The translations under genes were made by a program, and so were the position numbers. From Mobula hypostoma (lineage: Eukaryota): a stretch of DNA of 64,000 nucleotides. Each line of letters opens with the position of its first letter. The stretch's first letter is position 1. Below are positions 1 through 64,000 of this stretch, piece after piece. Where the stretch lies: contig NC_086107.1 of NCBI RefSeq assembly GCF_963921235.1, forward strand, positions 98,706,001 through 98,770,000, given 5' to 3'. Below the pieces are notes generated by a model. The model searched no databases. It was not told where the DNA came from and worked only from the letters and a program-made list of their open reading frames with translations.

Positions 1-299
1 AAAGTTAAAATCACGGCATATCCCTATTACAGCCACGTATTCGTTCTCGAACCTGTGTCATATTCCCACTTCACCGGCCGAACGTGATGGCGATGGCTCC
101 CTTCGGTAAACAGGTTGGATCGATTTAGCTCACGGTTCGATGGAGTGAGGGAAATCTAAAACACATGTCGGGAACTTGAAAGAAAAGAAAGAAAACCAGT
201 AGGGCCCTGCTGAGTATCTTCACCGTTTCCCGTTCCAATTTCGGTGACCCGATTATTTTGGTTTAAATTCTCCGAACTACCGAGCAGTTCTGAATGATA

Positions 300-1250
300 C
301 CGGCGGCGGTCTGACTCTTCCGTACCACGTGATGCCGGGGGGGCGGCACCGGTGCTGTAGTACCACGGGATACGGGATACACGGCGGCGCTTGCGCTGTA
401 GTACGGGAGATGGTGCTGCAGTACCGCGAGTTACCGAGGGGTGACGCTGCTGCCGCAGACTCGCGTTATTCCCGAGGGCGATGGTGCTCCAGTACCGCGG
501 AATGCCGGGGGCGGCGCTGTTGCTGCCGCCGCCGTTGCGGCGGTACCACGTGACACAGCGGGGGAACCGGAAGTGGTGCCAGGCGCTGCCGAGGCTCCGG
601 AGCCGCTCCCATGGCGACCCGTGCGCTACAGGAATGGGCCCGGCGGCAGGTCGACGGCTACCCCGGCGTGGAGGTGAAGAACATGACCTCGAGCTTCAGG
701 GACGGCCTCGCCTTCTGTGCCATCATCCACCGGCACCGGCCCGACCTCATGTGAGTGCCCGAGGTGGGGACACAGCGAGCGGAGACGGGGGTCTGTCGGG
801 TGGTGAGGGGCCAGCGGGAGGGTGAGGGGATCAGGCGGACAACGAGGGGTCCGCAGCGAGGAAGTCAGCACGACCAGCGCTGGTTTCTTCCAGCCGCGGG
901 GTCGAGCGGCTGGTTATGTGACGGTGAAGAAGTCATTCATTGCCAGTGTCTGGTTGTGGCTCTGCCGCAAGCGGGGTCTCTCGGCTGGGCAATGAACCGA
1001 TTCGGCTGGCCACGGTCGCAGTCTGGAAGGTCCCTCGTGTTCCACCAGTCGAATAGGCGACCACGACTTCTGCACCCGTCTGACGACTGTGTTTTCCCTG
1101 CTGTTAAACCCTGGGTTGATCGGTGTTGCCATCAATTTGTTTTCGTTGTGTTACCGTGGCTGTAGAATTTCGGACGGGTGCGCAGGTTTTTACGGTGCTT
1201 TGCTGAGCGTCAAGTTGGCGGAGTGTTCTCCCTGCGCTGCAGTGTAGAAC
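300..1250. promoter_or_regulatory. CpG island / promoter and first exon region of the MICAL-like gene
   Basis: Very GC- and CpG-rich against a CpG-depleted background. E-boxes CACGTG at 326-331 and 547-552 (CACGTGAC) and an ETS-type CCGGAAGTG at 567-575 lie just upstream of ATG 611. Confidence 0.8.
611..750 (+). CDS. MICALL1: MICAL-like protein 1, coding exon 1 (CH domain N-terminal part)
   Basis: ATG in cccATGG context. Translates [46 protein letters not shown](I), a type-2 calponin-homology motif. Ends at a GTGAGT donor, phase 2. Absent from the ORF track. Confidence 0.9.
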
Positions 1251-1693
1251 TCGAGATGTTCTCGCTCCCCGGGGATGGTTATCTGTGGAGACTTCACAGT
1301 CAGATGAGCATATCGACACCGTGCTGTTGGTGTCGCTGCCATTTTCCCCGTGCAAGATTCACCCTTACCTTGAATCTGATGTTCTGTAGAGTCAGGGCAC
1401 TGTTGCCAAGTTACTCCGATGGTGGAGCCGGGTGACTAGCCAACACCGACTGCATGTGATGAGACCTTTGTTTCAGGTTGCTCATCTAAAACAACCGGCT
1501 GCAGAGTGTTTGTTGAAGTAAAATTCCAGTGTGTTTTTCAACACCCTATAATTTGTTACCTTGGTAACCTGAGGCCAGGTTTTTAGCAGATTTAAGTGTG
1601 CAGGAGAGAAGTCAGTTTAAGAGGGCCAGTTCCAGAGCTGAGTGTATTCGGATGGCTGATTTGATCACGAATGTTCACAGGGAACTGTTCTAT

Positions 1694-1735
1694 AGACAGA
1701 CAGAGAGAGAGAGACACACACACACACACACACAC
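1694..1735. repeat. (GA)n(CA)n microsatellite
   Basis: Directly visible dinucleotide runs. Confidence 0.9.
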
Positions 1736-1759
1736 CCACGCCCGCCCACCCACCCCTAC

Positions 1760-1978
1760 CTGGAGGAACTCAGCAGGCCTGGCAACATCTATGGAAAAGT
1801 GTAAACAGTCGATGTTTCGGGCTGAGAGCCTTCATCAGGACTCATGAAGAAGGATCTCGGCCCGAAACGTCGACTGTTTACTCCTTTCCATAGTTGCTGC
1901 CTGGCCTGCTGAGTTCCTCCAGCATTTTGCATGCGTGGTGCTTTGGATTTCCAGCATCTGCAGATTTTCTCATGTTTG
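1760..1978. mobile_element. Palindromic Penelope-like terminal-repeat derivative with two opposed degenerate hammerhead motifs
   Basis: 1760-1922 is an imperfect inverted repeat. Minus strand reads AGTC-CTGATGA-AGGCTCTCAGCCC-GAAA-CATC-GACTG (1806-1842); plus strand reads ATGAAGA-AGGATCTCGGCCC-GAAA-CGTC-GACTG. Confidence 0.75.
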
Positions 1979-2661
1979 TGACTGTTGTGTAGCCGATCAT
2001 GGAATTAATTATAGGGTGTTGACACAGAAGGTGATGTAGGGGGAGCTTCAGCAACTTGACTGTACGCTGCACCAGGCCACAGACACGAGTGAAGTCTGTG
2101 CTCAATACTTTTGGTGTTTCTAGAACCCAGTCCCTGAGTGATCATTTTGGGGCAGTTGTGCCTTCCGTGAAAATACCTGTTGTGAGGATATTGCAGCTGT
2201 TTGATCGGGCTCGGTCAGGTTTAGCAGTGTCACCCCAGGTCACCGAGAGCAAGGCGAAAGTACAATAGCTACCTCACTACCCTGGTTGTCAATGACGACA
2301 ATCTTGGAATTGAGCCCAACTGTTTGGGATGGTGTTGGTGTGGATGTTGGGTAACAAGTTTTCGAGTTATTTGCATCCACGTGGTTTGAGGCTCTACAGC
2401 AACTCTGGGTCGGTTCTGTCGGCTCCTGCTGGCTCACCCTGATTGCGTTGCCTTCCGAGAGCTGCTCGGTTGCTCTCGCAGCGGTGCGGAGAAGGTGCCT
2501 CGCCCATTCGTCAAGATTTGAAAGAGATGAGTACTCTTCAGGGGTCAGTGCTACTGGATGGTCGTATTGTCGGGAAGTTACGAAGGTTAGAGGTAAAAAG
2601 TAAGGTTTTTTCAAAGAAACATTCTAGCCCCCACATATGCGCAAACCTGGAAAATTGCATG

Positions 2662-3202
2662 CAGTTCTGTGCAAAAGTCTTAGGTAGGCACCTATCTACA
2701 GCTGGGGTGCCTGAGACCCTTGCGCAGTACTGTGTTTGTTAACTTGGAGCAGAGAGCAAGTTTGTCAATTTGGCGAGAACAAGGGATGTTGGGAATGGTG
2801 AGGGTGGGGCGCCAAAACAGGGATGTGGCACAAGTGACGGAGGAGAAGTGCCAGGGTCGGAGGTGTTGGAGTGGTTGCAGGCACACCCAGCCCTCAGACA
2901 CCAGGCAAGGTAATTTGATTCCTGACAATTGGCTTATTGATCATTACAGAATGTCTCTCTGGTGCTTCCTGCTCCCTCCCCTCTCACTTCCCCTTTTCCC
3001 AACCATGATTCCCCTCTCCCTGCCCCCTTCCCACTCTCAGTCCACAATAGAGACTCATATCAGAATCAGGTTTATCATCACTCACATATGTCTTGGAATT
3101 TGTTTTTTTTTGTGGCAGCAGTACATAAAATTACTACAGTACTGTACAAAAGTCTTAGCACTTTAGCTATATATATGTGCCTAAGATTTTTGCACAGTGC
3201 TG
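2662..3202. mobile_element. Composite Tc1/mariner-type MITE, copy 1
   Basis: Ends CAGTTCTGTGCAAAAGTCTTAGG ... CCTAAGATTTTTGCACAGTGCTG followed by TA; extra internal TIR copies; homologous to 3878-4387 and 46255-46788. Confidence 0.7.
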
Positions 3203-3877
3203 TATATTTTTAGATCTGTTTACAGCTTCGATTTATTACACAATTCTGAATATGGGCCTAAATGTGCTGTTAAGGATTTTATGGAGTTGCGGGAGGGATT
3301 TCAATGGAAGAGAGCCATTCTGTCTCTGACATTAGTATGACTTGTTTCATTGACGCTTTGATCTGGGAATAAAAAGGTAACAGTTTCCAAGTCCTGCCAT
3401 TGAAAGGGGTGAATGCAGTCTGTCTGCCTGTGAGGCTCTGTATTTCACTTTCACCCCCTGGGTCATTGCCACTCACTCTGGGATGGTTCTTTCTCACATG
3501 CCACTATTTTTGTGCCCTGCGCTTTCAGTTGTCTCCCCGTTCCACATCGGAGCAGCTTCTCTTTATCCGCCATACCTAAACCTGGTGTAATCTTGTTCAC
3601 CGCTATCAAATCTCCCTTCAGCCTTCGTCGCTGCATGGAGAACAACCCGACTTCTCTAGCCTGAACTTGTAGCACCAATTCCTCATCCCTGGAACCGGTC
3701 TGGTAAATCTCTCAAGGACCCCCTAATGATTTCTAAAGTTTGTCTATCTACATTTGTTGTTGAATAAAGTTTCTGCATAACTTCCTTACCTTTGTATTTG
3801 AGATCTCTCTTTCTGAAATCCATGATCCTTCAAGCCTTGCTGACTCCTGTCTCAGTATTTCCTGACACTTTCTGTGA

Positions 3878-4387
3878 CAGTAAAAGTCTTAGGGCACATG
3901 TGTATAGTTAGGGTGGCCTAAACTTCTGCTCAGTACTGTATTTGTGGAGCGGAGAGCAAGGTTGTAAATCAGGCAGGAGCAAAGGATGTTGGGAATGTGA
4001 GAGTGGGGCGCCGCGGGAGGGGTGTGGGTCAGAGGCGGCAGAGGAGTGCCGGGGTGAGGGGGTGGCACAGGTGCAGGCACACCTAACTTTGAGACACCAG
4101 GCACAATTGGTTCATTGATCATTACAGAGTGTCTCTCTGGTGCTTCCCACTCCCTCACCTCCCCTCTCCCTTCCCCTTTTCCCAACCACGATTCCCCTCT
4201 CCCTGCCCCCTTCCCACTCTCAGTCCACAATAAAGACCCATATCAGAATCAGGTTTAACATCACTCACATATGGCATGAAACTTACTTGTTTTTGCATCA
4301 GCAGTACCGTACAATACATGAAATTACTACAGTACTGTGTAAAAGTCTTAGCTGTATAGATATGCCTAAAACATTTGCACAGTATTG
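3878..4387. mobile_element. Composite Tc1/mariner-type MITE, copy 2
   Basis: Same core and TIR hairpins as 2662-3202; left TIR partly deleted. Confidence 0.7.
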
Positions 4388-5964
4388 TGTGAACATGACA
4401 CCTCAGTCCCTTTGCACTGTGCTATTAAGCCTGTATTGCTTCTCCACATCCCTTCTAGCAAAATGTGATGATGGTTCATTGTTGGCATATGTGTCAAGGT
4501 ACATTGAAAATGTGTCAAATCATTACACAGTGCATTGACGTAGTACGAGGTAAAACAATAACAGAATGCAGAAAGATAGTGTTACAGTTGCAGAGAAGGT
4601 GCACTCCAGCAGACAAAGAGTGCAAGGTCGTAACCAGATAGATTATGAGGTCAAGGGCCTAATCTTCTTTTACTAGAGAATGGTCAGATAGTCTAATAGC
4701 AGCAGGGTAGAAGGTGCTTTGAGGCTGGTGGAGCATGATTCCAGGCTTTTGTATCTTTTGCCCAATCAGGGGAGAGAGAAGAGAGTATATTCAGGGTGGA
4801 TGTGGTGTTTGAGTATGATCGTTGCTTTACTGAGGCAGCGAGAAGTTTAGAGACGGACGGGAGGCTGTTTTTGGTGATGTTCCAAGCTCTGTCTGCATCT
4901 CTGCCGTTTCTCGTAGTTGTTGGCAGAGCCGTTGTCGTAGGATGCATCTGGGTCGGATGCTTTCTACGGTGCATCAATAAAAATTTTCCTTTGTGGGATG
5001 GGAGGCAGTCACTATGCAGAACCTGGTGGAGGGTCTCAGCCCGAAACGTTTATTCCCTTCCATAGATGCTGCCTGACCTGCTGAGCTCCTCCAGCACCTT
5101 GTGTGCATTGCTCTGGATCTCCAGCATCTGCAGTACCTCCTGTGTCTAAAGTTAGAAGTAAAGTTGTTAAATATATTCAGCCGATCAGGTTATATCTGAA
5201 AGTTACACGTTTAACTTGATGTTTCACCAGAGTTGGTGAAAAGTTATCAACCCGATCCTTAACCCTTTCTTTCCTCAGACACTGATTTGGTTTTTTCCAG
5301 AACTTCTTTGCTTCAATTTCAGATTTCTGGTGTGGGTGGTATTTTGTAGTTATGGAGAAGATCAAATTAATGAGGCAGTGAATAACTGACGCCTGGTGTT
5401 GGTTATTGAGGTTTGCACGTTATAGCTGAAGGGAGGGGAGCCGTACCATTAATTTGAGCCAGGTTAGGCCAGATTCCAATGTACTGAGTCTAGGTGAGGG
5501 GTAACCTGCAAAGAGAAGTACTTTGTCTCTTCAGAGGAATAAGAAAGCTGAGAGGAACAAGGGACTGACTGTGATATGATTTATAAAGGTTGCTTGGGTT
5601 TGCCAAATGCTATGGGAGGGGTTGAGGAAAGGAGGCTTTGGAAATGATGGCGCATTCAGAATTGTTTGACTTTGTACAAAACGCAAGCGGAAGGGAATTG
5701 CATTAGTGCAGTTTTACTGGACACAGTTATGGAAATTGAAGTTTTGTCTGTTTCAAACAGGATTGGGATTAAGTGCATTAACGGGCAAGAAGAGGAAAAT
5801 ATTCATGGGACATGCCGAAGAAAGAACACGGCATGAGCAGTGTTGAGCTAAAGGTTTACATCTTTTACATATCTCCTTCTGAAATCCACATCCATGCTTT
5901 TGTTAATTTCAAACTTGACCATTTCAATGCTTTCTTGGCCGGAATTCCACCTTCTCTAAAGTTC

Positions 5965-6370
5965 ACTTACTGCCCGTTACGCCGCTGGTGGTCGGGGCAG
6001 CAATGAAGGTCCTCCATCTCTGGTAGTGCTCAGAGCTTCCACTCAGGTTTTCACTACTGTCAGTCATACAAGCCCTGGGTAGAGATTCAGGAATACCATC
6101 GTACTCAGATGTAGAAGGATTTCTCATTGCTGTTTCTGTTACAATTGGTTTTTTTTGACCACTCAAGGTTGTTGGTCCCGAGCTGAAGCCTCAAACATGG
6201 AGGACCGGTCTCATAGTCCGGCCTCCACCTTTTGACCAGTTTGGCATGGTCGGCTCTACCGAATGCCAAAGCATGAAGCCCTGATTCCAGTCAACTTGGC
6301 TCGCTGGGTCAATGAGGCAGAGAAGCCTCCAAACCCTACAACACCAAGTTTGAGGCCCTCTTGGAGGCTC
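5965..6370. mobile_element. Interspersed ~400-bp repeat, probably a non-autonomous RTE-type retroposon (related copies ~12500-12870 inverted, 18060-18456, 63060-63466)
   Basis: Four clearly homologous copies sharing CAGGAATACC..GATGTAGAAGGA..CATTGCTGTTTC. Family assignment is tentative. Confidence 0.55.
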
Positions 6371-6802
6371 TAAAATTCAGCTCACATGAAAATCTGTCTG
6401 TGTCATGACATCTACCGAGTCTTGTCCTCAGCCTTGGTGATTTTTAAATTTTAACATTTGCATTGTTACATAAAATCTCTCTCCATATCCTTTTCTGTCC
6501 CTTTCTCTATAATAATTTTTAGACTCCCCAGCAATGCTAGATTCTTTGACACTGGATTTTTGTACATGTCCTGCAGTTCCTACCACTGTTGGCTGCTTGA
6601 CTGTAGTCTCCACAGTTTGAAGTTTAAATCTTTCATCTCTTTCTCCTCTGATTATCACATTTTGCCCCCCTCCCCACCCTGATCAGATGTCTGTGAAATA
6701 GTTCTTTGAAATCATCTAACATTTCACTGGATTGTGACCGAGGAAGCCATTCCTCCATTTTTCTCAAGTTGTGTCCAGCCTTTAGCATTGTTAACTTTAT
6801 CA

Positions 6803-7500
6803 GAATCAGGTTTAATATCACCAGCGTATGTCGTGAAATTTGTTAACTTAATTGCAGTACAATGCAACACATGATAAATTTGGAAAAACCTGTGAATTGT
6901 GGTAGTGTATGTATATTAAATAGCTCAACTAACTAAGTAGTGCAAAACAGAAATTTAAAAAAACAGTATTGAGGTAGTGTTCATGGGTTCAATGTCCATT
7001 CATAAATCAGATGGGAGAGGGGAAGAAGCTGTTCCTGAACCACTGAGTGTGCACCTTCAGGCTTCTGTACCTCCTCCCTGATAGTAACAATGAGAAGAGG
7101 GCATGTCCTGGGTGGTGGGAGTTTTTCGTGATGGATGCCACCTTCCCAAGGCACCTTGAAGATGCCCGTGATTGAGCTGAATAATTTTACAACTCGGCAG
7201 CTTACTTCAATTCTGTGCGGTAGCCTCCCCTCCCCATACCTATGGTGATGCAGAAAATGCTCCACGATACATCTGAGAAATTTTCCAAGTGTTTTAGGTA
7301 ACTCTAAATGAAGTATAGCTGCATTGATATATTGGGACCAGATTGGGTTCTCAGAGATATTGACACCCAGCAACTTGAGATTGCTCACTCTGTCCACTTC
7401 TGATCCCTCTATGAGGATTGGTGTGTGTTCCCTCGTCTTACCCTTTCTGAAGTCCACAATCAGCTCTTTGGTCTTACTGACGTTGAGCGAAAGGTTGTTG
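6803..7500 (-). mobile_element. Rex1/Babar-type LINE 3' fragment
   Basis: Minus-strand MDFRKGKTREHTPILIEGSEVDRVSNLKLLGVNIS (post-RT region) with frameshifts, followed by the family 3' tail (plus-strand CAGAATCAGGTTTAATATC). Confidence 0.75.
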
Positions 7501-8634
7501 ACTTTATCACCTTCTCATAATTGTTCTGCTTGGGTAACTGCACCTGTCTGGTTCCATTATTAACTATCCAGCAAACTGCTTGCAATGGACTTTCCTTCGT
7601 ATTCTCTTAACTTTGCTGCTATTGTCTTCCCAGGGCTGATCCTTGACTCCCTTCATCTTCCACTGGCCCTTAGGAATATCATTGGAAACCACTTAGAGTT
7701 CCACATGTATATTGATGACCACCGCCCCCTCATACATCCTCCAGTTCTGGATGCAAGTCATTTTCCTCCAGCTAGTTATTGGGAAAATCAAAGTTAAGTT
7801 ATTCAGTTGGCTTATTATTATCACATGTATCGAGGTACAATGAAAAACTTGTCTTGCATGCCATCCATACATTGCAAGTGTTAAAACACAATAGCAGACT
7901 GTGGAATAACCGTACAGTTGCTGAGGATGTGCAGTGCAGGTAGACAATAAGGTGCGAGGCCACATCAAGATTGATTGATTGTGAGCTCAAGCACCCTCTT
8001 AATCTTACAACAGCAAGGTAGAAGCTATCCTTGAGCCTGTTGGTATGTATTTGTTTCTTCTGTTTCTTCAGTCCAGTGGGGCGGCAGGAACAGGAGGGAA
8101 AGTCCAGGTGGGAGTAATTTTTGATTATGTTGTCTGCTTTACGGGGGCAGCAACAAGTGTAGCCAGAGTCCGTGGAGGGGAGGCTGGTTTCCGTGATGTG
8201 CTGAGCTGTGCACATATCTCTCTGCAATTCCTTGCAGTCACGGGCAGAACTGTTGCCATACAAAGCTGTAATTCACCAGCTAGTTAATGTCTTTGATTCC
8301 TGGCAAAAATCCTCTGCGATTGTTCCAGTGCTTTCCTTGTTTTTTTTCCCGGAAAACTGAACCAGACTGTTCACAATGCTGATGTAACGTTTCATCACAA
8401 AATGAGTGTCTGTCTGCATGTATGCACAGTCATTAAGAATGCATACTTCCACTTCTGTAATTGTATCTGACTCATACCTACCTCAAGCTTATCAGATGCT
8501 GAAAACCTTATCTTTGCATTTTTCCATTCGATGTTTCCAAAAGTGCCTCTGACCAGCTTCCCATTGTCAATCTACCACAAAGTAACATCAGCTGTGCGCG
8601 ATGCCCCCTCGACCCAAATGCATTTCACACAGAA

Positions 8635-11600
8635 TCCGAATCAGGTTTAATATCACCCACGTATGTTGTGGAATTTGTTGTCTGGTGTCAGCAGTACAGT
8701 GCAATAGATAAAATTCAGTAAGAAATACATTGAAAATAAATTTTAAAAGTAGTGCAAAAATGGCATGTATACATTTCTAAATGGTAATAAAAGAGGACTG
8801 AGTGTTCTCATCTAAAAATAGTGAGGTAATGTTCATGCAACACTCATAAAACGCTGGAGGAGCTCAGCAAGTAATCTTCATGGGTTGGTTCATTGTTCAT
8901 TCAGAAATTTGATGGCGGAGCGGAAGAAGCTATTCTGAAAATGTTGAATGTGTGTTTTCAGGCTCTGATTGTGGTGATGAGGAAAGCGCATGTCCTGGAT
9001 GATGAGGGGTTGGGGGGTGGGACCTTAAAGATAGATGCCATCTTTCTTTTCAAATCTTTTTATTGTATATATAGGAAAAATAACATGAGTACATCGAAGT
9101 AACAACACTTACAATGCCTCAAAAAAAACCCCATCATCTTAAAGATTGAAAACAAAATTTTGTGATAACAAAAAAGACCTACTGAGCAGAAAAGTGAGAG
9201 AAAAAAAAAAGAGAACCCATTAGGTGTACAACCCCAGAACCATGCATCATACAAAAAGCTTCTAAAAATAAACATCAAACCGCCAGCAAAAAAAGAAAAT
9301 ATACTAAAAAAAATTTACAATTAGATCGTGGAAAGATTATATCAATTAACTCAAATGATAATAACGAGCAAATGAGCCCCATCTTTTCTCAAAATCAAAT
9401 AAAGGTTCAAAGGTTCGACTTCTAATTTTCTCCAAACTAAGACATAGCATCACTTGAGAGAACCATTGTGAGACAGTGGGAGCTGATGTATCCTTCCACT
9501 TCAACAAAATGGCCCTCCTGGCTATCAATGTAACAAATGCAATAACATGTTGGTCAGACACAGAAGTACTATAAATATTTTGAGGAACTATTCCAAAAAG
9601 CACAGTTAATTTATTAGGTTGTAAATTAATTTTAAGTGCTTTAGAAATTGTTGAGAAAACCAACTTCTAGAACTGTTCCAATATAGAACAAGACCAAAAC
9701 ATATTTGTCAGTGTAGCTATCTCAGTTTTATATCTATCACAATGACTATCAACATTAGGAAAGATTTTAGAAAGTCTCTCCTTTGTCAAATGATAACGAT
9801 GTACAATTTTAAATTGAATCAATGAATGGCTAGCACAAATTGAAGAAGAGTTAACCAACTTCAATATCCGCATCCAATCCTCCGTCATAAAAGTCAAATT
9901 AAGTTCCTTTTCCCAATCCTGTTTAATCTTAGACAAAGGACGTTTATCCCATTGTAATAATAAATTATAAATTCTTCCAATATAACCCTTAATCAAAGGA
10001 TTCATACTCATAATAGTATCTAACAGGTCAGCCTCCAATATGTAAGGGAAATTACTTAAATATTTTTGTAAAAAATGTCTAACTTGAAGGTATTGCAGAA
10101 AGTGTGAGTATGAAAGAGAATATTTATCAATTAATTGTTCAAAGGACATCAATCTATCTTCTTTAAATAAATCCAAAAAAGAATTAATACTTTTATTTTT
10201 CCAAAGTAGAAAAATTGGATCACTCAAAGAAGGCTTAAAGTAATTTTGGTAAATTAAACTACAAAGTTTAAATTTTTTAAGATTAAAAAAATTGCGGAAC
10301 TGGAGCCAAATTTGTAAAGAATACTTAATCACAGGATATAGGTTTAAATTAACAACTTTACCTAATTGCATAGGTAAAGGAGCCCCCAATAATGAGGTTA
10401 AATAAAACTGTTTTACAACTTTTAGTTCCAGGTCTACCCAAACTGGCCGATCACTCTTATCAACCCAGTATAACCAAAAAGACATATATCGCAGATTAAC
10501 AGCCCAATAATACATTCTAAAATTAGGCAAAGCAAGACCTCCATCCTTTTTCAATTTTTGTAAATGACATTTACTAATTCTTGGTCTTTTATTATTCCAA
10601 ATAAAAGATAAAATAATAGAATCAATCTGATCAAAAAACTTCCTAGTCAAAAAAACAGGAATATTCTGAAATAAATATAAAAATTTCGGTAGAGTCATCG
10701 TTTTAACTATATGAATACGACCAACAAGTGAAAATGTAAGTGAACTGCATCTACTAAATAAATACTTCATAGAGTCTACTAAGGAAACAAAATTAGCTTT
10801 ATAAAGATCCTTATTTTTTTTAGTAATTATAATACCTAAATATCTAAAAGAGTCTGAAACTTTAAAAGGAGTATTATCATATTTAGAAACAGAATCATTT
10901 AAAGAAAACAATACACTTTTACTAAAATTAATTTTATATCCTGAAAAACCTCTGAATTCATTAAATAGTTTTAGCAGGGCAGGAATGGATTCATCAGGGT
11001 TAGATATATAAACCAATAAATCATCAGCATGAAGAGAGACCTTATGCATGGTCTCATTCACAAAGATCCCATGGATATTTTTAGCCTCATGAAGAGCAAT
11101 AGCAAGGGAGATGGATGCCATCTTTTGAGGCATTGCCTGTTGAAGATGTCCTCAGTGCTCCGGAGACAGTTGGCCGCGACGGAACTGGCTGAGATTGCAA
11201 CTTCCTTTGGCTTTTTCCGATCCTATGCAGTGGCTCCTCCATAGCAGGTGGTGATGCAGCCAGTTAGAGTGCTCTCCACAGTACATTTGTAAAACTTTGC
11301 AAGTGTCTTTGGTGACATATTAAATCCCCTCAAACTTCTAATGAAATACAGCCACTATCATGCCTTCTTCAGAACTTTTTCAATATTTTGAGCCCAGGAT
11401 AGATCATCAGAGTTGTTGACACCCAAGAACTTGAAACTATTCACCTTTTTCACTGCTGACCCCTCGACTATGACTGGTGTGTGTCCCTTTGACATACCCT
11501 TCCTGAAGTCCGCCATCAATTCCTTGGTCTTATTGCGGTTCAGTGCAAGGTTGTTGTTGTGACATCGCTCAACCAGCTGATCTGTCTCACTTCTGTACTC

Positions 11601-11900
11601 CTCTTCGTCACCATCTGAACCTCTGCCAACAATAGCTGTGTCATCGGCAAATTTATAGATGGTGTTTGAGCTGTGCCTGGCCACACAGTCATGGGTGTTG
11701 AGAGGGAGAAGCTCAAGCACGCATCTTTGAGGTGCGCCAGTGTTGATTGTCAGCGAGGAGGGGGGTGTTATTTCTGATTCGCACTGACTGTTTCTCTCAA
11801 TGAAGTAGTCAAGGATCCAATTGTAGAGGGAGGTACGGAGGCCCAAGTTTTGAAGCTTGTTGATTAGTACTGAGGGGATGATGGTGTTGAATGCTGGGTG
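8635..11900 (-). mobile_element. Rex1/Babar-type LINE fragment (RT: ..KFADDTAIVG..LNRNKTKELMADFRK) split by an L1 insertion
   Basis: ORF 11358-11846 carries RT motifs (TGAPQRCVL, FADD); the sequence resumes colinearly on both sides of 9046-11108. Confidence 0.75.
9046..11108 (-). mobile_element. 5'-truncated L1-clade LINE (ORF2 RT C-terminal half + zinc-knuckle region)
   Basis: ORFs 9667-11133 and 9346-9663 are in one frame split by a TAG. KVSLHADDLLVYI (YADD variant), GGLALPNFRMYYWA and MFWSC motifs; AATAAA/A-rich tail. 17-bp TSD AGAT(A/G)GATGCCATCTTT at 9029-9045 and 11109-11125. Confidence 0.9.
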
Positions 11901-13148
11901 CCTTCTTGCTGCTCACTGACCTGATTTGGCTCCTGGTAAAGCAACATATTTATTTCAGAATTCCCAAGTTCCATGGCCTTGCTCCTCTTCAGCAGCCTTC
12001 CTTTTGATACATCTTCATTTCTGGACTCTTGACTTTAATTGCTCCTCTGTACAGCAATGTCTCCTGCTGGTGGTGCTTGGAAATCTGCACCCGCCTCCCT
12101 AAGCACCTCTTCCATCCTTAAAACTCTCCTTTTGCTGATCCCTTTTTGATTTAAGCTTGTTGTCACCTTATTTTCTCCTCTGGGTTGGTTCCAATTTTTA
12201 TCTAATTACTTCCTTTCAAAATGTGTGGAACTTTTTCTGCTGTTTAAGATGCTAAAAAAAAACCCACAGATAAAGAAAGATTGGCGAGTACGAGGAAATC
12301 TGCAGATGCTGGCTGCCTGGCCTGCTGCGTTCACCAGCATGTGCGAGTGATGTTTTTCAAACGTTATACCACAGTTGTTGTTCGCAGCATATATAAATGA
12401 CTTGGATGAGAATGAGGATATGAATAGTAATTGTGTAGATGAGATCCTCCAAGAGAACCACAACCTTTTAGTTAGGTTTGGAGGCTTGCATTGCTCAATA
12501 ACCAAGAGAGCTATGTTGGCTGGAGTCAGGGCTTTATATTTTGGCTCTTGGTAGGATCACCCATGTTAATCAGGTCAGAGGGTAGAGGATAGGCTCAGAG
12601 TGGCCCACCGATTCTCCAGGTTCGGGGGTTCAGCTCAGGGCTAACAACCTTGACTGGTAAAACAGAAACTGTTACGGAAACAGCAATGAAGAACCCTTCT
12701 ACATCTGTGTGCGGCAGTATTCCCAAGTCACCACCCAAGACTTGCACGACTGACAGTGAACCGAGAGGAAGCTACTTACACGGTGACAGGAGCTGTGAAC
12801 GCCACCAGGGATGGAGGATGTCCACTGCTGCCCTAAGCACCTGCGGTGTTACCGGCAGAAGGAGAAGACGAGATGAATGGTGCAGCTATGGGCAGTGAAG
12901 GAGCATAGTGGGAGATAGATCAGCTGGGAAATTGGTTGTAATGGTGGCAGATAGAGATTAACTCAGACAAGGGTGAGCTAATGCATTTTGTGAGATCGAA
13001 TTTGGGTAAAGCATGGAGGAAATATCAGGAAGTCTTGACGTACGGAGAGACCTTGAGCTCCCTGAAGATGGACGGGGTAATGTAAAAAGCTTTGGAGGAT
13101 CATGTTGCAGCTGTACACAGAGACTCATTCCACCAAGGTGCAACACAG

Positions 13149-13371
13149 AGCGTCATAGGAAGTCATAGGTGGCCATCAAACTTTACATCTCCTCCCTTGG
13201 AGGGTCAGACACCCTGAGCCAATAGGCTGGTCCTGGACTTATTTCATAATTTACTGGCATAATTTACATATTACTATTTAACTATTTATGGTTCTATTAC
13301 TATTTATTATTTATGGTGCAACTGTAACGAAAACCAATTTCCCCCCCGGGATCAATAAAGTATGACTATGA
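13149..13371 (+). mobile_element. Short LINE 3'-end insertion with (CTATGA) tail inside a CR1 remnant
   Basis: Ends GGGATCAATAAAGTATGACTATGAC; flanked by CAACACAG direct repeats (13141-13148, 13372-13379). Confidence 0.6.
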
Positions 13372-13964
13372 CAACACAGGCTGGTCGGCATTGGAGGCTT
13401 GTGTTATGGTTCTGAAAGCCACACAAAAGGAAGGATGCGGTGGCAATAGTGAGGGTGCAGAAAAGATTCACAAGCATGGAACCTGGAATGGAGGGCTATG
13501 ATTATTGGATTGGCTGGGTTTATTCTCGCTAGAATGTAGGAGTCTGACCCCCTCCCCCCCCCAATCCACCTACACACCTGGAATTTGATACTATCCACAA
13601 ATTTAGAAATGAATCCCAAGTTTAAGTAAGCACCACTGCCCATCACCATCCACAGCATATGTGTATAACACCATGGATAGGGTGAATTCACTCAGTCTCT
13701 TTCCTAGGGTTGGGGAATCAAGGATTAGAGCTCATAGGATTAAGGCGAGAGGGGAACATTTTTAAACTAAGTGTGGTATATGTGGAATGGGCTACCAGAG
13801 GAGGTGGTTGAGGCACATGGAATAAAAACTTTTAAAGACACTTGGACAGAGTTTAGGTTATGGGCTAAATGGGATTATCTTGGGTGGGGCATCTTGGTCA
13901 GACTGGACCAGTTGGGCCAAAGGATCTGTTTTGATGTTTTATAACTTTATGACTATATTTCTTT

Positions 13965-14450
13965 AGAAGCTTGAGGGGAATTTGTTTGTCACCAAAGGCA
14001 CTTGCAAATTTCTACATGGACAGCATTCTAATTGCCTATATCACCATCTGGGATTGGGGGACGGGGGGTGGTCGCTCGGTCACAGGGTTGAAACAAGCTG
14101 CAGAAAGTTGTAAACTTGGTCAACTCCATAGTATTCAGGACATCTTCAGGGAGCGATGCTTCAAAGACGCCCATCACCCAGGGCATTCTCTGTTCTCATT
14201 GCTACCATTAGGAAGGAGGTTCAGGAGCCTGAAGGCACACACTCCACGACTCAGGAACAGCTTCTTCCCCTCTGCCATCCGATTTCTGAATGGCCATTGA
14301 ATCCATGAGTGTACTACTTCTATAACTGTTTAATATATATACTTACTGTAATTCACATGTTTTCTCTATTATCATGTATTGCATTGTACTGCTACCACAA
14401 AGACAACAATTTTCACAATATAAGCTGGTGATATTAAACCTGGTTCTGAC
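13965..14450 (+). mobile_element. Rex1/Babar-type LINE 3' fragment
   Basis: HHPGHSLFSLLPLGRRFRSLKAHTPRLRNSFFPSAIRFLN C-terminal motif and 3' tail. Confidence 0.75.
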
Positions 14451-16949
14451 GACAGACATCTTAGCACCCACTCTGTTTTCTGTCCCATTTACACGCTTTT
14501 ACAATCTGAAGCCAGCTGACTGTCTCATTCTTCCAGCAGCCCCAGATGCATTCTCCAAACTTACTCATTATTCTATTTTGAGGTTCCTCATCAAAGACCT
14601 TTTGAAAGTAGACACATTACGCCTAAAACATTTGTTGTTCTCTTCTCCCTCTCACTCTTGGTTATTGTTTCAATAAAGTTCAATCCGATTGATCAAGCAA
14701 GGTGCAGTCTTTTGAAATCCATGAATGGGAGTAGTATGGAGGGCTATGGCCCAGATGCTGGTGGTTCGGCATGGACTTGATGGGCCGAAAAGCCTGTTTT
14801 TGTGCTGTATGACTCTTTGGAATATCATTACTCTGAAGTTCTTCTCTTTGTTTTATTGGGAATGTTATTATTTTCCTACTACTGATCTGATCTTAACTTC
14901 CCTGCTATGTTTATTTCCTTTCTGAAATGTAAGTGTTACTTTAGCTGCCCTAACATTCTCTGGTATTACATTATATCTAAATGCCTTTGTCATCCTCCCT
15001 GGATCTAAACCTGGAAATTTCCCTTATAGAGAGTTTTACACGTTGTTTACTGGATAGGAACGGCACCCTCTTGTCCTTTCACCTATTCATCCCGTTTAAT
15101 TAATATTAGGTTATTAAAATCTCTGATAATTTTCTGTCTTTATTCATTTCCCTAATTTGTTTGCATCCTTCTCCTCTTCTCTCCTACTGTTACATGTTTC
15201 TAGACTCTGTTACAATCAATCCTTCCCTCCGCTATCACATGATGCCAGATAAGTTCTGCCTCTCCAGCTCCCACTTCTACCCTCTGTATCCTTTCTAAAC
15301 ATGTTTACACTGTAACTAATTCTGAATCCTGAATTCTCTCTGGGCATAGGTCAGTCCTCTCTGCTGTATGGTGGATTTTTCCAGTCCCTGATCGCCTGCT
15401 TATTACAGACAGACACTATTGCTGTTTAGACAGAGAAGCTCATATTTAATAGGATTTCCTCTCACTTCGTGGCTAGATGTTGTTTTGGACTTCCAGCCTA
15501 TTTGTTTCCTTGCCGTCATTGTTCTCTTATTCATTCCAATGGTTTTCTTCCTGTTGTATTTATATTCTGACTGCATCTGTTTCTTGTTGATCCTTCTCGT
15601 TTCTTGCTGGTTGAAAGCCTTTGCTACCTTCCTGTTTACCTTTTCTACTGAGACAGACATCCTTTGCTATTTCTGTGTGGATTCGCTTTCTTCAATTTTC
15701 TCTTAGTGCACATCAGTTATTTCCCTTATTGTCTCAAAGCTTGCCAATGGTGTTAATCGATTTGACCTCTCCTTATGCCCTTTGTGCAAAAGAGCATCAC
15801 AGTTGGACCTCTCCTCTACCTGGTGAGGTTTGAAAATTATTTCACACCCTTCTGTATCAGATGTGGGACTAAATTAATCTTAGACAAGCGGATTCCCTTG
15901 TAGTCAAAAGCTATGTCCTTCAGCTATGAATTTCATTTAAATTTTCAATCGCTCAAACATGAGAAAGTCTGCAGACGGTTGAAATCCAGAGCAACACCCG
16001 CAAAATGCTGGAGGAATTCAGCAGGTCAGGCAGCGCCTATGGAAAAGAGTAAATCGTCGACATTTCAGGCCAAGGCACTTCAGGACTGGAAAAGAAAGGG
16101 GAAGATGCCTGAATAAAGAGCTGGGGGTTGGGGGGGGCTATCTAGAAGATGATAGGTGAAGCCGGGTGGGTGGGGAAGGTCAAGAGCTGGAATTACTCAA
16201 TGTCCACAGTATTCTGCAAGAAAAATTCCTGAAATTTGCAACCCTGAGAGAAGTAATATCACCTTATTTCATTGGTAGGGAGGTAGCTGTACCTCTAGTT
16301 TTAGACACCTCCACCAGGGCACCTGTTCTTGCAACATCTTCCCTGTCAACCCTACCAGACTTCAAAATGTTGTGCATCTTACTGAGACTTCTCACTCGTC
16401 TACGCCAGGAGTTCCCAACCTGGGGTCCGTGGCATAAAAAAAGACAGGGAACCCTTGATCTAAGCACAAGAGAGTATCTTCAGTCTTTATTCGAGGGAAA
16501 CTCCTTTCATCCTAATATTGTGAATCTTTAATGAGTTATCCCCAAATCATACATATAAAGGAGGAAACCAAAGGTGGTATAATATCAGCCCTTACTGCCA
16601 CTGCATGTTTGGAATGACTGTGGTGTAATCTCATTTACACGGTGGCTGTAAGGGTTTGCCGGTTAGGAACAATGGTACTGAAAGCCAATTGTCCTCTCAT
16701 CTCGGCACGTTGGCCACAAGTAACGCACTCTCTGTGGTGGTCTTTGCTTTTAGATATCTGCAACCCGGCTGTATTCAACTTCTGCTGTGAATACATGTAG
16801 AGTGCTTGTGATCCTCTTGCAGGGCCAAAATTCTGCATGCTGTGCGTGTTATTGATGAGATTTAAGTTCTACTACCTTCACACTCATAAGCAAACAGCTG
16901 GAGGAAGCTTGAGGTCAAGTGGCATCTTTGGAGACAAAAGAGATGGTTA

Positions 16950-17660
16950 ATGATTCAATTTAATATCAAAGAATGTGTATAGTATACAGCCTTAAATTCT
17001 TACTCTTCAGAGCTGACCACAAAATGGAGGAAAAAAAAACCCGAAGAATGAATGACAGAAGAACGTTAGAACCCCAAAGCCCCCCTTCCCCACCCCCAAC
17101 TATTCCAGCAAAGGCATCAGCCCCATTATCACCCACACGCAATAGCAAGCCCCCATGATCAAAAACTACTGTCCAACCCAACAGTTCAACATCTCAACTG
17201 CCCCTCCGCCTAACAAGGGAGAGAGAGCTATCGCTTCGGCCACAGGTTGCTGTTTCGATGTTATGATCTGCAGCATCGCTCATTCGAGTTCCCCTGACTC
17301 AGGAATCAGCAAACTCGTTCTCACCATAGAGAGAGGGGGGGAGAGAGAGGCTGACAGCCCCGCCCGCTGTCTAGACGGTTCAGTCTCCTGCAATGCTTCA
17401 GTCGGCAACATTGGCAAGGAATCGGTTGTCTTCAGGGCCCAGCCGCAAAGGCACAAGCTGTTCCTGGAGATTCCAAAACGCCAGACTGCTTGGCAAGTTC
17501 TGAAGAGTGAAAACTCACAGCCTGTGAATAGCGTAGTTTAAGCACAGCTGTAGATCACGGACTTCGACATGACCCCAGCTCCCTCGAAAAGGAGAAAGAG
17601 ACATGAGAGCAGGAGATATAAACTGTTTCACAGATGAACTGGAAATTGCCCAGGTCCACA
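16950..17660 (-). mobile_element. Non-autonomous LINE-derived repeat (related copies 58998-59835 and, inverted, 26030-26315)
   Basis: Shared blocks such as AAATTCTTACTCTTC, GAAGAATGAATGAC and CAGCTGTAGATCACGGACT; no real ORF. Confidence 0.6.
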
Positions 17661-19299
17661 AAAGCCTCTGGCACCACCTTCAGCTCCTTCCACTCCATTC
17701 TCGATGTTTCAGGTACCGATGCAGGGAGTCGACCCAAAGTGTCGACTGTTGCTTTGTTTCCACAGCTGCTGTTTGAGCCACTGTGTTCCTCCAGCAGTTT
17801 TCATTTTGCTCCAGATTACTTCCGTTGTGCCATCACTTGACTCCTTAACCCTACAGTGGCATAATCAAAATGTATGAAGCACGCGTACAGCGAAACAAAA
17901 TAGAGGTTTAAGCCAGAATGGAAAGAACATTTTGCGTTCATTGTTTAAAAATAGCCAACTGTTACCTTTTCTGCAAAGCACAAAAAGAATCAGATTTTTT
18001 TCATCAGAAATGAGCAAAAACAAAGTAATAACATCAGACATTTATTCCTGCCTTTAGTACACTTACTGCCTGTTACGCCACTGGTGTTTACGGCAGCAAT
18101 AAGGTCCTTCATCTCTGGTGGTGCTCAGGGCTTCCTTCTTCGTGTCAGTGGCTTCCTTGGTTTACACGACTGTCAGTCATGCAAATCCCGGGTAGAGACT
18201 CAGGAATACCGTCACACTCGGATGTAGAAGGATTCTTCATTGCTGTTTCCGTAACAGTTTTGTTTTACCTGAGCTGACCCCCCAAACCTGGAGGACTGGC
18301 GGACCACCCTTAGTCTGGCCTCTACCCTTTGATCTGTTTGGCATGAGTGACCCTACTAAGAGCCAAAGCCTGAAGCCCTGACTCCAACTAACATCGCTCT
18401 CTGGGTCATTGAGGCACACAATCCTCCAAACCACAAGGTTGTGGTCCTCTTGGAGGTGTCTTTAGTATGGAATATAGCAGAAGGAGCTGTTATTATTTCA
18501 TGGTATATCACTTGTATGAGACATTAGCTGTTTGGTAGCGAATTCAAGAATAATATTACAGAAATAAAGGCATTTTAATACAATGAACATAAAACCAACC
18601 AATAAAGCAAATTTAAGCTGTGATCCACAGTACAGAGAGGCTTATCTCCCAGATCAGTGCTTGAAGAATGCAAAAAAAACTGAAGGAATTCTGTAGTTTG
18701 TAATCTCACTCTTGACAAATCAAAGGCAATAAGCCTGAACTGGAAATGTGTTAATGTCTTCATTAGTGAAACTGAAAGAACAAATGCTGGATCTTAAAAA
18801 AGAAACTACTTGCAGTATTGACGTTAACGTGCACCTGACAAAGATTTGAAAATGATTGTGTACTGTTGCATAAACCTTTTGTTCTTTCAATAGATGCAGA
18901 AACTTCTGTGGCAGATTCTTCAAATGTCCCAGATTTCTCCTGCTTGCTTCATCCTTAGTGAACATCTTATGGACAGATATCTGAATTACTTATACGATCT
19001 TGAAATTGTCAGTTTCATCTGTTCAATTGAGAAAGTTCATCGACAGTTCAAAAATAGATCATAAAAAAGCTGAAACTTGAAGCCAAATGCTGTGACATTT
19101 TGTAAGATGATTATCAGCCAGCAATGTTTTAAATAACTTTGTACCACTGTTGGAGCCTGTCGGTGTTTTCCTTAAAGAAAGAGGCAAGTTTCATTGGCAA
19201 TTTGAAGATGAACAATAGATGCGGGGGCATGTTTTTCTACTGATACTGTGAGTCACCCAAGAACCTTCAAGTTGGGACTCCTAGGCACGAGAAAGATCA

Positions 19300-19780
19300 G
19301 AATCGGGTTTAATGTGTTTCTATGTTAATATTCTCGGCATATGTCATGAAATTTTTAACTCTGCAGAAGCAGTACAGTACAATAATGATAGAGAATATAT
19401 ATATTTGAATATATATTAAATAGGTAAATTAGTGCAAAAAAAGAAATAAAAAAATAGTGAGGTGGTGTTCATGGGTTCCATGTCCATTCAGAAATCAGAT
19501 GGCAGAGGGGAAGAAACTGTTCCTGAATCATTGAGTGGATGCCTTCAGGCTTCTGTACCTCCTCCCTGATGGTAGCAATGAGAAGAGGGCATGTCCTGGG
19601 TGATGGGGGTCATTAATGATGGACTCCGCCTTTTTGAGGCATCGCTCCTTGAAGATGTCCTGGATACTACGGAGGCTAGTGCCTGTGATGGAGCTGGATA
19701 AATTTTCAACTCTCTGCAGCTTACTTCGATCCTGTGCAGTAGCCCTCCCCCCTCCCCCACACCTCCCAATGCCAGGAAGT
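19300..19780 (-). mobile_element. Rex1/Babar-type LINE 3' fragment
   Basis: Homologous to 6803-7500, 29470-30205 and 47760-48250 (CAGATGGCAGAGGGGAAGAA.CTGTTCCTGAA block). Confidence 0.75.
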
Positions 19781-20075
19781 GACTACAGGTCCTCCCCAGG
19801 TAATGAACACCAGACTTATTTACACCCTGTTCGTACAAACAAATGAGCTAGCAGGGTGGAGTTGCATGGCTGCAGGCATCTTTTGCCATGTGGGAGCCTG
19901 GTTTGTGGCAGTAACTGAAAGGCTGAGTTAAACACCCTGGTGTTGCCTTTGGTTGCATATCTTTTTATATTAAGAAAAATCTTTTTATTTAAATGTATTG
20001 CTGAGCATCTGCATTTCCGACTTGTAAACTGTTCCAGTTACAAGGTGTTTTTTTAACTCTGTCTCCACCTTCTAG

Positions 20076-20400
20076 GGCAAGTTATGGTAGTGTAGCGGTC
20101 TGTGTAACATGTTACAGTGCCAGAGATCGAGATTCAATTCCCACCACTGTCTGTAAGGAGTTTGTACAATTTCTCTGTGATCATGTGAGTTTCCTCTGCT
20201 TGCTTTGGTTTCTTCCCAGGTTCCAATGATTATGGGCTAGGGTTAGCAAGTTGTGAGCATTCTATCTTGGTGCCGGAAGAACGGTAACACCTGCAGACTG
20301 CCCCCAGCGCGATCCTCGCTGGTCGTTGACACAAAATGACGCGTTTCACTGTATGTTTTGATGCTTCGATGTACTTGTGACGAATAAAGCTAATCTTGTC
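20076..20400 (+). mobile_element. tRNA-derived SINE (V-SINE-like); related copies 44420-44700 (+) and 49025-49276 (-)
   Basis: A-box-like TAGTGTAGCGG, B-box-like GATTCAATTCC, core CTGTAAGGAGTTTGTAC, AATAAA tail. Confidence 0.65.
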
Positions 20401-21039
20401 TTTAAAACGTTAAGAGGCTTCAATAACTTTGCCTGTCTCAATTAGTGAATTGCCAGAAGAAACATCAAAAACTTGAGAAAAATCAAAGTTTTTCTTGAGA
20501 AAGATCAAAATCACTGCTTGATGACTTTCAGGCCATTTTTGAAGAAGTGGAGATCCTGGGTTAGTTTTAACTCTAAACCCATTCACAGTTGATATATTAA
20601 TGAAAGCGGCCTAATTTTCAAAATGTTCAGAATTCTAGAAAGACCAGGCTCTAAAGATGATGCAAAGTCACACAACATTCTTATTGTGCAAGAAATGGTG
20701 CAGAATATAGTATCCCAACTGAAGAAAACCAATAAGCACAGCTTATTGTTGTCAATCGCTAAAGGTTATCAATAAAAACTTTGTGGATTCCTTGTAAAAT
20801 GTCACCTGAGCAGCTTTCAATCAGATTGTTAAAGGTTTATGAGTAGATTGGAGAGTAACAGCTCCAGCAGGCAACTGTAATTCTGTAGGGGAGGGTGAGG
20901 GAAGTTCAGATCCCTGTAAGGCACAGGATTGTGAATTATGAGGTAAGTTACTTAAATGATAACATTTATTGGGCTTAAGGAAAGAATTGAGGATTCAATG
21001 ACTGCAGAGAATCGTAGCTGTCTTTAAAATTTTAAGAAA

Positions 21040-22010
21040 ACAAAAGGCTAGAAATGGTCAGCACGTTTCGTCACATTTACAGAAGAGAGAACTCATTCAA
21101 GACCTTTCATCCACTGAAAAATGGGCTTTAAATTTGGAGAATTGGGAGGGAAGGACAAACAGAAAAATCTGTGAAAGGCAGGGGGTAGAAACAAACAAAT
21201 TTGTTAAAGTAAAAGTTACCAAACACTTAAAAAAAAGATGAAAATGAGGAACAATGATTAGAAAATTCAAAAAGAGTTCTGATAATCTCAAATAAAAATG
21301 CTAGAATTAATAATTGAATTGCTGGATATGCTAAGCCCAAAATTTTCCAGTAGGAAGATTTATCCAAACTGTTCCTCCTACTTAAAACAAGTTTGCAGCA
21401 TCACTTCAAGGGACTGTAGATGAAACAAGAGTGGAGCAGAGAAATATAGCGACAGGAAGCTCAGGGTCATATTTGTAGGCTGAATAGAATATCTCTGCAA
21501 AGTATTCATCCAGTTCATGAATCCCCATTGGGGAGCAGATCACATCATGCACAGATCATGTTAGTGTATTAAACTGAAAGGTACTAGTAGGTGGCTGGTT
21601 CACCTGAATGGTGTGTTTGGGTTTCTGGATGATGGGAAACTAAAAGGGTAAGTGTTTTATCTGGTCTGTTAGGAAGGTACAAGTAGGGGAATGTGGCTGT
21701 TGATGGATAAAGGGAAGAATCAGAGAGAGCACTGGAGAACCAGTCCCTACTGAAGAGAAGAGAGACTGTGTCTGGTTGGTGGCACTGGTAGAGGGGTCAA
21801 AAGTTGAGGAAAGGGCAGCTAGTTCTGGAGCTGGGCAAAGGGGGTGACAGCAAAAGTGAAGAAATGGAGCAGAGGGCCCAGTTGGGGAAATGGTGCTGTC
21901 AGAACAGGAAGGAGGGGAACTGGGAAAATGGAATAGTCTTTGCAGGAGGATGTTTTGAATGCAACTACTGGTAGAGTTGGTGATGTGGCTTGGTCCTTCC
22001 CCTCGTTCCT
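21040..22010 (-). mobile_element. Old degraded Penelope-like element remnant
   Basis: Minus-strand ..TSSCIQNILLQRLFHF.. resembles the PLE RT/endonuclease linker; a degenerate terminal repeat lies at 21040-21120. Confidence 0.4.
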
Positions 22011-23484
22011 CAGCCTTGTCTCTGACAGTATCCACTCTCCCACATGGCTATTAGCCACCCTATGTATCTTTCCGCGCCTGTCTCTCACTTGTGGTTCTTG
22101 CTCCTGTCCCATACAGCTTTCTGCCTCTCCTTTCCCCCACCCCCTGGGTCTGTCCGTCCTCCCCCAACCTTCCTGACTGTGCCCACACCCCAAGTTAATC
22201 TAACCCTCTGCCTTACCTCATTGGCTTGCGGTCAAGAAGGGGTGAGTTCACATTTTTAAATTAGTTGTCAAAAGTAGCTGTTGACAGAAATAGTATGACC
22301 TTGAGCTGTTGTAGTGCAGGTTAAGTTTGTGCAGAGCTGGTTCTGGAAGTGGGCTGTTGCAAGGGAATGTGTAGTATTGCTTCATACAGTGAATGCTGAT
22401 CATGACATTCCTGATCGTATTTACTATAAATATTCTAAATGAAGTATAATTTTGAGGAGAAAAAAATACCATTAGCTGAGGTACCAAAGTTTTGAGTTCA
22501 TTTCAATCAGAAAGAAACTTCTTTTGGGTTAATTTGGTTTCTCGTGGTTTTTGTGCTATTTATATAAATAGTTCATGCTTAACATAGTGTAATGGGCTGG
22601 TTTAGTCCGACCCAAAAGACCCAAACCAATTCACGTGTCCAGGAGATACGGTAATAAAGCGTACAAGGACAACAAAATAACAAGCTTACTTTATTATCAG
22701 AAAACAGGAAGCACAAATAAACCACCCTAAATACATAGTAAATTACAAAAATTTCCACAAAGATTTCAGGTCTCACGATTCTTAGCTACCATTTGATTGC
22801 CACTGTTATCGGGGGAATTCTGAATCCCGACTCATGAAATCACCCTTGGTCTGTCCTGGGCACCTATTGATTGCAATTCTTCAGTCAAGCTGAAGTCCCA
22901 AGAACCGAAGGAAAGGTGCCTCAATAAATAGGGTTTCAATCCAAAAGCATTGAGAGACCCAGAGACAGACACATTTTTTGGTCTTTTGTTCTCATGCCAC
23001 TAGCGCCTGAGGCTGTAAAGAATCCAGCCACTATTAGCAAACATTTAACAAATGTTTAACTTGTTTAGACACCTGACATGTTGCAAGCTCACAAAGAGTT
23101 AAAGTGCCACTTAGAATTGTTCAGACTTTCATCTGATATTTTTATAAAGTTTAATCCACCTCAACACACACAGTGTGCTTCCTTTACACTCTATCAAATT
23201 TTTCATGTTTAAATCATGTTGAAATGCTGCTGGGTATTGTCCAGTCCAAAGCTCCCAGTACAGAGCCAGAATTTCCTTTGTGAAATCCAGGCCACTGCTA
23301 TGAAACTGAGTGGGACGTATTGATTCTCTACATCGTACATCTAACTCACTACCTTTCTTCATCGCTGTAATTTCTACCAATTTCCCTCATCCTTCTCTAA
23401 TGTCCTCAAATCATCTTCTTGTGTTTCACATGCCTCAACTGTTACAAGGTATATGATGTCTGACATCTTTATCTCTTTCTGCAG

Positions 23485-23533
23485 AGACTTTGATTCGCTT
23501 TCTAAAGAAAATGTCTACGAAAACAATCGCCTG
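23485..23533 (+). CDS. MICALL1: MICAL-like protein 1, coding exon 2 (49 nt)
   Basis: Polypyrimidine tract + GCAG acceptor; (I)DFDSLSKENVYENNRL; GTAAGT donor; phase matches exons 1 and 3. Confidence 0.9.
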
Positions 23534-24179
23534 GTAAGTGTTGTATTATCTTAACTATCGATGTTTTTATTGTTGGAGCTTCTGTTAGCCATTACTTTGG
23601 GTGACATTTCTTATATTATCACTGCTGTCCTCCTCCCAAAAGGAGTTAAAACCATAAGCAAGAGAAACATAGAAAACCTGCAGCACAATACAGACCCTTC
23701 GGCCCACAATGCTGTGCAGAACATGTATTTACTTTAGAAATTACCTAGAGTGCTTGGTAGACAAACCTGGTAAACAAGCTCATGAAGCAGAAGTAAATTG
23801 TGTCATGTATGATGTACCAAGTTAAGCAGGATTAATGATCTAAATTCAAGTTCCACCAAAGCCGCTATAGAATTTAAATTCATTTAAAATAGCTCTTGGT
23901 AATGGTGACCTCAAAACTCTTAAAACGCAGTCTCGTTGACTAATGCCCTTGAGGGGAGTGAATCTGCCACCTCTATCTGGTCAGGCCTGCGGATGGTTCT
24001 GGGCCCTCCAGCTGGTTGAATGGAATGCCCTACTGGGCAATCTTCAGTTCAAGGGCTGTCAGAGGTGGGCAATAATGCTCAGTCGCCAACGAGCCCAGAT
24101 GTTGAAAAATTATGTATAAAAAAGATGAGGGAAAATCAGGCTGAACCTAGTAGCCTAAGAAGGAAGGTAAAAAGGAGAA

Positions 24180-24625
24180 AGTTCAAAGTAAATTTTAATA
24201 TCAAACTACATATATGTCAACATAAAGAACCCTGAAATTCATTTTCCTGTGGGCAGACTCGGCAAATCTATAGAAGAGTAACAATAACAGGATCAATGTA
24301 AAATCAACCAGCGTGCAGAAGAAAACAAACTGTGCAAATGCAGATATAAATATTTCACAATAAATAACAAGAACATGACATAAAGAGTCCTTAAAGTGAG
24401 ATCACTGGTTGTGGGAAAATCTCAATGGATGGGCAAATGAGGGTAGTTCTCCCTTTTTTTTCCAAGAACCTGATGTTTGAGGGGTAGCAACTGTTCTTGA
24501 ACCTAGTGGTGTGAGTCCTGAGGCTCTTGTACCTTCTACCTGATGGCAGCAGCGAGAAAAGAGCATGCCCTGGGTGGTGGGGATCTCTGATGATGGCTGC
24601 TTCTTTCCTAAGACGGCATTTCATG
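24180..24625 (-). mobile_element. Rex1/Babar-type LINE 3' fragment (second subfamily)
   Basis: AAIIRDPHHPGHALFSLLPSGRRYKSLRTHTTRFKNSCYPSNIRFL. Confidence 0.75.
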
Positions 24626-27191
24626 TCGAGAGTATGAGATATTGAAGGGAATCCAAAGGTCTACTATTGTCAAATAAATAGTGCAATGAGGGCTAAAGCT
24701 GGTCAGGAATAAGGAGGTGATATAGCTAGAGCTAGATTTCACAGCAAAAGTTCATGAAGAACCAGGAATAATGGGTGAAATTTGGCAAGGATGAACTCCG
24801 CCACAGGACAGTCCCAAGCCCAACTGCAGAACCCAGAGCCGCAGAAACTCCAAAGACCACCTCCCTGGGTGAGGAGGGATCTTTGCTGCCTGTAGAAACA
24901 TAGAAACATGGAAACATGGAAAACCTACAGCACAATACAGCCCTTTCAGCCCACAAAGCTGTGCCGAACATGCCCTTACCTTAGAACTACCTAGGCTCAC
25001 CCATAGCCATCTATTTTTCTAAGCTCCAACTTCTCAAACCTCTACAGATATGCTATAAAGTATTCTAACAATTTGCATTTCAGCCTGATATGGATCACCA
25101 CAGGACTTGCAGACAATGATAAACACTGCCCAGTCTCATCACAGTCTTCCATTCAGTCCACCTTAGCAGTGCATTGCATCAGGACGGTTAACCGCATTGT
25201 CAAGGATTAAGGCATACCCTGATCATTCCCTTTTCTCTCCAATAGCTTCTCGAAAATTTAGGAGTTTGAGGACAGATTTCTGAACCAATCACCTTTTTCA
25301 CATCCCCTATTCAGTGATGCTACCATGGGCTTCACCTGGGGACAACTTGAAAGACAGGCCCAGGATAGAGGATTGTGGTGAGCTGCTGTCAGTGACCTAT
25401 GCCCCAGTAGGGTGATGGCCTAAAGTAAGCAAGTCACCTTGTCTGTATGGGATGCATCCTCGATGCTGAGATGGAGTGGGAATTGCCATAACATTATAAG
25501 ATTAAAGAAGGGGAATTTGCCAAGGACTGAATAACAGCAAATATATTGCCTTGTTCATAAACTTAAGCCAGTCAACTCAGATTAGTCAGTTTTATATAAC
25601 CAATCGATGGAAAACACTAATAGGAACTTAAAAGAGATCAGGCATAGATTTAAAGCAAATTACATTTGACTTATCTGATAGATTTTACTGATGAAACAAT
25701 TTTGATTGTCAATTGATGTGGTTTACATAGTTTTTTTTTGAAGACATTTGAGGAAATCTGGATTACATGCTTTGCAGCTACCTAGATATTCTTACGTAGA
25801 CGGAGAGAGCAATGGTAAAGGACTGTTTTACAGAATGGGAGGGTGACACCTAACGCTGTTCCCTAGAGCACAGTATCAGAACCACTGCTTTCTGAGTGGA
25901 GATGTGCGGGCTAGAGTTCCCATATTTTGGGCTGACACCAAACATGGTAAGCTGTGAGGGCAACAGTACACTGACATGACGTGGATGTGCAGGGGAAATT
26001 GTCAGACGTGCAGCTGGGACTTAATAGAGACAGCTACTGTCTGAGATGTCGAAGTGTTGGGATGGACAGTGATTTTTTGATGGACTCTGGATCGTGGTCT
26101 CTGGGGGCTATTGCTTGCATGGTGAGTGGCAGGGGTCGAGCCTCTGCTGGAGAAGGTGGAGGAGGGGGAGGACTGATGCTTGGGAGGGGGGCTGTGGCAT
26201 TCTACTGTTTTTCTGTCATTCATTCTTTGGGTTTTTTTCCTGTTTTGTGGATGTCTGCAAAGAGTAAAGATTTCAAGTTCTCAGATTCTCTGATATTAAG
26301 TGGAACCTTTGAGCCAGAGAAGAGTAAAATGATGCACTTTGACAGAGAGAAAGGAAACAATGGACATTCTGACAGTTCAAAGGTGTGGCAAGTGTATGTG
26401 TCTGAAAGATTTTTTTAATGTGGCAGAAGTGGTTGAAATGGTAAATCGTGTGTATGAGATCCTGGGATTGAGAATTAGAGGCACTGAGTACTAAAGCAAT
26501 GGGGTTATAATATGGCCACTCCTCTCAGTGCATGCAAGCCTGGTCATCAGAGTTTAGAAAAGTAAAGGTCCTTGAGGGGTTGAAGACAAGATTCATTGGT
26601 CTGACTGGATGAGAGGTATTCAGTCAGGGCATCAGACAGCTTTGCTTTTCTGGTTGGATACAGAGACAATTGGGATTGATCTTCAAATCACTGTTCAGGA
26701 ATTATCTCCTTGCCTCGAGCTGTATTTCCCCACTATGTCTTCATGTTCCCTGGTCTGTAATCTTTCTCCTCATCTTTATGAAATATGGTTTATTCCTCCT
26801 TGGTGTTTCAGACTGCAGTAGATACTCAGCAGGTTGTGTTTGCTGTCGAATTCTGACCATCGATATGTTTTTGAATTTCTATTCATATGTCTGGCTTGAA
26901 TTTTTTTATTTAATTGTGGTTCATTTTTGGGGATTGGGGTGGGGAGTTGTTAGTGTTTGATAAAAGTAGGTATTCTTTGTAATTTACTGAACTTAAATGA
27001 AGAAAAACAAAATATTGGTATCTCTAGACCACAGTTAAATTGAACTCAGTATAACATAAGCATGTTAATAGTTTTAGCCAATTAATTTTTAAAATCTGTT
27101 GTTACTATCCAGTCAGCAGTGCTGTAATGTTTGGATTGTAGAAGTTCAAGTCAGTGTGATCCTGCAGTATTTCTCGATCATTATCCTGGAC

Positions 27192-27770
27192 TGTGAGGCT
27201 GTCCGTCAGTCGGGGTCAACCATGGATGTTGTGTGATGCACGAGCCTGGGTAGTACGATATAGAGAGCAAGATGTTGCCCATACAGCAGGCTCTTCTCTG
27301 TACAGCTGAAGAATCCAAAGGAACGGCAGAGGTCGATACAGTTTGGTACCAGCAGCGTCGCAGGAGTTGCCAGTCAGTGTTGAACTCATCGTAGCACTGC
27401 CTTAGGGACTCCAGCTCTGGATTTTTCCTCGGGGTTTACTCCCGGAGCCTTCCCCATGAGTGGGTGTAGTTGCAAGGCAGCCCAGGTTTGAGATTGGAGT
27501 TTTCATTTTAGATGAGCTGCCAACCACGGCTGGTGAGCCCCATCTGCCCAAAGCAACTGGCTTTAAGGCACCGGTAACCCACCTTTGCCCCTTCTCCTGT
27601 CAATGGAAGCGGTTCTGTGGGCTTAGTAGCGAAGCCACATGTGAAGGCCAGGAGCTGGACTTTGTTGTCGGAGGCTATTTGATACGCATGCCATTGGGAG
27701 CATTTAGTAAGAGCTTATCCCTAATAACACCCCCGGATGTAACAACCTTAAGAGGCCATCATGGACTAAG
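27192..27770. mobile_element. Probable RTE-related non-autonomous retroposon
   Basis: GC-richer discrete block resembling RTE UTR-derived repeats; no ORF or TSD support. Confidence 0.35.
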
Positions 27771-29467
27771 TAGTTAAAAATGAAACTGTAGTCATCGAAA
27801 AACAGGAAAAATTGCTTCAAAGGATTTGTGACTTGCTTTACCTCAGAAATTGCAGTGCCCAGTACTTTGTTTTGCCCTGCCATTTGGTAAATACATAATA
27901 TAAAGGGTTGAAAATGTTCATACTGATTGGTTGAGAGTTTGGCAGAGCACAAGATTTATAGTCACCATCGGAATTCTAATTCTATTTTCAAGGGTGTGGA
28001 TATTACTTGTAACAAGTAACAGCAGAAGGAACACATATATTCAGTGAACAGGTTTCAGCTCACAGAGCAACTTCGCTGTGTGGCTTGCGAATCAGTTCAT
28101 AGACAAATCATATTAGGTCCTGATGTTATGTGTTCAGAACTTTCCCATGTAGTGTTGCCGGCGAGTAGGAATTCCTACTTTCATTCCATTTTTACAGAAT
28201 ATAACAGGGACAGTCACCATTTATTTTAGGGTTTTCACCCAGGCAATGACTCTTTAATTAGCTTGCATGATATCAGCGCTAAATAAATCGTTCTCAAAAA
28301 TCTCTGGCAAACATCTGCTAAGAAGCTGGCGTTCTTGTGGCAGTTTTCACCACAGCCCCTCCTCAGCAGTAGGCTCACTGTATTCCCAGATTGCACTCTT
28401 CCCTGGGGCTAAGTTGTGGGAGAGCCACTTCCAAGTTTAAGGAGTTCCATTTACCCGTGGTGAATCCATACGGCTGCAGGTTCGTGGACCTTTCATGGAG
28501 ACGCTAGACTGCAGATGCTGGAATTTGGGGCAACAAATTTGAATTAACTCAGCGGGTCGAGCAGCATCTACGGGTGCGTGCTGATGGAATTGTCAACGTC
28601 TCAATCAAACCCTTGCGTCAGATTCCTGAGTTGAGGATTCAAACTGAAACATTGTCAGTTCCTTACCTCCAGCAGGTGCTGTACTTCTGGATATTTTTAA
28701 TTTGTGTGGGCCATTGTGTCAGTGCACTGAAAGATGCCAAGAGGGTTTCTGCTAACTACAGGGCTGACCACTCTGCAGCTTGGCCTTTCCTTTCATCTTT
28801 CATGCAAAGATACGCACCTATTTTTTTAAATTCCAAATTCGCCTGCGAGTTTCCAGCTTTTGTCCCCCATCAATACCACACCACTACTTAACATATTCCA
28901 CAAATAATTGTGGTTAATCAGTGGCCGTTACATACCTTTGAGAATTGCCTTTGGTATTCTTGAATGAAAGTGGACATTCTGGCCAGAGGACTTAATCAGT
29001 GGTTTTAAATGGGCCCTTATGGGTTGTTTTGAGATGTTATCAATTACAATTGCATAAATCCAAACCTAAATCAGAGTATTTTCTTTCAGATCTACAACAG
29101 TATCTTATTCAATGCTGCTACTCCTTTCGTTTTTTTTCTCTCTCTCTCTCTCCCCTCAAAGTGCTGAGGTCAGGAATATCAATTTCCCATTCCTGCTCTT
29201 GTTGGAGCCAGAACTCAGTTACTGCTTCCGCAGCTTAATCCTATGTGGCAAGCTGAGTTTGCAAACTACCAACCCCGTTTTGTCATCATGTTGGTAATGT
29301 ATTCATGACCAACATGTGCTTGGCATTCCTCCCTCATCCGATCATTCCTCAATATTCCAACTTCTTATTTTTCCACTCCTCTGTTAGAAGTGTGTACTTC
29401 CATGCATTCTATGTTGTGATGCACAATTTAAACTCAACAATTAGATACTAATGATTTTTTAACATTT

Positions 29468-30206
29468 CAGAATCAGCTTTAATATCACCAGCTTATGTCA
29501 TGGAATTTGTTATCTTTGCAGCAGCAGTACTATGTAATACATGATAAACATAGAAATAAAACAGAAATAATTTTTTTTGAAGTAGTGAGGTAGTGTTCAT
29601 GGGTTCAATGTCCATTTAGAAATCAGATGGCAGAGGGGAAGAAGCTGTTCCTGAAAAACTGACTGTGTGTCTTCAGGCTTCTGTATCTCCTACCTGACGG
29701 TAACAATGAGAGGCAGCAATGTCCATGGTGGTATGGGTCCTTAAGGATGGATGTTGCCTTCCTGAGGCACCACTCCTTGAAGTTGTCTTGGATACTACGG
29801 AGGCTAGTACTAATGATGGAGCTGACTAATTTTACACCTCTCTGCATCTTACTTTGATCCTGTGCAGTAGCCTCCCCCCACCCCCCCATACCAGACAGTG
29901 ATGCAGTCAGTCAGAATGCTCTCCACAGTACATCTACAGAAGTTTTCAAGTCTTTTAACTGGCAAACCAAATCTCCTCCCACTCCTAATGAAATATAGCC
30001 GCTGTCTTGCCTTCTTTGTAGCTGCATCAACATGTTGCAACCAGGTTATGTCCTCAGAAATACTGACATCCAGGAACTTGAAATTGCTCACTTTGTCCAC
30101 TTCTGATCCCTCTGTGAGGATTGGTTTGTGTTTCCTCGTTCTACCCTTTCTGAGGTCTACAATGAGCTCTTTAGTCTTGCTAACATTGAGTGCAAGGTTG
30201 TTTGAC
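29468..30206 (-). mobile_element. Rex1/Babar-type LINE 3' fragment
   Basis: NNLALNVSKTKELIVDLRK..FKFLDVSISEDITW..KKARQRLYFIR..CTVESILTDCITVWYG, then a frameshifted C-terminus. Confidence 0.85.
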
Positions 30207-31687
30207 ATAACAGCTAAATCAGCTACATTTGTTCCATTAAAAACTGGGATGTATCATGAAGCTGTTACCTGAAAAAATTTCACCCATGCTGAGATACATC
30301 CTAGGATGCGCTGGGACTCGTCATCAGTGAGTCTTTCAGCATCAGACACCCTCGCCCGGGCGACCCAGCCAGGGTTAATCAGGTCCTGGCTTGTGTCCCA
30401 GCAGCTTCGGTCCATGGGTTACACCTCTTGATCAGTAGCCATCTAGAGACTCACTCAGCAGGCTCTGTGACGGTCCTGGTGGCTCTTTTCTTTGCAGCTC
30501 CCGTAACACCAAGGAGAGAGTAGGTTCAGCACAGTGAGTGGCCAGCAAACCTTTACATCCCACCTCTATAGGCTGACATCATGCCCTCCACCCCTGTCTC
30601 TGGCACTCCTCTACCAGCTACTGGTATTTGGCTTTCTTACTATCAAGTAACTTCCTCAATCTGGTCTTCCCAAGGAACTGTCAGTCTAGTATAACAGCAT
30701 TGACCATGAGATTTGCTAAGAGGTGCATGCATCTGTTGGCTAATGTGCTAATAGTTTGCTTGCAGAAACTGGGGCATTGTGTGATCAGATTACATTTTAA
30801 ATGGATTAACTACAAAATTAATTAAATTAATTGGATTGAGTTAAGTGAGTTGGTAAAGGTTTGATTAATAATCAGATAAAGTAGAATACCTTTATGCTGA
30901 CGACAAACTTGAGTGAGGTGCCCCCAGTTAATACTTAAGGTGAGAGAAGTTTAATTTCAATTTAAACGTGACACTGAGACAGGTTGGCCATTTACCACAT
31001 AACTAGTCAAGTGAATGAGAATTTGTCGAAATTGCTCCATATACCCACATACAGCACAAACTATCTGAGATGCATTGAATAAGGTGTGTGACTGTATTCA
31101 ATTATCCCACCTGTGATTTTATCATCATCAGTAGCGTTTTAGGGAGCTACTTAGTGAAGGGGTCAGAGATGAGTCTAGCTTTTTCAGAATTCATGGTGTA
31201 AATGCTATGGAAAGCATTGTCAACTTTCTACTATTGAGAATGGTTTGAGGAGAGCTGTCCAAGTGGGCATGCAGGACATAGTTGACAAGAACATCTAACT
31301 ACTGCCATCCCGATACTTTAGTGTACTTTTATCACCAACGTTTTTCTGAGTGTTCCGTCCAGTGTCTCCAGAAAGCCGCTGGATCAAATGGAGCTAATTT
31401 TCAGAACACATAGGAAATTGTTTAACCTATGCCAAGTCCACTCCAGAACTGAGGTCACACCAACTTCAGTCATCGAGCTGCAGTATGTAGGTGACATTTG
31501 TATCAACAGGGTGAGCCTTGCATTGAATATCCACAAAGGTGGTCGACTGACCCCTCTGCCACCCGCCAAGGTGCAGAGTTTGGAACCCTGATCTAGAGTG
31601 GGTGTAGTATGCTTGGTGCTACACCATCCTAATCTGGCTCCTTCGTGGCCAGAGATCAAAATCCTGAACTTCTCCCATTCTAGTTCA

Positions 31688-32170
31688 GGATCAGAATTAA
31701 GGTTATCATCACTGATATATGTTGTGGAATTTGTTTGACAGCAGCAGCACAGTGCAATACATAAACAATGCTACAATTACAGAAATAATATATTAAAAAT
31801 AGCGCAAAAAGAGAGCGGAATAGTGAGGTAGTGTATGTGGGTTCATGAACTTTCAGAAATCTGATGGTGGAGGGGAAGTAGCTGTTCCAAAAGTGTTGAG
31901 TGTTCATCTTCAGACTCCTGTACCATCTCCTTGATAGTGGTAATGTGAAAAGGGCATTTCCCAGATGGTGAGGGTCCTTAATAATGGATGCTGCCTTCTT
32001 GGGACACTTGCCTTTTGAAGATGTCGTCAGTTGTGGGGAGGCTAATACCCGTGGTGGGGCTGGCTGGGTTTACAACTCCCTGTAGCTTTTTCAGATCCTG
32101 TGCATTGATGCCTTTGTACCAGACAATAATGCAACCAGTCAGAATGCTCTCCACGGTATATCTGTAGAAT
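31688..32170 (-). mobile_element. Rex1/Babar-type LINE 3' fragment
   Basis: Homologous tail and C-terminal coding remnant (NSYFPSTIRFL). Confidence 0.7.
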
Positions 32171-33975
32171 TGTCAATGAATTTGGTGGGAGTACATAATT
32201 TCCCACTCGGGAGCGATGAAGTGCTTATTGTTATTATCATTATTGTTATGTTCTATAGTAGTTCAAGAGAGCTCGCCATGACTTTCTCTCAGATAGTTGC
32301 CACCAGCAGCTTCAAGAGTTGATCAGGGTTGGCAATAGCACTGAATTAATGAGAAAATCCTGTTTAGAGAGTGGATTTTTTTTAAAAAAAGAAGAAATCC
32401 TGGTAGAGCATGCAGCAAGAACTAGAATACAGCTGAAACTGAGGGGAATGTATGGTGATGATTGGGAAATCTGGGAGTTCATCATCAGTTTTATAATCCA
32501 GACCATTAATTGTGGTGGGTGAGGAGTGAGGTCACTGGAAAATTTGGCACTGTGCTCTCCTTTGAGAAAATAAGTGACGGGCAGAGAAAAGAGTGTATTA
32601 TGTTTTAATTGGAGTCAGGACTGAAAAAGTCAGTGTTGGTTTTCACTGGATCATTGGTTTTGATGTAGCTGAGGGATATTTCTCACACGCCACCATTAGT
32701 TCTCCTGTCTGTTTAGTTAACGAACGGTTTGAGTTTGTTTCTGTCCCGCTCACCAGTGTTGGAAGTGGTGGTGGCATGTTTTCAGGAACTGAATGAGCAG
32801 GGCTGTGTGTGACTTGCTGAGAGCAGCGGCTGCCAAATGGCCAGCCGTGCCAGGGAGCTCCAGCTTCTGACAGCACTCACCGCCCTCTGGCAGCTGCGTA
32901 ACTCATGACATCGGCATTCTATTCCCCTTCACATCTATTTCTGACAACAACAGGAACAGCAGCGTGTTTTGAATGTGATTTTAAAGAGGGACCATTATTT
33001 ACAATCACGGGTTCGTTTTGATTGATTGAATGAAGTTGGTTCTATCTAGACTGCAGAAGGGACCAATGTCAGTGTTCATCTAGGAGATGGTAGTTAGATT
33101 GACACAGTCGCTTACTACCCGATGGGGTGCACTTTCCACTTCAATGCAACTGTCCCAGCTGTAATCCACTGGCCTGAATAAAACCAATCCCGCTCACTTC
33201 TGCCCCCTCACATTTCTGCAGCCAAGTAATGACTCAGTGGAGATGCAAAAGGCCCTTTATGTCTCTGAATCTGTTTGCTATCCAGCAAAATATTAACTGC
33301 TCTGTGACCTGACTCCACATATTTGGCTTTGATGTTACTGGCTAACAAAAAATAAACTCAAGTTCCATATAAATTAATAGTGACTAGTACATCTGTTGCA
33401 GTTTGCATAATAGTTTTCAAATTAGTGCTGTCCTCTCAAATAGAAATGTTTCCTAATCACTCCTGATAGAATGGACTCTTAATTTTTAAACAGTGTCCAT
33501 TGTCTTACACTCACTACACAGGTGAACTATTCCAGGGGCTATAGCTCAAACCAGTGTTATTCAAACCCTTGTAGTCCAGGAATCCATCTTGTAATTGGAT
33601 AAAGGGGAAAACTTCACTCAACTTCTCTTAGCCCATCACTGAAATGTTCCCACAACCAATGGACTCATTTTCAAGGACTCTTCATCTCATGTTCTCAATA
33701 TTTATTGCTTATTTATTTATTTATTTATTTATTATTTCTTCGTTTTGTGTTTGCTTAGTTTGTTGTCTTCTACACTCTGGTTGAACGTCCTAGTTGGGTG
33801 GTCTTTCATTGATTCTGTGAAGGTTATTATTCTGTAACATTATTGATTATGCCCACAAGAAAATGAATGCCGGGGTTGTATATGGTATGTGACGGAGTCC
33901 TGAATTACCCCAATGAACTCTGCTTTTCAAAAGACAGAGAGAGAGAGAGGTATTTAACACCGACATCTTGTTTTG

Positions 33976-34010
<35 letters not shown>

Positions 34011-34659
34011 AGACTAACTATTGCATTTCTGCTGAGTTGGAGAGAGAGGGCACCGAGCAGCTTATAAGTCACTATAGTGTCCAAGGGCGGTGTTATTTGA
34101 TGGACAATCGATGCGATAGTTTCTCTGGAGTGTATTTATTCTTCCCAAGGACATGGCCTGCTAGTGCATTCTTACACAGACAGAGATGGGAGGAGTTATT
34201 TGAATGAGAGTTGGTACTCAGTACGGTGAGATAAATAGAAGGTCAGATGATAGACCTGCAGCATGTGTTTTTGGACACTGAATGAGCTCTGTTGTGCCCA
34301 CAGAAAAAGTGGGTTTTTTGGAAGATCGATTGGGCGGATCGATCAGTGGCTCTTGCAGTGAGAAAAGGGAGTGACCGATGGGGAGTTCTCCATGTGTGCA
34401 ACCCTTGCCTAGGTTGATGATTCCACCACAGAAAAACGGTCCCCTTTGTTGTGGTCACAGTCAGTGACTTTTAAAGGATTTCTGAGAACAATGGGAAGAT
34501 CGATGGCGTCAGTTCATCTGAAGACTCAAATCTCTTCCTCTCTCTACTCAACTCAATACCACAAACTGAACTGAACTTTACTCGTTATCGTAAGACTATC
34601 TATTTACCCCTAGACTTGAAGAAGCTTGGTTTTCGTATATTTCCACATATACCGATATA

Positions 34660-37131
34660 CAGGTTTCCCCCACCATCCGAAGGTAGAGCATTCCAATGAG
34701 ACAGTTCGTAAGCCAAGATGTCATAAAGTGAAGAAGCAATTACCATTTATTAATATGGGAAAGATTTTTGAGCGTTTCCAGACCCAAAAAATAACCTACC
34801 AAATCATGCCAAATAACGCATAAAACCTAAAATAACAATAACATATAGTAAAAGCAGGAATGGTATGATAAATACACAGCCTATATAAAGTAGAAATACT
34901 TGTTGCAATCATTGAAGCACAGTCTAGCGCAGCGAAAATCTCACGCATGCGCTCTCGGTGGAAGCACTGTCGGCGCAGACGCTGTCAGCAGAAACACTCT
35001 CTCCAGTAACCTTTAAGCTATGAGGCTGCCAAATCATACCAAATAACACAAAAATACACAACCTATATAAAGTAGAAATAATGTATGTGCAGTGTAGTTT
35101 CACTTACGGGAATCAGGATGGTGTGTTAGGCTGAGTCGTGGGAAATTGGAGTGGTGGGAGGTAGAGGAGACTGAGGTGTCATCTCATCGTAGTCTATTTC
35201 CAATAGGGCAGGCAGGTCATCATCTTCTACGTCTGCCTGCCTCGATGTCAAAGGTCGAGGTTCGTCGTCTGCTGTGGCTGATGTGCAAGGCTTGAAAATC
35301 GACGGTATACTTGACTGCTGAGCCTCGCACATTTTTAGATCATAGAGTTCTTTGTAAGCCCTCAAAACATCCTGAAAACCTGCCCTAAACCTACGTGCCC
35401 TTTCAAAATTAAAGTCAATCGCAGCGAAAACCTCACGCAACTGCTTCACGTTCAGTCCCTGGACGACTTCATTTTCGCTACTGCGTTTGGTTTTGATTGT
35501 TATCCTTCCCTCTTGCAATTGCATCAGCTGTTCATCTGTCAATTCTTGGTCATGGGATGCCAAAACCTCCTCAACATCATCTTCGTCAATTTCCACAAAC
35601 CCAGCCTCCTTAACCAAGATCACTATTGTCGTATTCATTGTTGATGGTTCGAAGCCTTTAAAATCGTTCACTGCTTTGGGACATAGTTTCCTCCAAACGC
35701 CATTTCTCATCGAGACTCTTAGCCTATCGAGAGCATCTCCAATGTTGGTGATCGCCAGTTTTATATTGTAGTCTTTCCAGATCTCTAGCAAAGATGCTTC
35801 GGAGTTGCCCTCTCTGTCAATAGCACTTACAATAAAACGCATCACATTTTGCGTATAGTAAGCCTTAATTGTGGCTATTAGGCCTTGGTCACACGGCTGC
35901 AGCAACGATGTCGTATTCGGCGGTAAGAACGCAACACGAATGTTACCGCCATACTCGGTAATCTCAGGCGGATGAGCAGCACAATTATCGACAATCACAA
36001 GACACCTATTATCGAGGTTATTTTCTCTGCAGTATTTTTCAACAAAAGGACTAACGTATCTGCTCATGTACTCAGAAAAAAGCACTTGGGTGTTCCAACT
36101 GCTTGGATGTGAACGGAACACAACGGGAAGTGTTTTCTTATCAACGCCTTTAAGTGCCCTCGGATTTTCTGAATGGTACACTAGTAGAGGCTTAAGGACA
36201 GCATCACCAGTGGCGTTAATAATAGGCATTGGGGTAAACCTGTCCTTTGATGCCTTGTGTCCCTTAGCCTGTTTTTCTTCTTTCGAAATAAATGTCTTAC
36301 TCGGCAATTTTTTCCAATAAATTGCAGTTTCGTCACATTAAACACTTGCTTATAAGAATAACCACCTTCTGTAATTATTTTCTTCAGTTGTGCTGGGAAC
36401 CTTTCGGCAGCTTCAGTATCAGCCGAAGCACCCTCTCCGGTAAATGTTAAACTATGAAGCTGCCCTCGCCTCAGAAACCGATCAAACCACCCGTGGCTAC
36501 CTTTAAATTCCACTTTCGCAACACTTTCATCACCATCGGCCAGTGGCTTCTGTTTCAGCTTATTAAAAAGACTGACTGATTTCTCCTTAAGTATAAGATA
36601 ACTTAAAGGAACACCGCGTTTTGTACACCCATCAATCCACTCAAGCAGTAGACTTTCCATTTTATCCATTACTGGATGCCGACTAAGAGAGACCACTTTG
36701 CTACAAGCAGAACCAACAGTAACATCGGCAGCTTTCAAGATTTTTTCTCTCTGCGTAGAAATAGTGCGAATGGTGGATGCAGGCAAGTTCAACGCACAGA
36801 CCATGTCCTTACTTCGTTCGCCATGATCGAAATGCTTAATTATGTCTAGTTTTACGCTAAGTGTAATACCCTTACGAGCTCTTTTAGGCTTTTCTGATAC
36901 CGTAGAACTCATCTTGCTAACAGATGCACAAAATAAATCGAGATAGAGCACATGTTTAAGCAATGGCGGCTAGAAAACAGTTCCAGGGCAGGAGCTTGGC
37001 TGCTCGGGGCGCGCGCTGCTTTTCTTGTAACAGTGAAAAAACTTTCTGTTAGTGAAAACAGGATACAAATGTAGGTCTTTCGTAACAGCGAGGTTTCGTA
37101 AAGCAAACGTTCGAAAAGCGGGGGACACCTG
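34660..37131 (-). mobile_element. Full-length Tigger/pogo DNA transposon
   Basis: TA-CAGGTTTCCCCC... and ...GGGGGACACCTG-TA imperfect TIRs with TA TSD, enclosing a transposase. Confidence 0.92.
35126..36912 (-). pseudogene. Tigger/pogo transposase (HTH_psq + CENP-B HTH + DDE_1), single frameshift
   Basis: MSSTVSEKPKRARKGITLSVKLDII..FKGSHGWFDRF..VFN/[C]DETAIYWKKLPSKTF..VDNCAAH..LQPCDQGLI; 1-bp deletion near 36336. Confidence 0.9.
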
Positions 37132-37803
37132 TAACTATATATAATCATTGCTAACCTGTTTTATATATCTGATTTTATATTACTGTATTGCATAGTTACT
37201 AATAAATATTATTAGTTAATAGCAATACCGGACTCCAAAGTGTTTTCTATTTCTGCTGGTTCTTTAACCTGTCATGGGGTACGTGACAGGTGACATGTAT
37301 GTACTTTGATAATAAAATTTACTTTGAGCTTTAATTCTGTGAAACCCAGAATTGCTCACCTTTTACTCTTGGTGTGATCTGCCCAGTGTAAGTGAAGGCC
37401 AGAATTCCATCAGTCTTTTTCATAATGTCTGAACGTTAACACATTTTAACAATTGGGTGCATAAACCATCAAGTCTTTTCAGATCTTTGCTGCTGCTTTG
37501 CAGTTTAGAGAGAATTCTTTTCTCCTTTTACAGGCTGAAATGGATGAGCTCACATTTGCTTGCACGGAGTTCCATCTATTAATATCTTTTTATAACTGGG
37601 AGCTTTTGTCTGGCTTCCATCTGCACTGCTTACAGTGTTGCATGTCTTTGTTATTGGATCACAGGATAGAAAGTCAGTTCTCCAAGTTACTTCTGAATAT
37701 AGTCACCAGTTGTTCCCTCAGCACAGTGTTGTGGCAAAGCACCTGTTTTGCCCTGCCTTCCTACTGTCTGGATCAGCCATTTACCTAATTAATTAAATAT
37801 TTT

Positions 37804-38215
37804 CACAACACGCTGGAGGGACTCAGCAGGCCGTGGAAATGATCAGTCGACGTTTTGGGCCGGAACCCTTCGTCAGGACGGTAGAGGGAAGGGGCAGAGG
37901 CCCTATAAAGAAGGTGGGGGGAGGGTGGAAAGGAGAAGGCTGGTAGGTTCCAGGTGAAAAACCAGTAAGGGGAAAGATAAAGGGGTGGGGAAGCAAAGCA
38001 GGGAGGTGATAGGCAGGAAAGGTGAAGAAGGAATAAGGGAAAGCACAGTGGGTAGTAGAAGGAGGCAGAACCATGAGGGAGGTGGTAGGCAGCTGGGGGG
38101 GGGGCAGAGTGAAATAGGGGTAGAGGAAGGGAGGGGGAGGGAATTACCGGAAGTTGGGGTATTCTATGTTCATACCAAGGGGCTGGAGACTACCTAGATG
38201 GTATATGAGGTGTTA
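37804..38215 (-). mobile_element. 5'-truncated Penelope-like element (GIY-YIG C-terminus + terminal repeat with hammerhead motif)
   Basis: Minus strand encodes HLIYHLGSLQPLGMNIEYPNFR*, then a pyrimidine tract and a hammerhead-like motif at 37844-37881 (GAAA>AAAA). 14-bp TSD TAATTAAATATTTT at 37790-37803 and 38216-38229. Confidence 0.85.
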
Positions 38216-38390
38216 TAATTAAATATTTTGCTTCACATGAACAACTTCATGAAGTGGACTTGATCAGATGCTTTCTGGTATTGATATCAATGAGATTATA
38301 AACTCTCTCCCCCCCCCCCACCTCAAAAACTTCAAGTATGTTGAACTTTTTACAGGTGCACACTATCTCTTACAGGTTATCTCTGCAATA

Positions 38391-39739
38391 CACCCTATCC
38401 TCGTTATATGTGGGGGATAAGTTCCTCGCAGTCAACGCATAATGTGAAATCACATAGTGTGAATAATTATTTAAATGGCGAAAATAGGGATGCATTCCAG
38501 AGGACTTCCTAAATATGTTTTATCTGTAATTTATTCTCATTTTCATACCAATATGACACAAAAGCAGTACCACAAGACAACATTTGTATTATATTTCATC
38601 AATTTAAGGTAATATTCAATGTAATAAATCATAGAAAGTTAACATCCAAGGGTGTATGGTACTCACCAACAGTGGCAGGTGTGTTCGCTCCGGGAGATGA
38701 GTGGTTGTTGTGGTGTCGGGCAGCTTTGCATGGATAAGGTGGATGGTTGTGGTCGTCAGGATCATATCAAGCACAGCAGGAGGTGAAGGAAGACTCACAG
38801 AACTCTTAGAACTGCCAGCAGCGGGAGATGACACCGATTTGAAGAAAGTGGTGAGGGTTGTTTGTTTGGCAGCATTTTGTTTCTCAGCATAAATTTGCTT
38901 GTAGGGAAGAAGGGTTGACGGCATGGAACGACTGAAATGCTGTCTCCATTCTAAACCTGGGTCCATATCCATCGCTATTTGTGCCAAGTGGTCCGACTTC
39001 CACCATTCCCTCACCGCTGGTAAACTCCCGGGATTTTCAAAATCGTCTGTTGCTTGCAGCATCTGAGAGATAGTTTGCTGTAAAAAAAAATACGTACGCC
39101 TTGAATGTAGATCACACCTTGGTCGAGTGGTTGAATCAGCCATGTTGCGTTAGGCAGCAGGAAACGCACTGTTATGTTAGGATGAATGCTGTCCAAGTGT
39201 TTAGGATGGGTGGCGCATTGTCAAGCAACAAAAGAACTTTAAAGGCAAGATTCTGTTCCCGGCAGTAGCGTCCCAGAGCTGTGTTACCTACAGCTGATGC
39301 CATGCTGTTTATAATTTCCAACTTTTTTTCAAGTGTTAAAGCGGCTCTCTGCTGCTCGGCGGATGGCTCAGGACGTGACATCGGACGCTTAGGAGGCATA
39401 GTTAAATATTTCAAGCACAAAATTACTGCAGTGTAGGTAAAACCAACAAAAGTTTAAGAGCGCAAGATCGCACATCCACACCTTGCCAAGACCAAATGCG
39501 AGACTAGCGGGAGTGAGATTGTGAGGCGCGCATACCTGTCTGGTATTGGCGGGAAAGCGGTGCTTCTCATCCCAACAGTGAGACAGTGAGGTGTGCACGC
39601 AACTTGTATTGGCAGGAAAGCAGTGCTCCTTGCATAACTGTGAGTTTTGGATGCATATAAGGAGACGTTGGTAGAAATAGGTTCCTCGCAGAACTGTGAA
39701 TCCGCATTGTCTGAAGATGCATATAACAAGGATGAGGTG
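38391..39739 (-). mobile_element. Internally deleted Tigger/pogo transposon (second family)
   Basis: TA-CACCCTATCCTCGTTATATG ... CATATAACAAGGATGAGGTG-TA. Fragments MPPKRPM..ALTLEKKLEII fused to FKVLLLLDNAP, then LPNATWLIQPLDQGVI. Confidence 0.85.
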
Positions 39740-39959
39740 TATCTAGGTGTTCATTTTTTCACTGTTTATTCTTAAATACAAGCTTAAATAACTTGCTGGC
39801 AACAGAAACTGAGACAGAAAATATTGTCAACACTCGACAAGTCAGGCATTATCTATGGAAAGAGGAGTAGCTAATGTTTCAGCTTTAAGGTTGTTTATCA
39901 GAAGGGGAAAAGAAAAATGTTAATTGCCGGAAAGGTAAGGGGAAGGGTGGGTGGGAGAA

Positions 39960-40480
39960 ATAACCCATTTCAGTTCCCTTTCCCATTCCAACATGTCAGT
40001 CCACGGCCTCCTGTACTGCCATGATGAAGCCACACTCAGGTTGGAGGAGCAACACCTTATATTCTGTCTGGGTAGCCTCCAACCTGATGGCATGAACATC
40101 AATTTCTCAAACTTCTGGTAATTGCACCCCCCCCCTTCACCATTCCCCATTCCTGTTTTCCCCCTCTCTCCTATCTCATTACCTATCCATCACCTCCCTC
40201 TGGTGCTCCTCCTCCTTTCCACGGTCTTCTATCCTCTCCTGTCAGATTCCCCCTTCCCCAGCCCTTTATCTCTTTCACCAATCAACTTCCCAGCTCTTTA
40301 CTTCACCCCTCCCCCAGTTTCTCCTTGTACTTCTTCCTCCCCTCCCCCAACCTTCTTACTCTGACTTCTCATTTTCTTTTTCAGTCCTGATAAAGAGTCT
40401 CAGCCCGAAACGTCGACTATACGCTGTTTCATAAATGCTGCCTGGCCTGCTGAGTTCCTCCAGCATTTTGTGTGTATTGC
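39960..40480 (+). mobile_element. 5'-truncated Penelope-like element
   Basis: 39966-40121 reads HFSSLSHSNMSVHGLLYCHDEATLRLEEQHLIFCLGSLQPDGMNINFSNFW*. Hammerhead-like motif at 40382-40418 (CTGATAA variant). Confidence 0.85.
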
Positions 40481-41414
40481 CTTGAAATAATGTCCATGTT
40501 AGCTTAGGCCTGGGAAAGAAACTGAGAGAGTGAGTTGGTAATGGGGACAATTAGAGGATGACAAAAGTGTGATGGGTTATTTACAACAGGTCGGGGTGTG
40601 CTAATGAGGCTACACCGTGCTTTGATGGAACACATGAGTTGTGTTAGGCCTCATTATAACAGCGCGGGCCAGTGTGGGGTGGGGAATTAATGTGGCAAGC
40701 AGCAGGAAACTCGGGATTGCCCCATGACTGAGTGCAGGTTCTCCACAGAGCGGTCGTTCAATCTGCATGTCGTTTTTCTAAATGTGAAGATCACCTTGTG
40801 AACCGAATGCAGTGCACTAAATCAGAATTACCCCTGAATTGTTGCTTCACCCTGAACGACAGAGGTCAGGGGTGAAAGGTCAGTGGTCGCACTTGCTGAT
40901 ACAGGGGAAGAGTGATGCGGGACACAAGTGGTTGGTGGCGGTGGGGGAGTGTTGGACCCGGACTTGAAGGGAATACCATTTCCAAAGTGCTGAAGATGTT
41001 CTGGTGGTGGAATGTTGGAAATCATTTAGGCTGATTCACTGATGAATTAGTGTGGTCTTGCTGTCAGCCCCAGACTGACAAGCTGAAAAGGTCATGTGTA
41101 AACTGAAAAGCAACGTGGCTTCAAGCGCAGCCAGTTTTCTTGTTTAAGTTTACTTTTGACAGCAGGGAACCACAGTCACAATTTCACAACCTCATCTTCC
41201 TGGAAGAGGAGAACATACCAGAAGATGTAAGAGGTCCTGATTTTCTGAAAGAAAGGAATCTTGCAATGGTCTGTGTTAATCTGATGGTGTTAACCACAGA
41301 GGCCTTCCTGCTGTCAGCTTCAGGGAAAATCATTGTAAGGATTGAAGAGCTGCCCCTCTGGAGCATAGTGACTCATTGCAAGCTGCTCCCTGCAGAAATT
41401 CCTTCTATTATAAT

Positions 41415-41876
41415 TAGGGTCGCCAACTTTCTCACTCCCAAATAAAAGACAAAAGTAGCAGTCAAATACGGGACACTTGTGTCTACCCCGAGAAAGACTA
41501 CCATGACCATGAACCCTTGCGCGGGCACCTGACGTGCGCATGCGTGTACGTGCCGATTTTTTTTTCTACAAATCAGTTTTGGCTTAATCTTCCCGATTCT
41601 GCTTTTACTATATGTTAGTGTTATTTTAGGTTTTCTGTGTTATTTGGTATGATTTGGTAGGTTATTTTTTGGGTCTGGGAACGCTCAAAAATTTTTCCCA
41701 TATAAATTAATGATAATTGCTTCTTCGCTTTACACCATTTCGGCTTACGAACGGTTTCATAAGAATGCTCTACCTTAGCAGGGGAAATACAGGACAAGAG
41801 CGGTCCCATATGGGACAAACCAATTTAGCCAAATATACGGGATGTCCCGGCTAATACGGGACAGTTGGCAACCCTA
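41415..41876. mobile_element. hAT-type MITE carrying a captured Tigger terminal segment
   Basis: TIR TAGGGTCGCCAACT / AGTTGGCAACCCTA; perfect 8-bp TSD ATTATAAT (41407-41414, 41877-41884). Confidence 0.88.
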
Positions 41877-42429
41877 ATTATAATCGACCTCAATACACTG
41901 TGTAATGATTTTATCTGTCTGAACTGTATTCATGACATGTGACAATAATATCCCAAGACCATGAATCACACTGCAGGATCTGTCCATCTTGGAGGCATGG
42001 ACATGATGATCATTTTGTGACTACTCCAAGAAAAATACAGACAGTGGCATCAACCACCATCTTGAGCTTTTTTTACACTCAGAGAAGACTTTGTCAATTA
42101 AAGTCACTGTGACGAACCCTTCTCTAAAGCAGCAGTGCTCAAAGCAGTGTGCATCCCACGTTTACTGCACGACGTCGTGCATGTCGTGGTCCTGCCCAGT
42201 GGGTCCACACAGACCACTGCAAGCTGGGACTGAGCAGGCTGCATTGCTAACTTTTCTCAATCTGTCTTGAAAGTCTCCTCTAACAAACTTCCTACAGGGG
42301 TGAAGCTAAGGAACATGGTGAATGGCAAATTGCTAAACGAATGTCACCACCACTCCAGACCCATGCTCATTCCAACTCCAGTCAGCTGCGGGATGCCGAT
42401 GATACGTTCAGCAGCTCAGCTCCAAGTCA

Positions 42430-42810
42430 ATATCAGAATCCGGTTTAATATCACGGGCATATGTCGTGAAATTTGTTGTTATGGCAGCAGTATATTGTAA
42501 TACATAAAAGCTTAAATTGCAGCAGGAACTATTGATACTAAAGATATTTAAAAAGTTAAATAAGTAATGCAAAGGTGGGGGGGAGTGGTGAGGTAGTGTT
42601 TATGGGTTCAGTGCCCATTCAGAAATCTGATTGCAGAGGGGAAGAAGCTGTTCCTGAATCACTGAGTGTGTGCCTTCAGGCTCCTGTACTCCCCCCAACC
42701 CCCCAATGGCAGCAATCAGAAGAGGGCAGGTTCTGAGTGATAGGGTTCTTAATGGTGGATGCTGCCTTTTTGAAGCATCGCTCCTTCAAGATGTCCTGGA
42801 TGCCGGGGAG
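42430..42810 (-). mobile_element. Rex1/Babar-type LINE 3' fragment
   Basis: Homologous to the other copies in the window. Confidence 0.7.
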
Positions 42811-42917
42811 GTTGATTCATTCGTGGAAGCATAGAGCAGAATGGGGCTTATAAAGTTCAGATTAATATCATTTTCATTTAACACATGTGCGTGGAAATGT
42901 ACTGTGAAATGTATACA

Positions 42918-43053
42918 CAAACAAGGGAAACTTTGCAGATGCTGGAAATCCAAGCAATACACACACACAATGCTGAAGGAGCTCAGCAGGCCAGGCAACG
43001 TCTATGGAAAAGAGTACAGTCGACATTTCGGGCCGAGACCCTTCAGCAGGACA
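42918..43053 (-). mobile_element. Penelope-like terminal repeat fragment with degenerate hammerhead
   Basis: Minus strand reads GTC-CTGCTGA-AGGGTCTCGGCCC-GAAA-TGTC-GACTG. Confidence 0.7.
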
Positions 43054-43518
43054 AAGGGAATCCCACATCTACTGCACACTGTCCTGCTAGAGGCTGGAGA
43101 ACTGCCCCACTAGACCATGGTGACTCAGTGCAGGCTGCTCCCTGCAGAAATTCCTTCTATTATAATTGACCTCAGTGCACTGTGTAATGATTTTATCTGT
43201 TTGAACTGTACGCAAGGCATGTGACTTCTAGTCTATAGAAGTTCGTCAAAGTTTTAGATGACCTGTCATATCTTTTAAAACTTGTAAGAAAGTAGAGGCT
43301 TTGATACTGGAATCAAATAAAGGGCAAACTCGGCAAAGGCACCAGAGTTCCTTCTCTGAAGGATGTAGTAAACCCGACAGGGTCTGGTCACCATAACTGA
43401 AACTGGCTTTTAGGAGATGACAGGGTTTTAAGAGCTGGAGCATATCGGTGGAAAATCAGCTGTAAAGTTTGTTTAGAAAGCTTACATCTAGCATGACTAA
43501 TAAAAACAGAAAATACTT

Positions 43519-43763
43519 AAACAACACACATCAAAGTTGCTGGTGAACGCAGCAGGCCAGGCAGCATCTCTAGGAAGAGGTACAGTCGACGTTTCCGGCC
43601 GAGACCCTTCGTCAGGACTAACTGAAGGAAGAGCTAGTAAGAGATTTGAAAGTGGGAGGGGGAGGGGGAGAGATGCTGCCTGGCCTGCTGCATTCTCCAG
43701 CAACTTTGATGTGTGTTGCTTGAATTTCCAGCATCTGCAGAATTCCTCGTGTTTACGTTTTTT
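43519..43763. mobile_element. Short Penelope-like derivative with inverted terminal arms
   Basis: Arms ~43522-43572 and ~43668-43718 are inverted; candidate TSD AAATACTT (43511-43518, 43764-43771). Confidence 0.75.
43583..43620 (-). ncRNA. Minimal type-I hammerhead ribozyme motif (catalytic core boxes intact; one stem II mismatch)
   Basis: Minus strand reads TAGTC-CTGACGA-A-GGGTCTCGGCCG-GAAA-CG-TC^GACTG: stem I, CUGANGA, stem II, GAAA, palindromic ACGU stem III, GUC cleavage triplet. Confidence 0.7.
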
Positions 43764-45020
43764 AAATACTTTTAACAGTTAATGTTTCAGAGTCATAGTC
43801 TTTCACCAGAGGTTGAACCAAGTTTTCAACGTGAACAGATGCAAGGTTTAGGCTGCAGTTAGTAGAGGAGTAAAGGACAAAAAAAAATTAACAGTATGCC
43901 AGAAATTGAATGATATTAGGAATGATACTGGAAGGAAAATGAAGATGGTTATGGGACACGATAAAAACAAAAGATGAATTTAGCAAGGTTGTAAATGAGA
44001 ATTTGAGAATCATCTGAACCTGAACTCTGAGCAGATCATCCAAACAATCATTCACCAGCTCAACAAAATCTTGACAAGCATGCCAAAGTCCTGGCAGACT
44101 TCCACCTCTTCCACCAATGAATATTGGCCCAGTCGAGTGTGACCATGTAACTTGGCTGATGACTCTAGTCCTCAAAATCAGGTTCTGTGGTTATTAATTG
44201 GATCGACGGAGTGCACAGATAATCAATTGAATATGGGGCTTTCTGCCTGCTGTAAATCTACCTGCACAGGTGTGCACATGGGGAGTTGGGGCTGATTTGG
44301 TTTGCTACAGACGTACTTATTTGGAGGCACAAAGCTATAGGTGCTGTAACCTGGAGCAGCAGTCAGTCCAGTGGAGGAACTCAGCATTGAGCAATACCTG
44401 TAAGAGGAAAGAAATCATCGACACAGCATAGCAGTTAGCATGATGCTATTAGAGCTCAGGGTGTCGGAGTTCAAAGTTTAATTCCGGCGTGCTCTGTAAG
44501 AGAATTTGTACAGTCTTCCCGTGAGCGCGTGGGTTTCCACCGGGTGCTCCAGATTCCTCCCACAGTCTAAAGATGTACCCAGATAGTATGTTAATTGGTC
44601 ATTGTAAATTGTTCTGTTTTAATAGGGTTTAATAGGTGGACTGCTGGGCAGAGTGGCTCGTTGGGCCAGAATGGCATCTTCCACTTTGTATCTCTTAATA
44701 AGTTTCAACCCTGCATTGGGACAATTCATCCTGAATGTTAACAATTTCTTCCCCCACCCCCAGCAGATATTCATTCTGAACTTGGGGGTGGATTGCTTTG
44801 TATCATGAATCACAGGCACCATAAAAGCAGAGTACAGGTGCTGTAAAAGGCTACTAGCAAATTAGTATCAAAGCAAGAGCGTGACTTTCAACAAAATGGA
44901 TTGAAATCAAACACTTCAAAAAAAGGAGTTTTCAACAAATTAGAAGCACTATTTTTAAAGGAGCTGCAACTTAGAGGATGAAATTTTAAAAGCCACTGAG
45001 GCAAGAGATTCAAGCATTCA

Positions 45021-45433
45021 GTTGGAGGAGTAACACCTCATATACCGTCTGGGTAGTCTCCAGCCCCTTGGTATGAACATAGAATTCTCCAGCTCCGGTA
45101 ATTCCCTCCCCCTCCCTTCCCCTATCCCTATTTCACTCTGTCCCCTCCCCCAGCTGCCTATCACCTCCCTCATGGTTCCACCTCCTTCTACTACCCATTG
45201 TGCTTTCCCCTATTCCTCCTTTACCTTTCCTGCCTATGCCCTCCCTGCTTCCCCTCCCCCACCCCTTTATTTTTCCCCTTACTGGTTTTTCAACTGGAAC
45301 CTACCAGCCTTCTCCTTCCCACCCTCCCCCCACCTTCTTTATTGGGCCCCTGCGGGTCTTGGCCCGAAATGTTGATTGTTCGTTTCCACGGATGCTGCCC
45401 GACCTGCTGAGTTCCTGCAGCATGTTGTGTGTG
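45021..45433 (+). mobile_element. 5'-truncated Penelope-like element, same subfamily as 37804-38215 but in the opposite orientation
   Basis: LEE*HLIYRLGSLQPLGMNIEFSSSG; the 5' half of the hammerhead is deleted. Confidence 0.8.
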
Positions 45434-45872
45434 TTGGTACAGTTCCCCCCTTTCCCTCCTGCCCCTCCTAGTATTAGAATTCTAGCTCCCAATCGGTCCC
45501 ACACATTCACTTGCCCAGTGCCCCAGTCATTCAGTAGTGTAGGTGCTCCAAAAACCTCTGTGGTCTATATAATTGCTACTGGAGGTGTCCCACTAATGCA
45601 AAGACTAGGCAATTCCTTGCTCCATGCAACCAACAAACAGGCCGTCATAACATCTATTTACTAGTGACTCGCAAGTGATTCTGGCATGATTGCCCTCCTA
45701 CCCTCTATTGAGTGTGGGCAATTATAAAGTCTCTGATCTGCAGATGAGTTTCAGTTCCTCAGCTTTCTCAAGGTCCAGCAAAGTCAACTTACTTGTAGCG
45801 CTGAAAGAGTTCAATCCAAGCTCTTCCTTTAATCACTGAGCACCTTCACGAAGCATGTTTGTGTCTCCATAG

Positions 45873-46014
45873 GCATTTGAAGTGGCGGAGCAGGAGCTGG
45901 GAATTCCTGCGCTTTTGGACGCAGAAGACATGGTGGCAATGCGTGTTCCGGATCGGCTCAGCATCCTTACCTACGTGTCTCAGCTCTACAATTACTTCAC
46001 CAACCAGACTCACG
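45873..46014 (+). CDS. MICALL1: MICAL-like protein 1, coding exon 3 (CH domain C-terminal part)
   Basis: TAG acceptor; [47 protein letters not shown](A); GTATGG donor, phase 1. Confidence 0.9.
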
Positions 46015-46254
46015 GTATGGAGCCGTGGCACCTGTGCACACTTCGGAATGTTGATTCATTTCTTAATTTATTCAGTTAGACCCTCAAAGATTAAGTCAAT
46101 GAAATAAAGTAATTTAGCCCAGAGTTAAATATGACGAGTTACAAAGAATAGTTGCGGTGCTGTTCAAACTGTACAAGTTATTACAGGTTTTAGAAGAACA
46201 AACTTCAGCAAATGTGATTACTAATTGTCTTGTTAAGCAATATCCACCACAATA

Positions 46255-46723
46255 TAGTACTGTGCAAAAGTCTCAGGCATATATGTAGAGCTAGGGTGCC
46301 TAAGGCTTTTGAACAATACTGTATTTGTCAATGTGGAACGGAGAGAGAGTTTGTAAATCTAGTGAGAGTGAAGGATGTCAGTAATGATGAGGGTAGAGCA
46401 CCCCAGGAGAGGGGTGGGACAGGTGGTAGGTAAGGAGTGATGGGGCAGAGGGTGGCACAAGTGCAGACACAAGAAGTCCAGAGACACCAGGCAAGGTCAA
46501 TTGGTTTATTGATCATTATGGAATATCTCTGTGGTGCTTCCCGCTTCCTCTCCTCTCCCGTCCCCTTTTTCCAGCCATGATTCCCGTCTCCTTGCCCCAA
46601 TCCACAATAGACACCCATGTCAGAATCAGGTTTATCATCACTCGCATATGTCGTGATTTTTTTTTGCAGCAGTATAATACAATACATAAAATTACTACAG
46701 GACTGTGCAAAAGTATTAGCTTT

Positions 46724-46766
<43 letters not shown>

Positions 46767-46788
46767 CTAAGACTTTTGCACAGCACTG
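46255..46788. mobile_element. Composite Tc1/mariner-type MITE, copy 3, with (TA)n(TG)n expansion
   Basis: TA-TAGTACTGTGCAAAAGTCTCAGGCA ... TCTAAGACTTTTGCACAGCACTG; same core as copies 1 and 2. Confidence 0.7.
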
Positions 46789-47759
46789 TGTAACAAGGCA
46801 AAGAAGTAGGAAAGAATCCTATTGAAATTAAAAGGATCGAAAGTTTTGGAAACTAAAAGCCAGCAGCAAAGATACCAGTGTTAAAATTGGTCACGCAAGC
46901 CTTAAGGAGTTATTAGTTTTATGAATATGAAAATCAGTGGACCCTGTTACTCTGAGGTTGTGGCTGCACACTTTCTGTCAGCTGGTGGCTGGTTTCTGTG
47001 TCATTCTGCACGTTAGACTTGCAGACTGCAGCTGTAACCTTTGTTATGGTTTGTATTTTAGTGCAAACATCTATGTAAATAGCTTTCACACTTCCTGTCC
47101 GTGTCAAAAATCTACAGGTTGTTTGCATTGACGTTTGTCCTCAACTTTGCATTTAGGATGCACCAGTTGATAGGGGAGAAGATAGATTCTTTTGTGGCTA
47201 TCTGCAGCAAATTGGATAATATAATTACACAAAAAATATAGTCCAATTCCCTGAGTCCATGAATGTTGCAGCAGTCTGCGGTCAAACTCAATACAGCTTG
47301 ACTTTTGCCAAATGAACACTAGGGGCAGCACTGACTCCAGTATGGAATCCGTGCCCCCACTGGTGGTGTGCCCGACTCCAACGCCTCCCCCGGGTGGCTG
47401 CAAACAGGTGACACTGCGGCTTGAGGCCTAGTCCTTGCTGTGACCAAGGCCGTTAGCTCTCCGCTGTACCTTGAATAGCACAATAGAATCTTATGGAACT
47501 TTCTGAAAAGGTAGATGAGGCCTGTGGTGAAGAATGACTCCTCTGGCTGTTGAGAGCTCACTTGTTCTCCCAGTAACACAAGCGTCAGCCTAGAAAACAT
47601 CCTGGACTTGAACCCATCTCCTGGAATTATCACTGCCCTCCTGTGTAGTTTTACAATCTATTTCCTGAAACTGTCAGTGAATCTTCTGAGGCAGCATATT
47701 GTTGAATAATATTGACATGTAATCATGTATTAATATATTAGATTGGAGACGAACAAATG

Positions 47760-48250
47760 AATCAGAACCAGCTTCATTATCACCAATGTGACGTGAAATT
47801 TGTTAACAGCAGCAGCAGCAGTTCAATACATAATCGAGCTTAGAGAGAAAAAAAATAAATAAAATAAATAATAATAATAAATAAACAAGTAAATCAATTA
47901 CGTATATTGAATAGATTATTAAAAATGTGCAAAAACAGAAATACTGTATATTTTTTAAAAAGTGAGGTAGTGTTCAAAGCTTCAAAGTCCATTTAGGAAT
48001 TGGATGGCAGAGGGGAAGAGGCTGTTCCTGAATCGCTGAGTGTGTGCCTTCAGGCTTCTGTACCTCCTACCTGATGATAACAGTAAGAAAAGGGCATGCC
48101 CTGGGTGCTGGGGGTCTTTAATAATGGACACTGCCTTTCTGAGACGCCGCTCCCTAAAGATGTCCTGGGTACTTTGTAGGCTAGTACCCAAGATGGAGCT
48201 GACTAGATGTACAACCTTCTGCAGCTTCTTTCAGTCCTGTGCAGTAGTCC
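47760..48250 (-). mobile_element. Rex1/Babar-type LINE 3' fragment
   Basis: IIKDPQHPGHALFLLLSSGRRYRSLKAHTQRFRNSLFPSAIQFLN. Confidence 0.8.
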
Positions 48251-48383
48251 CTCCTGGAAGATGGCATTTAGAAACCACTAGCCCAGCCAGGTGAATGTGA
48301 AACAGAATCCAGCACGTGAGGCAAGTGACGATTATCTTGTTTGGATTTTGAAGACTGTCAGTAAAATTATTTTCTTTCCACAG

Positions 48384-48484
48384 CTGGTGTTCCTCCCACC
48401 ATGAAGAGACCAGCTGCGATATCACCATCGGAGCCATCAGTTAAGAAAGTGGTCACTGTGAACAAGCAAGTCCTCTCACCACAT
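48384..48484 (+). CDS. MICALL1: MICAL-like protein 1, coding exon 4 (CH-LIM linker)
   Basis: ttttctttccacag acceptor; (A)GVPPTMKRPAAISPSEPSVKKVVTVNKQVLSPH. Converts phase 1 to the phase 0 needed by exon 5. Donor GTACGT at 48485, with an alternative in-frame GTAATG at 48497. Confidence 0.75.
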
Positions 48485-50964
48485 GTACGTCTGTTGGTAA
48501 TGTGTAACCTGACTGGGTGACTGTAATTACCATTGAAATGACATTAGGCCTATATCTGTGATGTTTTATATTTGGCCTGGATTAGAGAACATGCCTTGTG
48601 TGGAAAGGTTGAGTGAGCTAGGGCTTTTTCTCTTTGGAGCGAAGGAGAATGAGAGATGATGTGCTAGAGGAGCATAGCATTAGGAGAGGCATAGGTAGAA
48701 CAAAGAGTCAGCACCTTTTCCTCAGAGCAGCAGTGGCTGATAATAAATGAGTGGAGGGGGGTTTAGCGGAGATGTCAGAGGTTGTTATTTTTTAATAGAG
48801 TGGTGAACGTACTGCTGGGGTTAGTGTTGAGGTTGAACATTTAATTTTAAGAGACTGTTAGATAAACACAGTGATAGAAGGAAAATGGAGGGTTGTGGCT
48901 GGTGTAGGAGGAAGGGATTAGATTGATTGGGTTTAGATATGTTGACACACCATCATAGGCGAGGGGCCCATACTGTACTGCACTGTTTTATTAGCAGCAA
49001 TTTCCTTTGGAAAGTGTTTATTTATTTATTTATTGACATACAGCGTGGAACAAGCCCTTCGAGCTGCGCTGCCCAGCAATCCCCGATTTAACCCGAGCCC
49101 AATCACGGGACTATCAACGATGACCAGTTTACCTACTTAACATCTTTGGACTGTGGAAGGAAACCCATGTGGCCACAGGGAGAACGTACAAACTCCTTAC
49201 AGGCGATAGCGGGAATTGAACCCAGTTTTGTGTACTGTAAAGTGTTGTGCTAACCACTACGGTACCATGCTGCCCCAATCTGAATCGAAGTCTATCAGGG
49301 ATCTAAAAGTGTCTGTCAGGGCCTCACCAATCTGTACCTTTAATCTCCCCCACCTACCCCATAGCGACTGTGTATATGTTTCAGGCCCCAAGGATTCATT
49401 CACCCTGAAGTCTACTCGGACATCTAATACTTCATTTTCAATAGTGACTTAGAACATTGAATAGCTTAGCATACAATTAGACTGCTTGGTCCACAAGGTT
49501 CTGCCAAACTAATTAAATTAGTAATTCACTGCTTGAATCCCTTCCTCTCTGCCTAGGCAATGTCCATATCCCTTCATTCTCTGCACATTCATTTGCCTAT
49601 CAAAGAGCCTCTTAATCACCTACATCATATTGTTTTAGGAGGGGGGGGTTTTCAAAAGGGCATCATGTTTCAAGAAAAAGTGCCGAGCTAAAGCGGAAAA
49701 TCTTGGCATGGTAAAAGTTGGATTCTGGTGAGGAAAGTGGTGAGGCTGAGGATAAGGATAAGCTGGGAAATTTCAGAGGTGTGTTCCTCAAATTATTTGT
49801 GTGATCCGATGCAAGGACACGAAGAAATATTTGCCAATAATCGTGGACAAATGTATAAGGCAACCAATAGTAAGGGACTGCTCCAAACCAACTCGGCAGT
49901 GGTCTGTGGTGTCACATCTGTGTGCCTTCAGTAAAAGTCCAATGCTTTCTCACAAAATCTTACTGTGGCCTTGTTGTACACATGACTAGCATTTAAGTTT
50001 GTTCAGGAACCAAGGCCCATTTATTGTCAGCCAGGATCAGTTCTCACTGCTCTTAAACAGCTACGCATGAATTGGAGCAGAATTGAGAACTGGTGAAAGT
50101 CCAACAGAGTGAATGGACTACCACTTCGGTGCTCAAAACAGCTGAGACAATGCCATGGTATAGGCACTACAGAATCACCCTGAACAGAGCCATTGACAAT
50201 GAGCAATATATTGTATAGTGCCCACCTGGAGATTCAGTAAAACACTGGAAATAAGGAATTTAGCAGACAGTGTTTGAGTTGATCAACAGATCAAGAAGCA
50301 TCTGTGGAAAGAGAATCAGAATTAACATTGCATTAGAATTAATAAACGGGTTCATCGTTGGTTTGATGAGAAATGGAGGAGGGCAGGGTCGGAGTTGCAG
50401 GGATGTAACATTGATGAAGTTGTAATGTATTCTTAACAGAAGAGTGAGCAATGGCATGTCATTCCGTAAACCACAGGTCAGATCGAAAGTTTGCAGCTCT
50501 GCCACACTGAGTTGGTGATGAGCGACGAGTTAATGACAAGAGGACGCTCATCTGTAATCTCATTTGTGGCAGGGTCTAGCACGTGACGCTGAAGGAAAGG
50601 CAGAAGCATTTGCAAGCATGGTCCCCCAGAACTGCCAGGTGGGGAGTCCCTCTCAGATTCCTCCTGAGGTCCCAGCGTCACACACAAGCCAGTCTTCAGC
50701 CAATTCAGTGCTTTCTGTGATAGGCTGAGAGCACTGTTACAGCAAATGCCATGAGATAATATAACATCCCATTTTGGGATTGCAGCTCCGATCAAGCCAG
50801 TCCAATACAATTACAACATTGGCAGCTCCCTAACAATGTGGGGCATTATCCTAATACATCTTGTTTATAAGGTGCATGACAAATCCCTCTGACTAATACC
50901 AGCCAGGCAGCTACTGTCCTCAGTAAAGTGATAGAAGCTGTTATTGACAGTGATATCAAACAAC

Positions 50965-51650
50965 ACTCATGTTCCCCTTAAATATTTCACCTTTCATTGT
51001 TAACCCATGACCTCTAGTTCTTATCTCACCCAACCTCAATAAAAAAGCCTGCTTGTATTTACTCTGTATATCTCCCTCATAATTTTGTATACCTTTATCA
51101 AATCTCCCCTCATTCTCTGGGCTCCAGGGAATGAAGTCCTAACTTATTAAGTCCTAACTTATTAAGTCCTAACTTATTAAGTCCTAACTTATTAAGTCCT
51201 AACTTATTAGGTCCTAACTTATTAGGTCCTCACTTATTAGGTCCTCACTTATTAGGTCCTCACTTATTAGGTCCTCACTTATTAGGTCCTCACTTACTAA
51301 GTCCTTACCTGTAACTCGGGTCCCCGAGTCCCAGCAATGTCATCATAAATTTTCTCTGTACCCCTTCAGTTTTATTGGTACGTTTCCTTGTAGGTAGATG
51401 ACCAGAACTGCACACAACTTCTCATAACATCCCAACTCCAGTCCTCAATCCTCTGATTTATGAATGTCAAAAGTTCTCTTTATGACCCTGTGATGCCACT
51501 TTGAAGGAATTATGAATCTGTAATCCCAGATCCCTCTGTTCTGCTGCACTCTCGGTGTCCTAACGCTCGTCATGTAAGACCCGCCCTGGTTTGGCCATTC
51601 AAAGTTCAACATTTTGCGTATTGGACAGAACACAGTGCAACAATTTGTGC
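50965..51650 (-). mobile_element. CR1-type LINE remnant (others at ~3540-3720, 13690-13950, 48590-48990, 53420-54165, 54590-56200)
   Basis: Typical CR1 ORF2 3' peptides across the copies (LFSMQRRRLKGDLIAVNKI; GLDRVD..MFP..ESKTRGHSL..EMRRNFFSQ). Confidence 0.65.
51134..51304. repeat. 15-bp minisatellite, 11 units
   Basis: 5x AAGTCCTAACTTATT, 1x AGGTCCTAACTTATT, 5x AGGTCCTCACTTA(T/C)T. Confidence 0.95.
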
Positions 51651-51712
51651 AGCCAGATTGTGTATTGGCACTATCATATCTACAGGATTGATTTCTCTAA
51701 CGTGTGTAGTAT

Positions 51713-51995
51713 TGGCCAGCTGGTAGCGCAGTGGCATCAGCACCGGACTCTGAAGCGAAGGCTCCCGAGTTCAAATCCAAGTTGGGCCACCCCCACCACC
51801 CCCGCCCCCCCAACCGAGCACACTTTCCATCCGTGCCGGGTTGAGCGTCGAGCTAGCCACTCGGCCTCGTAAAAAATACAAGGGGCGAGTCAGGAACATT
51901 CATATCGTGACTCGGTTAATCCGAAAGGAGACCAATCCTGACACCACGTGCCAGACAAGAATGGCTGACTGGTGCGACACGATGATAAAAAAAAC
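51713..51995 (+). mobile_element. tRNA-derived SINE
   Basis: A-box TAGCGCAGTGG, B-box GAGTTCAAATCC, oligo-A tail near 51987-51995. Confidence 0.7.
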
Positions 51996-52269
51996 TTCTG
52001 TAGTATTCACAAAACGTAACATTCATTGCTACGCAACAGAAGCCCATAGCCACCAGCCATTTTATATGATTACATTTTCATTGTATCACAAGCTGCATAA
52101 ACTTGCAGTACTTACTGTACGTTGTTCTGGCCTCTGTTATTAAAGGAATTCAAAGACCAGGTGGGTTAAACTTATGAGGACAAATTAAATGGATCTCTGA
52201 TCTCTTCTGAAAAAGCCTTGACTTTAATGGTGGGAGGAGCACAAGGACCTGTTGGTGATTTATAAATGC

Positions 52270-52590
52270 AGTCAGTGGCCACGTTACTAGGTACAGGAGT
52301 GGAGCCCAGAGTGGTCTTCTGTAGCCTATCCACTTCAAGGTTTGATGTCTTGTGCATTTAGGGATGCTCTTCTGCATGTCGCACGGCTATTTGACTTCCT
52401 GTCAGCTTGAACCAGTCTGACCTTTCTCCTCTGACCTCTCTCATTAACAAGGTGTTCTTGCCCACACAACTGCAACAACTGGATTTTTTTTTGTTTCTCA
52501 CACTATTCTCTGTAAACTCTAGAGACTGCTGAGTGTGAAAATCCCAGGAGATCAGCTGTTTCTGAGATGCTCAAACCACCCCATCGGCTT
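52270..52590. mobile_element. Tc1-like non-autonomous transposon fragment
   Basis: Begins CAGTGGCCACGTTACTAGGTAC (Tc1-like end); minus-strand remnant TLKWIGYRRPLWAPLL. Confidence 0.5.
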
Positions 52591-52873
52591 AATTGAGTAT
52601 TACCCAGAGAGTAGTTAGAACGTTGTACTCAATGCCACAAGTATTTGAGGCAGATATCACTGATGGATAAAGCACTTGATGGGTTATACATAGAAGGTCA
52701 GAAGGAAGTCTACGTGGACATTAAATGTCGACAAAGCAGAATGAAGTCTGAATATTTGTACTTGTCCTGCGGTCAGTGTCCTGTTGCTGGCTGTCTGTTT
52801 GCTTCCTGCAGGATCTCTCTGAATTGTTTAGTGTTGGCAGTGTCATTTCTAACTTTCATGTTTTATTGCCCAG

Positions 52874-53013
52874 CAGAGTGACTCCCCAGTGGCAGCTGAC
52901 GAGAGGCCCCAGCGGAACACACTGAGCAGCACATGTGCAATTTGCAACAAGCACGTTCACTTGGTGCAACGATACTTGGTGGATGGAAAACTTTACCATC
53001 GCAACTGCTTTAG
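52874..53013 (+). CDS. MICALL1: MICAL-like protein 1, coding exon 5 (LIM domain, first zinc finger)
   Basis: CAGCAG acceptor; [46 protein letters not shown](R); GTAATG donor, phase 2. Confidence 0.9.
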
Positions 53014-54784
53014 GTAATGGGAAATGACAGGAAGCGTTGCAGTAACAGTAATGCTTTTTTGAGCAAGGCTGCTTCCTGTAGTGAAATTGGCCGCAATACC
53101 AATCCATTGTTAACAACGTTTACAGATCATAAACCTCACTGACATGTTACTGGGATAGGGTGACGTTGGCTTTGCTTTTCCTCTTACAGAAGGAGGTGGC
53201 ATTTCTCCTTGAATCACTCCAGTCCACGAACCAATGCCATTGCCACAAAGTAGTCATTTATGAACTCCTAGGATCCCGATCTTGCCACAGTAGGGGATGG
53301 TGATGTTGGGATGGTGTTGTGATTTGGAGCTGGTATTGCTTCTTAATTGTTTCCCCTCTTGGTGAACGAGGTGCTATTGAGAACCTGTGAAGGGTTGTAT
53401 TATGTCCTTTAAATTGTAGACCACAAGATATAGGAGCAAAATTAGGCTATTTGGCCCATCAAGTCTGCTCTGCCATTTCATTATGGCTGATTCATTTTCC
53501 CTTTCAGCCCCAATCTCCTACCTTCTCCCCGAATCCCTTCATGCCCTGACTAATTAAGAACCTATTCAATTCAATTAAATTTTAATTGTAATTCGACCAT
53601 ACATGAATACAGCCAAACAAGACAGAGTTACTTCGGGCCCAAGGTACAAAACACAATACCAACAGTCACACACAACACAAGGCGCACATAGCATGTATAA
53701 GGTAGCAAGCTCATAAAAACATCAGTAAGATACAGCCGTGCAATAAAGTCCAGACATGAACCATGAATGCCACAGAAATCTGCAATCAACCCACAATAGA
53801 GCTTGTCTTTTGCTGAGTGAACACTGTGGGGGGGAGAGGGGAGTGGGATGGAGGGCAGCCTGGACGCCGCTTCACGGCGGCTTCAACACGTCTGTCCTGG
53901 CAGCTGTAAACAAGCGACACCGTGGCTTGAAACTTAGTCCTCGCACGTATAAGATAGCAAGCAAATATAGGATATTGGTAAAATACTACCAAACTAAATA
54001 TCAACCTCTGCTTTAAATATACCCAGTGCCACAGTTGCATATGGCAACAAATTCCACAGATTCACTATTCTCTGGCTAAAGAAATCTTCCTCATCTCTGT
54101 TCTAAAAGGATTATTCTGAGGCGGAGGCGGTGTCCTCTGGTCTTTGACTCCCACACCATAGGAAGCATTGCACCAGTAGTGGAGGGGAAGGGTGAGAGTC
54201 CAGCAGCAACACTAGTCAATCTGCTGTGCTGTGTTTAGCATGGAGCTGCAGGAACATCAACTACAGTTGCATCACTCTGAGTGTCCTACACAACGGACTC
54301 CTGACTTGAGCATTGACCCGTTTTGAGAGGTCACTTGATGAGCCACCTGTTTGAGAGTATGCAGCTTCTGATTGCTGTTGTGACTGGTGTTGATCTAGCT
54401 GGTCCAATTAGAGTTCTGATTTTCAGTGGAGAGAAAAGTGACCCCCCTCTGTATAGGTATTCATTCATATTGTGGCTCATTTTTTTTCTTGTTGGGTCAT
54501 AACTTTGCCAACAATGTTATTCAGCTCATGTATTGTCAGTGAAATTGTAATTGGGGGTGAATTGTAAACTTATCTTATGAAACACCTGAAAATTGTGGAG
54601 TTGTGGACAGTGAGGAAGGTACAGCAGGAAAATATGGCAGAAAATTTTCAGATGGAGTTTGACCTGGACCTCTGTGATTTGTTACACTCTGAGGAGGTCC
54701 ACTGTAAAGGGAAAGTGCACAGAAAATGGCAGAACCTTTAGGAACATCAATGTACAGGGGGGTCTCGGGGTACAAGTCCATAGC

Positions 54785-55355
54785 CAACATTCCCACTAAA
54801 TTTTTTTTACTGCTACATGGACCAACCATTGCTCTAAGCAGGATATTTTTCCATGGCCTGAAAACTGCATGGCACCTGTTTTTTTTTGTAATATGCACAT
54901 CAGACAAACACAAGCCTCAACTCACAACACAAGTAAACAACATCAGCCTGTCAAAGCAATTGGCAGGCACAATTGCAGAAGTAATATGTTTTTACTGGAC
55001 GGTGTTGGCGTTCAGCAAGCTGGCAGTTTATTAACAATAAACTACCGTCTTCCATTCTGTGTTTATTGTTACAATTTGTAACAATGTTGTAACTTGAAAC
55101 AATGACAACATAAATATATTGAAGCTTTAAAATGTTTCAAAGTAAAGGTTTGGTATGTTTATTATTTAGAAAATTTATGGAGTATATCCATTAACACAAT
55201 TAATTACAGGATATTTAACAATTATATTAACATAGATTTCAAAATTATATTAACATATAAAAGAAAATTTCAGCTAACAACAACAAAGGCTGTATGTGTG
55301 GGAGCATTTCAGTTACTGCTCAGCCATGCACCTGCACAGCTTAGAGGGAACAGTG
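54785..55355. mobile_element. hAT-type MITE inserted in a CR1 remnant
   Basis: Imperfect TIR CAACATTCCCACTAA / TTAGAGGGAACAGTG; perfect 8-bp TSD TCCATAGC (54777-54784, 55356-55363). Confidence 0.85.
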
Positions 55356-56244
55356 TCCATAGCTCACTGAAAGTGACAGCACAAGTGGATCAGGTGGTAA
55401 AGAAGACATACAACATTCTTGCTGTCATTGATCAGGGCATTAAGTTTAAGTTGGCATATCACGTGCAGCTGTATACAAGTTTGATCATAAGATACAAGAG
55501 CAGAATTAGGCCATTTGGCCCAGCGCGTCTCCTCCGTCATTTCATCATGGCTGATCCAATTTTCCTCTCATTCGCAGTCTTCTGCCTTAAAAATGCATAA
55601 AGACTTGGCCTCCACAGCTGCCTGTGGCAAAGAATTCCACAGAATCACCACTCTGGCTAAAGAAATTCCTCCTCATCTCCGTTCTAAAAGGGCACCCCTC
55701 TGTTCTGAGGCTGTGTCCTCTGGTCTTCGACTCTTCCCCCAAAGGAAACATCCTCTTCTCGTCCACTCTATCAAGGCCTTTCACCATTCAATAGGTTTCA
55801 ATGAGGTCACCCCTCATTCTTCTAAATCAATTGCTCTTCATATGACAAGCCATTCAATCCTGGAGTCATTTTCGTGAACCATGGTATGCCACATTTGAAG
55901 CAGCATGTGCAGGAATGATCGCTTTAATACAGGAAGGATCTGGAAACTTTGAAGGGGGTGCAGGAGGGTCCACCAGGATGTTGTCTGGATTAGAGAGTAT
56001 TAGCTATGAGGAGAGGTTGCACAAACTGGATTGTTTTCTCTAAAGCAGCAGAAGCTGAAGTGCAATCTGATAGAAGTGTATACATTTATGAAAGGCATAG
56101 AATACATATTTTTCCTAGAGTGGAAATGTCAAGTACTAGAGGGATTAGCTTTGTGGTGAGAGGGGAAAGTTTAAAGCAGATATGTGAAGTACATTTTTTT
56201 TAACACTGTGGCCAGGGCAAGTGATGAAAGCAACTGCTATAGAT

Positions 56245-58440
56245 GTCACCATCTCTGAGGTTCTATCCTGGGCCCAACATATTGATGCAATCACTATTAA
56301 GGCATGCCAGCAGCTGTATTTTATTAGCAGTCTGAGGAGATTTGGTATGTCGCCAAAGCCTAGCAAATTTTCTGCAGATGTGTGCGAAGGTCGTTCTGAG
56401 TGGTTGCATCACTGCCTTGTTCGGAAAGTTCAATGCACAGGATCCAAAAACAAAACTGCAGAGGGTTGTGGATTCAGCTAGTTCCATCATGATCACCAGA
56501 GTCCCCACCACTGAGGACATCTTCGTTAGGCAATGCGTCAAGAAGACAGCATCCATCATTAATGACCTTCACCACCCCCCCCCCCCCCCCCAGGATATGC
56601 CATCCTCTCATTGATACCATCAGGGGTTAATGACTGTCACTACCCAGGACATGCCATCCTCTCATTGATACCATCAGAGGTTAGTGACCTTCACCCCCCA
56701 GGACATGCCATCCTCTCATTGATACTATCAGGGGTTAATGACTGTCACTACCCAGGACATGCCATCCTCTCATTGATACCATCAGGGGTTAATGACCTTC
56801 ACCCCCCAGGACATGCCATCCTCTCATTGATACCATCAGGGGTTAATGACTGTCACTACCCAGGACATGCCATCCTCTCATTGATACCATCAGAGGTTAG
56901 TGACCTTCACCCCCCAGGACATGCCATCCTCTCATTGATACCATCAGGGGTTAATGACTGTCACTACCCAGGACATGCCATCCTCTCATTGATACCATCA
57001 GGGGTTAATGACCTTCACCCCCCCAGGACATGCCATCCTCTCATTGATACCATCAGGGGTTAATGACCTTCACCCCCCCAGGACATGCCATCCTCTCATT
57101 GATACCATCAGGGGTTAATGACTGTCACTACCCAGGACATGCCATCCTCTCATTGATACCATCAGAGGTTAGTGACCTTCACCCCCCAGGACATGCCATC
57201 CTCTCATTGATACCATCAGGGGTTAATGACTGTCACTACCCAGGACATGCCATCCTCTCATTGATACCATCAGGGGTTAATGACCTTCACCCCCCAGGAC
57301 ATGCCATCCTCTCATTGATACCATCAGGGGTTAATGACTGTCACTACCCAGGACATGCCATCCTCTCATTGATACCATCAGAGGTTAGTGACCTTCACCC
57401 CCCAGGACATGCCATCCTCTCATTGATACCATCAGGGGTTAATGACTGTCACTACCCAGGACATGCCATCCTCTCATTGATACCATCAGGGGTTAATGAC
57501 CTTCACCCCCCCAGGACATGCCATCCTCTCATTGATACCATCAGGGGTTAATGACCTTCACCCCCCCAGGACATGCCATCCTCTCATTGATACCATCAGG
57601 GGTTAATGACCTTCACCCCCCCAGGACATGCCATCCTCTCATTGATACCATCAGGGGTTAATGACTGTCACTACCCAGGACATGCCACCCTCTCATTGAT
57701 ACCATCAGAGGTTAGTGACCTTCACCCCCCAGGACATGCCACCCTCTCATTGATACTATCAGAGGTTAGTGACCTTCACCCCCCAGGACATGCCATCCTC
57801 TCATTGCCACCATCAGAGGTTAGTGACCTTCACCCCCCAGGACATGCCATCCTCTCATTGATACCATCAGGGGTTAGTGACCTTCACCCCCCAGGACATG
57901 CCACCCTCTCATTGATACTATCAGAGGTTAGTGACCTTCACCCCCCAGGACATGCCATCCTCTCATTGCCACCATCAGAGGTTAGTGACCTTCACCCCCC
58001 AGGACATGCCATCCTCTCATTGATACCATCAGAGGTTAGTGACCTTCACCCCCCAGGACATGCCACCCTCTCATTGATACCATCAGAGGTTAGTGACCTT
58101 CACCCCCCAGGACATGCCATCCTCTCATTGCCACCATCAGAGGTTAGTGACCTTCACCCCCCAGGACATGCCACCCTCTCACTGCCACCATCAGGGATGA
58201 GGTATGGAGCCTGAAGACACACACACACCAGACATTTCAGAAGCAGCCTTTTTCTCTCCGTCATCATATTTCTGAATGGTCCATGAACTCTACCTCACTA
58301 ATTTGCTCTCCTGTCAAGCTATTTAGTTACTTGTTTGTTTATATCTTATTGCAGTCTATAGTAATTTTTTGTGTCTTGCACCGTTCTTCCACTGCAAAAC
58401 AAATCTGACAACATATGTCAGTGATAATAAACTCGGTTCT
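56245..58440 (+). mobile_element. Rex1/Babar-type LINE 3' fragment hosting the 54-bp array
   Basis: TISEVLSWAQHIDAITIKACQQLYFISSLRRFG before the array; PSGMRYG and the 3' tail after it. Confidence 0.75.
56561..58199. repeat. 54/55-bp tandem array, 30 units, with higher-order structure
   Basis: Unit AATGACCTTCACCCCCCAGGACATGCCATCCTCTCATTGATACCATCAGGGGTT alternates with the variant AATGACTGTCACTACCCAGG... Confidence 0.97.
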
Positions 58441-60053
58441 TATTTGGTTAACAATATTTAAGAGGCACTTAGTCAGGTACGTAAGAGGTTGTGTGTCGGA
58501 GGATGAGATTAGTCTAAGTTGGCATGGTTGACAAAGACATTACGGGCCGAAGGCCAGTTCCTGTGCTGTACTGTTCCACATTCTCTGTTGAATGGCTGGC
58601 TGAGACTGCATCACTGCAGCAGGACCCTTGCGCTGTGATGACTGGCCAAACAGCGCATTGTCACGTGAATCCAACGCTGGGCGAGTTGACCTCTTGACCC
58701 ACTCCACCAACCCACTTGGTCTCAGCTTTGGACTGAGACCCAACCTCTGTCACGTGTGTCCGTAATGAAATCAAGCAACCCCATCCTATCTCCTGATTTG
58801 GGCTGAGAAAGTGTGACCAAAGTCACCTTGGAGTGCAAATAGGCTGACTGATAAATGAGGTTATATTAACATTGATTTGGCCATTTTTCAAACTTGGTCT
58901 GAGGTAAAAACCTTCTACCTTTGATGCTTAGCTAAACAAACAATCAGGATTATTAGCTTGGGAATATTGGACACATGAAAATGTAAAAATAATAATGGTT
59001 CAATGGTTCCATTTAATATGAGAGAATGTATAGAGTATACAACCTGAAATTCTTACTCTTCACAGACATTCTCGAGGCAGAAGAAAAACCCCGAAGAATG
59101 AATGACACAAAAATTGTTAGAACCCCAAAGCCTCCTGCCTCCCTCCCATGCACAAGCAGCCTCCTCCACCCCAACTTATTCTTACAGAGAGCATCAGCAC
59201 ACCCACCACCCACCACCTACCTTGCAAGCAAGAGTAAAGCTCTAAAGAGAGACCATAGTCTACAGTCCATCAAAAACTACTGTTTGTTCCAAAAGTCTTG
59301 ACATCCCTCGGGCTCTCTCACTCTCGCTAACAAGGGAGAGAAAGATATCCACTGCGAGCGGGGAGACAAGCAGTCACTATTTCGATGTTACAGTCTGTAG
59401 CACCACTTTTATTTCGAGTTCCCCCGACTCAATAATCAGCAGCAAACTCACCATCAAGAGAGAGAGAGAGAGAACACGATCCCCCGAGTACAGAAGCCTT
59501 GGACAGCCCCACTCACCATCTCGATGTGCCGGCTCCCCGCAACCCTTCAGTTCATGAGACTGGTGAGAAATCGGGTCCACACAGCCACTCTAGGCTGCAC
59601 CCCGAACACACCTGTCTTCCAGGACGCTCCTGGAGGTGTCGAAAACATGGCCGATTGGCGAGCGCCAAGAATGGGAACATGCCCGCCATGCAGAGCTACA
59701 GTTTGAGTGCAGCTGTAGATCACGGACTCCTCTGACAGGACCCCAGCCAGCTTGAAAAGGAAAATAGGGACATTAGAAAAAGAATTTAAACCGTTCTGCT
59801 GATGGGCTGGGGAAGTTGCCCTATGGTACCATTCTTAGCTCTGCCCACAGTTTCCTCAGCTTAAACCGTTCCTTCTACCATTCTAGGACTACCGTTAACG
59901 TTACTGACACGATTTTAGTGGGGTGAGGTTCGAACCGCATCAGATTCATTGATTTTGGAATAATTGTATCTTTGCCAGAGTTATGTAATGTCCTACTTGC
60001 TCACCCCTGATCTGCCGTGTTGATCTGATTATTTCTGTCCTGTTTTCCTTCAG

Positions 60054-60883
60054 GTGTAAGGAGTGTTCTAGCACTTTGCTCCCTGGAGCCTACAAGCCAG
60101 GTGCCCATTCAGGCACTTTCGTATGTACACACCATCGAGGACGGGTCGCTGGGCAGCCGCAGCGACCTGTGTCCGGTCCGAGCCTGCCGTCGTACCATGG
60201 ATCTCTACCAGCTCAGATAGTTTCATCAGCTAGTCCACGGACACCGCATCATTCCCAGGTGCCGACAGAAGCATCCGATAACTATGGTCCCAGCCCGATG
60301 AAAAGAGCGGAGCTAAATGCGGAGGAAAGTGGTGAGAAGTCATGCAGTCCAGGGAGCGGCCTTTCACCCTCAGTGCCTTCTGAGCACTATCATCCCAGTA
60401 CTGACAAAATCCCAAAACTTTCCAACAGCACAGACTTAAAGGAAACATCAAAACCTAGTGTGGAGTCTCAAATGCCAGAGGCAACGCGGAGGTCAGCGGA
60501 CCAGTCTGTTTGCAAAGATCAAACTGAGAATGGTATCAGTAAGCAGCCTGAATCAGGGACACAGCCTGACCTGCTTATTTCCCCGAATGAGCAGCAGCTG
60601 GCAGTAGTGATGGAGACGGACATCGCTGCCGAGAGCACCAACACCTCAGAGCCGCCCGCCAGATGCAACGACCAAACCCCAGACACAAGCCACACAAAAG
60701 TGAGCAAAGAAGCTGCTGAAGAGCAGCTGAAAACTCTTCCTGTTCCCGTTCCAAGGAAAACCGTTGACTCTGCAACGTCACCCGTGGCAACACCACGCCC
60801 CGTACCTCGGCCGCGAGTCAGCTTTGGCGGTGGGACGAGTGAAACCTCTGTCCAGAGATCGGAGACTGGCGAACTTGCAAATG
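60054..60883 (+). CDS. MICALL1: MICAL-like protein 1, coding exon 6 (LIM second finger + Pro/Ser-rich region); gene continues beyond window
   Basis: Strong polypyrimidine + CAG acceptor; (R)CKECSSTLLPGAYKPGAHSGTFVCTHH...PVPVPRK...PRPVPRPR...ELAN(G); overlaps ORF 60076-60891. Probable donor GTACAT at 60884. QRYL, STLLPGAY and DFDSLSK favour MICALL1 over MICALL2. Confidence 0.8.
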
Positions 60884-61056
60884 GTACATAATGCTCCTGT
60901 ATTAATGGCCAGATGTGTTATCGCAGCACTGTTAGCATGGGCTTTTGTCTTCGTGCAGCTCGGAGTGAGGTAAAGAGAGGATGGCAGGCTGAAAGTTGAG
61001 TGCTGGATGTCTGTACACGAGCTCAGCAAAAGTGGCTTTGCGGGGGAGTTAGAATT

Positions 61057-61279
61057 AAGCAACACACGTAAAAGTTGCTGGTGAACGCAGCAGGCCAGGC
61101 AGCATCTATAGGAAGAGGTACAGTCAACGTTTCGGGCAGAGTCCCTTCATCAGGACGAAGGGTCTTGGCCCGAAACGTCGAATGTACCTCTTCCTATAGA
61201 TGCTGCCTGCACTGCTGCGATCACCAGCATTTCTTATGTGTTGCTTGAATTTCCAGCATCTGCAGATTTCCTCGTGCTT
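61057..61279. mobile_element. Palindromic Penelope-like derivative with back-to-back hammerhead motifs
   Basis: 61057-61246 is a long inverted repeat; flanking direct repeat GAGTTAGA(A/G)TTAA (61046-61058, 61280-61292). Confidence 0.8.
61121..61156 (-). ncRNA. Minimal type-I hammerhead ribozyme motif (core boxes intact, GUU triplet, 3-bp stem I)
   Basis: Minus strand reads GTC-CTGATGA-A-GGGACTCTGCCC-GAAA-CG-TT^GAC. Confidence 0.6.
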
Positions 61280-61573
61280 GAGTTAGAGTTAAAGTTGGGA
61301 GTGTTTAGGGGCTGGTTGAAAGAAGTCACCATTGCTAATGTTGTAAAGAAGGGAGTGCAAACATAAGATACTGTAGTTAGATTTAATGTGGTGAGACTAA
61401 TAAATTTAATAAATGCCAGGCCAGAGTGAGTGTAAAGGATAAATATAATGTCTGAAAGCCATCTAGGAGCTGAGGGTGAAGGGGCAACCCTCCTCTCCTC
61501 CTTGCTCCATCAGTTTCTCAATTGCCACCCTCACCTTCCCTCCCCTAGCTTGTGTAACCCGTACATCCTCTTT

Positions 61574-62066
61574 CACTCTTCCTCAGTTCACCAGTCACCT
61601 CAGGCTCCTGTCTCAGCACTCCACTCTTCACTCTTCCTCAGCTCACCAGTCACCTCAGGCTCCTGTCTCAGCACTCCACTCTTCACTCTTCCTCAGCTCA
61701 CCAGTCACCTCAGGCTCCTGTCTCCACACTCCATTCTTCAGTCTTCCTCAGCTCACCAGTCACCTCAGGCTCCTGTCTCCACACTTCACTCTTCCTCAGC
61801 TCACCAGTCACCTCAGGCTCCTGTCTCAGCACACCACTCTTCACTCTTCCTCAGCTCACCAGTCACCTCAGGCTCCTGTCTCAGCACTCCACTCTTCACT
61901 CTTCCTCAGCTCACCAGTCACCTCAGGCTCCTGTCTCCACACTCCACTCTTCACTCTTCCTCAGCTCACCAGTCACCTCAGGCTCCTGTCTCAGCACTCC
62001 ACTCTTCATTCTTCCTCAGCTTACCAGTCACCTTCAGGCTCCTGTCTCAGCACTCCACTCTTCACT
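61574..62066. repeat. 55-bp pyrimidine-rich minisatellite, ~9 units
   Basis: Unit CACTCTTCCTCAGCTCACCAGTCACCTCAGGCTCCTGTCTCAGCACTCCACTCTT; one unit is shortened to 48 bp. Confidence 0.95.
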
Positions 62067-63479
62067 TTGTGCTCGCTGCCTCCCCTCTCCACTCTCAGTC
62101 CTGACACAGGGTTTCGATCCAAGATGTTAGCAGTTCCACTCACCAGCCCCTCAAATGGTGCCTGACTCTGAGTTCCTCCAGTTGGTCCAGATGTTTGCAT
62201 CTGCAGTCCCTTGGGCCTCCAACTTTTCACGTCGACCTGGAACAAGTTTTGCCCTTTATTGAACTTTTTACCATTGCTGGAAGCACTGAGGCTAATCTCC
62301 CAAACAGTGCTGAAGGAAGCTGCTGGCAATCAAATCTGAAGAAAACAACTGGCAATCAGCCATTTGGCCAAAAGGAAGTCCTCCAAATCTGGGGCTTGCT
62401 GACAGATGGCATTATGCCTGTCTCTATGCTTTGTTGCTATACTTCAAAGACCAGTCTCGATAAAGTTTTTTCATATCACACTGGGAAAATTACCTTGTAT
62501 AGGAGTGGATCCCTGTGCATTTTAATCAGAATTTTTAGCAGATCAGGAGGCAAAGGAGAAAGCAAATTTTTCTATAATTTCAAAAAATTATTTCTTAATG
62601 TCTTGATATGCTTACATTGCAGCCTGTGATAGGAGCCATAGCTCTACCTTCTGTCAAACCCTGTCAATGTATTTCCACAGTAGGACGTCATTGCCTGAGG
62701 CCCAGTTGTCTCGACAATGTTGCACCCAATTCCAATGGACAGAGAGACAGTGAGACTGTTCTGTCCTGTTGTTGAGTTAAGACGGCAGGCAGTGTTGGAA
62801 GCAGAACAGTTGGTTCCTGATATACTAAATGATTTTGCAGTAATCCCAGCAAAGAAGCAGGACATTACAGCTGAATGGTTCCTGCTGAGGATACAGTTAT
62901 CTCAGAGCAACTGTTTTCCAGGTGATCCTGGCAGTTTCAGAAAGTACTGGTTTATTAAGTTACAGTGAAAAATTTGTGTCGCCTACAGTTTATACGGAAC
63001 AAATCATCATACAGTGCATTGAGCTAGAATAAGATAAAACAATAGTTTTCCTATGTACAATACGCCACTGGCGTTTAGAGCAGAAAAAAAAGGTATCCAT
63101 CTCTGGTGGTGTTCAGGGCTTCCTTCATCACGTCAGTAGCTTCCTTTCAGTTTTCACTACTGTCAGCATGTAAGTCCCAGATTGAGACTCAGGAATACCA
63201 TCACACTCAGATGTAGAAGGAATCTTCATTGCTGTTTCTGTAACAATTTTGTTTTACCACTCAGGGTTGTTAGCCCTGAGCTGGAGCCCCTGAACCTGGA
63301 GGACCGCTAGACCACTCTCAGTCTGGCCTCAACCGCTTGCCTTGTTTGGCATGGGTGACCCTATCAAGAGCCAAAGCATTGAGCCCTGACTCCAGCCACC
63401 ATAGCTCTCCAGGGTCACTGAGGCACACAAGCCTCCAAACCCTACAAGATTGTGGTCCTTCTGGAGGAAAACAATAGCA

Positions 63480-64000
63480 AAACAGAATTAGTGTAAAATC
63501 TACTGAAAAAGTGCAGTGCAGGTAAACCAAAATAAGCAAGATCATAGAGAGGTCATTTATGAGACCAAGAGTCCGTATTATTGTACAAGAGCTCCATTCA
63601 AGAGTTTGATAACAGTGGGATAGAAGTTGTCCTTGAACCTGGTGGTACATGCTTTCAGGCTTTTGAATCTTCTGTCTGATGGGAGAGGAGAGAAGGGAGA
63701 ATGTCTGGGTGGGTGGGGTCTTTGGTTATGCTGGCTGCATGACTGAAGCCGTGAGAATTTTAGACGGAGTCAATAGGGGAGAGGCCAGTTCCTGTGATGT
63801 GCTCAGCTGTGTCCACAACTCTGCAGTTTCTTGCATTCAGTTGCCATACCAAACTATTATGCATCCAGACAGAATGCGTTCTACGGTGTATCAATAAAAA
63901 CTGGCCTGAGTTGAAGGAGATCTGCTAAATTCTTTAGTCTCCTCAGGCGTTGGTGAGCTTTCTTGGCTGTGACATTGACTAGGACAGGCTATTGGTAATG
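63480..64000 (-). mobile_element. Older Rex1/Babar-type LINE fragment (related copies ~4480-4980 and 7790-8270)
   Basis: Shared blocks such as GTGCAGTGCAGGTA and GTTTCC.TGATGTGCT.AGCTGTG; runs off the window end. Confidence 0.55.

Follow-up and report, generated by a model that had tools for sequence, protein, structure and literature searches.

The window (the whole 64-kb stretch of Mobula hypostoma DNA analysed here) contains a dispersed family of short, 5'-truncated repeats. The longest of them run from the end of a GIY-YIG open reading frame (ORF) through an untranslated region (UTR) into a compact motif of 38 nt and a tail (Table 1). A first-pass annotation had singled out the copy of this motif at 43583..43620 on the minus strand and proposed that it belongs to a family of minimal, dimer-dependent hammerhead ribozymes in the terminal repeats of Penelope-like elements (PLEs). 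Other mobile elements share the window. Two overlapping open frames at 35126-36969 (-), with DDE_1 (E 5e-29), CENP-B_N and HTH_Tnp_Tc5 domains, represent a pogo/Tigger-type DNA transposon, apparently frameshifted, and open frames of 494 and 184 aa at 9667-11912 (-), which gave partial RVT_1 matches and no tblastn similarity to the PLE relative P0001 described below, belong to another retroelement, probably a LINE.

Repeat family and its copies in the window

Copies were located with Blastn, for which three long copies served as queries, and with an nhmmer profile built from 11 aligned copies. The profile search of the window returned 11 strong copies and 2 older relics. All seven copies listed by the first-pass annotation were recovered by the two methods, as were the five positions that it had described as relics (5010-5114+, 15988-16097-, 17711-17802+, 45335-45438+ and 62092-62181+). 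The searches also brought up a copy absent from that list (61142-61246, plus strand; also delimited as 61158-61249), which lies head to head with the minus-strand copy at 61121, together with tail-only fragments at 43669-43719+, 12312-12349+ and 8836-8870- and weak relics at 28540-28603- and 39832-39881-.

Pattern counts were compared with shuffled sequence. The 18-mer GGCCCGAAACGTCGACTG, which spans the 3' strand of stem II through the 3' strand of stem I, occurred nine times in the window with ≤3 mismatches (1806-, 1859+, 37844-, 40402+, 43017-, 43583-, 45361+, 61121- and 61167+) versus 0 in 100 shuffles, while the pattern CTGANGA-N(8-20)-GAAACGTC had a single exact match, the 43583..43620 copy, and again 0 in 100 shuffles. 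Contigs of four public sequencing runs, from three organisms, pile up on the pieces of the element, which indicates a high copy number. A metagenome collection was considered as a source of further family members and rejected, since its 27 matches to the box pattern all came without stems I and II or tail and are thus chance matches; the same pattern had 0 matches in a viral collection.

Table 1. Positions and condition of the repeat copies in the window
Feature	Position	Strand	Content
Flagged minimal type-I hammerhead motif	43583..43620	-	Invariant core bases all kept; 10.1-11.1 pair broken (G.G)
Pair 1, minus arm	1760..1851	-	Hammerhead (core kept; stem II C.C mismatch; ACGU→ACAU) and short tail
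Pair 1, plus arm	1842..1975	+	Begins within CUGANGA box; stem II, GAAA, GUC, tail, tail extension
Pair 2, minus, short-tail arm	43522..43672	-	5'-truncated PLE 3' end: ~50 nt pyrimidine-rich UTR, hammerhead, ~60-nt tail; 3' end at 43522 taken from contigs diverging there
Pair 2, inverted partner arm	43673..43760	+	Tail only, with 30-40 nt tail extension
Pair 3, minus arm	61060..61156	-	Hammerhead core kept (C17→U; stem II 3 bp), short tail
Pair 3, plus arm	61158..61279	+	Begins within box 1; tail and extension
Longest copy	39888..40482	+	~78 last GIY-YIG ORF codons (39888-40115), ~260 nt UTR, hammerhead 40382-40419 (G8→A), short tail
Copy with ORF C-terminus	37804..38224	-	C-terminus 38159-38224, UTR, hammerhead 37844-37881 (G12→A)
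Copy with ORF C-terminus	45022..45438	+	C-terminus 45022-45087, UTR, badly decayed hammerhead (box 1 lost), tail
Copy from about the hammerhead 5' edge	42925..43059	-	A6→C; ACGU→AUGU; tail and extension
Relic	5010..5145	+	Mutated box 1; deletion of the stem I 3' strand; tail with extension
Relic	15955..16190	-	~130 nt upstream UTR; 3-nt deletion in box 1; tail and extension
Older diverged relic, related subfamily	17711..17802	+	nhmmer E 1.7e-11
Older diverged relic, related subfamily	62092..62181	+	nhmmer E 1.4e-5; core boxes now non-canonical

The minus arm of pair 1 adjoins a (GA)n(CA)n microsatellite. Two PLE 3' fragments, 37894-38215 (-) and 45031-45353 (+), are 91% identical across 324 nt, begin at the same position of the element and face away from each other at a distance of 6.8 kb, with three other PLE copies in the interval; nested insertions may later have split an old inverted pair. 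The relics at 62092-62181 (+) and 28540-28603 (-) have in common CTGAC(A/G)C for CUGANGA and AAGA or GAGA for GAAA; they are either heavily decayed or members of a separate, older PLE subfamily whose core has changed.

Hammerhead anatomy and decay

Read on the minus strand from 43620 to 43583, the flagged copy consists of the 5' strand of stem I (5 nt), CTGACGA, an A, a 12-nt stem II hairpin, GAAA, CG, TC and the 3' strand of stem I. The majority consensus of the 11 copies has a 5-bp stem I, CUGAUGA, an unpaired A, a 4-bp stem II, GAAA, CG, UC and the stem I 3' strand. Its box provides C3-U4-G5-A6-N7-G8-A9, its stem II is formed by G-C, G-C, G-C and U.G with a 4-nt loop, and the positions before stem I read A15.1-C15.2-G16.2-U16.1-C17 in hammerhead numbering, such that a self-complementary ACGU stands in the place of a helix III hairpin and is followed by a GUC site. 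Among 10 aligned full-length motifs the A following box 1 was nearly invariant, and the 10.1-11.1 pair was G-C in 8. Stem pairing held in 79.5% of 83 cells and fell to 17-46% when the partner was slid by 1-3 columns, a control that is biased toward the structure derived from the consensus.

For the minimal hammerheads (min-HHRs) of PLE terminal repeats, four traits have been listed: consensus families within one genome, a base placed between 9 and 10.1, G10.1-C11.1 pairing and a palindromic 15.2-16.2 (Cervera and de la Pena 2014, PMC4209133). The window family shows all four. The proposed hammerhead anatomy was thus borne out by the 11-copy consensus and by a point-by-point match to the PLE min-HHR class. 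The choice of 43583..43620 as an example was sound as to coordinates and core, but the copy departs from the consensus at the closing pair of stem II, where 10.1-11.1 is G.G and not G-C. Likeness to PLE min-HHRs extends to the type-I topology, the 5-bp stem I, the unpaired base A9/10.1 and the G10.1-C11.1 pair, to the palindromic 15.1-16.1 tetrad where a helix III hairpin would stand, to the PLE terminal location, and to the many dispersed truncated copies and opposite-strand pairs (PMC4209133). Two differences are the stem II of 4 bp, as opposed to 6-8 bp in the PLE motifs of Schistosoma and Drosophila, and the cartilaginous-fish host, a group unnamed in the main text and one supplement file of PMC4209133; min-HHRs are known there from Xena, Poseidon and Neptune elements of fishes and from coelacanth, Xenopus and reptiles. 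With Rfam Hammerhead_1 and the type-I hammerheads of newt, Schistosoma and retrozymes the motif shares the catalytic core and the topology open at stem I, whereas it lacks both loop-loop tertiary contacts and a helix III hairpin. In canonical metazoan hammerheads, too, helix III is weak and the ribozyme works in dimeric form (PMC4209133).

The Infernal hammerhead search suggested by the first-pass annotation, run with Rfam on the window, returned no hammerhead: cmscan with Rfam release 15 gave none at gathering thresholds, at E ≤10 over the whole window or at E ≤10 on the 86 nt around the flagged copy, and the matches in the window at E ≤10 were microsatellite hairpins and noise. The Rfam hammerhead models presumably miss the motif since they need a helix III hairpin. 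Covariation in the stems, which the annotation had also proposed to look for, was not seen in the window copies (none of the 9 stem pairs had a change in both partners), a result that is expected for decayed copies of near-identical masters and hence uninformative for the masters. Stem pairing above chance was not found either, as 484 of 500 shuffles reached the observed 79.5%. RNAfold and cofold runs of the flagged copy as monomer, as homodimer and in an 81-nt context preferred other folds to the hammerhead; thermodynamic folding was set aside as a criterion, since a minimal hammerhead would not be expected to be the fold of minimum energy. With no covariation, Rfam match or fold support, the assignment rests on the complete motif match and on the element context.

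We consider it extremely improbable that the motif is an anonymous repeat resembling a hammerhead core by chance. The bare box pattern does arise by chance in very large data, as the 27 metagenome matches illustrate, and Rfam is without a match; in the window, however, the boxes, both stems, the bulged base, the G10.1-C11.1 pair, the palindrome and GUC occur all together, in an element class known for this variant.

Decay is extensive among the 11 copies. The exact CUGANGA box survives in 4 (1806, 37844, 43583 and 61121) and is mutated or truncated in 7, while GAAA (G12-A13-A14, then A15.1) is found in 10, with AAAA at 37844. The cleavage triplet is GUC in 7 copies, GUU in 2, AUC in 1 and deleted in 1; ACGU is intact in 7, and the remaining forms, ACAU (1) and AUGU (3), are all products of CpG decay. 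Every invariant core base is kept in 3 copies (1806, 43583 and 61121), each with a helix defect (Table 1; stem I as well as stem II is down to ~3 bp at 61121), and in the other 8 either an invariant core base is gone or the truncation point falls within the motif. CpG transitions account for many of the changes among copies. Core losses, helix defects and CpG transitions together mark the window copies as neutral, CpG-decayed relics rather than working ribozymes, most likely without ribozyme action. The further claim that this host carries a high-copy self-cleaving RNA family is upheld as regards the motif family, the hammerhead anatomy and the link to a PLE ORF, but with 8 of 11 copies core-damaged or truncated, self-cleavage can be true at best of master copies outside the window.

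We also assessed whether the core boxes are preferentially conserved, as the first-pass annotation had suggested checking. Differences from the consensus outside CpG sites were found in 7 of 94 core cells, 29 of 196 cells at other motif positions and 120 of 673 tail cells. The core thus changed least (7/94 vs 149/869 for all the rest, Fisher P = 0.012; P = 0.088 against other motif positions), where the test treats the cells of related copies as independent and part of the tail excess is a subfamily difference. One block of the tail was fully invariant, more so than the hammerhead, such that conservation alone does not single out the ribozyme. Given the dependent cells, the subfamily difference and this invariant block, the core-versus-rest result lends modest support to the reading that the master copies kept the hammerhead core.

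Element context and insertion footprints

The GIY-YIG C-terminal peptide LEEQHLIFxLGSLQPxGMNIxF, said by the first-pass annotation to lie upstream of three copies, was confirmed at 40041-40106+ (0 substitutions), 45022-45087+ (2) and 38159-38224- (6), in all three cases on the same strand as the motif, which follows ~260-300 nt downstream. A strongly pyrimidine-rich spacer of ~260 nt separates the stop codon from the motif in the best copy. A search with a 60-residue open stretch returned four proteins, among them sequences of Mobula hypostoma and Hypanus sabinus, relatives that by themselves make a ray or other elasmobranch the probable host. In P0001 (422 aa), YIDD is accompanied by a C-x4-C-x2-C linker and a GIY...YIG...R...H...E...N endonuclease, and the sequence closes with the peptide seen in the window; P0001 aligns over 365 aa with the C-terminal part of P0011 (50% identity, E 1e-117). 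P0011 (806 aa) in turn scored 29.4 bits for RVT_1 (cut-off 29.6) and 25.0 bits for GIY-YIG (cut-off 22.6) in Pfam, and 72 long relatives, mostly of 750-950 aa, were found. The link to a full reverse transcriptase (RT) and GIY-YIG ORF, which the annotation had called for, thus runs through relatives, from the peptide to P0001 to P0011, while the remnants in the window itself hold the last 17-78 codons only. No full-length or tandem unit with direct pseudo-LTRs, each carrying a hammerhead, was present in the 64-kb window, and we therefore infer the pLTR setting.

Between RT and endonuclease, just upstream of GIY-YIG, both P0001 and P0011 carry C-x4-C-x2-C. A CX2-5CxxC linker at this place is a feature of the Neptune and Nematis clades of PLEs in the available part of Craig et al. 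2021, and the CX4CxxC linker of the ray relatives accordingly favours a Neptune- or Nematis-type element over Poseidon, as far as protein sequence can tell. A tail that forms the start of the ORF, as in the Anolis carolinensis element PAc, was considered and drew no support: the peptide that the tail would encode was at no N-terminus of 76 relatives, which are only ~50% identical.

A piece of such an ORF also occurs in other surroundings. P0002 of Hypanus sabinus, named 'ATP synthase F(0) complex subunit C3-like isoform X1', has ~50 residues of a PLE GIY-YIG C-terminus at its end, through either exonisation of PLE sequence or an error of the gene model; P0070 of Narcine bancroftii resembles this case. 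As a separate observation, the ~260-nt spacer from ORF stop to hammerhead (40107-40381, plus strand, and homologues) consists almost entirely of pyrimidines on the sense strand, and its last letters, ...TTTTTCAG, directly adjoin helix I. This end looks like a splice acceptor and recalls the Drosophila virilis Penelope intron that ends at helix I, an idea weakened by the pyrimidine richness of the whole 260-nt UTR.

Insertions in the window carry the footprints of PLEs: 5' truncation, inverted partners, an extension on one arm and AT-rich target duplications. All PLE copies are 5'-truncated. Contigs of other genomic copies part from the window at 40475-40480 and 43522, which puts the 3' end ~60 nt past the motif, and six copies share an extension of a further 30-40 nt, whose motif had 6 matches in the window versus 0 in shuffles. 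Head-to-head inverted pairs with their tails outward lie at 1760-1975, 43522-43760 and 61060-61279; each of these three clear pairs has the extension on one arm only, and one further pair is weak. AT-rich target duplications flank the 61060-61279 pair (12/13) and the 39832-40482 unit (9/10, if 39832-39881(-) counts as inverted partner), with a candidate at the 43522-43760 pair (8/9). In the available part of Craig et al. 2021, PLE hallmarks include a 5'-truncated neighbouring copy in inverted orientation and a tail of 30-40 bp confined to one end, and min-HHR pairs on opposite strands 100-700 bp apart were described in PMC4209133.

The units of 100-220 bp could also be seen as an independent SINE- or MITE-like hairpin repeat that has only the PLE tail in common with the element and in which the likeness to a hammerhead has no function. 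Six of 13 copies start at the hammerhead 5' edge or a few bases from it, four of them as arms of two inverted pairs, and several units are near-symmetric hairpins (~190-220 bp) that come with target duplications, as would be expected of such a repeat. We hold this to be very unlikely, because the junction sequences differ from pair to pair and the pairs are thus separate events, not copies of one hairpin element; because other copies continue unbroken into UTR and GIY-YIG ORF; and because inverted 5'-truncated partners and one-sided tails are PLE features in the available part of Craig et al. 2021.

Within the PLE reading, the starts of copies at the edge of helix I may reflect either the 5' end of an RNA or a strong stop at helix I; the canonical cut would place 5' ends 32 nt further on. 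A pair with target duplication and one-arm extension would be one event in which both DNA strands prime reverse transcription from the two alternative internal start sites. Arms that meet near the hammerhead 5' edge, as in two pairs and perhaps two further single copies, would then point to a short template RNA with its 5' end at helix I, set by a transcription start, by processing or by a splice site (cf. Drosophila virilis Penelope) and not by the canonical GUC cut. The joint proposal, that head-to-head pairs stem from dual-strand priming at two start sites and that the usual template is a short RNA starting at helix I, strikes us as doubtful; if true, the insertion footprints record in vivo copying of this PLE. 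No public sequencing run recorded as RNA contained the stretch, and contigs of four public runs presumed to be RNA had no starts, ends or usable joints at the GUC site.

Mechanism, alternatives and relation to known systems

On motif and element context together, the motif is very probably a minimal type-I hammerhead of a PLE terminal-repeat region, represented in the window by decayed relics. The full unit would run from the end of an RT and GIY-YIG ORF through ~260-300 nt of pyrimidine-rich UTR into the 38-nt hammerhead and a ~60-nt tail, sometimes with the 30-40 nt extension. If a master element is transcribed as a tandem, two hammerheads could pair via the palindromic ACGU, build a shared helix III and so create two active sites, each cutting after GUC, possibly only together with the protein of the element. 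Dimer dependence and self-cleavage, both put forward by the first-pass annotation, would follow from the missing helix III hairpin and by analogy with the literature, in which the dimer pairing model is credited to Forster et al. 1988 (as cited in PMC4209133 and PMC6765202) and min-HHR dimer cleavage to Lunse, Weinberg and Breaker 2017 (as cited in the review PMC6765202).

A close experimental system is the PLE of Anolis, a Poseidon element (PAc; Frangieh et al. 2024, PMC11167929). Its ribozyme required the protein of the element, hammerhead mutants were without effect on in vitro insertion, and no RNA-seq reads started or ended at the hammerhead cut site; its protein cleaves and extends both DNA strands in vitro with a preference for AT-rich sites, and reverse transcription starts at two adjacent internal sites that delimit the tail (PMC11167929). 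The one-arm extensions and inverted pairs in the window agree with both-strand priming and two reverse-transcription start sites. Both elements have a hammerhead shortly upstream of the genomic insertion end, a choice of two 3' ends separated by ~35 nt (the 'tail') and AT-rich targets, and the evidence for both-strand priming by PAc fits the head-to-head arms seen here. In PAc, however, the hammerhead contains the ORF start and the tail corresponds to the initial 111-118 nt of the ORF (PMC11167929), whereas here the frame opened by the AUG of the box runs for 14 codons before a stop and the tail measures ~60 nt.

These same results allow for a motif that is borne by the PLE and selected for something other than self-cleavage, either as an RNA element to which the protein of the element binds or as a passenger parasitic on PLEs; folding or binding would then be what maintains the core. 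Such a role would accord with the unchanged insertion of the Anolis hammerhead mutants, the protein requirement for cleavage and the missing cut-site reads (PMC11167929), with the low in vitro activity of metazoan PLE hammerheads (PMC4209133), and with a tail block in the window conserved at least as much as the hammerhead; in the available part of Craig et al. 2021, moreover, hammerhead-free PLE clades proliferate well and 'HHRs may simply parasitize PLEs'. It is less easily squared with a consensus that keeps all catalytic bases, even those without a pairing role, with core bases that are the least changed class, or with the C3/G8 rescue, which shows real ribozyme chemistry in a vertebrate PLE (PMC11167929). 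We regard a role other than cleavage as unlikely, though as an alternative of some weight, and retain the min-HHR as the preferred reading.

The kind of ribozyme is not new. PLE minimal hammerheads have been described since 2014, including those in PLEs of fish, coelacanth, frog and reptile, with thousands in other vertebrate genomes. The first-pass annotation had left open whether this family was known; no min-HHR family of cartilaginous fishes was found named in the literature searched, including the main text of PMC4209133 and one of its supplement files, and a cartilaginous-fish PLE min-HHR family seems new to that literature. The available part of a 2026 preprint reports non-LTR retrozymes in one Chondrichthyes genome. 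The finding is real but ordinary and adds little that is new. Its interest lies in a class that Rfam scans miss entirely and that therefore stays unannotated, and in well-preserved inverted pairs, a natural record consistent with the both-strand priming and the pair of start sites observed in vitro for the Anolis element.

Two minor observations concern predicted RNA structure. RNAalifold on 1872-1975 (+) and five homologous tails predicted a 9-bp long-range stem between tail start and extension, with an inner 5-bp hairpin. With only one compensatory pair in six sequences the long-range stem was too weak to be put forward as a claim; the predicted structure may correspond to the stem-loop at the reverse-transcription start of the Anolis PLE. 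At 46692-46796 and 3126-3212, (TA)n/(TG)n microsatellite hairpins stand between an inverted repeat and gave weak, sub-threshold matches to the mir-5014, mir-297 and mir-3149 models; they are probably another MITE-like repeat.

What the first reader, a model, noticed from the sequence alone, without database searches (positions are those of the whole stretch)
61057..61279. ~220-bp palindromic non-coding element with back-to-back hammerheads and its own TSD
Seen: a ~190-bp hairpin whose centre is two opposed hammerhead motifs (minus copy core-intact, plus copy 5'-truncated), followed by a 3' tail and flanked by a 12/13 direct repeat. The same hairpin design recurs at 1760-1978, and a variant with a candidate TSD occurs at 43519-43763. 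There is no coding sequence. Inference: these are either extreme 5'-truncation/inversion products of PLE integration or a self-propagating non-autonomous, retrozyme-like family mobilised by PLE reverse transcriptase. Differing inversion junctions among the three copies lean toward independent formation.
Basis: partly seen in the sequence, partly recalled or inferred. Interest (0 to 1): 0.7.

Follow-up and report, generated by a model that had tools for sequence, protein, structure and literature searches.

The report
Palindromic Penelope-element stump in ray intron
This small hairpin-shaped insert in a ray gene's intron is two tail-ends of a Penelope-like jumping gene joined head-to-head during one insertion, an already described by-product rather than a new self-replicating ribozyme element.

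Summary
The hairpin is real (z about -18). The flanking repeat is a true target-site duplication: a contig from a related organism lacks exactly the element plus one copy of the 11-13 bp repeat. The element is two 5'-truncated 3' ends (pLTRs) of a very abundant Neptune-type Penelope-like element (PLE), joined head-to-head at a 3-nt microhomology, with the 33-nt PLE 'tail' on one side only. It lies in a MICALL1 intron of a ray. This is the published PLE insertion architecture (inverted pLTR, one-sided tail, short TSD) at minimal size. All 4 palindromic copies in the window have different junctions, and public contigs show many further junctions, mostly in 1-6 contigs per run. It is not a retrozyme. 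The hammerheads face opposite ways, one lacks core bases, the other has GUU and a 3-bp stem I, and the hairpin disfavours the ribozyme fold by 32 kcal/mol. Likely mechanism (inferred): both nicked strands prime reverse transcription at the two internal start sites and the cDNAs are joined. A small unit-amplified subfamily is not excluded. The scan reported the same on another (shark) genome.

The parts
61046..61058 (+). Left copy of the target-site duplication (11-13 bp; last 2 nt ambiguous, also matching the element end)
   Evidence: empty allele in organism C joins 61045 to 61280 (table 8, record 9)
61059..61156 (-). Inverted arm: 5'-truncated PLE pLTR read on the minus strand, ending at the tail-start site (no tail)
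61123..61156 (-). Minimal type-I hammerhead motif: 3-bp stem I, CUGAUGA 61153-61147, 3-bp stem II, GAAACGUU 61133-61126; predicted cut after 61126; GUU instead of GUC
61154..61156 (.). Inversion junction: 3-nt microhomology (GAC) shared by both arms
   Evidence: sequence; nhmmer hits overlap at 61154-61156
61154..61246 (+). Direct arm: 5'-truncated pLTR starting inside the hammerhead core (lacks C3, U4 and the 5' strand of stem I)
61247..61279 (+). 33-nt PLE 'tail', present on this arm only
   Evidence: family-wide loose ends at 61057, 61276 and 61280 (table 7)
61280..61292 (+). Right copy of the target-site duplication
60052..60885 (+). Host exon of MICAL-like protein 1; the element lies about 160 nt into the following intron
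   Evidence: 100% identity to P0006, MICAL-like protein 1 of Mobula hypostoma; exon map
1760..1978 (+). Second palindromic copy, other subfamily; junction 9 nt longer; left arm ends in a CA/C-rich repeat; no TSD found
43511..43771 (+). Third palindromic copy (43519-43763) with exact 8-bp flanking repeat; inverted arm runs about 55 nt into the 3' UTR; direct arm starts downstream of the hammerhead
12287..12341 (-). Fourth, very short palindromic copy: about 30-nt inverted arm plus tail fragment; no hammerhead
   Evidence: (score 41 vs null max 21)
39963..40487 (+). Longer copy linking the pLTR family to a PLE ORF: GIY-YIG C-terminal fragment, stop, pyrimidine-rich 3' UTR, hammerhead pLTR
37802..38215 (-). 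Single-arm 5'-truncated copy (GIY-YIG end, 3' UTR, pLTR without tail) with an exact 14-bp flanking repeat

Best explanation
A single, aborted insertion of an autonomous Neptune-type Penelope-like retroelement into a MICALL1 intron. Shown: both arms are the element's 3' end (pLTR); they are head-to-head, joined at a 3-nt microhomology; one arm ends at the family's tail-start site and the other at its tail-end site 33 nt further on; the unit is flanked by an 11-13 bp duplication that is single in an empty allele. Inferred: the GIY-YIG endonuclease made staggered nicks 11-13 bp apart. Each nicked strand primed reverse transcription, one at each of the two internal start sites that bound the tail. 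Both cDNAs stopped after about 100-130 nt, near the 5' edge of the hammerhead, and were joined by microhomology (a twin-priming-like route, probably on two pLTR copies or two RNAs). The palindrome is therefore built anew at each insertion. It is now an inert relic whose hammerheads cannot fold.
For: Empty site with one repeat copy in organism C; insertion shared by organisms A and B (table 8, records 9, 24, 31). pLTR family continuous with a GIY-YIG C-terminus in the window; its homologue P0001 has PF01541 (E 4.6e-4, below the curated cut-off), PF26215 and a C-X4-C-X2-C linker. 4 of 4 palindromes in the window have different junctions, among 22 profile hits that are mostly single-arm (reversed-sequence control 1 hit at E 0.42). 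12 different skip-type joints among the 15 of 219 shown, each in 1-6 contigs per run. Two family-wide 3' termini running into long unrelated flanks: 302 contigs at 61057, 283 at 61276 and 420 at 61280 in run X1 (table 7). Same architecture in print: inverted pLTR, optional 31-bp tail, 8-10 bp TSD, head-to-head (PMC3846280 passages; PMC8557442 passages). PAc protein nicks and extends both strands, is predicted dimeric, starts at two sites bounding the tail and does not need hammerhead cleavage (PMC11167929). Hammerhead fold costs 31.8 kcal/mol against the hairpin.
Against: Three X1 pieces from other loci span this junction without gaps (records 5-7; 13-15 differences in 91-101 nt; single-copy depth 13-19), so same-length centres recur. 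Two joints have high depth in one contig of run X5 (211 and 170 against 3.6 at this locus). Only 32 of about 138,900 pieces and 15 of 219 joints were shown, copies with this exact junction would not be listed as joints, and joint positions can be shifted by this copy's private mismatches. The arms differ by 12 substitutions plus a 2-nt gap in 93 columns, more than the 3-5 expected from flank divergence to organism C; this fits two templates but also an older palindrome copied whole. The coding link is shown for the other subfamily (40374), not for this one. The dual-priming step is not tested; PMC3846280 favours self-priming on an antisense template.
Confidence: 0.85

Rival explanations
1. Same origin (a PLE integration by-product), but the inverted arm arises by fold-back self-priming or template switching of one cDNA or antisense RNA rather than by priming from both nicked strands. 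This is a rival for the inferred step only and overlaps the best explanation.
For: Proposed for rotifer PLEs from palindromes at inverted junctions (PMC3846280 passages). The arms of the 43519 copy are nearly identical (3 of 50 columns differ). Junction microhomology fits either route.
Against: The two arms end at two different, family-wide fixed sites that correspond to the two RT start sites measured for PAc. Fold-back gives identical arms at birth, and the 61057 arms are more different than the age bracket predicts, though not decisively once CpG and clustered changes are allowed for (P 0.07-0.36).
Confidence: 0.3
2. A non-autonomous palindromic family: one or a few master palindromes are transcribed and re-inserted whole by PLE proteins, keeping their junction.
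For: Three gapless junction-spanning pieces from other loci in X1; two high-depth joints in X5; excess arm divergence. pLTR sequences suffice for mobilisation in trans, and putatively non-autonomous PLEs exist (PMC3846280, PMC8557442 passages).
Against: No two of the 4 window palindromes share a junction and they belong to two subfamilies. The spanning pieces are only about 85% identical although this insertion is younger than a 3-5% split. 5' ends cluster near the hammerhead in single-arm copies too, so similar centres can recur independently.
Confidence: 0.1
3. A retrozyme-like element: hammerhead self-cleavage releases unit-length or circular RNA that PLE reverse transcriptase re-inserts.
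For: Carries PLE-type minimal hammerhead motifs; animal retrozymes are derived from PLE pLTRs and occur in a chondrichthyan (bioRxiv 10.64898/2026.07.22.740005).
Against: Not a tandem repeat. Motifs are on opposite strands, so no transcript carries two; minimal hammerheads need a same-sense partner (PMC4209133). Plus copy lacks C3/U4; minus copy has GUU and a 3-bp stem I. The hairpin sequesters both. Element ends do not coincide with the cut site. Two of the 4 palindromes lack one or both motifs.
Confidence: 0.02
4. Two independent pLTR insertions, one landing beside or in the other, or a later local inversion or repair event.
For: Family is very dense (22 profile hits in 64 kb); arms are 13% different.
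Against: One TSD encloses both arms and the empty allele lacks both; no second TSD is evident; the design recurs 4 times in the window with the tail always on one arm.
Confidence: 0.03

Closest known systems
EN+ Penelope-like element insertions with inverted pLTR, optional 30-40 bp tail and TSD (Arkhipova et al. 2013, PMC3846280; Craig et al. 2021, PMC8557442; passages read)
   Same: Head-to-head inverted 5'-truncated copy at the 5' end, tail at one end only (33 nt here, 31 in Pen2a_Av), short TSD (11-13 bp here, 8-10 bp there), microhomology junctions, AT-rich targets.
   Different: Here the direct copy is cut down to about 125 nt, so no ORF lies between the repeats and the whole insert is one hairpin. 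Such minimal palindromes were not found described in searches (CC-licensed PMC and bioRxiv only; Repbase and Arkhipova 2006 not seen).
Neptune clade of PLEs
   Same: Homologue P0001 of the window's GIY-YIG fragment has C-terminal EN and a C-X4-C-X2-C linker, the motif that PMC8557442 gives for Neptune and Nematis.
   Different: Clade not confirmed by an RT tree; Nematis not formally excluded; no intact ORF in the window.
[quoted passage not shown]
   Same: CUGANGA core, extra nucleotide after A9, G10.1-C11.1 pair, no helix III with palindromic ACGU; that paper also notes pairs of such motifs close together on opposite strands in Schistosoma.
   Different: Here the two motifs abut or overlap at the junction; one is truncated and the other decayed.
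Poseidon element PAc of Anolis (Frangieh et al. 2024, PMC11167929; parts 1-2 of 4 read)
   Same: Two RT start sites bounding the tail; both strands nicked and extended; inserts derive from uncleaved RNA.
   Different: Different clade; that study did not address inverted products in the text read.
Metazoan non-LTR retrozymes (Cervera and De la Pena 2020, PMC7229834, abstract and Discussion read; Li et al. 2026 bioRxiv, parts 1-3 of 5 read)
   Same: Non-coding, PLE-related type-I hammerhead, 150-400 nt size range.
   Different: Retrozymes are same-strand tandem repeats processed to monomers and circles; this is a dispersed single inverted pair.
LINE-1 twin priming (recalled, not read here)
   Same: 5' inversion made by priming from both nicked strands, microhomology at the inversion point, TSD.
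   Different: L1 arms are non-overlapping parts of one RNA, so no palindrome results; here both arms copy the same segment.

Membership tests
EN+ PLE insertion (truncated/inverted) | Sequence is the 3' end (pLTR) of an RT + C-terminal GIY-YIG element | tested here: met
   Homologous pLTR copies at 40374, 45354 and 37806 are continuous with a GIY-YIG C-terminus; shown for sister subfamilies, inferred for this one
EN+ PLE insertion (truncated/inverted) | Inverted 5'-truncated copy head-to-head at the 5' end | tested here: met
EN+ PLE insertion (truncated/inverted) | 30-40 bp tail at one end only | tested here: met
   33 nt at 61247-61279; two termini family-wide
EN+ PLE insertion (truncated/inverted) | Short TSD, single at the empty site | tested here: met
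   record 9
Neptune clade | CX2-5CxxC linker between RT and EN | tested here: met
   In homologue P0001, 81% identical over 52 aa to window 39963-40118; not in the window itself
Neptune clade | RT phylogeny | not tested
   No RT sequence confirmed in the window
Minimal type-I hammerhead (PLE type) | Core boxes and stems I/II | tested here: inconclusive
   Family pattern fits: 81% of cells paired vs 18-46% for slid controls, but no compensatory changes in 9 copies. This element: minus copy has boxes but GUU and 3-bp stems, plus copy truncated. No Rfam hammerhead hit at E<=1
Minimal type-I hammerhead (PLE type) | Self-cleavage | not testable with these tools
   Fold prediction disfavours it by 31.8 kcal/mol
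Non-LTR retrozyme | Same-strand tandem units, each with a complete hammerhead | tested here: not met
   No tandem array at the element; motifs opposed
Non-LTR retrozyme | Unit-length linear or circular RNA | not testable with these tools
   Only assembled contigs were offered; no RNA run laid
Amplified non-autonomous family (SINE/MITE-like) | Many dispersed copies sharing ends and internal junction | tested here: inconclusive
   0 shared junctions among 4 window copies; many different joints, but 3 gapless spanning pieces and truncated tables; no genome held

The most novel reading that the evidence does not exclude
A minority of these palindromes are re-mobilised as whole units. Because the element is symmetrical, transcripts of both strands each carry a PLE start site, so the two nicked target strands could prime on opposite-strand RNAs and give complementary cDNAs that anneal into a full copy. 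That would be a hairpin-shaped non-autonomous PLE family with no need for second-strand synthesis. A less novel but likelier value (about 0.4): the many independent palindromes in ray genomes record two-strand priming at the two tail-bounding sites and a cDNA stop near the hammerhead's 5' edge, which makes the unresolved second-strand step of PLE transposition testable by counting.
Probability: 0.08. Interest if true: 0.6.

Novelty: new member of a known kind. Interest (0 to 1): 0.25.

Why it matters
As a single locus it is an ordinary transposon relic. As a class it is a clean, minimal footprint of PLE integration: both ends, the junction and the TSD fit in 250 bp, with an empty-site control. 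How PLEs make their inverted repeats and complete the second strand is described as unresolved in PMC8557442 and PMC11167929, and a ray genome with tens of thousands of family pieces (62,115 laid in run X1) could test dual priming against fold-back statistically. Such inserts also place roughly 90-bp double-stranded RNA stems in host pre-mRNAs (here MICALL1); any effect on editing or splicing is untested.

Tried and rejected
Own genome: not held, so no genome-wide census. Rfam scan at E<=1: no hammerhead family hit, 4 weak unrelated hits. Pattern scan of viral contigs: 0 hits. Pattern scan of metagenome contigs: 27 loci, all chance 20-28 nt matches with no further homology. Pfam on 4 window fragments: 0 families; identification came through homologues. 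Organism D: no cover at 60976-61011, and one piece starts at 61280 with 21 unaligned letters; compatible with an empty site but not counted as proof. Possible inverted arms at 28635-28682 (E 0.11; score 18 vs null 19) and 39832-39881 (E 0.08, other subfamily) were not significant and were left out of the count of 4. TSD search: 3 of 11 loci reached p<=0.01 (61057, 43519, 37802); 1760, 12287 (6 bp, p 0.11) and 6 others did not. Idea that 5' ends sit at the GUC cut site: not seen in the window; one old copy starts near it (model position 29). Idea that the 55-bp minisatellite at 61572-62066 derives from the PLE 3' UTR: no similarity above shuffles. Suspected PLE RT remnant near 21.9 kb: no tblastn support. 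Literature search for PLEs in elasmobranchs returned nothing relevant among the 20 listed. No paper supplements were read; they may hold examples of such short inverted inserts.

Full report
OBSERVATION. The stretch 61057-61279 folds into one long hairpin on either strand (-150.1 and -151.0 kcal/mol; z -18.05 and -17.44; 0 of 200 shuffles as stable). The arms are 61064-61151 and 61154-61241, 85% complementary. The minus strand carries CUGAUGA (61153-61147), a 3-bp stem II and GAAACGUU (61133-61126). The plus strand starts inside the core at G5 (61154). The arms share the 3 letters GAC at 61154-61156. A 33-nt extension (61247-61279) follows the plus arm only. A 12/13 repeat flanks the unit (61046-61058, 61280-61292); 0.13% of 3000 random flank pairs gave as long a match.

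CONTEXT. The upstream exon is 100% identical over 279 aa to MICAL-like protein 1 of Mobula hypostoma (P0006). Six exon matches run along the plus strand from 611 to 60885, so the element lies about 160 nt into an intron, and the other three palindromes also lie between matched exons. No genome was held.

WHAT THE ARMS ARE. A profile built from 14 window copies gave 22 hits at E<=0.5, against 1 hit (E 0.42) in the reversed window. Most copies are single-arm. Three longer ones (40374, 45354, 37806) continue upstream through a pyrimidine-rich UTR into a coding fragment. The 52-aa piece at 39963-40118 is 74-85% identical to five ray proteins. The longest, P0001, has a GIY-YIG match (PF01541, E 4.6e-4, 20.9 bits, under the 22.6 cut-off), precomputed PF26215 and a C-X4-C-X2-C linker before the nuclease. 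PMC8557442 gives that linker as the mark of Neptune and Nematis (passages). The arms are thus the 3' end (pLTR) of a Neptune-type PLE. The coding link is shown for sister subfamilies and inferred for the subfamily of 61057 and 43519. The family's hammerhead pattern matches the minimal type-I motif of PMC4209133: 81% of cells pair against 18-46% in slid controls, but with no compensatory change in 9 copies, and Rfam found no hammerhead.

EMPTY SITE. Four of 23 listed runs were laid on 60400-61455 at 85% likeness. In run X17 (organism C) one 1508-nt contig matches 61455-61280 at record positions 583-755 and 61045-60400 at 756-1401, with no letters between (table 8, record 9). It lacks exactly 61046-61279: the element plus one copy of the repeat. 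The TSD is therefore real, 11-13 bp, because the last AA also matches the element end. Run X5 (organism B) enters the element from both flanks (records 24, 31), so A and B share the insertion. Flank differences: B 9 in 687 (plus an 18-nt insertion) and 0 in 202; C 21 in 646 and 8 (plus a 3-nt gap) in 176. Run X18 (organism D) has a piece starting at 61280 with 21 unaligned letters, compatible with an empty site but not proof. C and D share many differences, so they may be one lineage, and precise deletion between the repeats is not formally excluded. Insertion is the simpler reading. The contig's letters were not shown, so which version of the mismatch is ancestral is unknown.

TWO 3' ENDS. 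In the window, copies end either at the tail start or about 33 nt later. In run X1, 62,115 pieces were laid. Loose ends of median length 255 lie at 61057 (302 contigs), 61276 (283) and 61280 (420), with A/T-rich consensus (table 7; 24 rows shown, 1039 not). This is the PLE tail: a 30-40 bp extension often at one end only (PMC8557442), shown for the anole element PAc to lie between two internal RT start sites (PMC11167929, parts 1-2 of 4). At 61057 and 43519 the inverted arm ends at the tail start and the direct arm at the tail end. PMC3846280 describes the same arrangement around full ORFs: head-to-head inverted pLTR, 31-bp tail, 8-10 bp TSD (passages).

FAMILY OR BY-PRODUCT. Four palindromes in the window pass a local inverted-arm test (scores 111, 41, 91, 122 against null maxima 18-21; 15 copies tested): 1760, 12287, 43519, 61057. 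All four junctions differ, they span two subfamilies, and two of them lack one or both hammerheads. In the contigs, 15 of 219 joints were shown. Three are opposite-strand joints that I read as ordinary single pLTR-plus-tail copies. Twelve are different skips, each in 1-6 contigs per run, with left-arm limits from -2 to +69 and right-arm starts from about +3 to +100 relative to the core. Against my reading: three X1 pieces from other loci cross this junction without gaps (13-15 differences in 91-101 nt, depth 13-19, like the single-copy 16). Two joints have depth 211 and 170 in single X5 contigs (locus depth 3.6). Only 32 of about 138,900 pieces were shown, exact-junction copies would not appear as joints, and private mismatches can shift joint positions. 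Same-length centres can arise independently because 5' ends cluster at the hammerhead's 5' edge also in single-arm copies (5022, 42918). A small amplified subfamily is nevertheless not excluded.

ARM DIVERGENCE. The 61057 arms differ by 12 substitutions and a 2-nt gap in 93 columns, more than either arm differs from the 43519 inverted arm (8 and 10). With flank divergence to C of 3.3-5.2%, 3-5 differences are expected (P 0.0001-0.004 for 12). Three are CpG transitions and six cluster in about 30 nt of the right arm; for 8 non-CpG changes or 6 events P is 0.01-0.36. The 43519 arms differ at 3 of 50. This leans towards two different templates but is inconclusive.

RIBOZYME READING. Metazoan retrozymes are same-strand tandem repeats processed to monomers and circles (PMC7229834, abstract and Discussion; bioRxiv 10.64898/2026.07.22.740005, parts 1-3 of 5). 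Minimal motifs need a second same-sense copy (PMC4209133). Here no strand carries two motifs and there is no tandem array. The plus copy lacks C3/U4. The minus copy has GUU, where about 55% of laid family depth shows the GUC letter (table 3). Forcing the hammerhead fold costs 31.8 kcal/mol (-119.2 vs -151.0), and the complementary arm is transcribed first. Element ends do not match the cut site (+28). Expression was not tested.

MECHANISM. Shown: identity of arms, junction microhomology, asymmetrical ends at two family-wide sites, TSD, empty allele. From the literature: PAc nicks and extends both strands, is predicted dimeric, and uses uncleaved RNA. Inferred: staggered nicks, priming from each strand at one of the two start sites, early stop near the hammerhead's 5' edge (possibly the RNA's 5' end), microhomology joining. 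Because both arms copy the same segment, two pLTR copies or two RNAs are needed, unlike L1 twin priming (recalled). Fold-back self-priming (PMC3846280) is the main rival for this step.

NOVELTY. The architecture is published. I did not find the ORF-less minimal palindrome described in searches, which cover only CC-licensed PMC and bioRxiv; Repbase, Arkhipova 2006 and paper supplements were not seen. Earlier scan notes (unchecked) reached the same reading for five palindromes in a shark genome (e1-7858806) and reported the hammerhead family many times in this genome (41 notes fit, 8 shown). My reading was recorded before these look-ups. Verdict: new member of a known kind; interest 0.25.

Noticed in passing
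window 37802-38215 (-): Single-arm PLE 3' fragment (GIY-YIG end, UTR, pLTR without tail) with an exact 14-bp flanking repeat (p about 0.001); 91% identical over 324 nt to the copy at 45031-45353.
   Followed up: partly
window 1841/1843, 5021, 43052-43062, 61154/61156: 5' ends of several copies cluster at the 5' edge of the hammerhead, not at the GUC cut site; may mark the RNA 5' end or an RT stop (table 5c).
   Followed up: partly
window 39815-39960 next to 39963-40487: An older, different-subfamily pLTR remnant in inverted orientation abuts the 5' truncation point of the 40374 copy (E 0.08): either a two-template inversion or a nested insertion.
   Followed up: partly
window 28499-28682: Old copy with a possible inverted arm and junction at the hammerhead (E 0.11); not significant.
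   Followed up: partly
window 56586-58196 and 61572-62066: Two minisatellites in MICALL1 introns: 54 bp x 29.7 and 55 bp x 9.1; the second ends just upstream of an old hammerhead pLTR at 62098-62212 but shows no similarity to PLE 3' UTRs.
   Followed up: partly
window 35126-36969 (-): Frameshifted Tigger/pogo-like transposase: CENP-B_N, HTH_Tnp_Tc5 and DDE_1 domains, with long inverted arms at 34673-34896 and 41560-41783 nearby (relation not checked).
   Followed up: partly
window 9667-11151 (-) and 11358-11912 (-): Two non-LTR reverse transcriptase fragments (RVT_1); related dispersed 3' ends at 6964, 19452, 29580, 47957.
   Followed up: partly
window 60542 (exon): Organism B has an in-frame 18-nt insertion in the MICALL1 exon (one contig, depth 3.6, table 4).
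   Followed up: no
P0003, P0005: PLE GIY-YIG C-terminal fragments appear inside annotated ray proteins named ATP synthase subunit C3-like and VKORC1-like 1 isoforms: exonisation or annotation artefact.
   Followed up: no
window 51101-51325: 15-bp tandem repeat, about 11 or more units.
   Followed up: no
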